A DNA stretch of 64,000 nt from assembly GCA_964187785.1 (NCBI GenBank), contig OZ076415.1:11532001-11596000 (forward strand), given 5' to 3'. The notes beneath the pieces were generated by a model. The model was not told the origin of the DNA. It worked only from the letters and a program-made list of their open reading frames with translations, and searched no databases. Source of the DNA: Amphiscolops sp. MND2022. Its lineage: Eukaryota. Below, piece by piece: positions 1 to 64,000 of this stretch; the stretch's first letter is position 1; every line of letters starts with the position of its first letter. Made by a program: the position numbers and the translations under genes.

Positions 1-1140
1 GTAATTTCATGTTATGGAAAGAAATTTCACTTCAAATTCAATTAGTTTTTTTTAAAAAAACTGAATTTTTTTGAAAAAAATGAATTTCTCTCAAAAAATT
101 TTGATGGTGGGGGAAAACAGGGAAAAGCTAGCAAGACATTATAAACTCGCAAAAAGGTTCCAATTGCTCGAACTCTGTCTTACTAGTTCTAAATACACAT
201 CATTATAATTAATAAAATCTCCTATTTTTAATTTGGAACAAGCTCAACGTACTGAAGAAAGTTTTAATCCACTTGATAACTCTATGCGATTTCAGGGGCC
301 ATTTCTTAATTCTGAAAAAACCTAAGAGCCCAAAAATACCTTTAAATCTAGCAAGATAGGGTCGTTTCGGTTCTTTTCTGTTTTCCCACCACCAGGAAAT
401 TTTTGAAGAAGTTACTGTCTAAGGTCCACATACCAACTTTGTTCACATTATTTCTCGAACTTTCTATGAAGTCACGCATTCTTGATTAAGAAATCTAACT
501 GTCAGCATCATTCCAGTCAAAAGGTGTGACAAATGTTTGTTCAAACAAAACTTTTCTGTTAGAAGTTGAGATTTCATATTTGATCAGGCCAGTTTCAAAA
601 TTTTGATAGTTCGGAGAAAACAGAAAAAGCCAACGTCTCAAAAGGACGTCTTTCATAAAACTCAAAAAACTTGAAGTTCGGTAGATTCCTGGTTTTGAAA
701 AAAAAAAGTATAAAAAATCCGGCTCTTTTCTGTTTTCCCCCCCACCACCAAATTTTTTTTTGGAAAATTAGTGAAAATCATATAACAAAAAGACTTGAAT
801 ACAAACCAGAGAGCTTCAAATTTACATTCATTCTTAATGTGACAGTTTAGGATTCAGATACAAATTTTGTTCACACTTTTTCAATATGTAGTCACGCATT
901 TTTGATGAAGAAGTCATCAGCTTCCTGTTTTGAGTCATCAATAAACGTTTAGTACGAACACAATTATAGTCAAAAAGCGTGAACAATGTTTTGTTAAAGC
1001 AAAACACTATTCCAATAGACGTTAACTTCCCATTATGAAAGAAGAATTTACTTTTAATTAGGCTAGTCTAAAGTTTTTAAGGAAATTTACTTCCAAAAAT
1101 TTTGGTGGTGGGGGGGAAAACAGAAAAGAGCCAAAAATCC
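1..1140. repeat. Degenerate interspersed repeat modules with a GGTGG(G)nAAAACAGAAAAGAGCC motif in both orientations
   Basis: Motif at ~107-125 and ~1104-1132 (+), its reverse complement at ~370-395 and ~721-750; flanks 370-560 and 721-1040 resemble each other; a motif variant recurs at ~4347. Confidence 0.5.
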
Positions 1141-1705
1141 CAATGCCGAAAAAATGTGCTCAAAAACTCACGTTTTTCATGAGAATTAGTTTCAATTGTT
1201 GCTTCATTGCTTGGAAAGCAAATAAAGATGATGTCACGTTTAGTCGATAGTACCAACTAAATGTGATGGCATTCTACACTTTTTTGTTGAGACGTTCTTA
1301 CGTGCATAAAATATGATTTTTGTCATTTCTGCATTTTGCATTATTGAAAAGAAGCAAGCACGTGCTTCGGATGATGAATACTAGAAGCAACGCTGTTCTG
1401 AATTTGTTTCTTGCTACGCCAGTCATACTTTCTCAAAGCAGCAACATAACATCTCGCTGCATTTCGAATCGCTGCACGTGCGAAGCTTTTTTATTCATCC
1501 ATTTTACACAAAGGCGTCTCGCGTTCCTTTCAAAATCTGGATATAATACTAAAAACGCTGCCACAAAACTTCCTGGAAGGATAAATTCGCAGTGACTTTC
1601 TTTGAATTTTGCTCCACTTTCTGATTTTTTGGAAACTTATAGAGCGTAGTTTTGTGGTCTTTTATATAATTGCAAATTGCCAACTTATAAACTGGGTATT
1701 ATAAA

Positions 1706-3619
1706 ATGAGTCGCCCCGGGTCCAAAGGCGGTTACAATTTCACCGTACACATTTCCGAATTTCAGGATCAAGATCGCATCAACCCCCGACCGAATGAAAA
1801 AACAGAATCCGAATACCTTCTGGAAGAGTTTTTGTCTCCTTCCAGACTTCGTGAAATCACGGAGAATGAAAATTTGGATCAAGTTACGACACTTCAGATG
1901 GTGGTTGACACGACCGAAAACAGTTTGGGCAATTTTGGCAACTATTTGCCGAATTTGACGGAACTGGATTTGTCCAACTCAGTTTTGACGTCAGTCCGCG
2001 ATCTTGGTTCTTCTCTGGCTAAGCTGGAAATTATGTGGCTAACTAAATGCCAACTTGTTGATTTAGACGGACTATCGACATTCTATAACGTGACAGAGTT
2101 ATACTTGGCCTATAACCATATAAACAATTTGAATGACTTGAGTATGATGGATAATTTGCGAATCCTTGATTTGGAGGCGAACGATATTGACGATATCGAC
2201 CAAATTCTGTTCATCGAAATGTGTCGTAATTTGAAAAATCTCTGCTTACAGCACAATCCTATTTGCTCAGCTCCTAAACCGCTGCTTCCTTTCGACCCAG
2301 AGTATAACTACCGCCAAGTAGTGATCAAAATGCTACCACAGCTTCAAAGACTCGATGACATCGATGTTTCAGACAGGACCCAAGACTTCACAACCTTAGA
2401 CGAGGACTTGCAACTTCTGACAGATAACATCAAATACGGGGTCGCGGGTGACGGGGATCCGGAAAGACCCGGATCAGCCGCTGGAAAACGACCCGGAACA
2501 GGAGCTAGCCGGAGGCCGGGAAGTGCTATCCGTCCCAGAAGTGCAATGCCCAACATGATGCTGTTTGGGAGAAGCAACTTTGGGATGAGACCCGGAACTG
2601 CCTCGGTTTTTGAAAGACCTCCCACCGCGGCTGAAAAGGCATACTTCCAGCTTCCCACTGGCCGTCCAGGTACCGGATCCAGTGTTGCCAGCAGCGACTC
2701 AGCAATCGAAGTGGATGATTTTAGTAAACTGACTTCCGGAAACATTGTTTGTGGAAACCCACTGAGAGCATTGAGAAGGAAAAAAGGGGGCAAAGGAAGC
2801 ACGTCTGCAAACACCAAGTTGTTTTTCAATACCTCCGGTTTCAAAACTGCCCAATCAAAGACCTACAATAGCAGTATGTCTGAAGTGACGTTTGAGAACC
2901 TTTTGGATGAGTTGAAAGAATGGAAAATGGAATTTGAGAACAAAAAAGCGAACAAGGTTTCAATCAGTGAGGAGGTCAATGTTTTAACGCTTTCAGCCGA
3001 CGAGGCAATAGATGTAATGTCAACCAGCAATGAAAACAGTTTCAATATTAATGATGGTGCTTTTGAAAACATAACCCAAACATCTCTCATTAACAACAAC
3101 ACTTCACCCGAACATTTACCTAAAAAGTCAAGCATTAACATCAGAAGACGACAATACGTGCCACTGTCCTCTGACCTAAACACAGACCGTGACCTTTTGA
3201 CCCCTTCTGACTTCAATCACGATGAGTCATACGAGGACGGCGACAGCGGTTTGGCGTCTTCCAGAGATACCGACACCCCCAACACCTTATTCGACTACCA
3301 ACCCCGGGGACCCTTGAGAGTTCCAGCATCTCTGGTCGGATCCAAGATGGCCCCACACCAAATGTCAATCAAACCGCCTCTAGTGCCTTCTCCCCTGAAA
3401 CCAAGTTTGGAGAACCTGAGAACCGACCAAGCTGTGAGACCCAAAATAAAAAACGCTGCCAGACCTGCCAAATCAAGCATGGACCAGATGAAGAAAGTTT
3501 TGCCCCCCACAAAACCAATTCACCCCCCTCCTCACAAAAGTGTTAACATCGGGGCCCGGCCGAGAAGTTCTATGCCCAGTCTTTCTTACGAGAAGTTTTC
3601 ATCGTCTTCCGGATCTTGA
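1706..3619 (+). CDS. LRRC56: Leucine-rich repeat-containing protein 56 (ciliary dynein/IFT-associated LRR protein), single exon, 637 aa
   Basis: The N-terminal block EEFLSPSRL...LQMVVDTTENSLGNFGNYLPNL...SVRDLGSSL...WLTKCQLVDLDG...LDLEANDIDD...YNYRQVVIKMLPQLQRLDD matches the LRRC56 LRR plus LRRcap block I recall from vertebrates (EEYLSPARL...EMCVDTREGSLGNFGVHLPNL...LRDLGTSL...YNYRAEVRKLIPQLQVLDE). It is followed by a disordered RPGS/RPGT-rich tail. Confidence 0.93.
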   Translation: MSRPGSKGGYNFTVHISEFQDQDRINPRPNEKTESEYLLEEFLSPSRLREITENENLDQVTTLQMVVDTTENSLGNFGNYLPNLTELDLSNSVLTSVRDLGSSLAKLEIMWLTKCQLVDLDGLSTFYNVTELYLAYNHINNLNDLSMMDNLRILDLEANDIDDIDQILFIEMCRNLKNLCLQHNPICSAPKPLLPFDPEYNYRQVVIKMLPQLQRLDDIDVSDRTQDFTTLDEDLQLLTDNIKYGVAGDGDPERPGSAAGKRPGTGASRRPGSAIRPRSAMPNMMLFGRSNFGMRPGTASVFERPPTAAEKAYFQLPTGRPGTGSSVASSDSAIEVDDFSKLTSGNIVCGNPLRALRRKKGGKGSTSANTKLFFNTSGFKTAQSKTYNSSMSEVTFENLLDELKEWKMEFENKKANKVSISEEVNVLTLSADEAIDVMSTSNENSFNINDGAFENITQTSLINNNTSPEHLPKKSSINIRRRQYVPLSSDLNTDRDLLTPSDFNHDESYEDGDSGLASSRDTDTPNTLFDYQPRGPLRVPASLVGSKMAPHQMSIKPPLVPSPLKPSLENLRTDQAVRPKIKNAARPAKSSMDQMKKVLPPTKPIHPPPHKSVNIGARPRSSMPSLSYEKFSSSSGS

Positions 3620-6569
3620 GAAACAACTTTCCTTAGTACTCTTGAGCTTGAGCTTCTAATTCAAAACATCTAACTTTCAGATCAGTATAACAAAATCAGC
3701 AATCCGTCAGATTCATATTTCGTTGTATTTTGAAATTAATTCAATTGTGATACAAGTACGCGCTTCCTATATTGTCTCATCATTCTGCAGATATTACTAT
3801 TTACATCCCAAAAAATGACAAAAAGAGGAATACGGATGAAATAGAATTATTAATTTTTAGCTGTCGTTTACATTATATATAATGAGTGCCAGAAAAAGCC
3901 AAAAAGGGGAAACTTCAGTCATTGGGAGACGGTACGGCATTTAACAACAAGCCGGGAACGCCCAAGTCGGCTCCCCGCTCGAAGTTAAAACAGAGTAAAT
4001 GATTATATATATGCTAAGGGGCATTTTGTAAAAATTTATATCAGATTCACAGTGCCATAAGAGTAGAAAACTTTTTTCGTTATCTCGAAACATCAAAAGC
4101 TCAATTTCTGAAAAACCTCACACTGTCGAAAAACCGAGGTCCTTCAAAACGAAAGTTTCTCAAAAATAGATAGGAACCTTCGACAAAAAGAAATTTTAGG
4201 GAAAAAGGAGCACAACGCACTGTGCCGAAGAAACCGTAGATCTTTTCCACAATTATTGAGAAAACTCCGATCAGTCCCGCATGACCAAAAATATCCGAAG
4301 TTATGAAAGTGGACGCATGAGGGACCCTGAGGAAAAAGAACGTACAGGGGGAACAGAAAAGAGCCAAAAGAACTTGCCACTGTAAGAGTCTTGCACTTTT
4401 TACTGATAAGTAAAAAGTCTTGCACTGTAAGAGTCTTTTTTACTTTTTACTGATAAAAAGCGCCGAGTAAAAACGTATCCAGAAAGACCTTCAGTATCAG
4501 AAATTGACAACTCATAGTTTTTCTATGGTGCAATTATGAAAATATGAAAATTCAAGATTACCGGAGAAAGTTTGAAACATGAAACGCTTGGACAATGATT
4601 CTGAAATTCTCTTGATTCTGAAAAAATCAAGATTGACATCCGGAAGTTGAACATTATCTCTGTTCAAAGCAGTGAGCTGATGATTGAGCCGCCACAAGGG
4701 TTACAAAACTTTAGGCATCGTAAGCCTTGCTTCTAAAACTTCCACATATTACACTAGGGTACAAAAAAGCTAGCGATAATTTTCAAAACGCAATATCATA
4801 GGTTCATCCTACAAAAAATATCTGGAGCAAAAATCTCGGACACTGATCAGAATTTCGGATCAGTGGTTTCTGTTTCAAAGTCTAATCAAACTTTCAAAAA
4901 GTACATTGCATGGTATTCTGAGGAGTTTTAAAAGCAATATCTCGAATACTGGTCAAACAGAAAACTTAAAATTTTTAAAATTGACACTTTTTTGGGAAAG
5001 TTTTCTTTAATAAACGATCTTACACAAACAGGTGTAATTCCACCGAAATATTTTCACTGAAAGAAAGTTTAAAAAATCGTATTCTGTTGTGTAATGTCTG
5101 AAGGAGAGAGTGTTAAATTCAAAAGTTATAGATGTGAATCAAAGGTACAAAGTTTGTTCCTGGCATTTGTTACCAACAGCAACTTTCGAAAAAATGCCAA
5201 ATGTCTAAAATCAGCTAAGTGTTATAGCTTGTAATTTTGCAAGAATTCAAACAAAAAATACCCCCGTAACTCTGATCGAAAGTTGAGAAAATTTTGCTTC
5301 TGGAATTTTCGCATCAATTGAATGAGTAAAAATTCTTGCAGTTTGAAGTTTTTCTGCGAACCTGAGTGTCTCCAGCCATTTGGTACCAGAAGTGTAGCAG
5401 CAAATAAATTTCTAAAAAATTGAATCCGAAGAAAATTGACAGCTCAAGATTCGAACAGTAATATAATTCAAAAAATGCAAAAGAACAATGAAAACATTCA
5501 TAAATTTTAAAGTGTCAAAGATATTACGCATAACATTCGAGAACGGCTTTTTCCCTATCACGATAAGTCAATTTTTATCGGAAACAAGTCATATAGTGCC
5601 GAAAAACCCAAAAAGGAGACACGTTAGTGTCACATTCTGCCGCCTGTAACTGTACCAAGACTACGACTTCGGCAGTCGACCGAGAAGCAGCCCTGGGTAC
5701 CTTACCAACTTATTGAAATTGAAACTTTAACTGGCATTTAGACAAAACTAGATTTTCCTTTTGTTTAAATATTATTTGGTACAATTGCTTGATCTTTTTT
5801 TTGTAAATTTTTTGTATACTTTTAGTCTGTTAACAATGCTGATTGAAATGTTAAAATTGAGAATGAAGGTGCTACTATGCAATGAATAAAAAGTAAGCCT
5901 AAAAACGATACGGAAACGAGTTCAAATGCGCTAAAGCGCTTTTACTGTGACGTCGTTGAATAAAAGGCTGTTGGCCAATCAGAACCAAATATTTCTTATG
6001 TTGCTACTGTGCTATATTATAAATTGCCGGATTAGGCAGTTTTACCAAATCAACCTTGTGCAACAGTACAGTTAGGCAGTCGGCTGCTTCAGGCCAAACA
6101 TGTAATTAGAAGTGCAAGTAGCATTAATATGCCAATAATGTCCCCCCTTACCGGCAAAGTACCTGAGTAAATGAGCAAAGCTCTATTTATATCCATAAAG
6201 TGATTATTGATGATATTTAGGATGTTTGCTGCCTGTTTAGATAGACGTTTGAAGCACCAGTCTTTGAGCGGGATCAGCCTAAAGACGCATAAACAATTAT
6301 CAGAGGGATGGTCCTGTTAGGCCTCTTCAATATTAGTTTGTTTACATGAAAGTTGTAACTTGATTCCCTCGCATGACCACTAAGGCACGCGTGCAGGCAC
6401 GTGCTTGGGTGAAGTGTTTTTAGTCAGCGCTTTTCCATTAAGGGAAAAATGCCCGACTATAGCAGTGACGGTTTTTTTTCTTCAGACTACAATCCTCACA
6501 CTGATCGGTCCACTTTTTAGAAACAATCCTTAAACCACCTGAGCACCTGAAGCCAATCCGGCCAAGGGA

Positions 6570-6916
6570 GACTTAGTCCAAAGGGTCCCCCTTTCATTTT
6601 TTCACTTTTTCAAAGAAACCTACAAAACCGGACGTGCCTAAAGGGTCCCCCCTTTGGATTTTATTCGGCACTGTGCGACTTTTTTTCGAAGAAATTTTTA
6701 ATGTTCCAAAAGGGTCCCCTCTTCGAGTTTTTTCTTATTTAGCAACTGAATGTATGATAATAAATCCCAAAGGGTCCCCCCTTCTACATTTTTCGACACT
6801 ATGCGACTTTTTTTGAAAGAAAAAACTTTTTCAGAATGTACAAATTTTTTCCAAAAAAATGTTTTGCGCTTTTTGAGCCTTAGATATGGCGCCGACTTTA
6901 GACGTTCTCGTCTTGT
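6570..6916 (-). repeat. Copy of an abundant interspersed repeat family (internal AAAGGGTCCCC subrepeats)
   Basis: Several AAAGGGTCCCC units; ends in GATATGGCGCCGACTTTAGACGTTCTCGTCTTGTT, whose reverse complement resembles the heads at 8087 and 8756. Confidence 0.7.
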
Positions 6917-7035
6917 TATATTTGCAGTATTTGAAATTCCTCCACCGCTTCTATGTGATTTGTTAGTCTTTCAGAAATGTCAAAACTGAAGGAATGTTAG
7001 TTTTCAATTTTGTGGACATATTCAAAAATTGTGAA

Positions 7036-7731
7036 TGTCACGTTGATGGTAGTATATATAGTCCCAACTCCGTGGAGCAGAGACAATATTCCGAACTTAT
7101 CCAGTGTTCATATCTTTAATAAATCAAACTTTCCGGTTGAGTTCAAATAGTAGAAATCGGCTAATTTTAATGCTTGTTACAAAAAACAGAAGAACAAAAT
7201 TAAGCGATCAAGAGAAGCAGAGATGATATCAGATTTAGATATTAAGAACGTAATGATAAGGAGTAGTCACTATGAAAGAGAAGATAGTAAATTTGGCAAC
7301 TCAGTTAGAAGGCCTGAAAGTCCTAGCGATGACGCTTTGGTAGATCACAACGCTAACACACACTCTAATTTGAGAAACTAGGAGACTTGCCGGAAGCGGT
7401 CGAAGTTCATGCGAAAATGGTTCTAGCAGCGAATTAAACAAGTTATCAGGGGAAATGAACCAGAGAATAATACAGGACATGAATTCATTGATGAACAGTG
7501 TTAGCTTGCAAATACAGAGGATCATAAATGAGGCTATAAATGAGCCAGTTTTGCCTGAGCTCCAAGCCTACCTTAGGTCCGTAAACAGGCAACCACCCCA
7601 TCGAGGATGGAACCTTCTGGGTGAAAGACCGGAACGAAACTTTGAAGATACTTTCAGCAGAAAGGTCAGAAGCAGTTCTAGAGATGAGCTCCTCTGGAAC
7701 TTGAATCATGAGGATGAAGATGAGGAGGTTC
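7036..7731 (+). mobile_element. LTR-like relic carrying a gag-like coiled-coil ORF fragment, 3' end lost
   Basis: Starts TGTCACG with TATATATAG ~20 bp in; ORF 7455-7731 (IQRIINEAINEPVLPELQ...HEDEDEE) resembles in architecture the ORF within 56919-57820. Confidence 0.5.
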
Positions 7732-8086
7732 GCAAAAAGCTCTTTCAAAGCCAAAACCGTTTCAATAGCGTGTACTTTTTTACCTCAAAATGACACCAAA
7801 AACGTCCAACTTTTCATTTTTCTAATCGGGATCTTTGTATTGTTTTTCACTAATATTTCCGTGGCTTAGAATATTCGAAACGTTCCAGGACGAACAAAAC
7901 CAGCTATTCAGGACTCGTTCTCGAAAGACATCTGAATCGTTTTGTAAAAAAGTGCATCAAAACGATCTCAAAGAAGTCTGCGGATTCAAAGAGTTTTGTG
8001 TTGAAATATTGAAAAACCCAGTTATTATGTACGCTTTGTTGTAGAGACATCAAAAAATGTTTAGGAGGTGTCTCAATGTAACCACG

Positions 8087-9095
8087 AACAAGCCGGGACC
8101 GGGCCAAGTCGGCGCTATATCGAAGGCTCAAAAATAGCAAAAGGACTTCCAAGAGTCAATTTACAGTACTCGAAAATCGGAGAAGCAAAAAATGGACCAA
8201 GTGGCGCGCCGGGGCCCACTAGCGCGAGCATCTGGCGTGCTAAAAGGGGGACACTTCCGAAATGGTCAACATTTTTGTCGCAGTTGAAGGGGGGACCCTT
8301 TGCAGAAAAAACAAATTTTTGAAAAAAAGTCTCACAATGACAAAAAACTGAAAGGGGTCCTGGACCCTTTGGGATTTTTAAACACCCAATCTGTTGTAAA
8401 ATATCAAAGAAATTAAAGGGGGACCCTTTGGAGAGAAAATTTTTTTTAGAAAAAATGTCTCACAATGCCGAAAAACTGAAAGGAGGGACCCTTTGGGATT
8501 TTCCAACATCCATTCCGACGCAAAACATCAAAAAAACTGAAGGGGGACCCTTTGGGGAAACAATTTCGGAAAAAAAGTCTCGCAGTGCCAAAAAAAAAGA
8601 AATGGGGGACCCTTTGTTCTCGCCCGGTATGGTATGTTACGCGGAAAAACAGGAAATTTTTTTTGTTCAGTTCGCTAGGCCAAATGGTGCAATTTGGTGC
8701 AATAATATTTTGTAGAACTTTTAAGAACTATTTTGGTCAGTTCGTGTGGAGAGAAAACAAGCCGGGACCGGCCCAAGTCGGCGCCATATCCAAGGCTCAA
8801 AAATAGCAAAAAGACTTCCAAGTGTCAAGTATTCTTTTTCACAGTACTCGAAAATCGAAAAATTTTCGAAAATTTTTTTTCGAAAAAATTACATACTCAA
8901 AACATGGACCGAGTGGCGCGCCGGGGCCCGCTAGCGCGAGCCCCTGGCGCGCTAAAGCCTTACAATGCCGAAAAACTGAATCCGGGACCCTTTGGGATTT
9001 TTCAACATCCATTCTGTCGCAAAACATCAAAAAATTGGAAGGGGGAAATTTTTATTTTCGGAAAAAAATCTCACAGTGCCGAAAAAAACTGTAAG
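8087..9095 (+). repeat. Two adjacent copies of the abundant GGGGGACCCTTT-subrepeat interspersed family
   Basis: Heads AACAAGCCGGGACCGG(G/C)CCAAGTCGGCG at ~8087 and ~8756, followed by GGGGGACCCTTTGG and CACAATGCCGAAAAACTGAA units. Confidence 0.7.
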
Positions 9096-10184
9096 GGATG
9101 TTTCACTGGGTGTGAGTGATCAGAAAGATATTGCGACAAAGCACTCTCTTGTTTGATAAAAGTCGCATACGTTATTTATAAAAGTTGTTGGCAACTTTAA
9201 CAAGCATTCAATTTTCTAACAAGACGCCCGCTAAACACCGGGATATTTTCCATCACGATGTTCTGCCTGAAACTTGAGGCTCCAGCCCGGAACCACAAGA
9301 ACACAAGATTGGTTTCGAGAACACAAGTTTTGGTTCGAACACAAGATCTACTGACTGGCAGGCGGACGCCTCACCAACTGGGCCACCGTGACCTTTACTT
9401 AAGTAACCTAACAAGTCACTGGAGTAAGTGAATGAATTATATCACTTACTTTTTGGCATAATTTGGAAAACAAGAAACGCAACACAGATGGTGAATTTCT
9501 TGAGTCCAGATAAGTTTCAGTGGGCGACTGATTCTCCTGATCACTGATTTGAACTCATTACAGAAAACGAGTCTGATATTACCAAGGAGAGACAGCCAAT
9601 TTTTTTGTGATATGCTCAAGTGTCGTTACTCATTAGGGTAAAAATTATTTCAGAAAAGAAAAGGCGTGACCTTAAATTCACAGAAAAGGCATCACACGAT
9701 GAAGCTTTTCCCAAACTTCTCCCACAAAGGTTGATCAAATATGAAATGGACACAAAAGGTTCTTTGTGATTCAAAACGTCTTTGAGTGCTGGCTGATTTT
9801 TTGATAATAATGAATGAATTTGATTTCAGATCTGCAGAGTATTTTGGTTGAGTTTTATCCGTTATTTTCGTTTTCCAACAATTGATCAAAAATGTCCAGT
9901 TTTTCCCTAAAGGCGCCATTGTACCGTAGTGCCACAGTGCCTCATGTAATATGTGAATCCAGTTTCAAAAGTTGAACTTTAAAAATTTAAATTATAATCC
10001 GATACTTGCAATAGAGGTTCTGTTTTTCCTTGCCACGTCGACGTAAAAAATATTATGCGTCTATTATTCTTCACTGACAGTATTATTATCATTAAAAACA
10101 GTCTGAATCACAAGTATCATTGAGCAGTTGAAGTTAATACAAAGAATGCCTTGGCCCATCAAATTTCCTGCCCACGTTCATGTT

Positions 10185-10513
10185 TCAGAACAGTGTGACA
10201 TCGAATTCGACGCCTTTTGACTCAAAAAGTTCTGCTGTGAGGAAACAATTGAAGAACACGCCTTCGGTGCCTGGATATCTGAACGTTGTCTGATGACGTT
10301 TCACAAAACAAGTGACGCATTTGCATCCAGGGTAGGGTCGGGATCCATCCTTGGCATACTTGGGCACAGCAACCGCGTTCACAGAGGGATCCTTGTCTTG
10401 TTCCTGTATCTCCCGGGCAAGTTGTGCGCATTCAAACAAACTGGAGACCATCGTAAACAATTTGAAGTACGATCCATCACCGAATCCCATTCCGCATTTG
10501 TCCAGGTTGACAT
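10185..10513 (-). CDS. Terminal exon C encoding a 6-Cys PAN/apple-like domain
   Basis: Acceptor aatttag|AT at 10513 (phase 1); DVNLDKCGMGFGDG...ECAQLA...NAVAV...GCKCVTCF...QTTFRYPGTEGVFFNCFL...stop; paralogous to the exons at 12471 and 23661. The PAN/apple-like call is from Cys spacing (inference). Confidence 0.75.
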
Positions 10514-11018
10514 CTAAATTAAGGTTGCAACATATGGAGATAAGATCACGTGGTAGCCGTTCATACAACCGAACGAACTTCAAGAAGAACGAATATCAAG
10601 CCCATCTGAACTTTGATTGGACGACGAAGTAAGTATCTAGCTCAATCAGTTTTACAGTTTTGTCAGATTACGTAATCAAACACCCGAAGTGAGCTGAACT
10701 GAAATTGAAAATTGAATGCATGCAAACGTAAGTAATGGTCCCTGGTATTTCAAGTTTTCGACATAAAATTCGTTCGTCTTTAAACTCGAACGGTTCGACT
10801 ATACAACCCATCACCAGATCACGTGTTGTACCATAATTACGTGGTATTTAATTATGCAATCAACTTGAAAACTATCACGAAGAGTTGAAATTTTGTCAAG
10901 CATGTTCAGGCGCATTTAGCATTTACTAGGCAACGATTCAGTAAATAACATTCAGCTCTTTTCTGTTCATGTTCAACAACCCCCGGAATATCAAACCTTG
11001 TGTAAAAAAACTTTAAAA

Positions 11019-11482
11019 AGGACCATGTCATCTATTCCCCCCCAGGTACACCTAGTTGGGAATATCCCCCCCAACACGAAAGCACATTTTGTTCTTGAAT
11101 AAAAATATTTCGCTAATAAGAGAATATTATATGAATGTCAATACTTATAGGATTGTCTCTACAACTGTTTGGACACTTCAGGCAAAAAAATTACCATAAT
11201 TTTTTGATGTTATTGTCCGAAATAGCAGAAATTCACGTTTGGAACTAGCTAAAATCGTATAAAAAGGCCCCTATTTAGCGCAAGTTTTGTCTGCTGTAAA
11301 ATCTTATGAGCAACTTTTAACTGACAGTCAATGTAATGGATAGGATTATGTCAACATCAATTATTTTATTGGACCAAAATTCCAACGCAAGCGATGTCGA
11401 CTTAATGGGATTTGAACCTTCTGTCTTATTCCCCCCCCCCGCCGCAGTTGGGGGGGGGGGGGTGAACAGATGACATGGTCCT
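11019..11482. mobile_element. Non-autonomous TIR element (Kolobok-like MITE, TTAA context)
   Basis: Left AGGACCATGTCATCTATTCCCCC and right GGGGGTGAACAGATGACATGGTCCT form an imperfect inverted pair; TTAA lies at or next to both ends; no ORF. Confidence 0.65.
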
Positions 11483-11989
11483 TTAAAAATTTTCCAAATT
11501 AGCCCTAACATTTGTGGCATCTTTTTCTACTACCAGAAATCAACTTCAAGGGTTTTTCGTTTGAACAAAACGTTTTCCAAACATTTTGACAGTGATTATG
11601 TTCGAATTGACTGTTCTACGTGACTCAAAAGCTAACGATGTCGATTTCATAATAAAGAATGCTTGCCTTCGTAAAAAATGGTGTTAACACAAATTATATC
11701 TGGACCCTAAATTGTTGATAATTGGACCCCAAAAGATAATTGACAGTTTCTGAAAAACAATGAATCAAAAAATAAAACCTTCGAAAACTGCGATTCGCTG
11801 TTTGGAATCACTGATTGAAAAGTTTTAGCTCATGAGTAAAAATTTGATTGAATGCTGCTAAACTGTGAAGTAACATCAGAACTGAGTTTTCAATTATTGT
11901 ATATATCGCTTTCTTTTTCAAACTCTACAACGCTTTTTTGACTCATGCTTTACTGGTTTTATGTATGACAGCAATTTGAAGTGATTAGT

Positions 11990-12471
11990 TTAACAAAAAG
12001 GATCCTTAAACGAAATACCTCGATCGCTCAGGTCCCGCATTGCTTGTCTTTCATCGTAAAAGATGTTTTTCGGAAGTAGAGAATCCGGAAGTTCTGATAT
12101 GGGTCTACCGTTTTGTTCATCTCCAGGAGCCAAAGTTGCAACTTCTTCGCTTCCTTCAGTTGGATTCAATTTCAACGTGACGTCATCAAGTGGGGTTAAA
12201 AAGCAGTTGAAGAACGTTGTTTCAGTGCCTGGATAACTGAACGTTGTCTGGTTTCGTTTCAGAAAGCATGTGAGACACTTACATCCAGGGTAAGGCTGCA
12301 GTTCATCGCTTCCAAACTTACTGACAGCAACCGCGTTCAACGAGGAATCTTTGTCTTGTTCTTGCATCTGTTTTGCAAGGTGTGCACATTCGTATACGTT
12401 GGAGACTTTCGCAAAGGGTTCTAGGTATGTTCCGTCGCCAAATCCCGACCCACAGTTTTCCACAGTGGCTT
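11990..12471 (-). CDS. Terminal exon B encoding a 6-Cys PAN/apple-like domain plus an acidic tail
   Basis: Acceptor caatttag|AA at 12471 (phase 1); ATVENCGSGFGDG...ECAHLAK...NAVAV...GCKCLTCF...QTTFSYPGTETTFFNCFL, then a ~70-aa tail to TAA. Confidence 0.75.
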
Positions 12472-12705
12472 CTAAATTGACAAAAAAAATTAGAAATGAA
12501 ATGAGAAATTTGAAAGCTAATTTTAAACATACGTTTCATTTCAGGCATCAAAGTTCCAAAGGATATTCCTCAGAATTTCGATGACTTGAAATAAAAATGT
12601 TTTAAAAAATTTCTAAATCAGCTTTCAAATTTCTCATTGCTTCAATATTGAATAGATCAAGACTAAGTGATGACCCCATTAGAGACGTTTTTGTTACTAT
12701 GCATT

Positions 12706-12897
12706 TGTTGTAACTCTCTTCTATAACTATAAATAGCATTGACAATTCAAACTTTATCCTTTCTTGTTTCGTATCTTTATGATAGTTCATCATCTGCATA
12801 CAATAGGCAGGTACTTGATAAAAAGAACATCAAACAGTATAATAATAATCATATAAATGTAGACTAATTAACATGTAAAGAGTCTGAGTCCTCTACA
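12706..12897 (-). repeat. 3' LTR of the Gypsy element
   Basis: Near-identical to 19346-19537; preceded on the minus strand by the PPT AGTGAAGGGGGGAA (12911-12898). Confidence 0.97.
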
Positions 12898-15076
12898 TTC
12901 CCCCCTTCACTATTGACTGTCGACTGGCCAATGGGGTTTTGTGTAGCTTCTGTATGGCGGTGGTTCCTCCAATGGTCCATATGTTTGTGGACGGATAACC
13001 GGTTCTCGCATTGGCTTTTGTCACAGTGTTCTTCTATCCGTGACGTCTGTTTGTTGTCTGCCTTTGGTTTTAGTTCTGATTGTTTGTTTCCATATCTGTT
13101 GGAGTTTGGCCCGGTGCTTCTTCCGAGTTCAGCCTTCCTACGGTGGTTCCTGTAATCATGACATATTGGGTTATTGTATCTGACAATTGGGTTAGTTTTT
13201 GGTAATCTTTTCGATCTGCGTACTTTTTTTTCTTCGCGTTTAACATCTGTTTCTAATTCAGTACTTGAGCTCAGGTTGTTGGCAAAATCTAGATCAAGGC
13301 TATTCTCTTCCCCCTCGTTAGGGAATGTTTTATCATTTTTAAACACCTTACCGTTTTCATCTCTAATAAAAAGCTCTTCGTTGGCTTGTTTCGCGTCGCT
13401 GATTGCAGGGTTGATTTCCGTGTCCGTCATGTTGGTTGGTATGGTGAGCGGGCCCGTGCTTTTGTTTGTACCCCCCGGTGTGCTGTGTGGTGAGCTTGAA
13501 TCCGACCGTTCTCGTTTCTGTACTGGTTTGCTTCGGCCGAATGTACCCTTTTTGACCGTAGTGTTGTCTGTTTGGTCCGGTGTTGTCTGGTAGTTGTTTT
13601 CTGGCGGCGTTGGCTCTGACTCGTTGTCTGACTCCAGTATATATGTTCTTCTTGCTTTGGATGGTGACTTCGTGAACCGGCCATCTGATCCTCTCGGCCC
13701 GGTTACTCTGTTGTTGTTGCAAACCTGGTTTAAATTATTAAGTGGTTCACTAATACATTTTTTATGTATTATTCTTCCATTCGGTGTTGTCACCGTATGT
13801 TTTGTTCCGGACACGGCTATGTTCGGTTTATCCATATAGGCACTTTCGAATTTTGATTTTTGATGTTTTTTCTCTAAGAAAAGGCATGGGTAGTTACTAA
13901 CTCCTTTATCGTTTTTCTTCGGCTTCATTGGTAGCTGGTCGGACACACCGCCGGCTCCACTGAATGAATATACCTGTAAGGTATCTGGTTTTGCTGAAAT
14001 GAAATTTTCCGTTAGTTTCTTCAAGCTATCTAAATTTAGTAGGTTACTAACTTCCGTGTTTAGACTTCGGCCGTAGTGTAGTTCAAAAGCTGATTTTTTC
14101 AGTCTCGTGTGTAGTGTTTTACGCATTATTTCTAGAGCTATATCTAGAGCTTTTCCAAAACGTTCTCCGGCTTTTAAGTTTGTTAAGAGATTTTCTTTGA
14201 GTGTTCTGACTCCTCTCTCTACTAAGCCTGTTGGGGTGTGGATAAACGGTGTGCCGTATATCAATTTGATGTAGTGTTTTTTACAAAAATCGCGGAAGAG
14301 GCGTCCTGTGAAAACGGTTGCTTTATCCGTTCTGATCGTTTTCGGTATCCCATTTAGTTGGATATCCTGTTCGATAAATTTTACCGCCGTTTCTCCGTCT
14401 GTATTTTTGCAAAAACTGGCTGCCGGCCATTTACTAAATCGGTCTATGGATAATAATATATAAAACCGGCGGTTATTTTCTGTAATCGGGCCAGTTGAAA
14501 TTCCTCGTTCGGATTGTTTACCGGTGGTAGATTGTTTTTCTCCGTATACGGTATGTTAGGTTTAATGCTCTTACCGGACATTTTGCATGATATGCAGGAG
14601 TCGCACTTTTTCTGAATGGCTTCAGTTATCCGTGGCCACCGAAAATGCCGGGCTGCTAGGGTCATCTTGTTGATGGCCGGGTGTCCTTTGTGTAGCAAGC
14701 TTATAACCGTGGTGCGTAGATTCTTTGGAACCACGATTTTGTCCTCCATCGACAATTTCCTCCTGACTGGTAGATATTCTTCGGGTATCAGCTCATGTTG
14801 CTGTCTTTCCAGACATACTAGTGTTTTTAGCAGGCTGGCGTCGTTCGTCGTCTCTGTCATAAGCAGCTGTAGGTCGGTAGAAAAGTTTTTCTCCGTTTCT
14901 CGCACTGCTTGTTCCAAATTCCAGTCGTTTTGTTCTTCAGCGGCTATTTTTGGAGCGTGCTCCATCTTCACGTATTGGACGCTCTTTACTCCGACATAGC
15001 GTGCCCAATTTATTGCCGGTACTTCTAAGATTGATGGGTCTTGATCGGTGTCGGTGTCTATTTCGCCTTCCTCCAT
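12864..15076 (-). pseudogene. Gypsy integrase and long C-terminal extension (frameshifted)
   Basis: HKGHPAINKM...CDSCISCK (HHCC zinc motif); GLVERGVRTLK (integrase core E); split across ORFs 14444-15076 and 12864-14264. Confidence 0.9.
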
Positions 15077-15660
15077 CGGCGTTGTCTGGATGTAATCTTG
15101 TTGAGATGATCATTGTTGGACTGGAGTGGGACGGTCCACGTCCCAGAATGGATCAACAGTCCATTGCTCGCTGTGTCTAGTGGGTGGTACAAAGCCTCCC
15201 GTCTGTTTGGGGCTGATTCTTTGTCTAAGGTCTGCTGTTTCGCGGTTTTTCATAATTTGTTGCAGTCTTTCTTCTATCACATTCCTTTCATTGCGTAAGA
15301 ATTTTGGTTCGTGATAGCGTTTCCATTTTCCCCCGGTTAGTCGATAAATCCCGGGTTTAACGATTTCTCGCCAGCGGTTTATCAATTCAATTGTTTCCGC
15401 GGTTGAGTTTGCTGCTTCGATTTCGTTTATTGTATTTGCATCCATTGTCAATTTGATGCTTTGGCAGTGTTTTTGTTTAAAGCGTGTTAACGTATCAGTG
15501 TTAAGGCAATCAATGGCAGTTCGTCTATGTGTGTCGCTGGTCCGTGGTTTGTTATTTGCTGTGCGTTCGCTTTTCTCCGTTCTGTTCTCTGATTGGTCAG
15601 TGTGGTTGCTAAGGCAACCATATTTGGAGATAAAGTTGTAGTGCGGTAATATGTTGTTGA

Positions 15661-17262
15661 TTACATATTCTTCGTCGTATGCGTCATCTGTTTGCGGTGG
15701 TAGTATCTGAGATAATCCGTGAGTGCTAAATGTTTACCGGCTATATGGTGTACGTTAATATTGAAATGTGCTAGTCGGTCAAGCCACCGTGTTAAGCGTG
15801 CGCTGTAAATTTTATTGGACCGGTTCCGTTTAATTAATGGTTCTAGTGCCTGGCGATTGGTTAAAAGTTTGATCGGTTTTCCGTAAATGTATAAACGGAA
15901 GTGTTCTAAACCCCATACTACCGCCAATAATTCAAGTTCATTTATTGCATATTTCTTTTCGGTGTCTGAAAGGAAACGACTCGCGAAACCAATCGGTTTT
16001 AATTTCCCGTCCGGTTGTTCTTGCCATAGGGTTGCCCCCAAGCCTTTTGTGCTTGCGTCCGTTGTTATCACGTTTGGGTAATCTGAGTTGTAGTGAGCCA
16101 AACACGGTATCTCCGTGATCTTTTGTTTTAAGTTTTCGAATGCTTGCGTGTGTTCTTCCGTCCGTATCCAATCATTCTTTTTTTTCAGTAACTGTCTCAA
16201 GCTATCGGTTTGGGCGTAGAGGTTGTCAATATATTTTGACAAGTATTGAATGGCTCCCAGAAATGATTTTAGTTCTTTTTCATTTTTTGGTTGCTTTAGT
16301 TCTTTTATGGCTAACAACTTGTCTTGAAGTGGTCGGATACCGGCCTGGTCAATTTTGTGGCCTATCCATTCAATTTCCGTTTTGAAAAGTTCGGACTTGT
16401 TTTCACTCAAGCGGTATCCGGCTTTTTCTAGTCTGGTTAGGACGTCAATCAATTCTTTTTTGTGTTCTTCCTTTGACCCTTTGGTTACGACGATGAAGTC
16501 ATCTAACCACGCTGGATGTTTGGTATTCAGTGTTTGGTCGATCTTCTCCTGAAAAACCGTTGGTATATCCGCTAGACCGTAAAAGCCTTTTAGAAAGCGG
16601 TAGTAACCGGTAAAATTTCCCTTGATTACGGCGAATATGCACAAGTTTCTAGCTTCTTTTGATAACAGTAGTTGTCCGTATGCGTAGTCTAAATCGAATT
16701 TCGAAATCCATATCTCATCTTTTGGGCCATCTGCTATTTTTCTTGATATCCGTGAAATCAATTTCTTCATGTTAGGCATTTGTGCCTTTCTTTTCACGGT
16801 TATTTCATTCAATTGTTGTGAATCTAGGGCGATTTTTATTGATTTGTCTTTCTTTACCGTGATCACGGCTGGGCTTACGAAGCAGTTTTCGTCAATACTG
16901 TTGGCTTTTTCGATGTGTCCTTGTTTTATTAGTTTTTCTATTTCCTTCCCCACCGATTGTTGGAGGTGAATCGGTATTGGCCTTCCTTTCTGTTGTATCA
17001 GTTTCGCGTATTCTTTTAGTTGTATCTTTACTTCCAGTCCGTTTACTGTATGGTTCTCGGTGAAAAGTTTCTTGAATTTCGTTTTCAATGATGTTATGTC
17101 TGGGTCTTCTTTTATTTGTTGTTTTTGTGGGACGGTTTTGCCCGTCTCCAGCGTTATTCCCAGTTTTTTCATCCAGTCTAGGCCTAGTAATGGGTTGGTT
17201 CTGTTAGTTGTCACTAAAATTTCCAGTTCTTTTTGTTTTCCGTCGATTTCCACTTTGGCCAT
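15661..17262 (-). pseudogene. Gypsy reverse transcriptase and RNase H
   Basis: KFDLDYAYGQL, FYGLADIPTVFQ, AWLDDFIVV (YxDD variant), TTDASTKGLGA and YAINELELLAVVWGLEHFRLY. Confidence 0.93.
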
Positions 17263-17268
17263 CGTTTT

Positions 17269-19283
17269 TCATTCAAATTGTATCCGGTTATCATTTACAT
17301 CTCTGTATTCCGTTTTTAGTGGATGTAATTGTGTAATGTTGTTGAATAGTGATTTTGGTATTAATGTTACCGGTGATCCGCTGTCGATGATGAATTTGAT
17401 TTGTCGTTTTTTGACCAATGCGGTGATTGTGAAGAAGTCCGGTCCATTGTTGTTTATTGATCGTGTTGAATGGATCTTTTGTTTCACTGAATGGATTGTG
17501 TTCGGTGTCCAATCGTCTTCATTCGCGCTACTTGTCTCTTCTTCCATTATATGGTTCACTTTTATTTGTGAGGCAACATTTGGCAAAGTGGCCTGTTTTT
17601 CCGCATTTTGCACACTTCTTTCCTCTGGCTGGGCATTCATGTTGTCTTGACCAGTTTGGTGCTCCGCAACGGTTGCAATCAACTTTTTTGAATTTTGTCG
17701 GTTTTTCCGGTTGTTCTTTTGTTGGTTTTATTTTACGTTCATTCAAGTAACGTATTTTCTCCTCTTCTGTTTCGGGTGAGTCATTTAGTTTCATTAGAGT
17801 GCACAGGCAAGCCTTATTTGCTCAAAGCGCAACATAGTGCGTTCAATACCTCGGATTCCACGACCATACCTTTAACCGTGCAAAATTGGCAAATTACGTC
17901 ATTTGTCCCGGATTCCACGGATTTAGTCGTGGATTCCAGTAACAAATGCTTAGCTGTACGAACTGTCGGCATGCAGCGGTGTCCCGGATTCCACAAAAAC
18001 GTAAGTTTTGCGAAATGAACCAATCAGATTGCAGAAATCATAAATTTCCTGGATTCCACGACTTTATGCTTGACGCGATACGCGGCATCTCTCCTTTAAT
18101 TAAATTCAAGTGGTAGACTGAACAAACATAATATTATGCACTACTTTTCGTATATTAATTCAAAATGATTCAGACAATCACACCAATATCACACAAAATT
18201 TTTAGAATTTTCAGTTTAGTACCAGTTTTGAACAAACTGCCAGGTCATCACAATCTCCCATTTTTTAATGACATGCTTCATTTTTGGTACCAGTCACGAG
18301 TATCTCTATTCGTACTTTTTGAATTTTTCGTGTCAATCAAAACAGTTTCCTTTGATATAAAATTGAATTAATTTAAAATGATTACTCAAAATCAGCGGAC
18401 CAATCAGAGAGCAGCGGCAAGAGTGTCATTATAGCAGCAGTATTGGCGTGGAATCCAGGACAAGCACTGTCGTGGAATCCAAGACACGCTTAACATCAAA
18501 GAGAAATTTTGTCCTGGATTCCACGACTTTTCTCAATTTTCGTGTCCCGGATTCCACGAAAACAGCAAAATAGCTTGCCTGTGCACTGTAATGTTGTCGT
18601 AAGTGTATTCTAGTATTGCGTCGGTTATTGCTTCTACCGACATGTCACTCTTTCTGATTTTTTTCTTTAGGTCGTAGTCTCCGGTTGATTTTCCGATGAC
18701 TGACAAGAATTTTGATGCTAGAAGTTCTGCCGCGGTTATTGTTTCAAATTAGCAGTTTTTTTTTCAATTTCTAGTGTTCATTTCCACACGTCTGCTGCGG
18801 ATTCACCATCTTCTCGCTTTAGGTCAAAGAAATCGGCTCTACTATGTTGTACGTTCCTTTCCGGTGTGAAGTGTAGTCGGAAAAGTGTGTAGAGTTTATA
18901 CAATGGTAGTGAGCTCGGTTCTCTTTCTCTGATTGTTTTTGTCATTTCCGCGTTCTGTCCAATTGCCCAGATGAAAATATCTTTTATTTCTGTTTCGAGT
19001 TGGTCACGGTATTGTGTCAGTATCTCTTTGTTGTTTGTCATGGTTGATAGGTCAATTTCTTTCGTCATTTTTATGTATTGGACAAATTTTCTCCACCACA
19101 GGTTTGCACTGGTGTGGTCTGGTCGTGTTTCTCCAGTGTGGGAATGGTCAATTTCTGAGTACAGGTCCGGTCTGCCGTTCTGTTCATTGTGTCGTTCGGC
19201 AATGTTTGGTTGGCTTGCCGTGTACCCGATGATGACAGTATGGTGTTTCCAATTCTTGGGTCTTCTTCCGTGTTTTCATCCAT
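17269..19283 (-). pseudogene. Gypsy gag (zinc knuckles) and aspartic protease, frameshifted and interrupted by a MITE
   Basis: CNRCGAPNWSRQHEC and CAKCGKTGHFAKC knuckles; FIIDSGSPVTLI protease motif. Confidence 0.88.
17797..18588. mobile_element. Tc1/mariner-type MITE nested in Gypsy gag
   Basis: TIRs (G)AGTGCACAGGCAAGC and GCTTGCCTGTGCACTG; TA at 17795-96 and 18589-90; internal GGATTCCACG subrepeats in both orientations; removing the element and one TA restores gag TTLMKLNDSP. Confidence 0.9.
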
Positions 19284-19335
19284 ATCTTCTTTCTGGATGT
19301 TTTGTATTTGTATTGTTTAGCTTTAGTTCTAAGCT

Positions 19336-19345
19336 GACTGCGCCA
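19336..19345 (-). promoter_or_regulatory. Primer-binding site of the Gypsy element (tRNA-Ser type)
   Basis: TGGCGCAGTC directly after the 5' LTR; complementary to a tRNA 3' end GACUGCGCCA, as I recall for invertebrate tRNA-Ser. Confidence 0.8.
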
Positions 19346-19537
19346 TGTTGTAACTCTCTTCTATAACTATATATAGCATTGACAATTCAAACTTTATTCT
19401 TTCTTGTTTCGTATCTTTATGATAGTTCATCATCTGCATACAATAGGCAGGTACTTGATAAAAAGAACATCAAACAGTATAATAATAATCATATAAATGT
19501 AGACTAATTAACATGTAAAGAGTCTGAGTCCTCTACA
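19346..19537 (-). repeat. 5' LTR of the Gypsy element
   Basis: Direct repeat of 12706-12897; TGTAGAGG...TACAACA on the minus strand. Confidence 0.97.
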
Positions 19538-19921
19538 GCATTACCATAACAATTTGAAAAAATATTTGAATAAATCGTACAATAAAGCTTTTACACAAGT
19601 GTAAATTTGCAGGGTTAGATTTTCGGTCGTCGAAAAATCGATCTTTCAATCTTTACAACAATGGTTGTTTTCAGTATATTCTCATCTAAATGATAAGCAT
19701 TCATCATAGCTGTGAAAACCATAACTTTGTGTTTCGGAACCAAAAACCTGCTTTAAAACTTCTGCCGTATCGGAGACGAAAGAACTGGTGATTTATACTT
19801 CAATGTTTTCTACCTTGAACCATGTTACCTTTGAAAACACTTCTTGTGGAGGGAGCTAGCTCCTAAAATAAAAATTTCTCTAGAATTTTTTTCATAAAAC
19901 ACCACCCAAACAGCATTTTTA

Positions 19922-20185
19922 CTAGTTAGGCTTCCGAGCAAATAGATCAAATAGAGGTAATAGAAGGTCGTTAGTAGTCACTTTACCTAGAAGACTCAAT
20001 TCTTGCATCTCCTCTTTTTCATGAGCGATAATGTCAGTCGGTTGAAAGCCAGCAAGAGCAGTCGTTGTTTCGAGCCTTTCATCTTCTGTGGTTGGTCCAT
20101 AACTGGGTCTTTTGTCATTAGCTTTTGACGTAGTCGCTATTTGATTGTCAATTGGAGGTTCAATGCCCAAGTCAAATTCCAATGT
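19922..20185 (-). pseudogene. Possible orphaned C-terminal tail related to exon B
   Basis: FQPTDIIAHEKEEMQELS weakly resembles LLPKNIFYDERQAMRDLS of exon B; the upstream part runs into an interspersed repeat and no acceptor AG is seen. Confidence 0.3.
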
Positions 20186-20949
20186 TATTTTTAGGTATGT
20201 TTTTAATTTTTGGTAGAGGTTAATCGGTTTAGGGGGAACCCAGCCAGAAACTTTTTGTGAATTTGCGAAACCGGACGAGACTAAAGGCCCCCATTTCAAT
20301 TTTTTCAGCTTGGTGAGATTTTTTGAATTCTTTTTAATGTCTCCAAAGGATCCCGCTTCATTTTTTATCATATTTTGCAAGAACCTGGATTTTCAAAAAG
20401 CCCAAATAGTCCCTTTTACAATTTTCGGTATTTTGAGATTTTTCAAAATGAATGTTTTTGGTCTTACAGTATTGACAAAGTTTTAACAATAGTGTCTTTT
20501 TGCATATTTAAAAAACTTTACTCTTTTGAACCTTGAGTGGGGCGTCGAATTAGGCAGTTCCGTTTTCGTTCGTTTTCACAGAAATGAAAAATGTGTTTAC
20601 GGTGATCCCTTTCTTTTTCAACAATTTTTGTTTGAAAATACCAGAAGGACATTGCTGGAAATAACATGTCACTTAGCGGTGCCTAGACATACTGCCTTGC
20701 AAAGCGGATTAGGATCTAACGTGTTAAAATCTAAACCAATCAAATGTCTCAGATTGACAAGGATGGGGTGTTGTTCTCCACCAATCAAAAAGCGTTAGAT
20801 CTCATTCCATTAGCTTTTATTCTGTTCTCCCTGTTGACTTGGGCTGCGAAACATGTTCACAATGGTTCGAATTCTGCGCTAGGCTAAATCTTTACAAAGA
20901 TTGAAAAAGACCAAAGGGTCACCCTTTGGTGTTAAAATTTTAGCCGACC

Positions 20950-22433
20950 TTCTGAGTTGGTCGAAGATCTAGAGTGCCTGCTGAGGCGCCAACGGGACCC
21001 TTTCGATTCGTTTACAATTTTACCTGACTTGAAAAACTGAATGATACGCACTATCAATGAGAGATCAAGAACAAACAAAAAGATAGTAGTGGAGCGTGAA
21101 AAAAGCGGACTATCAAATATCCTATTGGCACTAAGGTCAGAAAAAGGGGCAGACGGAAAATCAGCATTCGAGAAACACATGGGTAGAAAACCAAACACTC
21201 TGAAATCAGCTATGATTGAAAAGTGTATTTTAGATAAAGACCCCAGAATAGACATCGAGCCAGAAGATTTCAGCGAAGAAGCTGACTCCACAATTCTAGT
21301 GCGAGAACGCGTACGCGGCACTAAACTGGAAGGTGCCTTTAAAAAGGTCAAAGGCAACATTGTGGACGAATCACAGAACACGCTGAAAAACCTGCCCAAA
21401 ACAGGAAAGTTTCATCGTGTCAAAGAGAGATGTGGCGAAAATGCCAGACAAAGAGAAAACACCACAAAAGAAGAAAGGGTCAAAACAAGAGAAAAGACCA
21501 AAAACCATGAAAACGCCAGTTTATGAATTCTTACCAAATCCGGAAGACGTGCCTAATGGAGAAAACAGAGCCAGCTGTTCATGGCAACAAGAAATGGGAC
21601 AAGCAACTTCCAAACAAAGTGCAGAAAAGGAACCACCAACAAAAATCTGCAAAGAAGAAAACATGAACATGGAAGAAGAAAGAAAAGAAGAGGTAGAAAG
21701 CAACGAGCCTAAAGAAGAAGAACAGAGCGAGCCACAAACGGAAACAACTACAACTGCACCCATCCAAGGGGAGATAAAATGGGAAATGTCCCAAGCACGG
21801 ACATCGAAAAGGAACAAAAAGAAACCCAATTGGTTGGGACAGAACGTTATGGTCACAAAGATCGAAGCAACATCCAGCCAAGATGAGGAAAGCCTACCAA
21901 GTGTATACGAAATACACAAATCTTAAACACTCAACAAACTTTAGCCAAACTTCAATTTTGTTTAACTGGTAAAACAAACCGTTACCCCAAATTTATGTTG
22001 TTGTGCATAAGGAAACTAACATTTCCTAACATTTAACAAATGAGTTGTAGTAACTCATAACTTTTAACAGTGCTGTATTTATCCCCAAGTTAATTGTCAA
22101 AAGAAATTAGCAACAAACATTGAATTAACCACTAATCTTCAATTGCGCAGTTTATTGGATAACCAAGAACCAATGAAAAGTGAGAACATTATGATGTATT
22201 AAATTTATTTTAAAAGTATGTACTATGTATATCTGGTTTCAAAATGTAAAGTGTAGTTCCCCCTTGTGCCCTCACAATTAGCGAGGGGAGTGTGATAGAG
22301 CTAAGTCTATTAATTGCCTTGCTGTACTTAAATACCATGAGAAAACTGTCAGTGTGAAAGAATTAATTACATAACATAATAACAACCTGCCAAACTGAAG
22401 TGAACTGGCAAAACAGAAGAAACTGCCATAACA
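20950..22433 (+). mobile_element. 3' fragment of a second Gypsy family (integrase tail, PPT, LTR)
   Basis: MIRTINER...ILLALRSEKGADGKSAFEKHMGRKPNT integrase C-terminal region; PPT AGCGAGGGGAG at 22280-22290, then TGTGATAG...CCATAACA (22291-22433). Confidence 0.7.
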
Positions 22434-23287
22434 TCAGAATACGTACAATTCAATAGTTTGCTAACTACATTGTTTTCCTCGAGTTCGTCAGTCGTTAACA
22501 AGATCAAAGAGTCCCTTGGGGGTCTTTTTTGACGCAATGCGTCGTTTTCATTTTTTCAGTTCACTGGGGTCTTCCTTTTTGTTGTTTTTTTGAAAAATAC
22601 GTTTTCAAACAAAAAATGTCTTTTTTTGAAAAAAACTTGATTTCATCAAACGGTTTTCCATTTTTGATGCTTTTAGATAGAACTAAAGTCTTTAGCATAA
22701 ACGGTTCTCTTTTCAGGCGCTTTGCCACTGTAAGGCGTTTAAAATTTCCACAAAATTGTTTAAAAATCCACTAATTAGACCCAATAGGGCGGAAGGCATC
22801 TAACCAGTGTCGAACTTCTGTATTTTTCCAACTGATCTACAAAAAAAACATTTTCTGATTTAACGTCGACGTTAAAGTAGATCTATTTCAGGAAAAATGC
22901 GCTACATACGAACTGGTGACGTAACATCCGAAGTTTATTGGATCTTGTATCCTAATTGTCTTGGATTGTGAGCAATTACCAGGAAGAGTGTGGAGTATTT
23001 GAACAATAAGTACTATTTGAACAATAAGGACTATTTGAACAATAATACCAATTTCACTTTTACCACAGTATCAACTAAAATATTGTACATACGTAATGTC
23101 CTTGAGCGTAATGTTCGCCGGGCGTATTGTCCTAGAACCGAATTTTTTAGTTGGTAAACACTGATATTGTAGTTTCAATTCAATTTCCCGTCACCTGCCT
23201 GTCTTTGCCCTCAACATTGGCAATCCTATAATTCAAAAATATAACCCCCTAGCAGTCTGTATTATTCATCTACTCGGGATTTTGTAT

Positions 23288-23661
23288 TCATTCGACTCGG
23301 GTTTTAAATTTTGATTGGTAACCATCAAACAATCGTGGAGGCACAATTTCAACATCACTCCCTTCAGCTGTAGTTTCATTCTCTGCAGCTAGAAAACAAT
23401 TGAAGAAAACCGCTTCGGTGCCTGGATAGCTGAACGTTGTCTGATCTTGTTTGGCGAAGCAAGTGAGGCAATTGCATCCAGGGTAAGGTGGCAATCCATC
23501 TTTGCCAAACTTGTTCACAGCCACCGCGTTGAAATGGAGACCAGGAGCCAGTTTCAGTATCTTTTTAGCCAAGGCTGCACATTCGCAGAGACTTGAAACA
23601 TCATCCAAAACTTCAAATGTCCCATCCCCAAATCCTAATCCGCACTTTTCCAGGTTGGGAT
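23288..23661 (-). CDS. Terminal exon A encoding a 6-Cys PAN/apple-like domain
   Basis: Acceptor ttttag|AT at 23661 (phase 1), compatible with the mucin exon donor CAAG|gtatgt; DPNLEKCGLGFGDG...ECAALAK...NAVAV...GCNCLTCF...QTTFSYPGTEAVFFNCFL. Confidence 0.8.
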
Positions 23662-24200
23662 CTAAAAAGTTTGAAATAAGATTTGTTTTGAGCAAATACG
23701 AGATTTCAAAAATGAAAGCTGTCTCAGTTCGCATAAGAGTGCCAAATGTAGGTTATCACAATTTTGTGTTAATAAGTATCTCGTTTTTTTCTAACTTAGC
23801 TTTAAACATGGATTTAGCTGATTTTTAGCGGACTCTGCGAATGCAAAAAGATGAATCGGTTAAATCATGTTGCCCATGTGGTGTGGAACGATTGCCAAAA
23901 AATGCGCTGAAAGTCACTAGAACAAATATTCAAAAAGGTGCAATTAAAATCGCCCCGCTCTAAAACTTGAAATGCTGCATGATTTGGGGATATGTTAGTG
24001 ATCTCGAATGCAGACGCTAAGAATGGGATTTTTGAAAGAATGTACTTGAAAAACCAAAAACCCACAAATGCCGCATTAAAACAGTAATTTCCTGAAATTT
24101 TCTACAAGAATAGTACTCGAAAGCTCTTTGTTTTTCATTTCATGAGTTTAACGTTTTGCAAACGAGCTTCCGAAAATTTATGTTATGGGGTAAAACATAC

Positions 24201-27200
24201 CTTGAACACTCAATTGTTCCATTTGTTCGTATTCACTTCCCGTCTGCGAACTACCAACATGAGATGTATTTTCCCTCCTTTCATCATCATCATCGACACC
24301 ATTATCATCATCGTCAAGTGCTTTTGAAGTAGGTTCAGCAGCTGCCTCACTAGCCTCAGGTTCAGTTATGCTTTTATCGCTCTCGGTTTCTGAAGACGCC
24401 GTGGTCGTGGTTGTGGTTGTTGTGGTGTCCCGACTGTTTGTGATATCAGCTGTAGCTTCTCCGTTCTCTACAACATTGGATGTTTCGGTAATCGTCTTCT
24501 CCGTTGTTTCGCTTCCTTCCGGTAGTGTTGTTTCGGGTGATTTTCCTGCCACGTCTGACGATGGGGTGGTAGTTGTTTCAGTTTTCGAACCACCTCCGCC
24601 TTCAGGTGTTGGTTTAGCAGATTCGTCAGAATTTGGTGTTTGTGTAGTTTCTCGCTCAGTTGTCTCACTAGCCTCAGGTTCAGTTGCGTTTTTATCGCTC
24701 TCGGTTTCTGAAGACGCCGTGGTCGTGGTTGTTGTGGTGTCCCGACTGTTTGTGACATCAGCTGTAGCTTCTCCATTCTCTACAACATTGGATGTTTCGG
24801 TAATCGTCTTCTCCGTTGTTTCGCTTCCTTCCGGTAGTGTTGTTTCGGGTGATTTTCTCGCCACGTCTGACGATGGGGTGGTAGTTGTTTCAGTTTTCGA
24901 ACCACCTCCGCCTTCAGTTGTTGGTTCAGCAGTTTCGTCATCATTTGATGTTTGTGTAGTGTCTCGCTCATTTGTCTCACTAGCCTCAGGTTCAGTTGTG
25001 TTTTTACCGCTCTCGGTTTCTGAAGACGTCGTGGTCGTGGTTGTTGTGGTGTCCCGACTGTTTGTGACATCAGCTGTAGCTTCTCCATTCTCTACAACAT
25101 TGGATGTTTCGGTAATCGTCTTCTCCGTTGTTTCGCTTCCTTCCGGTAGTGTTGTTTCGGGTGATTTTCCTGCCACGTCTGACGATGGGGTGGTAGTTGT
25201 TTCAGTTTTTGAACCACCTCGGCCTTCAGTTGTTGGTTCAGCAGTTTCGTCATCATTTGGTGTTTGTGTAGTTTCTCGCTCATTTGTCTCACTAGCCTCA
25301 GGTTCAGTTGCGTTTTTATCGCTCTCGGTTTCTGAAGACGCCGTGGCCGTGATTGTGTTTGTTGTGGTGTCCGGACTGTTTGTGACATCAGCCGTAGCTT
25401 CTCCATTCTCTACAACTTTTGATGTTTCGGTAATCGTCTTCTCCGTAGTTTCGCTTCCTTCCGGTAGTGTTGTTTCGGGTGATTTTTCCGCCACGTCTGA
25501 CGATGGGGTGGTAGTTGTTTCAGTTTTCGAACCACCTCCGCCTTCAGTTGTTGGTTCAGCAGTTTCGTCATCATTTGGTGTTTGTGTAGTGTCTCGCTCA
25601 TTTGTCTCACTAGCCTCAGGTTCAGTTGTGTTTTTACCGCTCTCGGTTTCTGAAGACGTCGTGGTCGTGGTTGTTGTGGTGTCCCGACTGTTTGTGACAT
25701 CAGCTGTAGCTTCTCCATTCTCTACAACATTGGATGTTTCGGTAATTGTCTTCTCCGTTGTTTCGCTTCCTTCCGGTAGTGTTGTTTCGGGTGATTTTCC
25801 TGCCACGTCTGACGATGGGGTGGTAGTTGTTTCAGTTTTCGAACCACCTCCGCCTTCAGTTGTTGGTTCAGCAGTTTCGTCATCATTTGGTGTTTGTGTA
25901 GTGTCTCGCTCATTTGTCTCACTAGCCTCAGGTTCAGTTGTGCTTTTATCGCTCTCGGTTTCTGAAGACGCCGTGGTCGTGGTTGTTGTGGTGTCCCGAC
26001 TGTTTGTGACATCAGCTGTAGCTTCTCCATTCTCTACAACATTGGATGTTTCGGTAATCGTCTTCTCCGTTGTTTCGCTTCCTTCCGGTAGTGTTGTTTC
26101 GGGTGATTTTTCCACCACGTCTGACGATGGGGTGGTAGTTGTTTCAGTTTTTGAACCACCTCGGCCTTCAGTTGTTGGTTCAGCAGTTTCGTCATCATTT
26201 GGTGTTTGTGTAGTTTCTCGCTCATTTGTCTCACTAGCCTCAGGTTCAGTTGCGTTTTTATCGCTCTCGGTTTCTGAAGACGCCGTGGCCGTGATTGTGT
26301 TTGTTGTGGTGTCCGGACTGTTTGTGACATCAGCCGTAGCTTCTCCATTCTCTACAACTTTTGATGTTTCGGTAATCGTCTTCTCCGTAGTTTCGCTTCC
26401 TTCCGGTAGTGTTGTTTCGGGTGATTTTTCCGCCACGTCTGACGATGGGGTGGTAGTTGTTTCAGTTTTCGAACCACCTCCGCCTTCAGTTGTTGGTTCA
26501 GCAGTTTCGTCATCATTTGGTGTTTGTGTAGTGTCTCGCTCATTTGTCTCACTAGCCTCAGGTTCAGTTGTGTTTTTACCGCTCTCGGTTTCTGAAGACG
26601 TCGTGGTCGTGGTTGTTGTGGTGTCCCGACTGTTTGTGACATCAGCTGTAGCTTCTCCATTCTCTACAACATTGGATGTTTCGGTAATTGTCTTCTCCGT
26701 TGTTTCGCTTCCTTCCGGTAGTGTTGTTTCGGGTGATTTTCCTGCCACGTCTGACGATGGGGTGGTAGTTGTTTCAGTTTTCGAACCACCTCCGCCTTCA
26801 GTTGTTGGTTCAGCAGTTTCGTCATCATTTGGTGTTTGTGTAGTGTCTCGCTCATTTGTCTCACTAGCCTCAGGTTCAGTTGTGCTTTTATCGCTCTCGG
26901 TTTCTGAAGACGCCGTGGTCGTGGTTGTTGTGGTGTCCCGACTGTTTGTGACATCAGCTGTAGCTTCTCCATTCTCTACAACATTGGATGTTTCGGTAAT
27001 CGTCTTCTCCGTTGTTTCGCTTCCTTCCGGTAGTGTTGTTTCGGGTGATTTTTCCACCACGTCTGACGATGGGGTGGTAGTTGTTTCAGTTTTTGAACCA
27101 CCTCGGCCTTCAGTTGTTGGTTCAGCAGTTTCGTCATCATTTGGTGTTTGTGTAGTTTCTCGCTCATTTGTCTCACTAGCCTCAGGTTCAGTTGCGTTTT

Positions 27201-28517
27201 TATCGCTCTCGGTTTCTGAAGACGCCGTGGCCGTGATTGTGTTTGTTGTGGTGTCCGGACTGTTTGTGACATCAGCCGTAGCTTCTCCATTCTCTACAAC
27301 TTTTGATGTTTCGGTAATCGTCTTCTCCGTAGTTCCGCTTCCTTCCGGTAGTGTTGTTTCGGGTGATTTTTCCGCCACGTCTGACGATGGGGTGGTAGTT
27401 GTTTCAGTTTTCGAACCACCTCCGCCTTCAGTTGTTGGTTCAGCAGTTTCGTCATCATTTGGTGTTTGTGTAGTGTCTCGCTCATTTGTCTCACTAGCCT
27501 CAGGTTCAGTTGTGTTTTTACCGCTCTCGGTTTCTGAAGACGCCGTGGTCGTGGTTGTTGTGGAGTCCCGAATGTTTGTGACATCAGTTGTAGCTTCTCC
27601 ATTCTCTACAACTTTGGATGTTTCGGTAATCGTCTTCTCCGTTGTTTCGCTTCCTTTTGGTAGTGTTGTTTCGGGTGATTTTCCCGCCACGTCTGACGAT
27701 GGGGTGGTAGTTGTTTCAGTTTTCGAACCACCTCCGCCTTCAGTTGTTGGTTCAGCAGTTTCGTCATCATTTGATGTTTGTGTAGTGTCTCGCTCATTTG
27801 TCTCACTAGCCTCAGGTTCAGTTGTGTTTTTACCGCTCTCGGTTTCTGAAGACGTCGTGGTCGTGGTTGTTGTGGTGTCCCGACTGTTTGTGACATCAGC
27901 TGTAGCTTCTCCATTCTCTACAACTTTGGATGTTTCGGTAATCGTCTCCTCCGTTGTTTCGCTTCCTTTTGGTAGTGTTGTTTCGGGTGATTTTCCCGCC
28001 ACGTCTGACGATGGGGTGGTAGTTGTTTCAGTTTTCGAACCACCTCCGCCTTCAGTTGTTGGTTCAGCAGTTTCGTCACCATTTGGTGTTTGTGTAGTTT
28101 CTCGCTCATTTGTCTCACTAGCCTCAGGTTCAGTTGCGTTAATACCGCTCTCGGTTTCAGAAGACGCCGTGGTCGTGGTTGTTGTGGTGTCCCGACTGTT
28201 TGTGACATCAGCTGCAGCTTCTCCATTCTCTACAACTTTGGATGTTTCGGTAATCGTCTTCTCCGTTGTTTCGCTTCCTCCTCGTTGAGTTGTTTCGGGT
28301 GAATTTTCCATTTGTTGAACTGTTGTTGCATTCTCAGGTCCGGTCTGTTTTCCAGTCTCATTTACTTTTCCTTTTTTCGGTTCTATTGTGGTTTTGTCCA
28401 ATACATCTCGAGACGATCTATTTACCAGTCTAATGATATCTGACGGCTGTTTCCCATGCTCGGGTTTGCTGTTTTTTCTACCAGTGTTCGAACTTCCTTG
28501 AAATGTCTTCTTTGGTT
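24201..28517 (-). CDS. Giant mucin-like (Thr/Glu/Ser-rich) tandem-repeat exon, 1439 codons, phase 1-1
   Basis: Stop-free frame; acceptor ttttactttcaatactgtttcag|AA at 28517 and donor CAAG|gtatgt at 24201/24200; about 12.5 repeats of 104-106 aa with NAT/NTT sequons. Confidence 0.85.
24340..28290 (-). repeat. Coding tandem repeat, 312/312/318-bp units with a 942-bp higher-order period
   Basis: Shadow-ORF offsets 24468, 24780, 25092, 25410, 25722, 26034, 26352, 26664, 26976, 27294, 27606 and 27918. Confidence 0.95.
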
Positions 28518-29251
28518 CTGAAACAGTATTGAAAGTAAAAAAATTCTCTCTCAGCACCGATGTTTTCTCTTTCTTGAAATACTTTGTATTCACATATACA
28601 TGGTTGTTTGATAGAGACTGGCAAGCGGAATAGAAGTGCCTTGAATGAAATTTCCTTGTGAATTTTGAAACATTTTACGAACAAAAAATCAACGTTTTCA
28701 ATATGGTGCTACATTTCAAAGGATGATAATGAAATTCAGCGGTTTTGATGAACATAAATGAACGAAATTCGACATCGGAAATAACGGAAAATGGGTTCGA
28801 CAAATGAATAATCCAAATAGAAATTTCGTTAACGCAACTCAATATCTGGTAATTCTCAGCCCTACGAAAGGCATTTCCTATAGTTTTCGGAAAGCCAGTC
28901 CAAATTACTAGCAAATAAATACCAGTTCATTTTTGAGTACTGTTACTCGCGCAGCTTCAAAGTTTGACTTTACGGTAAATATCATCAAATACTGGATTCT
29001 TTGACAAGGGAAGCGATTGAAGCTTATTGGCATGTCAATTTTTATCGATGGTTTCCACCGTAATTCCTGTTCTATATTCGTGCTATTTTACATGTTTTTC
29101 AAACTTTGAACGCTTATTTATCCTATCCTTTCAAAGGTACGTGTTACATGTTTACATTTTCCGAAAAAAACATTAAAAATCCAACAATTAAATGGTTGGA
29201 AAATCATTTCAAAAAAGATGTTTATTGAAACCCTGTTTATTGAAAATTATT

Positions 29252-29427
29252 ATTGTTTAATATTATTTGTGAACAACTATGTGTTCATTTCTCAGCATTG
29301 TTATTTTGTACGAATTAAATGTTTTGTCATTGAGACCGATAATACATTAAGCAAAAGAGTATTGTTTCCTTTCATATTTTCAACAAAAAGAAACGAGATA
29401 TAACTGTCGAGAGTTATAATTCTTTTA
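29252..29427 (+). repeat. Truncated 5' LTR of the BEL element
   Basis: Matches 38379-38554 with about 7 differences in 176 bp; the first ~200 bp of the LTR are missing; both copies end ...TCTTTTA rather than CA. Confidence 0.88.
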
Positions 29428-29465
29428 TGGTGTCCAGACCAGGATTCGAACCTGGGTTACTGCGG
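29428..29465 (+). promoter_or_regulatory. Extended primer-binding site (complement of a tRNA-His-like 3' half)
   Basis: Reverse complement CCGCAGTAACCCAGGTTCGAATCCTGGTCTGGACACCA has a CCA end, an intact T arm and a CCGCAG-YAA context like eukaryotic tRNA-His (from memory). Confidence 0.75.
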
Positions 29466-29491
29466 TATCGGTACCTTCTCTCAACGTACCC

Positions 29492-30517
29492 ATGACGAGT
29501 TCAACTACATCAACCCGAATCATTAACACTCCGAACCAGACAGCCCCGCAGCAACCGTCTGCACTATTCAAGCCAACAACGTCAGTACCTGTCAGCCAAA
29601 TACTTCCTAATTTGTCCGCATGGACAATTCCGACAGTAACCGTCAACCCTCCCTCGCAACTGAGAACACCTTTACAAATGAGCCCACCGACGATTACCGC
29701 CACAACGACAACATCAGTTGGAATCACCCCAGTAACCACGATGCCCGTAATGCCTGTAACTCATGGAGGGACATTCTTCTACGTACCACCGTCAGCGGTT
29801 ACAGTTCCGACCCCAATTCCTACAATTGTTCAGCCGTCGTCATCATTCCCTAGTGCAACTGCATTACCATTTATACCATCAGGATCGAGTGCAGTACTGC
29901 AACCAAGCCCTACACACTTCGGTCTTCACGAGGTTGCGCAACTACTAGCTTCAACAAAGAAAGACCACCTACCAGAGTGGAAATTGTCTGAATACAATGG
30001 CGACCCGATTCGTTGGCACGAATGGTTCGGACAATTCAAGAGCGCCATTGACTCGGCTCAACTGTCAGATGATGTCAAGCTAACTTATCTGAAAACTCTG
30101 GTAACTGGAAAAGCCAAAGTCGCAATAGCAGAATTCGCCTACTGCGGAGCTATGTACAAGGACGCCCTCAAGACCCTTGAGCGGAAGTTTGGCCAACCAC
30201 AGGCAGTGGTAACAGCTTACCTGGACAAACTAGCTAACGTTCCACCTGTGAAGATGCATAACAGCGAAAGCATCATAAGCTCTTCCGCAACAGTTAGCTC
30301 ATTGGTTGGGGTATTCCGTTCGCTTAATTATGTCCAAGACTTATCTAGCGCATCCTTACTGGGTCAAGCAGTGCAGAAGCTTCCGCCGAATATGAAAGAA
30401 GCATGGTCGATGCACACTGTAAAGCGCAGCCTAGACCGACCGACATTGATTGATTTCAATGATTGGCTGAAACATAAAGCCGAAGCCCACGAACGTATGA
30501 AAACGGCTTCAGGCTAA
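29492..30517 (+). pseudogene. BEL gag N-terminal part
   Basis: Thr/Pro-rich leader, then LPEWKLSEYNGDPIRWHEWFGQF; ends at a premature TAA, with gag-pol continuing in 30525-32651. Confidence 0.85.
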
Positions 30518-31281
30518 GTCAAAGGTGACGAAAATGTTCCCAACACCGCAACTAAAACCAAGACAACTTCCAAAGTCGACGAACTGTGTAGCTTGCAAAG
30601 AGAATTACCCTCTGTGGAGATGCCCTGTGTTTAGAAAGAAAACACCCACAGAAAGAGCAAAACTAGTTGCTGACAACAAGCTTTGCTTCTCTTGTTTTCG
30701 AGTTAATCATTCGTTCAGACAGTGCCCCCAGCCTCGCAAATGCACTAAAGAAGGTTGCGATAGCTCACACAACACCTTTCGTCACGGTGCCGAACGAATT
30801 TTCCAGAGAAAATCTGAAACGCCGAATAGAAAAAACCCCAAAACTTCCACCTGTATTGGAACGACTAAGATGAACGATCAAGTTGCAGCGAGCTCAGGCA
30901 TGCCTTCAGTTGTAGATGTTAAAGGACTCCTTCAAATAACAGAAGTAGAATTACACTCCAACGAACAATCAGAAAGGGTTTTTGCACTCTGTAATTCAGC
31001 CTGCAGCCACTCTTGGATTTCATCAAGGCTAGCTGACAAACTGACTGTAAAGGCCACACCGACGAAGTTGACAGTGCATGGCATCAACTGCCATCAAGTT
31101 GTAAACACTCAAATGGTGGAGCTCAAGTTGACACCGGTTCATTCGGGTGGCTCTTGCTCCTCTTTTGCCATCAAACCAAATGGGAGAGACGATCTTCAAG
31201 TTGGAACCGATGTTATAGACGTAGAATCACTGAAAACAATGTACCCCCATTTAGAACCAATTCCTTTGAAGAAGTACAGAT

Positions 31282-34200
31282 ATGCTGATGTTGACATGAT
31301 CTTGGGCCAGGACGTGTTCCACTTTATCCGCCCACTGGAGTATTTCGACTCCGACCGTAAAAATATTCCAGTCGCCGTCCGTTTATCGTTGGGCTGGGTA
31401 TTAAGTGGACCGCTACCATCGGCTTCAGGGTTGTTTTCGACATTTTTCAAAGCTGTTACAACAAACAAAGACACTGATTATGAACTGGCCGAACAACTCC
31501 GCAGCTGGTATGACATAGAATCATACGGAGCTTTCAAGCAAGTAGACTCTCGTTCCGCATCCTATGCGAGAGCGGAGAAAATACTTGAGACAACCACATA
31601 CCATGACGAGTCCCGATACCAAGTTGGTATGTTGTGGGCAGAAGATGAAAGTAGTTTGCCGAATAATTACTTTTCAGCCCTTGTTCAACTGAAGTCCCTC
31701 GAACGCCGTCTTGGGAAAGACGCAGAGTTGAAAGAACGTTACACTCAGACCATCAAAGATGCCTTTTCGAAAGGATACATTGTTGAAGTAGACAAATCTG
31801 ACTGTTTCAAGATGAATAATGCTCGTGAGTGGTATTTACCGCACCACCAAGTAGTCCATCCACATAAACCGGGTAAAGTTCGACGTGTGTTGAACGGTGC
31901 TGCCAAGTTTCAGGGCCAGTCCCTGAATAACGCACTTTTAACCGGACCGGACTTATTACAAAGTCTTATTCATATTCTATTCCGATTTCGACAATATCCA
32001 CATGCCGTGTCCGGTGACATTGAGGGAATGTTCCTTCAAGTTGGAGTAAATCCAGAAGACAGACCGTCACTTCGATTCTTGTGGCGCGAAGACCCAGCCT
32101 CCGAAATTGCTGTCTACCAATGTATTCGACATATATTTGGATCCGAAGACTCGCTAACGTGTGCGAACTACGCCTTGAGGTGGACAGCAACAGACAACAA
32201 ATCAACGTTTCCCGAAGCCGCCAGAATTGTCCTAAGTAACTTTTACATGGACGACTACCTGGAATCGAGTTTAACTGTTGAAGAGGCGACCCGAAAAGTC
32301 AAAGACCTAGTGCCATTACTTTCGCTTGGAGGTTTCAAGTTAACAAAGTTTGTTTCAAACGTTCCGTCGATCCCAGCACAGCTCGAGCCAGGCTCCAACG
32401 CCCCAACAGAGGTAAAGGAAATTCCAAATACGGAAGATTTGTCACACGTGTTAGGACTGAAGTGGAACCATTCCACCGACACCCTACTTGTCAGCCGAGG
32501 AACGAAACCCGATGTGAAGCCGAACGTGACCCAAAGGGTTGTTTTAAGTTTGGTGTCCGCAGTGTACGACCCCATTGGTCTTGTCGCCCCTTACACGGTA
32601 AAGGCCCGACTACTGCTCAAGGACATCTGGCGATTGAATGGTCAGCAATAGGATGACGAGCTACCACCGGATCTTGTCACAAAGTTCCTCGAGTGTAGTA
32701 AAGAACTTCCAACCCTGAGTTACATCACAATTCCTCGAGCATACTTCGTCGGAGAGATTAAAGCACTGGAGTTACATTTGTTCGGCGACAGCTCGCAGGA
32801 GGTATTCAGCGCGGTAGCGTTTCTCCGAGCAAAAGTCACAGCTAAAGATAGTGGGTCATCAACGGAATTAGCCTTTGTCTTCGGAAAAGCCAGAGTAGCA
32901 CCTATGAAAGCCTTGACGATTCCAAAGCTTGAACTTCAAGCCTCATTACTTGCCTCAAGGCTAAGAAAAGAAGTTCAGCGTTCACTGACTATGAAAATAG
33001 ACAAAGTTTTCATATGGACAGATAGCACCACGGTTCTACAATGGAATCACTCAATAGAAAAGCAATCAGTCTTCGTAGCGAACAGCGTTGCGGAGATCTT
33101 AGAGCTCACAACAACTGACGAGTGGAACTACGTTCAATCTTGTGATAATCTCGCTGATGCAGGCACTCGAGGACTCTCAGCGACTGCATTACCAAACAGC
33201 ATCTGGCTGAAAGGACCAGATTTTTTGAAAACACCTGATTGGCCCTTTAGGCCTTCGGAACACTCGTCGTTCAAAGTTAAACAACGGAATGACACTTCTA
33301 GTCTCGGAGACGAGACCGTTCTCAACGCCAATGCAGGCATTAACACATCAACTTTCGAGTAGCAGAAGTACAGCTCTTACGAGAAACTCCTGCGTGTTGC
33401 CGCCTACATCTTGCGTCTTCTACCAAAGAACGAGGCTTACCGCTCTATTACAGGTGCGTTCACTGACCCGAGTGAGCTCGAAAATGCTCAAATGAAACTA
33501 TTCTATACTACGCAATCCAAATCTTTTCCCACAGAGAAAAGGAACTTACTAAAAAACTCCCCCTTCAGTAGTTCTTCGAAAATCCTACAGTTTTTCCCTT
33601 TCATCGGACCCCAAGGCTTACTTCGGGCAACAGGTAGAACGAAGAAACTCGATGTTTCAAGTTTTGACGCAAAACATCCAGTTTTAGTCGATAGTCATCA
33701 TCCAGTCACACGCTTGTTCCTCGAAAACTTACACAGGACCAATTGCCATCAGGGCGTAGACTACTTGAGGGCGTTGGTGCAGCAACAGTTCGTCATCGTC
33801 AAGCTTAGAGCCGCTCTGAGAACAATTGTTCTACGATGTGTAACTTGTCGTAAACGTCGGGCTGAGACCCTCAGTCCGATGATGGCTGACCTACCGCGAG
33901 AAAGCCTAGCCTTTAAGGAGCCCCCGTTCTCTAATACTGGCGTTGACTACTTCGGTCCGTTCTACGTTTCCGTTAGAAGATCGACAGAAAAACGATGGGG
34001 ATTCCTGTTTACTTGCTTGACTACGAGAGCTGTCCATTTCGAAGTCGTGCCGTCAATGGACACTAGCAGCTGTATAATGGGAATAGAAAGGTTCATCGCC
34101 CGCCGGGGTACCCCATCAAACGTATGGTCAGACAACGGAACAAATTTCATTGCCAGTGAAAAAGAACTCCTCCAGAACATTGCACACTGGAACCACCAAG

Positions 34201-37200
34201 TTTTGACCGATGCTCTCGTCAAGAAACGTATCTCGTGTAAGTTTAACCCACGTAGCGCACCACATCATGTTGGTGTTTGGGAACGCGTTGTCAGGAGTTT
34301 CAAACACGTTTTTTACGCTGTTCTTGGAAACCGACGCTTAACCGACGGGATTCTAATAACATTTTGCCTTGTGGAGCAAAGTTTGAAAGCACGACCACTG
34401 GTACCAGCCAGCTCTGATGCTACCGATTTGGATGCTGATGTTGACATGATCTTGGGCCAGGACGTGTTCCACTTTATCCGCCCACTGGAGTATTTCGACT
34501 CCGACCGTAAAAATATTCCAGTCGCCGTCCGTTTATCGTTGGGCTGGGTATTAAGTGGACCGCTACCATCGGCTTCAGGGTTGTTTTCGACATTTTTCAA
34601 AGCTGTTACAACGAACAAAGACACTGATTATGAACTGGCCGAACAACTCCGCAGCTGGTATGACATAAAATCATACGGAGTTTTCAAGCAAGTAGACTCT
34701 CGTTCCGCATCCGATGCGAGAGCGGAGAAAATACTTGAGACAACCACATACCATGACGAGTCCCGATACCAAGTTGGTATGTTGTGGGCAGAAGATGAAA
34801 GTAGTTTGCCGAATAATTACTTTTCAGCCCTTGTTCAACTGAAGTCCCTCGAACGCCGTCTTGGGAAAGACGCAGAGTTGAAAGAACGTTACACTCAGAC
34901 CATCAAAGATGCCTTTTCGAAAGGATACATTGTTGAAGTAGACAAATCTGACTGTTTCAAGATGAATAATGCTCGTGAGTGGTATTTACCGCACCACCAA
35001 GTAGTCCATCCACATAAACCGGGTAAAGTTCGACGTGTGTTGAACGGTGCTGCCAAGTTTCAGGGCCAGTCCCTGAATAACGCACTTTTAACCGGACCGG
35101 ACTTATTACAAAGTCTTAATCATATTCTATTCCGATTTCGACAATATCCACATGCCGTGTCCAGTGACATTGAGGGAATGTTCCTTCAAGTTGGAGTAAT
35201 TCCAGAAGACAGACCGTCACTTCGATTCTTGTGGCGCGAAGACCCAAGCCTCCGAAATTGCTGTCTACCAATGTAATCGACATATATTTGGATCCGAAGA
35301 CTCGCTAACGTGTGCGAACTACGCCTTGAGGCGGACAGCAACAGACAACAAATCAACGTTTCCCGAAGCCGCCAGAATTGTCCTAAGTAACTTTTACATG
35401 GACGACTACCTGGAATCGAGATTAACTGTTGAAGAGGCGACCCGAAAAGTCAAAGATCTAGTGACATTACTTTCGCTTGGAGGTTTCAAGTTAACAAAGT
35501 TTGTTTCAAACGTTCCGTCGATCCCAGCACAGCTCGAGCCAGGCTCCAACGCCCCAACAGAGGTAAAGGAATTTCCAAATACCGAAGATTTGTCACACGT
35601 GTTAGGACTGAAGTGGAACCATTCCACCGAGACCCTACTTGTCAGCCGAGGAACGAAACCCGATGTGAAGCCGAACGTGACCCAAAGGGTTGTTTTAAGT
35701 TTGGTGTCCGCAGTGTACGACCCCATTGGTCTTGTCGCCCCTTACACGGTAAAGGCCCGACTACTGCTCAAGGACATCTGGCGATTGAATGGTCAGCAAT
35801 AGGATGACGAGCTACCACCGGATCTTGTCACAAAGTTCCTCGAGTGGAGTAAAGAACTTCCAACCCTGATTGACATCAAAATTCCTCGAGCATACTTCGT
35901 CGGAGAGATTAAAGCACTGGAGGTACATTTGTTCGGCGACAGCTCGCAGGAGGTGTTCAGCGCGGTAGCGTTTCTCCGAGCAAAAGTCACAGCTAAAGAT
36001 AGTGGGTCAACAACGGAATTAGCCTTTGTCTTCGGAAAAGCCAGAGTAGCACCTATGAAAGCCTTGACGATTCCAAAGCTTGAACTTCAAGCCTCATTAC
36101 TTGCCTCAAGGCTAAGAAAGGAAGTTCAGCGTTCACTGTTTATGAAAATAGACAAAGTTTTCATATGGACAGATAGCACCACGGTTCTACAATGGAATCA
36201 CTCAATAGAAAAGCAATCAGTCTTCGTAGCGAACAGCGTTGCGGAGATCTTAGAGCTCACAACAACTGACGAGTGGAACTACGTTCAATCTTGTGATAAT
36301 CTCGCTGATGCAGGCACTCGAGGACTCTCAGCGACTGCATTACCAAACAGCATCTGGCTGAAAGGACCATAATTCTTGAAAACACCTGATTGGCCCTTTA
36401 GGCCTTCGGAACACTCGTCGTTCAAAGTTAAACAACGGAATGACACTTCTAGTCTCGGAGACGAGACCGTTCTCAACGCCAATGCAGGCATTAACACATC
36501 AAATTTCGAGTGGCAGAAGTACAGCTCTTACGAGAAACTCCTGCGTGTTGCCGCCTACATCTTGCGTCTTCTACCAAAAAACGAGGCTTAGCGCTCTATT
36601 ACAGGTGCCATCACTGACCCGAGTGAGCTCGAAAATGCTCAAATGAAACTATTCTATACTACGCAATCCAAATCTTTTCCCACAGAGAAAAGGAACTTAC
36701 TAAAAAACTCCCCTCTCAGTAGTTCTTCGATAATCCTACAGTTTTCCCCTTTCATCGGACCCCAAGGCTTACTTCGGGCAACAGGTAGAACGAAGAAACT
36801 CGATGTTTCAAGTTTTGACGCAAAACATCCAGTTTTACTCGATAGTCATCATCCAGTCACACGCTTGTTCCTCGTAAACTTACACAGGACCCATTGCCAT
36901 CAGGGCGTAGACTACTTAAGGGCGTTGGTGCAGCAACAGTTCGCCATCGTCAAGCTTAGAGCCGCTCTGAGAACAATTGTTCTACGATGTGTAACTTGTC
37001 GTAAACGTCGGGCTGAGACCCTCAGTCCGATGATGGCTGACCTACCGCGAGAAAGACTAGCCTTTAAGGAGCCCCCGTTCTCTAATACTGGCGTTGACTA
37101 CTTCGGTCCGTTCTACGTTTCCGTTAGAAGATCGACAGAAAAACGATGGGGATTCCTGGTTACCTGCTTGACTACGAGAGCTGTCCATTTCGAAGTCGTG

Positions 37201-37581
37201 CCGTCAATGGACACTAGCAGCTGTATAATAAAATAGAAAGGTTCATCGCCCGCCGGGGTACCCCATCAAACGTATGGTCAGACAACGGAACAAATTTCAT
37301 TGCCAGTGAAAAAGAACTCCTCCAGAACATTGCAAACTGGAACCACCAAGTTTTGACCGATGCTCTCGTCAAGAAACGTATCTCGTGGAAGTTTAACCCA
37401 CGTAGCGCACCACATCATGGTGGTGTTTGGGAACGCGTTGTCAGGAGTTTCAAACTCGTTTTTTACGCTGTTCTTGGAAACCGACGCTTAACCGACGAGA
37501 TTTTAATAACATTTTGCCTTGTGGAGCAAAGTTTGAAAGCACGACCACTGGTACCAGCCAGCTCTGATGCTACTGATTTGG
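31282..37581 (+). repeat. Internal direct tandem duplication (2 x 3150 bp) of the BEL RT-RH-IN region
   Basis: ATGCT microhomology at 31282 and 34432; the matching position in the second copy is 37582; the junction reads SSDATDLD|ADVDMILGQ in frame. Confidence 0.95.
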
Positions 37582-38178
37582 ACGCTCTGACCCCAAATCA
37601 TTTCTTGTTGGGAACCCCGGGTTCCGTCTTACCGTCGCATCAGCGAGCCGAAATAGACCAACGCAAGCGGTACGTGCGTGCACAAGCTTATTCTGACATT
37701 ATCTGGAGTCGATGGTTGAAAAAATATGTGCCCTCACTCAACAAGCGTTCTAAGTGGCCTAGTCAACCGGAAAGACAACTTAAAACGGGAGACCTAGTTT
37801 GGATAATCGAACCGTCGAGTCCAAGAGGACATTATCCACTAGCTCGCGTGACAAAGTTGAACTTCGGCAGCGATGCCATAGCACGTTCTGCCGAACTGAA
37901 GACCAACACCGGACGTCTCGTTCGCCCCGTTGTAAAACTGTCCCCAGCCCTTCCCCTTCCCGAAGCCGAACCCTTTTAGTTGCATCACCGTATACTTAAC
38001 TCCGATGTCATGAAACAAAATTATTCTCAATATTAAAATGAGCCATGTAACTTTATCCATTTCCCAACATGTAAACATAAACCCATGTAATGCGTCTCCG
38101 TAAAAACAATTTTATATATATATATATACTTTTTGTTTTTGCAAATAATAGTGTTCACACCTTCTTGGGCCCGGAGGA

Positions 38179-38554
38179 TGTTGACAACTCGTTTATTAGC
38201 ATATTAGCAAATTAAATTGGATTGATTTCAAGCATCCGTAGCATAGCGGTAAAGTGTATGACCGATATTCGTACTCGACCGGCGTGGGTTCGATCCCCGG
38301 TATTGACCGATCTTTATGAAACCGCAAAAAAGGTAAAATTTGATTTTTCAAATATTATTCGAAATTTGCTATCTCGAAATTGTTTAATAATATTTGTAAA
38401 CAACTATGTGTTCATTTCTCAGCCTTGTTATTTTGTACGAATTAAATGTTTTGTCATTGAGACCGATAATACATTGAGAAATAGAGTATTGTTTCCTTTC
38501 ATATTTTCAACAAAAAGAAACGAGATATAACTGTCGAGAGTTATATTTCTTTTA
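38179..38554 (+). repeat. 3' LTR of the BEL element
   Basis: Begins TGTTGAC directly after the PPT-like GGGCCCGGAGGA; its 3' 176 bp match the 5' LTR remnant. Confidence 0.88.
38232..38305 (+). ncRNA. tRNA-like segment with Pol III A and B boxes inside the BEL LTR
   Basis: GCATCCG followed by A box TAGCATAGCGG (38239-38249, tRNA position 8) and B box GGTTCGATCCC (38287-38297); D and T stems pair partly, anticodon and acceptor stems are degenerate. Confidence 0.6.
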
Positions 38555-39659
38555 TGGACAATGACGAAGAAAACTTAACTCCCGAAACTTTTAGGTCTCG
38601 ACCTAAACGCAGTTTTTCATGGTGCTACAATTACATGGTCTCCAGTACTTTCGATTTGAAATTTGTGATATGGAATTTGAATTGGGCAATTTCCTATTCC
38701 AATAACTCTGCTTGACTCAAAAATCTTATAGCTACCTAGATAAGATCAAATTCTACTGATCTAGGGTTAATGGTGTTTCTTATGGACTCCTGTAAGCTAT
38801 TATGCTTCTCAAAAAATCGAAAAACTTTATTTTAAAAAAACCTTTAAAACTTCAGATCTGGAATCGTTGTATTTGTTCTGTACATCTTTGGAAACAAAGT
38901 TCGGGAGGGGAACTTCAATTGATCCCTGAAAAACGCAGTTTCCAGACATTTCTTAGTCTGGGGTCAGGTTTCAGCAGCACTTAAAATGAAATTATCAAAT
39001 TTTAGAATAGTTATAGTATACCTTCTGGAGGGTGGTTGGGATTTGGGATGTCAACTTTGTGAGGTGGCTTGGAAGATACATTCAATGGAACCTCGCAATG
39101 TATGATGCTTCCACTTTGTTCGTTCCGGAATTCAGCTGAAATACATCATTTTTTGATAACTCCGTTATAACTTCTGAATCAACACTTATAAACTCACTCA
39201 ACTCAAGAAGCGTAACAAATCCTGAAAAAGTGAAGTTTCTCTGATGTTTTCGTCCAAATCCGGCATTTGAAAGTCGAATCAATATGTAATTTGTAATACG
39301 TGTGAAAAACTATTCTATTTTGGGCATCAGATTCAGATTTTGCAAATTGCTGTTTTTCCTCAACTAATGTTACTGAGGTAAGTTTCAAAAAAGAATCCTG
39401 AACTTCCAGCAAAAATTTTTGTCAAAGTTTCGGGACTAAAGAGACGATTCCATTTGAAACGTTGTCACCCGAAGTTTTTTCTGAACACCTACTATTCTGT
39501 TGAGTGATTTCCTTTTTAAATAAAATGTTAAGAGTTGTTCTTCAGAATTAGCTCTGTTCGCTCAAGGAGCAACGATGTGTAACTACATGAAAGTGTTAGA
39601 CTTCAATTAAAAACTAATCTCCATAGATGTTTGTGGGAAGTATACCCGGAAGCGTGCAA

Positions 39660-39793
39660 CTAACGGTAGCAGCCGAAGGAATGGTTGCAGCCATTGGGCA
39701 CACACGATGCCCTGAAGTTGTCTGCACATATCAAGCTGTCACAAACAGGCCCACAGTTAACCAACTCTTTCTTCCCGTTGGGACAGTAACCGC
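39660..39793 (-). CDS. Small Cys-rich terminal exon (TIL-like N-terminal Cys spacing)
   Basis: Acceptor tgttctgttttag|GC (phase 1); GYCPNGKKELVNCGPVCDSLICADNFRASCVPNGCNHSFGCYR*; 7 Cys in 43 aa. Confidence 0.55.
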
Positions 39794-40409
39794 CTAAAAC
39801 AGAACACACACAGGCAAAAGTCGCAATGACAAAGTTGGATATTTTGAATAACTCTGTTGAATATTGTTTCCTTTGAAAACTATGCTTTGCAAAAATGAAA
39901 TGAAAAAAATATCCCCGTTTTTTAAGCATGGAAACATCGGAAAATTTAGTCTGATTGGTAGCCATATGGGTCCCAGTAAAAAATTGTACTTTGAATATAA
40001 AACGAGTCGGGTGGCGAATTGAACAAGAAGGGGGATATTTCTTGGTCTTGATGATTTTCAAAATTTTCAGTGCTATCCATAAGTTCAGAGATTCAATTTT
40101 TTAATTTGACTTGATTTGGATTTTAGTTGTTGTGATTTAAAGTTTTCCCGTTTCTAAGCTTCTTAGAAGGTTCACTCATGAGATGGAAACAAATGAAATT
40201 TGTTGGATAAGTGATGAATTGTAAGTTATCGAGTACATGTAGTCTAAATTTGACAGATTGGAAGATGGATTCGTTTTATGTACTCAATTGGTAAAAATGA
40301 CAGAAAGACGATAGTTGGTGATTTGTAAAATGAAAATCTGGTGAATGCTCGCTTACTAGTTAGTAGCGTTTGGTGCCCCTCGCTTGTGGATGGCAAAACG
40401 CTTTTTTAA

Positions 40410-41990
40410 CCATCCGCTGACTCATTGGGTTACCAAGGGAGGTGCTAATTACTCTAGATCACGTGATCATTTACTATCATGACTACTATGAGCTGTCAAA
40501 CATAATTACGCCCCAGAATTGTACTTGAATCATTTACTATGCATATGTAATGGGGGCGATGTACAATCGATTGTTTACTGTGGTTGCAGAGCTAGAAAAG
40601 CAAAAAGTTAACATTTGATGTGAAAGTGTTAAAGTAAGAAGTTGAAGTATCTAAGTTAAATAGCACATGGTGAGCGATGTGAAAGTTATGGATTATTACC
40701 ATCTAGGTAGCGAGTGAACCAGTGAAAATGAAATTCATTGTTTAGACATTGTTTTCTCTGTGTTAAGTTGGCTGTTTAGTACTATTTCATTGATATATGA
40801 GAAAACGTTGGATTAATTCAACGCTTTTCCGAAAGTAGCTGATGTGATAACGATGATTCGCTGTAATTAAGGAGCTAGAATATAATGAGAAATGATCGTT
40901 GTACACGATGATTTTTTGTGAATGAAGATCCGTTCGAGTGAAGAATGAAATTTCAACTTTTATAAAAACGCTTCCTCGCTCGTTGCGTGTTTGAAGTGGA
41001 TATGTAGCGGCCGATGCACAAACGAGTGATGGGAACATGATGATCTCTTCAAATTCCCCTCCCATTACAATCTATCTCCTCAGATGGGAGAACGATGGCG
41101 AATGTTCCGTTTTGACATCGTTTTCTGTATTAGCACTAACTCGTCTTCTCCAAGCGATGGCAAAGAGATGTTTGTACACTTAAAGTCACGAGCTGTATGT
41201 TGACGATCCTAGCTGTCATGTTACGTTTTCATCTTTTACTCCTTTTTTGTGTTCATCTTTTGTGACTTGACTTGTATTCGGATTTTCGCCAGTATTTTAA
41301 ACATATGTGCTCAATAATGATTCAGAAGGCCCATAATAAACAGAACCCAACTCAAACTGAACATGACTCTCATTTTCTCATAATTTGTGGAGTAGGGAAA
41401 AAGTGGGGAGAGAAAAAGGGAGGAGTTGCTTCTGCTGTAATCCTCCTCGACGCGGGCAAGAGAGCTGTGCTAATGGTTAGTATCGTTGGTAAACATCAGT
41501 ACTAATTCCCTAATTTCCCATCTCTCGACTGAGAGAAAGTTCGCGAGGGTCAGCAACCCATGCGAGTTTGACTATAATCGCTGCCAGCTAGTTCCAGAAA
41601 ATGACTTTGATGTAGTGGGGTATCGATGTTTAGTGTGGAGAGTAAAGCTGGCGATTGTTTTTTGTGTGACCTGTGTAAACCCGGCCCTTTTAAAAGCCAG
41701 CGTGGCTTGTCAACCCATGCTTCACAGGCAACTCTCAATTTACTACGCCCAATTTGAGGCTAATGAAACCCACATCAAGGCGAGGTGGTCTGAGGAAGAG
41801 CGCTAATCAGTTGCGGTACAGCAAAATGCACTAGGTAAATCAGAAGGTCGCAACACTTGGGCAAGTTTGATGAGGGCAAATCATCAAGTACACCCAAGTA
41901 GTTCAGTCAATTCGTTCAAATCGCTACTAACCAGTGAGAGTTACCTGGCTATCGTAGATAAACTACGGAACTCCGAAAAACTACAAAAAC
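40410..41990. repeat. Old local duplication, partner at 44445-45560
   Basis: Shared blocks such as CTCATTGG..TACCAA..GGAG.TGCTAATTA.TCTAGATCACGTGATCATTT and ACTATAATCGCT.CCAGC...TGTGACCTGTGTAAA; clearly diverged, with indels. Confidence 0.8.
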
Positions 41991-43860
41991 TGGTTTGACT
42001 TGTGCCAAGGTATCCCTTATTGGCGAATCCTTTTTTCGGATAATGCGGGCGGCCAAACGGAACGAGGCGACGTATTCGATCCGGTCAGCACGTTTAATAC
42101 CGAATATATGAACGGTTGTTTGACCCTCCGAAGGGCAAGACCACGCAAGGCTCGCAATCACGTCTCATCCTGCCCTTCGGTCACAATGAAAGGTCAACGT
42201 GACCTCTCAAATGTTGTCTCGAAAAACATGTGTCCACGAATCCACGGACGTCAATTGGCAGCCTGATACATGGGAGGAACGATTTGAATCTGTCGAGCAA
42301 AGTGTGAGCGCACATGCGAACGCATTCTGCCTATATCTGCCAGAAGATCACAGTGAACTTCGAAAACTATATCGAGCGTTATTGTGAAAAGTGGTTAGAG
42401 GGAAAAGTGAAGTCCTCTTTAAACGTCAGCTTGATAAACGACAACAGAGGAGACATGATTATACAGTTTTGAAAATGCTCTATCGGAAAGATAGGGCCGG
42501 CGCTGCGAAGTCAGTTCTGATTGATGAATGGAAGTCAGATATAAGAACGATTCCTAAAACCAATAGCCATGTTAAGGTCATGGGGGCATTTTGACAAAGG
42601 CTAATCAGACTGAAGAGCTTGACATTCCGGTCAATGCCCGATTGACGAGTTGCTTGCGCCAATAAGCTCAAGCGAAGTTGAATCAGTTGTGAACTCATAA
42701 AAATCGAGTGCGAACGGCCCTGACAGTGTTTCCCTCTACTCAATGCAGAAACTCAGTGCTGATGTTTTCTCAGCCCACTTCAATTTCTGGTGGTGTGCGA
42801 AACGACTACCGAATTCACTCAACGTGTGTGGGACAATTTAATTCCAACCTCTCAGAGGCGGAGCCACTGGAGCATCGTCCTATTAGTTTATGCTCTCAAC
42901 GCTCCCGTGTTCACCACAAGGTACTCGCATCTCGTTTTGAGAAGCTTGTACATCTGTCGGTAAAACAGAATGGCTTTAAGAAGCTAGATGATGTGGGGGC
43001 TAACCTAACTTTAGCGAAGTCTCTTATAAACTACGCTAAGTATGCAAGGAGGAGCATAAGTTTATGTTTCATTGATGTCAAAAAAGCATTTGACTCAGTC
43101 TCGCGAAAGTATGCTTGCAGCTCTGAAACTGAATGGAGTTTAACGGCGATTGCGTGACTACATCATCAACGTTTACTGAAGAGCAACGACGGTTTTCGTG
43201 TACACGGATCGAGAAAGTGGTCTGGACTTCTTGGGCAGGGGGTGTTAGAAAGTTGATACTTTGTCGTCCTTCTTGTTCAATCTCACACTCGATCTAACTC
43301 TTAGATCTTTGCCTAAAGAGTTAGGCTTCAAGCTAAATTCGGTCGAGATAAATCGTCTTGCGTATGCAGATGATACTGTGTTAGTGACTGAGATCTGTGA
43401 GAGAATGAAAAATTCTTGCGGTCGTTCATTCACCTGGCCGGGAAAAAAGGGCTGAGCTTGTGCGCGTCGAAAAAAATTGCAACATCTATTTTCGATAAAG
43501 CCCACGACGGTCGATGACAATGAGGTTCCCATAGTGGACGCAGTGAAGGAATACAAGTACTTCCGGATCTTTGTGTCCGCCAAAAAGAATTTTTTTGAAG
43601 TGCGAGGGAAATTAGTGAAAAATCCGACAAACGTTCTCAGCGCCACTAAAACCTCAACAAAACTTTTTATGCTTCGAATATTCATGTTCCCAAAATTTTT
43701 GCAATACTCAATTTTCAATAATCAACCGGAAAAATCTCTTGGGGTATTAGGCAGAGCAGTAAAGATTTCTGTTCGACTGGGGATCAAAGGGCCACTAAGC
43801 CACGTGTTTTTTTATGCTCAGTGGTTCCTTATCCTCAAAAGTTTGGGAGTTCGTTGATGT
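41570..43860 (+). mobile_element. R2-like non-LTR retrotransposon relic (C2H2 finger, Myb, RT), heavily frameshifted, nuclease domain absent
   Basis: CDLCKPGPFKSQRGLSTH finger; KARWSEEE Myb-like motif; RT motifs RPISLCS, QNGF, FIDVKKAFDSVS, LSSFLFNLTLD, LAYADDTVLV and EYKYF. Confidence 0.85.
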
Positions 43861-44444
43861 AGCCAAGGTGCGTGCGGGGTAACTTGGTCAAAACGAAAGA
43901 TAGTAGTCGGGGAGCCCGTGAAAAACCTCACTGTGATAGTTCAGTGGTTGCTCAGTGCAGTGATTCCTCAGCGGGAAAACTATGAAATCTTAACCGAGAA
44001 GGAAGTTGGTCGGCAAGCAAATTGTATTTTGCTAATCTTAGACTAATTAGCCAAGCATTGCGTGGTCCTGAATCGTTGCGCTGGTACTGTGCTGTATGTA
44101 TTTGTATAAATGATGTCACTTTGAGTTTGAGGAAGAACGCGGAGTAAACGATGTGTAGATGGTGATGATAAAATGTAGCATGCGAGAATGTAGTTGTAAT
44201 CCAATTGGCTGATTGGTGTAACTCTGTTTGCGAGAGAAATTAGGTTATTGTCTGTAAGTCATTAGGAGTTTCTTGCGGATCAATTTGCAATATTGTCTTT
44301 TCCGCTGTGCATAACGCATCATTTGCTTCGAGACTGCAGTTGCATCCAACAAAATATCGCGACATTTGCTTGGCATTTGTTTTAGGATTTCGTACATTTT
44401 CGTGTCTCTCGCTTGTAGCTGATAAAACGCTTTTTTAATCATCT

Positions 44445-45560
44445 TCCTCACTCATTGGATTACCAACGGAGATGCTAATTATTCTAGATCACGTGATCAT
44501 TTATACTCATGACTACTAGGAGGCTACTAACTATTATTATGCGCCAGAATTGCGCTTGAATCAATCAACATTCATGCGTACTGGGGGTAATGTAAAATGG
44601 ATGGTTTACTGCGGTTAGAGCGCTAGAAAATCAAAACGTTAATATTTAATGTCAAAGCGATAGGTTTACCAAGTATTTATATTTCACATGAAAAACCACC
44701 GACTGATGTGAAGTGGTGGGTGGATTCTATTCATCTAGGTAGATAGTGAACCAGGGGAAAAGAAATTCATTCTTTCGACATCGTTTTCTGTGTGTTATGT
44801 TGGTTGGTTAGTAAAATTTCATAGAACGTTGAATGAATTCGCTTTAAACCACTTTCCAGGGCGGATGATGTGATAACGATGGTACGCTGTGATTGGGGTA
44901 TTAGTATGCGAGGAGATCAAATGATCGCTGTAAATACAATGATTCTTTGTAAAGGAAGATTCAACTGGCAGAAGAAATATGTTCATATTTAATACATCGC
45001 TTTCTTGCTCTTTGGGTGTTTGATTTTGACATGGGACATTCGATGTTCAAATGATGGTAGTCTTTTATCATTCAATTGTCATTCAGGTTAGGCGATGCAA
45101 AAACGATGACTTCTTTATTTCCACCTACTACAACATTCGTTCACCACTTAACTATAATCGCTACCAGCGCGTTCCAGAAAACGACCTTGCTGTAGCGGGG
45201 TCATCGAGTTTTAGAATGGAGAGTGAACCTGGCAATACTTTGTGTGACCTGTGTAAAGCCGGCCTATTCAAAAGTCAGCGTGGCTTGTCACAACCCGTGC
45301 GTCACAGGCATCCCTCAAATGACTACGCTCAATTTCAGGCTAATTAAACTAGCATCAAGGCGACGTGGTCTGAGAAAGAGCGCTACTCAGTTGCAGTAAA
45401 GCACTAGTCAATCAAGTCTCAACACTTGAGCATGTTTGGTGAGAGCAATTCTTCAAGTACACCCAAGTAGTACAGTCGAGTCGTTGGAACCGCTACTAAC
45501 CAGTGAGAGTTACCTAGCTATTGTAGATAAACTACTCCGAAAAACCACAAACACTGGTTT
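44445..45560 (+). mobile_element. Duplicate of 40410-41990 including the R2-like finger/Myb 5' fragment only
   Basis: LCDLCKAGLFKSQRGLSQ..RHRHP followed by IKATWSEKER; homology stops before the RT. Confidence 0.75.
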
Positions 45561-45720
45561 GAATTGAGCAAAGGATTCTCATTTTCGCGAAAATCTATGT
45601 TACACCTTCAGTCTTATTGAATCTTATCTCCAGTTTGTTCTGGAGAGAAATTCTTCATTTTTTCAGTGTCGATTTCATATTTCAAACGAGCGTCAAAGTC
45701 CCCGAGTTAAGAACTTCTTG

Positions 45721-45900
45721 TACCCGGAGGATGTTGCAATACATATAATTCGGAAAAACAATCAAAATCACATAGTTGACGAATGGATAGTTAGAATGAC
45801 TTCTAAACAATAACCCAGATGACCGGTTCGATTTTCCGACGGATTCGTGAGTATTTCTATGGCAACGCGCAGTTGTTACAGAAATACCTTGAAAATTTTG
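45721..45900 (+). mobile_element. Start of a BEL-family LTR relic (right end not defined)
   Basis: CCCGGAGGA|TGTTGC, the same PPT/LTR junction as at 38179; B-box-like GGTTCGATT at 45825. Confidence 0.55.
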
Positions 45901-47829
45901 CATACCTTAGAGCCAGTTTTTGTTTGTCAATGTTTATAAATGTGAAATCACTGGAAATCAATTTCTGTTTATTTGCCTGTAAAACGCATCAAACTGTCCG
46001 TTTGTGTATTTTTTCCTCGGTTAGATCAAAGTAAGCACGTTTGGCCTTATTACATATTATTATATTGAATTCTTTCGCCTTCCAAAACGAAATCTAGTCT
46101 TTATTTAATTTTTCTATAACCTGGCCATCGAGAAACCATAAACTAGTCATAAAAAGCACCAACATTCTTTCAGTGTCTATTTGTTTACCTACAAACCACA
46201 GACTCATCATTGGAAATTCACCGCACACGATTAAGGTCTACGAGTGTTTCGAATAAATAATCGCAATAGCTATCCCTGTTTGACTTCACTCAAGTTCCTA
46301 TTACTTTCACACATTCACTTTAACCGAGCTTTGTCCAATCCGTTGCCAGTATTCGCCCAATTATTGAAGCGTCGCTAACTTTATTTGGTAACCAGATTAT
46401 CATCACTTGTGAACTTTTCCGTCCACTGCGAAAAAGGCAAAGCGTTATATATCACTCTATCACGCCAGATTGCTTTATTTGGCAATGATAAATTCATTTC
46501 CGTCTTATTCGTTGTAGTCGATCTCAACTTTCGGCTCATTTGGGGTTTGTCGGGAGGCAAGGCAGGTCAATGCTGGAGTTTTGAAAGCAGTCAAGTAGTT
46601 TGACAGACCTACAAAACCAATTGCTCGGACTGAGTCTTTCGGATTCATATTGGTTTCAGTTAGATGACCTGGCGACCACAGGGGATTGGTTTCAATCAGG
46701 TTACCCGGTGACCCAAGAGGGTAAACCGTGGGCTAAAACCCGGCCTGAGTTTGAACATTGATGCGGAAATTCCGCGCAAATTAGTGCAGAATTTATTGTA
46801 AAATTCGAAAGATTTCAATAACTCGGCACAACTTTAATACCAAGTGTTTGCAGACAATAAAGCCATTTCTACTGTGCTCTGTCATCTGATTTGGCAGAAG
46901 TGCTTAAAACGTGTCAAAACTGTATCAGGGCTCTTGTGTTTTGCCCGGGAAACCGAACCCCTGACATTTTCTCGCAATGTACGGAATCTTACAACCTTGT
47001 TTTCAATATTGAAAACGATTTCACATCTTAGCGCAAGAATTGATTGCAGAAGTTAAAGGCGTTTCACCAGAGGCCTGAAATAGGACAGGAACATCGAAAT
47101 CTCGTTTTGAAATTTGAAACAATCTTTCTCAATTTACTGTCCGTAATCGTCCTGATTGCCCTCGCAGGGCGGTAAAAACAGGTTATCTAATGTCAACAAG
47201 TATACAACTTTTCTTTTTGTATTTGTGTCCTGACTTCCCTGTTCGAACGGTTAACGTTACAACACAGCTATTCGTTTCCTTCCTATGCTATAATCAAGCT
47301 TCACTGTTGTTGATGGTCAGAAGGAATTACCTCAAAACATGAGCGTGTAACTCTATTCAGCCGTACTCCATGCGACCAAATTGACTGCCCTTTACCTGCC
47401 CAAAAGCAAAGCAGACGAGATGACAAATTCCCAACAAGATCGAAAACTTCAAGAACATCAGTTGAAGGCGCAAACTACATTGAAACCCTCCAACAGAAAA
47501 CACCCGATTCCACTACATACGGAGATCGAAGAGTTCCACTTGCACGTGTAATCAAAGAAACTGGATATGAAATGACGAAAGCTTTCTACGGAAACGAACA
47601 ATTAGTTGATTGCTATTGCATCTAAAACGTCAGAATCGGAAGCAGTTCAAACCGACTTAGAAAAGTGGTTAAGTGAACTCACAGAGCAAAATTGCCAGTA
47701 CCGTTGTGTAGTTATGCCCCGTCCTATCAGTTCCTGATTACAATTTCTTTTAGATTCAACATCCGCTTTCGAAAAAATTCTCAACGTACATGTGAATCGT
47801 TTACTTGAAACTGTAAAAATGTTTTTTGT

Positions 47830-48110
47830 TTGATAAACTAGGATGCACGATAGCTTTCTTTAGTTCGATTCCCAATACCCTCGTATATTTGATACTTCCA
47901 AAAAATACAAAATATTTTTTGTATACTATCCAATTTGCTATCTCGAAATTGTTTGATAATATTTGTCAACAAATGTATGTTCATTTGCCAGTTTTGCTAT
48001 TTTGTACTGAATACCTGTATCATCATTGTGGCCATTGAAAATTTAGACAATAGAATGTCACCTTTCGTTCCTTTTCCAAAAAAATGAAGAGTACGAAACA
48101 TATAGATCTT
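47830..48110 (+). mobile_element. Diverged BEL-family LTR relic
   Basis: TTTGCTATCTCGAAATTGTTT.ATAATATTTGT.AACAA matches the 3' part of the 38179 LTR; GTTCGATTCC at 47863. Confidence 0.6.
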
Positions 48111-48338
48111 TTAGTTTTTTTCAAAGGGCATGGATATGTTTTGAAGATTTTAGAAACTGCTTGGTAGTTCCACAAAGTTTACAAAGTTTTTCCATGCAGG
48201 GTCCCTTTGTAAAAAGGAGCCTGCATGAATGAATGCATCATGGAAAATTTTCAAACAGATTCGACGAGGGTTGTCAATAGATTTTTCCAGAGGAAGTTCT
48301 TCACTCATAAATGACAAAAACAATAGCGATGAACCTAC

Positions 48339-48641
48339 TGGTAAGTTTGCAGCTGTAGAATATCTCCATGTACTTGTCACCCGAATGGCACCTCTGTTCA
48401 TGCGGAATGTGATCTGCAGAGGCCACCAACACACAAACTTGCTTCCCGTCGCATTCACTGCGTGTCACGTGACCAGTGACGTCATAGTCCCCACAAGGTG
48501 TAAGATCCCTGCGCATGTTGACACTGCATACAGCCACTCTGTCCACCCCAAAAAAGGCAGATTCGATCTGTATCTCGTATCCCGAGGGACACTGTAGCAC
48601 CATGTGTAGCCCCTCGCATGCCACACGTACGTGTATGCCGT
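48339..48641 (-). CDS. SUEL-type (D-galactoside/L-rhamnose-binding) lectin domain exon, 101 codons, phase 1-1
   Basis: ACEGLHMVLQCPSGYEIQIESAFFG...C...C...ECDGKQVCVLVAS...C..GDKYMEIFYSC has the SUEL 8-Cys pattern; acceptor tgtttag|AC and donor CCA|gtaggt. Confidence 0.85.
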
Positions 48642-48689
48642 CTAAACAACCCCAGCCTAACTTCCATACATTTTCTGCAACAATCTGTC

Positions 48690-49105
48690 TTGTTTCATTT
48701 CCAAGATCTTGGAAGACAATGCATTATTCTTGCAGGTATCTTATGTCTGATTTTGAAAGATCTTGGAAAAAATGTCTGAATATTGGAAGATTTTGCGAGA
48801 AATGTCTGAATCTTGGAAAAAACTTGAAAGGAAAAGCCTGATCTTGGAAGTAACTTGGAAGGAAATCTCTGATCTTGAAAGTAACTTGGAAGAAAATGTC
48901 TGATCTTGAAAGTAATTTAGAAAAATTGTCTGATCTTGAAAGTAACTTGAAAATGTCTGATCTTGGAAGTAACTTGGAAGAAAATGCCTGATCTTTGGAA
49001 GCAACTTGGATAATGAATTTTGACAGGTTTGTCTGAAATGTAAGATATTTGCATGATTCTTGCAGATAATGTCTGATTTGTTCCATTTCTTTGAGATTCT
49101 TGCAA
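48690..49105. repeat. Minisatellite of ~27-31 bp (TCTGATCTTGAAAGTAACTTGGAAGAAAATG)
   Basis: More than ten degenerate tandem units are visible. Confidence 0.85.
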
Positions 49106-49132
49106 GAAATGTATGGCAGTTCCACTAGGGAG

Positions 49133-51985
49133 GCCAAGCCTCAGGAACAAAATAGGGGGTCACACTTCCAATTATTTTATTCAAAATAGTTTTAAAAAAT
49201 AAAATTCTCTGAAACGTTTCAAATCTGACTGTACTGTTTATTCTCGAAAATATTGTAAATTGTATTAGCATGAGCTTGTTCTAAGTTGTGAAACTTCAAC
49301 AGCGTGTCTTAATACATGTATTTTTGAAAAACCTGAATTTTACAGCTTAGTTTTTTACGATTTTATGATGATTTCTAAATCAAAACATATCAAGGGCCTG
49401 AGTAAAATCAGGGGTTCATTGAACAAAAAAATTTTCACAAATTTTGAGCAAAAGTAGACCAAAAGTTGAAAAACTCACTTTTGACCTAGATTTGGCTAAA
49501 AATGGCCTGTCGTAACTTTTACAATTTACATCGCATGATTTCCAAACAAACAGATTTGAAAACTAGATAAAATTCTCAGAATTCATTTTCACCAATTTTT
49601 GAAGTTTTCCGTTTTCGAGATGTACGATTTTGTTGCTTTTAATAATATCACTATTGTAGAGTTTGTGAGCTACAATCATTTGTTAGCTACATTAATCGTA
49701 ATCAGTTTGGAATAATCTGTCAACTGGAGAAAATACAACTTAAACTTTCTATATCATCTTCTGAGAAGTTCAACCATTGAACGGGAATCTCGAAACTACT
49801 ATCTGGGATATAAATATTTTTATAATTATCATTTATTTCATCAGGAGACAAATACAATCAAATATACGTATATTGATTATCTTTCCAAAGTAACCACGTC
49901 TTACAAAAATACCCCCCATAAGAACGCAGGCTTTTCCAGGCGAGATCTTTTCTCTAAGGCAGCGATTGTTTCGCCTTGAAACAATCCGTTTCTCTGTTGC
50001 CAAACTCATTTGAGGGACCATTTCGATCAAAACCAAGGACGTTGAGAATTTTGTGAAACTTCAAGGGAGAAAAAGTCCGGAACTTCTTTTTATTGGTTCA
50101 AAAATTGAAACTTATAGATATCTCTGTTGAAGGTAATGATCGAATCAATTTTGTTGAGTAGACCGATTTTCACCAAAACAATTCTATGATAACCTTTGAG
50201 TTTTCTTGTGAAATACTGAAACAACGAAAAACAGCATCGTAAAGCGTGACAAACTAGTCAACAAATGTCAACAGATCCCTCAGAAATAAACCGAAAAAGC
50301 TTCACCGTAAAATGAAAGTCAATCACAGAATAGAATAGACAAGTTTAAAAGAGCACAATCTTTTTGGCACCACTGTAGAAACTACAGGTTTTTAGAAATG
50401 AAGCAATTGCTTAAAAATGTATATCACAAAAACGCTTCGAAATTCAGTAGCTTGTATGAGGAATAATTTGATACATGTCATCGACAAATCGGTCCTACTA
50501 AAATTTGACCAATATCCAATTAATTGACGGTATGAGGATTCGAACTACTATCGGAGCCAAGCCTCAGGAACAAAATAGGGGGTCACACTTCAAATTATTT
50601 GATTCAAAACAGTTTTAGAAAATAAAATTCTCTGGAACGTTTCAAATATGACTGTACTGTTTATTCTCGAAGATATTATAAATGGTATTAGCATGAGCTT
50701 GTTTTAAGTTGTGAAACTTCAACAGCGTGTTTAATACATGTATTTTTGAAAAACCTGAATTTTACAGCTTAGTTTTTTACGATTTTATAATCATTTCTAA
50801 ATCAAAACATATCAAGGGCCTGAGTAAAATCATCTACTCATTGAACAAAAATTTTTTCACGAATTTTGAGCAGAAGTAGACTTAAAGTGCAAAAACTCAC
50901 TTTCGACCTAGTTTTGGCTAAAAATGGCCTGTCGTAACTTTTACAATTTTCATCGCATGATTTCCAAACAAACAGATTTGAAAACTAGATAAAATTCTCA
51001 GAATTCAATTTCACCACTTTTTGAAGTTTTCAGTTTCCGAGATGTAAGATTTTGTTGCTTTTACTAATATCACTATTGTAGAGTTTGTGAGCTACAATCA
51101 TTTGTTGGCTCTATTAACCATATTCTGTTTGGAATAATCTGTCAACGGGAGAAAATACAACTTAAACTTTCTAGATCATGTTCTGAGAAGTTCCAGCATT
51201 GAACGGGAAACTCGAAACTACTATCTGGGATATAAATATTTTTATAATTATTATTTATTTCATCAGGAGTCAAATACAATTAAATATACGTATATTGATT
51301 ATCTTTCCAAAGTAACCACGTCTTCCAAAAATACCCCCTTAAGAACGCAGGCTTTTCCAGGCGAGATCTGTTCTCGAAGCCAGCGATTGTTTCATCTTGA
51401 AACAATCCGTTTCACTGTTGCCAAACTCATATGAGTGACCATTTCGACCAAAACCAAGGACGATGAGAATTTTGTGTGTGAAACTTCAGGGGAGAGAAAG
51501 TCCGGAACTTACTTCTTTATTGGTTCAAAAATTGAAACCTATAGATATCTCTGTTGAAGGTAGTGATCGAATCAATTTTGTGTTGAGTAGACCAATTTTC
51601 ACCAAAACAATTCTATGATAACCTTTGAGTTTTCTTGTGAAATAATGAGACAACGAAAAACAGCATCGTAAAGCGTGACAAACTAGTCAACAAATGCCAA
51701 CAGATCCCACAGAAATAAACCGAAAAAGCTTCACCATAAAATGAAATTCAATCTCAAAATAGCACACACAAGTTTAAAAGAGCACAATCTTTTTGGCACC
51801 ACTGTAGAAACTACAGGTTTTTAGAAATGAAGCAATTGCTCAAAAATGTATTTCACAAAAACGCTTCGAAATTCAGTAGCTTGTATGAGGAATAATTTAT
51901 TACATGTCATCGACAAATCGGTCCAACTAAATTTTGACCAATATCCAATTAATTGACGGTATGAGGATTCGAACTACTATCGGAG
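49133..51985. repeat. Tandem duplication of ~1.42 kb
   Basis: GCCAAGCCTCAGGAACAAAATAGGGGGTCACAC at ~49133 and ~50556; both units end GAGGATTCGAACTACTATCGGAG. Confidence 0.93.
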
Positions 51986-52570
51986 TCCGAAGCTAATGCG
52001 GTAAGCATCCGGATATAGCGTCTTATAGCTTGTTTGATTTATTTCAATCATTCTGCAACGCAACATCCTCCGGGCCCAAGAAGATGATAATAAAATCGGT
52101 CGAACTAACTTTCGGGTTTTCGTAATTTTATTGGCAAATGTTTCAACTGGATTTTTTTATATAAATGTGCTCATTATTGTGCTCATTTTTAGGCGTGGTT
52201 ATGAGAGAAAAAAGAGTAAGACTTGCAGTGGGTTACGTAAGATTGGGGGAACCGCGGGACGGGAATGCGGGTGGAGACAATCGGTCGGAATAGGCTTCCG
52301 TTCCGCAGAGCGAGCGACGTAGCGGATAGGAATTGAGACTCTGCTCTACACAGAAGGTAGTTAGTGTCTCGGTTCAACATCGATCTCCAAGGCTTGCGAA
52401 AAGACATGTTTGAAGCTTCGTGATCCGTTCCCAGACTCCACCGCACTCGGAGGATTGAACTTCCAATGGATCTCTCGTTTGACTACAGCTTTCGACAGAA
52501 TCTGTTGGTTACACGCTGACACGTTTTGTAGCTCAAAACTCAAAAAATAGTTTCGAAACACCCAAAGATC
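51800..52570 (-). mobile_element. BEL-family 3' relic (integrase tail, PPT, LTR starting at 52065)
   Basis: CTTCTTGGGCCCGGAGGA|TGTTGCG on the minus strand; upstream EIHWKFNPPSA...SFKHVF integrase remnant. Confidence 0.75.
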
Positions 52571-55500
52571 ACCTTTCATGCCCAATAAGACTCGAAAACC
52601 ACTTTTCCATCAGCTGAAAACAAAAAAAGAATTCCAACTTAGTTAGGAAAATGTCTCATTGTGTGGAAAACCCTAAAGAGTCTACTATGCTCTCAAAACA
52701 AACGTTTCGTATCTTGAAAAAGTTGACGAGCTGCGATAAACACAAATTAGAACAAGTCGCATAGAATAAACGACGGTCCTAAAAAACAATACGACTATAG
52801 AGTGCTGGCTCACTGAAAAAGGCAAATCCTAAAACGAAAACTATTCATTTTGAATAATCTCAAAATGCCTAAAGTGGTAACAGGGAGACCTTTGGGCTTT
52901 TCTGAAAATCCAGTTTGTGGCAAAAAATCCAAAAATTTGAAGGGGGACATTTTGGTGCCCTCCTAATTTTCTCGGAAAAAAATTATTGCCGAAAAAAATT
53001 AGAAGTGAAAAACGCCAAGATTGCCAAGAGGAGATGCTTGTTAGTACGTTTTAGAGGTTCTGGATGTCGGTTTTGTTTTGTCCTGGTAAAGTTCTGACGT
53101 TTCGAGTAATTTGAAAATCTGTCAATAAAGTTGAACGAATGAAAAGTGGACCTTACGTGTATAAAACCACCCACTGTAAGAGTCGGGCACTTTTCTTCAA
53201 AAGCGTCGACTGAAATCTGGATTCACATTGTTATATAGTCTTTCCTTCCTTATATGTTACCCGAAATAAAACATGATAGCTGACGAGAGACAACTATGAT
53301 TTTTTTGACTGGAAATGTTTTTTATCTTCTCGAACACAACTTGCTGCGAAAAAGTACAAACGGATAACGAAAAGATTGTTAGGGGTAATGAAAAACGTGT
53401 ACAAAAAATGAAAGCTTATGTTTGTGTCCACTGGAAGGTTGTCGGATGTCTACAAATGCCGAATGGGCGAACGACAAGGAGACATGCTATCGACCATTCG
53501 TTTTACACTTTAGTTATCGATTTAGAAAAAAATTATGTGGAAGAATTACGTGATAAGTGTACAACCGGATACGAAAATACTTACAGATCTCCCAGATCCC
53601 GAAATATGTTTATATATTCACTCATCTATATGAAGACACTATACTTCGGAGTAAAACTGAAGCCATTAGGCAGAAAACTCTTGATTTAAAAACAGTACTA
53701 AAGCTAATGATCAGGAAAAGCTAATGATCAATGAAATTTTCAACACAAAACAAAATAATTTCGTATTCGAAAGGCTACTAGGATCTGTTTGTTGTGCGTA
53801 AAGTAACTGATCTAGGTGATACCTTTCTATATCTGGGACATGTTTTTATATTACAAACACATTTAAAGCAACTCAAAAACCGTGTGGATGGACTAAAAAG
53901 CGATACTCAAACTGGAATCTGTTCATGAAGAAACAGTTTCATCTTTTGGACACATCTATCAAGTCGATTCTGCTTCATGGTTGCGAGGTGTGGGGATATG
54001 AAAATGTTGAAAAAGTAAACCTTTTCCATCGAACAGTGTAAAGACAGTGACTAGGAATAAGGAAAAAAGACAAAGCAAGGGATTACAGTGAACTAGGAGA
54101 AGTGAGCTGAAGGTTTTAATCTAGAACAGCATGGCATCATGCTGGCAAAAACGTCAACATGAAAAATCGGAAACTCCGTCAATTATTGTTCCACTGGTTA
54201 AACGTAATCCAAGTTTGAGAACTTTGCCAACTACATAAATGACTTTCAGTTCAATAACTATATAAGGACACTGTGAGACCCTGTTAATTGTTCTTGGCGA
54301 GCAATGGTGCGCACAACGACAATGATTGAGAAATATTGTTTATGCAAGCAAAAAGTAGTAATGGAAACGTATAATAGCAAAGCGAACCTGACGAAAAAAA
54401 TGAGCATGACTCAAGTCAAAATATCAACTGTCTATATCAAGTCAAAGAAGCCGTTTGAAATCTATTGTGCTAAGCATCCGGATATAGCGTCTTATAACTT
54501 GTTTGATTTAATTCAATAATTCTGCAACGCAACATCCTCCGGGCCCACGAAGATGTGAGAATAAAATCGGGCGAACTAACTTTTGGGTTTTCGTAATTTT
54601 ATTGGAAAAGGTTTCAACTGGATTTTTCAAAAAAATGTGTTCATTATTGTGCTCATTATTAGGCGTGGTTACGAGAGAAACAAGAATCGCGGGATGGGAA
54701 TGCGGGTTGAGACAATAGGTCGGAATAGGCTTCGTTCCGCAGAGCGAGCGACATTCTCAGCGACGTACCGTAGTTCAGTTCAACCGCTCGTTCAAGTGTG
54801 TGATAACCTCGCGGACTCGGAAGCTCGATGATACATGCAAGGTCTTCTGTATTGTGATATCAATCTGGTTGCGTTGATCACTTTGAACGGGAATAAACGA
54901 GGGGACGTAAGCTTCTAGTTATCTGTTCCAAAGTGCACCTGTGTACCCGTGGGCATGTGCGTAGCGCTTCCGGCGGTCTACGTCGGTTGTTTTATGCCAT
55001 GGCATGATGGAATCAGCTGTTCCCAACAGGAATTCGTTCGGAGTCAACGCGTCCAAAACCGCAGTCTAGGAGCTACCAGGTAACAGCGGATAGGAATTGA
55101 GACTCTGCTCTACACAGAAGGTAATTAGTATCTCGGTTAAACATCGATCTCCAAGGTTTGCGAAAAGACATGTTTGAAGCTTTTCGCGATCGAATACCAG
55201 ACTCCTCCGTGATGGGGGCACTCGGAGGATTGGACTTCCAATAGATCTCTCGTTCGACTACAGTTTTCGACAGAATCTGTTGTTAGACGCGGACACGTTT
55301 TGTAGCAGTTTTTTCGATGTCGGTAATATACGTTCTGTTGTCAAACCACAAAACTGATGGGAAAGCCTGACGGTCAGCTGCTAAGACATGATGCTAAGAT
55401 CGCAGAATGTTGAGAATGTGCCTTTTAGAAGTACTATTAATCCATCGTGCAAAACATCAACATGTGAAAGTAAAATCGCAGATTCCTTTTTCCCTATTCC

Positions 55501-56920
55501 CAATATAGCGTTCACTTACGAATATCAATGAGCAAGTACGTATACAACGAAGTACAACCAGTGTTTTGGAGGTTTTGAATGTCGGTTTTGTTTTGTTCTG
55601 AACAAAGTTTTGACGTTTCGAGTTTTTTGAACATCCATAATTAAAAATGAACGAATGAACAAAAAGATTACTTTACGTGTATAAAACCACCCACTGTAAG
55701 AGTCGGGCCCTTTTTTTTCAAAAGCGTCGACTAAAATCTGGATTGTATCGTTCACACTGTTATATAGTCTTTGCCTTCCTTATATGTTACCCGAAGAAAA
55801 ACATGATTGCTGACGAGAGACAACTATGATTTCCTTGACTTTAAAAGCTTTTGATCTTTTCGATCACAGCTTGCTGCGAAAAAGTACAGTCGGATAACGG
55901 AATGATTGTTAGGGGTAACGGAAAACGTGTACAAAAAACGAAAGCTTAAGTTTGTGTCCACTGGAAGGTTGTCGGATGTCTTCAAAGGCCGATGGGGCGA
56001 ACGACAAGGTGACATGCTATCGACCATTCGTTTAACACTTTAGTTATCGATTTAGAAAAAAATATGCAGGAGTATTACGTGATCAGTGTGTAACTGGATA
56101 CGAAAATATTTACAGATCTTCCAGATCCCGAAATATGAATATATGTTCACTCTTCTATATGAAGACACTATACTTCGGAGTAAAACTGAAGCCATTAGGC
56201 AGAAAACTCTTGATTTAAAAACAGTACTAAAGCTAATGATCAGGAAAAGCTAATGATCAATGAAATTTTCAACACAAACAAAATAATTTCGTATTCGAAA
56301 GGCTACTAGTATCTGTTTGTTGTGCGTAAAGTAACTGATCTAGGTGATACCTTTCTATATCTGGGACATGTTTTTATATTACAAACACATTTAAAGCAAC
56401 TCAAAAACCGTGTGGATGGAGCAAAAAAGCGATACTCAAACGTGAATTTGTTCATGAAGGAACAGTTTCATCTTTTGGACACATCGATCAAGTCGATTCT
56501 GCTTCATGTTTGCGATGAGTGGAGATATGAAAATGTTGGAAAAGTAGACCTTTTCCATCGAACAGTGTAAAGACAGTGACTAGGAATGAGGACAAAAGAC
56601 CCAAAGCAATGGACCACAGTGAACTAGGACGAAGTGAGTTGAAGTTTTCCATCTAGAAAAGCATGGCATTGTGCTGGCAAAACGTCAACATGAAAAATCA
56701 GAACCTCCTTTAATTATTGTTCCACTGGTTAAACGTAATCCAAGTGTTAAAAATTATCACTTGAGAACTTTGCCAATTGAGTTCAATAACTATATAAGGA
56801 CACTGTGACGACCCTGTTACTTGTACTTGGCGAACAATTGTGCGCACAACGACAGTGATTGAATATTGTTTATGCAAGTAAAAGGTAGTAATGGAAACGT
56901 ATATTAGCAAAGCGAACCTG
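52002..56920. repeat. Tandem duplication of ~2.5 kb (52002-54470 and 54471-56920) with unit-specific indels
   Basis: TAAGCATCCGGATATAGCGTCTTATA at 52002 and 54471; ATGGAAACGTAT.TAGCAAAGCGAACCTG at 54361 and 56891. Confidence 0.9.
54471..55330 (-). mobile_element. Second BEL-family 3' relic (longer integrase remnant)
   Basis: PPT/LTR junction at 54534; remnants SPHHGGVW, SFKHVF and LDALTPNEFLLGT. Confidence 0.75.
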
Positions 56921-57820
56921 TGATAATCCTCTCTTAGGGGTTCAGCATCAGACTCTTCGTCTGAATGTATAGTTACATCTACATCTGATTCAGCTCGAAA
57001 CAAAGGCTTTGCAGGATGTCTAAGATCTTTCATTTTTGAAGCCCTTAAAGGATAATCTTCATCTTCCGAATCTGAATTTTCATTTAGAGATGCGTGAACT
57101 CCTATAGGCTTGTTAGTTTTGGACCCTGACGCTTGTGGTTCCTGATTTTCATTGATCTCTGATCTCGGGTTTGTTACTGTTGATGCACTTTTATTTGACT
57201 TGATTTCTTTCAGAATTGCTTCGAACTTGTTGTCTATTTCTTCTCTCATTCTCTCGATTCTATCATTATTCTTTTGTTCTATAATCTGGGTCCAAACTTG
57301 GATTTCGTTACTAATTTGGCTTGGTTCAACCATTGGGTTTTCTGAGACGTTTTCACCTAAATTCTCCTGTAAAACTGAGTTAAAATTATTCAAAGTCTCA
57401 TTACCTTGAGTTGACGTATCTACTTGTACCTCAATCGGGTTTCTGTCTGGAGACGGTGTTTCTAGCCTTCTAGATCTCCTGTTTCTCTTATTCCCCATCT
57501 TTCTCAAGTGAAAACGATCAGTTTGCAGGGTCAAGAATTTGAATTTGAAATGAAAGTTTGTATGAAAATTGACAGTGTTGTTTAGGATGTCCAAAAATGA
57601 AGATGGTTTACAATGATTGCTTTATGGTCCAGTAAAACCAACTGAACTTGAGGAAAGTTATTCAAATTGTGTCCGCTCCTTCTATTTCTAAAGAAAACCC
57701 AAAATTTATAAAAGGATGACACGCAATTTTACTAGCATCATTCCCAGGAAAACCTAATAATAGCGCCTCGTCAGAATGTCGTCATCCTATTTATATATTA
57801 TGATTCATCATATCATGACA
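56919..57820 (-). mobile_element. Solo-LTR-like unit (902 bp) containing a ~193-codon coiled-coil/acidic ORF
   Basis: TGTCATGAT...ATTATCACA termini; TATATAAATA near the 5' end; ATG at 57498 stays open to the terminal CA (MGNKRNRRSRR...EPLREDYH); flanks GAACC and TACAG do not form a TSD. Confidence 0.6.
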
Positions 57821-57969
57821 TACAGAAACGATTCCGCTGTCTAAAGGACCCTAGAAAGGTATTAAACAACGATATTTTATGGACTTTTATCACTATATAT
57901 GGAAACATAAAGTTAATCCTTCAAATTAAAAGGAACATAGCGAGAAACGCACAATGCCGAGTACTCGCT

Positions 57970-58200
57970 ACTCCTTGAACCGTGGGATGACGCATATAAA
58001 CTTGGATGAGAAAATGCGCATATTGACGTATATTCATCACTGCACAAACCGCATAATGGCGCATAATGAAAATCACAAATACGTATAGTGACGTATACTC
58101 ATTAATGGTTGAAACGTATAATGACGTATACTGAGAATTACAAATGCGCGCAGTGATGCATATTCAATAGTAATCATATTGTATGATGACGTATCCAATT
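57970..58200. repeat. Subterminal-type motif array 1 (ACGTATAGTGACGTAT-like)
   Basis: Starts AACCGTGGGATGACG (57978-57992); motif variants at ~58050, 58081, 58115 and 58185. Confidence 0.65.
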
Positions 58201-58425
58201 AATATCATTTGTTCAGAATGAAATAGTAGCACTGCACATGTGTTATTTGAACTAATAAAATCATCATTAAGGCTTTTGAATTTGCCCAAAGTACATCCAG
58301 GTGTTACTTTTACAAAGTAAAACAATTAAGAGACCCTGATTAGAAGTAATATATTTACATAAGTTACATGACTAGTGGATGAGTTTTTAGAGTTTGACAC
58401 AACACTGTAGACGTTGTTTATCTTC

Positions 58426-59481
58426 TTAAAGCTGCACACCGGACCCATCGCACCTTTGGGGACGCGACAGTCCCGCGTTCTTGAAGATAAACAACGCGGC
58501 TTCAAATCCGTCTATGAAGGCTCTGGATCTGACTCCACGGTCTCTGACTGTTTCTTCATTATAAGCTGTCGCCCCAAGATAGTCACCCAACGTTTCTAGA
58601 GCCACTTGATCAAAGGTGCGTCCACACCAAACGCAATACCCAGAGACGTTGGGCATGACCGTTGGGAACAGTCTGAAATTCTGTCGTTCATTAATCGGCA
58701 TCAGTAAGATGTTGGTGCTGTGTAGAACATTGAACGGGAACCCTGCTTGGACTACTTGTTGAAATTGATCGTTGAAGTTGACTTGAGGAATACCCATGTT
58801 TCTAGGGGGTAGATGTATCACTACTGGAGTGATGTCATTGACGGCCGGGTATGCTATTCCCTCTGGGACAAAAGTTGTTTGAGGGTAAACCCCTTCTGGT
58901 TGGTGAACCGGCAGGTTCACAGTTTCTTGAGCGTCTGAATTAATTGCTTGAAGTTGGTGTGAATCATGTGTCTCACGTGAAAAATTTGGGGGGTAAGTGG
59001 GCACTGGCCTGGCGATCTCATTCGGCTGTTGTATTGTGGCTCTTGGTGTAGGCAATATTGCTGCGACTGGACGCCCATAGCTGTTCAGTTGGATCCTGGG
59101 TTCTGCATTAACATTAACTGGGGACATTCCAACCTCTTCAAATTCCGAATCTATGAAAGACAGCGGAGATTCAGGAGAGGAGGAAGGGCCCTCTTCTATT
59201 AGATCCATGATTTCCCTCTCAATATGAGTTCCAGCCGTATCTATAGATCCCGATTGGTCAACATGGTCAGTATTGGGAAATAGTGACGCTGTTGCTGCAC
59301 CCATGAAGGCTGTCATCATGTTTGTCCCCGTCGTGTTGATCCTGAATTTCTCGTGCAACTGGGGGATGTTGCCAGCTTCTACCACGAACTCGTCCCCCGA
59401 ACCACTGGAGATGTCGATGACATCAGGTGAAATAGGCGAGTAGCCCAAATCTTCGTCCAGGTTAAATTGCAGGGGGTTCAT
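58426..59481 (-). CDS. Orphan 351-aa ORF, probably element-borne; disordered N-terminus and compact C-terminal CxxC domain
   Basis: Uninterrupted ATG-to-stop ORF; C-terminus GYCVWCGRTFDQVALETLGDYLGATAYNEETVRDRGVRSRAFIDGFEAALFIFK; lies between motif arrays 1 and 2. Confidence 0.65.
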   Translation of the reverse strand: MNPLQFNLDEDLGYSPISPDVIDISSGSGDEFVVEAGNIPQLHEKFRINTTGTNMMTAFMGAATASLFPNTDHVDQSGSIDTAGTHIEREIMDLIEEGPSSSPESPLSFIDSEFEEVGMSPVNVNAEPRIQLNSYGRPVAAILPTPRATIQQPNEIARPVPTYPPNFSRETHDSHQLQAINSDAQETVNLPVHQPEGVYPQTTFVPEGIAYPAVNDITPVVIHLPPRNMGIPQVNFNDQFQQVVQAGFPFNVLHSTNILLMPINERQNFRLFPTVMPNVSGYCVWCGRTFDQVALETLGDYLGATAYNEETVRDRGVRSRAFIDGFEAALFIFKNAGLSRPQRCDGSGVQL

Positions 59482-60911
59482 TTTCTTTTGATTTGTATTT
59501 AAAATCAGACTAATTAAAGCAAAATTTTGATATTAATAGCAACTGAATTTCAGATTGTTATAGACCATATTATGATGGATTCTTTTATACCTTTCGTTTC
59601 CGATGGAAAACCCGCGAAAAAGTTGAGTGTCATGGTTTTAGGTTCTTACACCACCTTATATGGGTTCCTGTCTAGATTCATATTACAAGCATCATCCACA
59701 ATTTATCATAAACATTTTCCATAAAAGGTGTGATGTTAAGCACTTCAACTGATTTCCCTTGATCATCATCCTTCACAGCATTCGATCTACTTTTAATGAT
59801 TCGTAAACAAATTCAATTCGATGTGAGTGAAAATGAACTAAAACTCTTCATGACAATATTCTTCAATAAAACAAACTACAATCAAATATATTCAAGCTAC
59901 ATGACTGTTTGTAAAAAATAGGGAAAGCTAAGAAGCGTTTCATATCCTACTTCCAAAGGTCATATGACTTTTAAAGAAAACATCAGTCGATTCCTGTCCT
60001 GCATTTTAAAGGATATAAATGTAGTTTATGACCTAATACATGGATTTCATCGCTACCAGTAACTTCATTTAAAGGTTTGAAAGGCGTCACCAGACTAAGC
60101 TGTTATACATATATTTGGTTCAAAACTGCACTGGTATCTGGCTAAACATCAGTAAAATCACACATGATTGATATTTGCAAGCCGTAATTACATCACAGTA
60201 TTATGTAATATTGTCTTTTCATTCAATTTCAAGCATTAGTAACATTAATCCGTTCCTTTGAATGTATGCAGCGTAAACCGCAGGGTGACGAGTATACGTC
60301 ACTGCTCAATCCGTATAGTGCCGCATAGTCTCCAGCTGACAATTCCGCACACTGCCGCGTACTCGTCTTGCAATTCCGCATACTGCCGTATACTCACCAT
60401 TAGTGGATCCGCATACTGCCGCATACTCGTTGTTGGCAAATCCGCATACTGCCGCATACTCGTTATTGGCAAATCCGCATACTGCCGCATATTAAATCAT
60501 TCCAAACAGCACGGCTGTGATGAGAATGAGTCTTTATTGCTTTCAGATGTCGTAATGAGTCAATCAATCACGCTGGCAGACGTAATTGACATGTGGACAG
60601 CCAATCAAATTGCAGCATTCTCCACGCATATTTGCGCTCAATCATTTCATTTGCTCTTTTGCCTTCTTTTGTTACATTAACGCCACGCCTTTTGTCCTGT
60701 TCTATTAACATTGCTTACGTTTATCAAGTAAAATTCATAGTCAAAGTTCAAAATCTCAGTATTTACAGATTTCGTTTTCTTTTCTTCCTTCACCTGTCGA
60801 CTGCTTCTTCCCAACACTGCAAGTGTTACTCCGTTTACTCTCTGGTTATTACCCTGTTGTTCCCAATTTATTGTTGACTTGTGTTCTTCAACAAATCGCC
60901 TCTGTTAATAA

Positions 60912-61025
60912 ATGGATTCCCAACGAGAAACGAGTTCACCGGGAAAAGAAGATCTCGAAAAGGTTACCCCTTCCACCACCAGGATGATTTCTGGAATTGT
61001 GATTTGCCTCCTGAGCCAATGCCAT
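60912..61025 (+). CDS. Probable first exon of the zinc-finger gene (apparent frameshift)
   Basis: ATG at 60912 and donor GTAAGT at 61026; a one-base shift gives MDSQRETSSPGKRRSRKGYPFHHQDDFWNCDLPPEPMP. Confidence 0.4.
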
Positions 61026-61285
61026 GTAAGTTCAACAATTTTATTCTAGTTTAGGTTCATTTTAGTTCTGTTCCAAAGGTTTATGCTTTCTGCTAAGCTG
61101 GCCAGGCTCGCAAAAATGAAAATGATCAGAACAACTTCTAGATCAGATTCAGAATTTTTTCGAAACGTTTCCGTTTCTGACTTCTAAGCGATTTCCGTTC
61201 CTCTTTCATTTCCTGTCCCCGCGTCCGGTTCCAGTTGATTTTTGAACAGAAAAGGCTTGCGTGGTCCACTTCCTTTTTATTTTAG

Positions 61286-62615
61286 TAATAGACCGATTGT
61301 TTTAGCTGAACAAGACAAGGCTCAAGTTGCTTCTTCTAATTCACCGACGAAAGTTTATGCTGCACTGAAAGTCGCAACACCCCAATCCCGTGGTCTAGCG
61401 GCTGAGGTGGGAACACCCAGTGAGCCACCTTTACAAATTGATGAAGGGATAACGGTCGAGACCCACACTAATCCTTCAGCCTTGAAAATTACAGACCCAT
61501 CTTCCGACACGGTTCAGGGTCAGACCCAGGATCTTTCCAGCGAAACTGTTGTTGCTTCAACTCCTGATACTACCCCTGTCAAAAGCATGGATGCATTGGC
61601 GGGTAATTTCACTCAGAGTGTGTACCAGGACTTGATTCCACAATGTAGTTCCCAAATGGAATCCCCACGATTTGATCAACTTCTTCCACAAACTAGAAAC
61701 AATGATGACGTTCCCCAAAATCCTGCTGTGATTGGATTGGACACAGAACTGAACCCCGAAGATATTCGTCTGCAGGAGGATATCGTTCATGCCAGAGAAG
61801 AATCCACTCTTCAGAATACAACCCTCCCAAGCCTCAGCATTACACGACAGGAGATTCTCGTTTTGTCGAGTGTGCTTGATAGAATACCCCCCGCATTCCT
61901 TACTAGTGAAGAAATTGGCATTCATCATCCCATGGGATTGACAATTGTAGACGATCTTGTGCCGGCTGTAGTTCCTGCCACGTCTAGCCAGGAAGAGCTA
62001 ACAATGCAAACTGATTCTGGAACAACTCATCAAGGGGCGAGCCAGAGCGTCACTTTGGCGCGGGGGAAACGACGTCGAGCCAGGTATTCTCTGACCGGCG
62101 GAATGCTCAAGAAACATCCCGTCCTAAAATTCTCTGCCACTGGACCATTAGATAAGGGCAAGTCCCCCCATAAATGGTGGTGTAGAGTCTGCAAAGTAGA
62201 GCTGTCTCTCATGAGTAGAGGGAGTCTTGAACTGATCTCGCACTACCGCTCAGATGCTCACCTGATCAAGGAGCATCGAATCCGCATGGAGGTGCCAGGG
62301 ATGCCTCTCTTCGACAAGGACCAGACCGAACTGTTAGGGGTTGCTCTCCAAGAAGCGAAGAGGAAAGCTAAAGACACTTATCCTATTGCTCCCCAACTCG
62401 ATTCTTGTCGGCCTCTCGTGGGACAAGAGTCAATTCCAGATTTTACCGCTACCAGTAGTCCTACAGACAAAGTGTTATCTCAAATCAGTATCCTTGAGTT
62501 CGGTTTGAAGCATGGTGGGCACATTTCCAGTTTAACTGGAATGTATGACGAGCTTGTGCGCTTAACGTCCAGCGACCGGTTGTCAATGCAAAATTGGGGT
62601 CCCGAACGTCTCTTT
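61286..62615 (+). CDS. Main exon of a BED/U1-like zinc-finger protein
   Basis: WWCRVCKVELSLMSRGSLELISHYRSDAH (C-x2-C-x16-H-x5-H); acceptor ttttattttag at 61285 and donor TTT|gtaagt at 62616. Confidence 0.7.
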
Positions 62616-62758
62616 GTAAGTCTCTTCTTTCCTTCTCTCTAGGTTTATTTTCGTTATCATTTTGATATACTAGGTATCACTTATATCATTTTACGCGATG
62701 TCCGCGCACAAATACCCACTTCAGTTCTTTTGTATACTGAAAGCATTTCATGTTACAG

Positions 62759-63244
62759 GGTATCCTGGTCTACATGTTTCGGGAATTGGTAAGCCACTGT
62801 GTCTCGATGATCACTACTTCTGGACATTATTCTTTGGCCATGCAACATACCAGCACCGTATCTTTCGTCATGCTTTGCTTCTGGGCTGGCAATGTTTACC
62901 ACCGAGTTTGCCTTGGTGGGGCACCTCGAGGACTGTTACTCCCAAGGAAGGTTATCACCCTGGTATCCTCTTTCCTCAGTCTTTTCGAGACTTACCCGAC
63001 ATGTGTGGCTCTTATTGATTTTGATGACAAACTTAGTGACTGCCTGACTGCTTCCCTGCCTGGATCGCACCACCCCACAATAGTCCACACTTTTGGCCCT
63101 AAGGAGTTTGAACGCAGTTTGGCTACCCCAACTGTACAGATAATCGAGAGGCATGACTACAGGACAATTCTGGATTTCCTGATGATGAAACTTAGGACTG
63201 CCCTCGACCGGGATTGGTTGCAACAATTACCTCTCTTGCATAAG
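62759..63244 (+). CDS. Next exon of the zinc-finger gene
   Basis: Acceptor catgttacag|GGT (phase 0, matching the preceding donor); GILVYMFRELVSHCV...LLHK|gtaaaa. Confidence 0.6.
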
Positions 63245-64000
63245 GTAAAATCCCAATCATAAGTCACTTTGTTCTTTGATAGAAGACTTCTTCTTGCCAA
63301 TTTCGATTTTTTAATGTTGTAGTGTGTTACCCAATTGGAGTATTCACTTGTCGAAGCGTCAGATTTGATTGAGATCCTGTCCAGCAACTGGAATCATGTC
63401 CAGAATCATTTGAATCAAGTGGCTCGACTCCCTGCTTACCGCTTCCACATGAGAGAGGTTATTTTCAGTTTTCTCGATTTGTCTTTAGTCAGGACTGACC
63501 TCATCTTATTTCCTAATTTTCTTTCAGCCAAGCACTTTGGACGAATGTTTCCGCCTGGACACGGCCTACTTGGCCAGACTGTTCATCATTAGATGCGTCC
63601 TCGATCACTGTTAGTTGGTTGTTTCCTTTTGTTCGGTGTAAAAAATTCAGGTATATAATTCATCTTTTCATATCAAGACAAATAGTTACTTGGCTTGTTT
63701 CTCATAATAGCTCATAATTGTCCTTGGTCACTGTTTTCTGATCTGCATTGCGTTGTTTTATGATGCATACATATCATGACAAGTATTCGGTACATCTCAA
63801 GACGTGTATTGTCGCATCGTCACCATATAATACCATTTCAGCATAGTGGCGATCGCTCTCCACAGCTCAAACCGTATAGTGACGCACTGGCATCACTGCT
63901 TGGACCGTATAGTGACGTGTAGTCGTCATCCTTTACTATTTCCGCATAGTGTCGAGTAATCGTCACAGCTCAAGCCGCATAGTGACGTATAATCGTCATC

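Follow-up and report, generated by a model that had tools for sequence, protein, structure and literature searches.

Does the mucin-like exon at this locus serve as a common stalk to which splicing can join any of three variant C-terminal heads? The locus was examined in a 64,000-nucleotide stretch of DNA (the window) from an organism that is probably an acoel worm. The earlier note had described a mucin exon with a phase-1 donor followed by three exons with phase-1 acceptors and shared motifs, and a direct reading of the minus strand agreed with it on all these points. The Thr/Ser/Glu-rich repeat exon (28517-24201, minus strand, 4317 nt) begins at the acceptor ttcag|AACCAAAG and ends at the donor GTTCAAG|GTATGT, whose last base is 24201, in phase 1 at both ends. 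It consists of 12.6 copies of a 312-nt unit (104 aa) with 94% identity, and its translation contains 27.6% Thr, partly in runs, 11.1% Ser (T+S 38.7%) and 16.2% Glu, with Glu and Asp together at 22% and Pro at only 5.7%. Such long repeats are of the PTS type, and the exon would encode an acidic mucin-like stalk whose secretion is suggested by the signal peptide of a homologue. No Pfam family matched the stalk, so that neither the VWD/TIL/C8 assemblies nor the cystine-knot end of gel-forming mucins were found in it.

Three PAN/apple-like exons follow on the same strand. Exon A (23661-23288) lies 540 nt after the stalk donor, whereas B (12471-11990) and C (10513-10185) lie 11.7 and 13.7 kb from it. 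The acceptors of A (ctttttag|AT, 23661), B (caatttag|AA, 12471) and C (taatttag|AT, 10513) are all in phase 1, and the G of the stalk donor joined to each of them gives Asp or Glu and five more residues before the motif CGxGFGDG. The encoded domains, of about 95 aa, are 52-62% identical in protein, and six Cys, NAVAV and QTTFxYPGTE..FFNCFL are invariant among them. One donor is thus phase-compatible with three acceptors, each leading to an exon with its own stop. The stops had been correctly placed (23288, 11990 and 10185), but those of A and B may only reflect read-through past a donor. The tails had been called different, which holds for the 17-codon tail of C, the last copy: neither the A-C nor the B-C tails and 3' flanks align. 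The tails of A and B, however, share a homologous stretch of about 16 aa (about 50 nt aligned, with an in-frame 3-nt gap; z 4.3, p 0.003). Some short identical words that were noticed visually in the tails of A and C were not significant. A six-frame HMM search of the whole 1.07-Gb genome returned exactly three copies, namely A, B and C. A search for sequencing runs found four, all of one sample and none of RNA; their DNA unitigs matched the B/C region (9400-12900) without difference, covering exons and introns unbroken.

The gene was found to extend upstream of the stalk, beyond the part described in the earlier note. A SUEL-type (galactose/rhamnose-binding) lectin exon (48641-48339, minus strand, 303 nt; tttag|AC, ACCA|GTAGGT) shows 50% identity over 100 aa (tblastn) with protein XP_075242959.1 and scores 48.4 bits against Pfam PF02140, above the gathering score of 31.4; the homologue itself scores 40.6 bits. 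It is followed by an exon encoding eight Cys (39793-39665, minus strand, 129 nt; ttttag|GC, TACC|GTTAGT) that is 49% identical to residues 160-206 of the same protein and matched no Pfam family. Each of these exons is single-copy in the window, all introns of the gene are phase 1 and all known exons are phase 1-1. A signal-peptide (first) exon was sought in the window and no convincing candidate was found; a segment at 49832-49775 (MIIIKIFISQIVVS..., donor ATG|GTTGAA) is a guess only. Read together, the exons make up a single minus-strand gene, reaching from 48641 or beyond to 10185, for a protein that is presumably secreted, glycosylated and sugar-binding. The order of its parts is a signal peptide (not found), the SUEL lectin, a small Cys-rich module, a long, O-glycosylatable acidic stalk and a C-terminal PAN/apple-like domain.

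Protein searches returned only ORF calls of this genome and the cluster of a single annotated homologue, XP_075242959.1 (uncharacterized LOC142337545), from the acoel Convolutriloba macropyga. Exhaustive profile and word-index searches of 5.8 billion and 1.8 billion sequences yielded no transcript-derived protein, and a match termed P0003 was a low-complexity false match. The homologue shows the same order of parts, from signal peptide to C-terminal domain, with SUEL_Lectin as its sole Pfam match. Its C-terminal domain is 33-34% identical to A, B and C, and its phase-1 introns occupy the same positions, including a G|AG codon split six residues before the first Cys; the acceptor of exon A corresponds in position and phase to the RefSeq junction ...SGLT|ETQLGKCG. 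Yet the two genes differ in several respects. The C. macropyga gene has a single terminal domain exon, as judged within 10 kb downstream of it, against three here; its stalk is made of Pro/Glu-rich 16-aa repeats instead of Thr/Ser/Glu-rich 104-aa repeats, although the exon phases are the same; and its domain has four Cys, without the C-x-C pair, where A, B and C have six. Its stop lies two residues past NCFL, and an AATAAA is found about 25 nt further on. The locus defines a family of lectin-stalk-PAN proteins so far seen only in two acoel genomes, and a literature search found no paper on such a protein or its splicing.

The PAN/apple-like label given to the three exons in the earlier note stood at the level of fold but not at that of sequence. 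Pfam PAN models (PF00024, PF14295 and PF08276; PAN_1/PAN_4) gave no match with four sequences at E values up to 1-10, no PDB sequence was matched by a profile search at E = 10, and Pfam rows for EGF_alliinase and DUF1907 were noise below the cut-off. It was through its predicted fold that the domain could be recognised. An AF2 model built on copy C reached a pLDDT of 65.5 (medium confidence) and placed its elements in the order beta-beta-alpha-beta-beta-beta (E7-10, E18-23, H26-40, E45-50, E67-73, E87-91); a first model, made from three sequences, was too poor for use (pLDDT 49.7). In a VIA-align search (all-vs-representatives), ranks 1-25 were nearly all PAN/apple, MANEC or AMA1 structures, with Z values of 3.4-6.7 over 69-81 residues, which fall in the tool's 'common arrangement' range. 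The exceptions among these ranks were WSC-type domains (yeast Wsc1, Kremen), a glyoxal oxidase and thyroglobulin, and unrelated folds dominated only from Z 3.2 down. The matches included SML-2 (Z 6.7), TgMIC4 apple-5 (5.9), the HGF N domain (5.5) and the factor XI/kallikrein apple domain (5.4), the best two being galactose-binding lectins. Foldseek returned no significant row with the better model (best E 0.37), whereas the language-model neighbours of the domain were PAN clusters. Four Cys (positions 7, 29, 69 and 90 of copy C) are invariant, the C. macropyga homologue included, and are placed where the PAN-type core disulfides from the helix to the central strands, and the apple-type bond between N- and C-terminal Cys, could form. 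With moderate confidence, the domain can be assigned to the PAN/apple fold, the five-stranded antiparallel sheet on one helix, of about 80-100 residues, being reproduced in the model. The predicted fold is that of the superfamily comprising the plasminogen/HGF N domains, the factor XI/prekallikrein apple domains, the apicomplexan MIC4/SML-2/AMA1 and MANEC, but the C-x-C-x-x-C motif of A, B and C departs from the Cys pattern usual in classical PAN domains.

How the three exons are used can be approached from the arrangement of the gene. We give alternative last-exon use in some form a probability of about one half. Exon A, which adjoins the stalk and contains only a weak internal donor, would end one form of the mRNA, and in others the stalk donor at 24201 would skip A and reach B and C, which might then serve as separate ends or be joined as B-C. 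That each of the three exons ends its own mRNA on one body of SUEL lectin and mucin stalk, as first proposed, is a doubtful version of this scheme. Several observations favour alternative ends: the exact phase-1 donor with its three phase-1 acceptors, the presence of only three copies in the genome, the constraint on all of them and their equal distance from the outgroup, the lack of first exons before B and C, and the weakness of the GT sites in the tail of A. The PAN exon is also terminal in XP_075242959.1, so the copies started out as last exons that skipping could bring into use immediately. A further point is the tolerance of the A-B interval for a young LTR element in the sense orientation. 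This Gypsy-type retrotransposon (12706-19537, minus strand, about 6.8 kb), with Pfam matches for RT/RNase H, is intact and lies 234 nt upstream of the B acceptor; its 192-nt LTRs are 99% identical, with TG..CA ends and a 5-bp target duplication (GCATT). In contrast, the element in the constitutive intron between the Cys-rich and stalk exons, a BEL/Pao retrotransposon (approximately 29450-38300, plus strand) with gag (DUF1759), RT and integrase-type ORFs and partly duplicated internally, is antisense to the gene.

An arrangement that is possible, if on balance not expected, is constitutive tandem inclusion, which had not been considered in the earlier note. A and B would be internal phase 1-1 exons, like all known exons of the gene, ending at phase-1 G|GT sites (23323/23322 and 12019/12018) with their stops in introns. 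The stalk would then be followed by all three PAN/apple domains one after another, separated by linkers of 22 and 59 residues, and there would be no choice among ends. PAN/apple domains are often found in tandem, as they regularly are in factor XI, prekallikrein and TgMIC4, which counts in favour of tandem inclusion; structures of these proteins were among the structure-search matches of the domain. In both A and B the G|GT stands 9-10 codons before the stop, which is what reading on into an intron would produce. The B site (GAG|GTATTT) scored 6.0 bits, mid-range among real donors and at the 97th percentile of decoy GTs, and a real actin intron begins with the identical hexamer (CAG|GTATTT). 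The A site (ATG|GTTACC) reached only 2.9 bits, in the lowest fifth and below 16 of 19 real donors, which speaks against tandem inclusion; a second phase-1 GT in the A tail scored -4.1 bits and lies inside the stretch conserved with B. However, donors are degenerate in this genome, 3 of 16 actin introns being non-GT and 8 of 16 having no G at +5, so the weak A site is not dismissible. A human-type donor matrix was dropped because these actin introns show a much looser consensus.

The open tail of B also weighs against alternative ends, and the 3' ends may do so too. The chance that the 68 codons of this tail would stay open is 0.009 up to the stop and 0.017 up to the donor, and a need to remain open as far as a donor would account better for its length. 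The first AATAAA or ATTAAA after the stops of A, B and C occurs at +349, +620 and +1129 nt, about the density expected by chance, whereas actin genes of this genome have a poly(A) hexamer within 15-170 nt in seven of nine cases; the variants CATAAA and AGTAAA are found 30-45 nt past the B stop. With a canonical hexamer close to none of the three stops, three separate 3' ends gain no support, although the hexamers are uninformative on terminal-exon status, since even C has none within 1.1 kb. The equal constraint on the three copies fits tandem inclusion as well. Against it, the terminal position of the exon in C. macropyga means that two new donors would have been needed, and the intact, sense-oriented LTR element would lie in a constitutive intron.

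Anything other than alternative last-exon use or pure tandem inclusion is, in our estimate, unlikely. The history of the copies bears directly on this. Pairwise dN/dS among A, B and C, a comparison proposed in the earlier note, is 0.18-0.30 at dS 0.9-1.4, a saturated level, with pN well below pS (Fisher p 1e-5 to 5e-10) and no frame breaks, and each copy is 34-35% identical to the outgroup. These values indicate that the triplication of the terminal PAN exon in this lineage is old and that all three copies have been kept under purifying selection; the alternative of decayed tandem paralogues, which the earlier note had left open, is rejected by the dN/dS values, the intact frames and the equal outgroup distance. 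A milder version, in which only A is used today and B and C are recently silenced relics that have not yet decayed, cut off for instance by the Gypsy insertion, is quite improbable. The proximity of A to the stalk donor, the remoteness of B and C and the position of the 6.8-kb element just before the B acceptor would suit it, but selection acted on B and C across nearly all of their divergence, their acceptors, frames and six Cys are intact, and a B-C dN/dS of 0.18 would be impossible had both drifted for long.

Least probable of all is that B, C or both form a separate downstream gene with its own promoter and small first exon, encoding a short secreted PAN protein: short first exons are hard to spot by eye, and that of the main gene was likewise not located in the window, but no signal-peptide-like first exon was found before B or C. 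The intervals from C to B and from B to the LTR element contain no hydrophobic ORF that starts with ATG and has a phase-1 donor, candidates further upstream of B either fall within transposon remnants or would create a TAA at the junction with B, and neither exon has an in-frame ATG before its first Cys. Together with the single-copy state of the upstream exons, this confirmed the earlier statement that B and C have no signal-peptide or mucin exon of their own. Having no start, signal peptide or upstream exons, B and C can be made only by splicing onto the phase-1 donors of this gene.

The triplicated last exon offers a clean natural case in which either interchangeable heads are placed on a secreted stalk or donors are gained to give a tandem domain array; the latter route should be unusually easy here, since splice donors of this genome carry very little information. 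Under alternative last-exon use, one lectin-stalk body would be produced with different PAN heads, giving a two-ended protein of the mucus or body surface with putative carbohydrate-binding or adhesive function. The far end of the stalk might then bind varied partners, such as mucus components, prey, microbes or algal symbionts. To our knowledge, most classical immune receptors are absent from animals such as acoels; in this admittedly speculative context, the protein could plausibly act in adhesion or recognition through glycans.

In Drosophila lola and mod(mdg4), a shared 5' part is followed by an array of alternative 3' exons; RNA has shown that these are used, and the encoded nuclear BTB proteins have zinc-finger or FLYWCH ends numbering in the tens. 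If the three exons do supply alternative heads, the present gene would share with them the paralogous tandem terminal exons with variant binding domains, and would be an acoel example of a lola/mod(mdg4)-style array, in this case serving a secreted glycan-binding protein; it differs in having at most three ends and a presumably secreted product, and it is known from genomic sequence. SUEL/rhamnose-binding lectins include the sea urchin egg lectin, fish RBLs and the N-terminus of latrophilin, in which a SUEL-type lectin also precedes a Ser/Thr-rich stalk. Unlike latrophilin and other SUEL proteins, the gene described here has no olfactomedin, GAIN or 7TM domains and no tandem lectin repeats, and the partner domain of its lectin is PAN-like. 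Between exons B and C there is, in addition, a very high-copy short repeat (approximately 11020-11500), at which the unitigs break and word depth reaches 10^4-10^5 against a baseline of 22-94 in the four DNA runs.

The three head exons, all on the minus strand, open in phase 1 at ctttttag|AT (A, 23288-23661, acceptor 23661), caatttag|AA (B, 11990-12471, acceptor 12471) and taatttag|AT (C, 10185-10513, acceptor 10513). At each of them the donor G completes an Asp or Glu codon, five further residues follow and then comes CGxGFGDG. Their translations are 52-62% identical in pairs, with six Cys, NAVAV and QTTFxYPGTE..FFNCFL in common, and all three run to separate stops. The earlier note had described this arrangement accurately: the sequence agreed with it, a six-frame profile search of the entire 1.07-Gb assembly returned A, B and C alone, and the B/C region showed zero differences from the unitigs of four DNA runs. 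A 22-nt tandem duplication (two copies, 86% matches) lies across the stop codon of A (23263-23305). The conserved core of B contains two perfect phase-1 GTAAGT hexamers, at 12283 and at 12322 of the minus strand, in the codons AGT-AAG and TGT-AAG; a stretch of 480 nt would be expected to hold about 0.16, and both are absent from A and C. Their poor exon side keeps their scores in the genome's own donor matrix down to 4.3 and 1.7 bits, so their use as donors is improbable.

When 1.8 billion proteins were searched exhaustively by profile, one foreign relative emerged, in a cluster containing XP_075242959.1, an uncharacterized RefSeq protein (726 aa) of the acoel Convolutriloba macropyga; the databases, this search included, returned no transcript-derived protein, and no RNA run turned up among the sequencing runs, the four that cover the locus being DNA. 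The host is probably an acoel too. XP_075242959.1 shows a signal peptide, a SUEL lectin, a Cys-rich module, a Pro/Glu-rich repeat stalk and the C-terminal domain in this order, the latter in one copy whereas the window has three exon copies. In its locus the stalk exon is phase 1-1 and ends in ACCG|GTGAGT, the next exon opens with tttcag|AG, and the junction (...SGLT|ETQLGKCG) is identical in position and phase to that of the window. The C. macropyga head exon is terminal, with a stop two residues past NCFL and AATAAA about 25 nt further. Mapping this protein onto the window located a lectin exon (48641-48339, minus; 50% identity; PF02140, 48.4 bits) and a Cys-rich exon (39793-39665, minus; 49% identity), both phase 1-1, with which the predicted gene extends upstream beyond what had been noticed before. 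The first exon of the lectin gene was searched for in the window and not identified; a phase-compatible candidate at 49775-49832 (minus), which reads MIIIKIFISQIVVSRFPFN and one further base and has ATG|GTTGAA as its donor, lies 1.1 kb ahead of the lectin exon and may be the exon sought. Downstream lies a convergent single-exon ORF of 637 aa with N-terminal leucine-rich repeats (1706-3619, plus), so the lectin gene must have its 3' end somewhere from about 4 kb to 10.2 kb.

The stalk exon (28517-24201, minus; 4317 nt) is in phase 1 at both ends, bounded by ...ctgtttcag and GTTCAAG|GTATGT, and consists of a 312-nt unit repeated 12.6 times at 94% identity. It encodes 27.6% Thr, 11.1% Ser, 16.2% Glu and no Cys. 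Compared with its C. macropyga counterpart (2761-4023 of that locus), position and phases are kept whereas sequence and composition are not (Thr/Ser/Glu-rich 104-aa repeats versus Pro/Glu-rich 16-aa repeats), so the stalk appears to be a fast-evolving spacer. Pfam and PDB sequence searches with the head domain gave no match. However, a structure model built from four sequences (pLDDT 65.5, pTM 0.61; beta-beta-alpha-beta-beta-beta) and searched against 48,161 representative chains matched nearly exclusively PAN/apple-type or related folds among the best 25 rows: SML-2 (Z 6.7), TgMIC4 apple-5 (5.9), the HGF N domain and plasminogen (5.5), factor XI/kallikrein apple domains (5.4) and, lower than 5.4, AMA1, MANEC, an Eimeria PAN module and leech antiplatelet protein. 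Unrelated folds dominate only at Z 3.2 and below. Foldseek rows were likewise enriched in PAN/apple folds, though none was significant, and the domain's neighbours by language model belong to PAN clusters. With moderate confidence, the PAN/apple-like label proposed earlier therefore holds for the fold and not for Pfam-family membership, the head being a divergent member. The product would be a secreted protein in which a glycosylated acidic rod, its sequence unconserved from one species to the other, separates a galactose/rhamnose-type lectin from one or more PAN-type heads at the opposite end. Such a layout suggests that it would be part of mucus or the body surface, with a predicted bridging or adhesive role. 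Its family is uncharacterized and known from two acoel genomes.

Duplicated exons used alternatively or in tandem are already a known kind of event. Phase-1 sites that the earlier note had not considered lie 10 codons ahead of the stop in A (GATG|GTTACC, 23323) and 9 codons ahead in B (CGAG|GTATTT, 12019), and the stops of both may fall in introns. As a ruler, an intronless actin gene of this genome fixed 16 introns in its paralogues: three have GG or GC in place of GT, G is missing at +5 in half of them, one donor reads CAG|GTATTT, and all 16 are preceded by an exon-final G. In a matrix of these and three homology-fixed lectin-gene donors (n=19), the B site scores 6.0 bits, mid-range among real donors and, against decoy GTs, at the 97th percentile. 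For the A site the score is 2.9 bits, below 16 of the 19, and the decoy percentile is the 86th. The remaining GT of the A tail (-4.1 bits) lies in a stretch that is coding, since it aligns to B across an in-frame gap. Poly(A) hexamers, found 15-170 nt past the stop in seven of nine actin genes and first at +349, +620 and +1129 nt after the stops of A, B and C, are uninformative on joining.

It is somewhat probable that A ends a transcript, because its donor is weak, the C. macropyga counterpart is terminal with AATAAA nearby, and a young LTR element in the sense orientation is tolerated behind it. This intact Gypsy-type retrotransposon (12706-19537) has 192-nt LTRs (12706-12897 and 19346-19537; 99% identity), TG..CA ends and a GCATT target duplication. 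It lies 234 nt before the B acceptor, and some 4 kb separated A from B prior to its insertion. If A is terminal and B and C are under selection, B and C would have to be reached by skipping A, either as separate ends or joined, which amounts to alternative last-exon use. To alternative last-exon use in some form we assign a probability of roughly 0.5; within it, the exact proposal of one stalk spliced to any of three heads is unlikely. Pure tandem inclusion, giving one three-PAN protein, is doubtful: the B site, with the actin intron hexamer, and the 68-codon open B tail (chance probability 0.009), which fits an exon obliged to stay open until a donor, speak for it, whereas the three features of A just named speak against it.

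Recent silencing of B and C is improbable, as selection held the copies through nearly all of their history. Over a 96-codon core, dN/dS was 0.20 for A-B (dS 1.44), 0.30 for A-C (dS 0.90) and 0.18 for B-C (dS 1.42), with far fewer non-synonymous than synonymous changes (Fisher p 1e-5 to 5e-10), and each copy is 34-35% identical to the outgroup. These values rule out the decayed tandem paralogues offered as the earlier alternative. DNA similarity among the exons begins no more than 10 bases from each acceptor, with none in the flanks. A separate gene carrying B and/or C is very improbable: as noted before for signal peptides, no in-frame ATG, signal peptide or plausible first exon was found in front of either, and there is one copy each of the lectin exon and the Cys-rich exon, so that B and C must, by this reasoning, be expressed through the lectin-stalk gene.

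Two further repeats were observed in the locus. Between B and C, a short repeat (11020-11500), probably a SINE- or MITE-like element, reaches unitig word depths of up to 10^5 where 22-94 is the baseline, has many internal deletion variants and breaks all four DNA assemblies; the sole AATAAA behind B falls within it. The intron preceding the stalk exon holds a BEL/Pao element antisense to the gene (29450-38300), whose RT/RNase H/integrase region is present in two near-identical sets of ORFs (about 30.5-35.3 kb and 34.4-38.0 kb), through either internal duplication or the nesting of a second copy.
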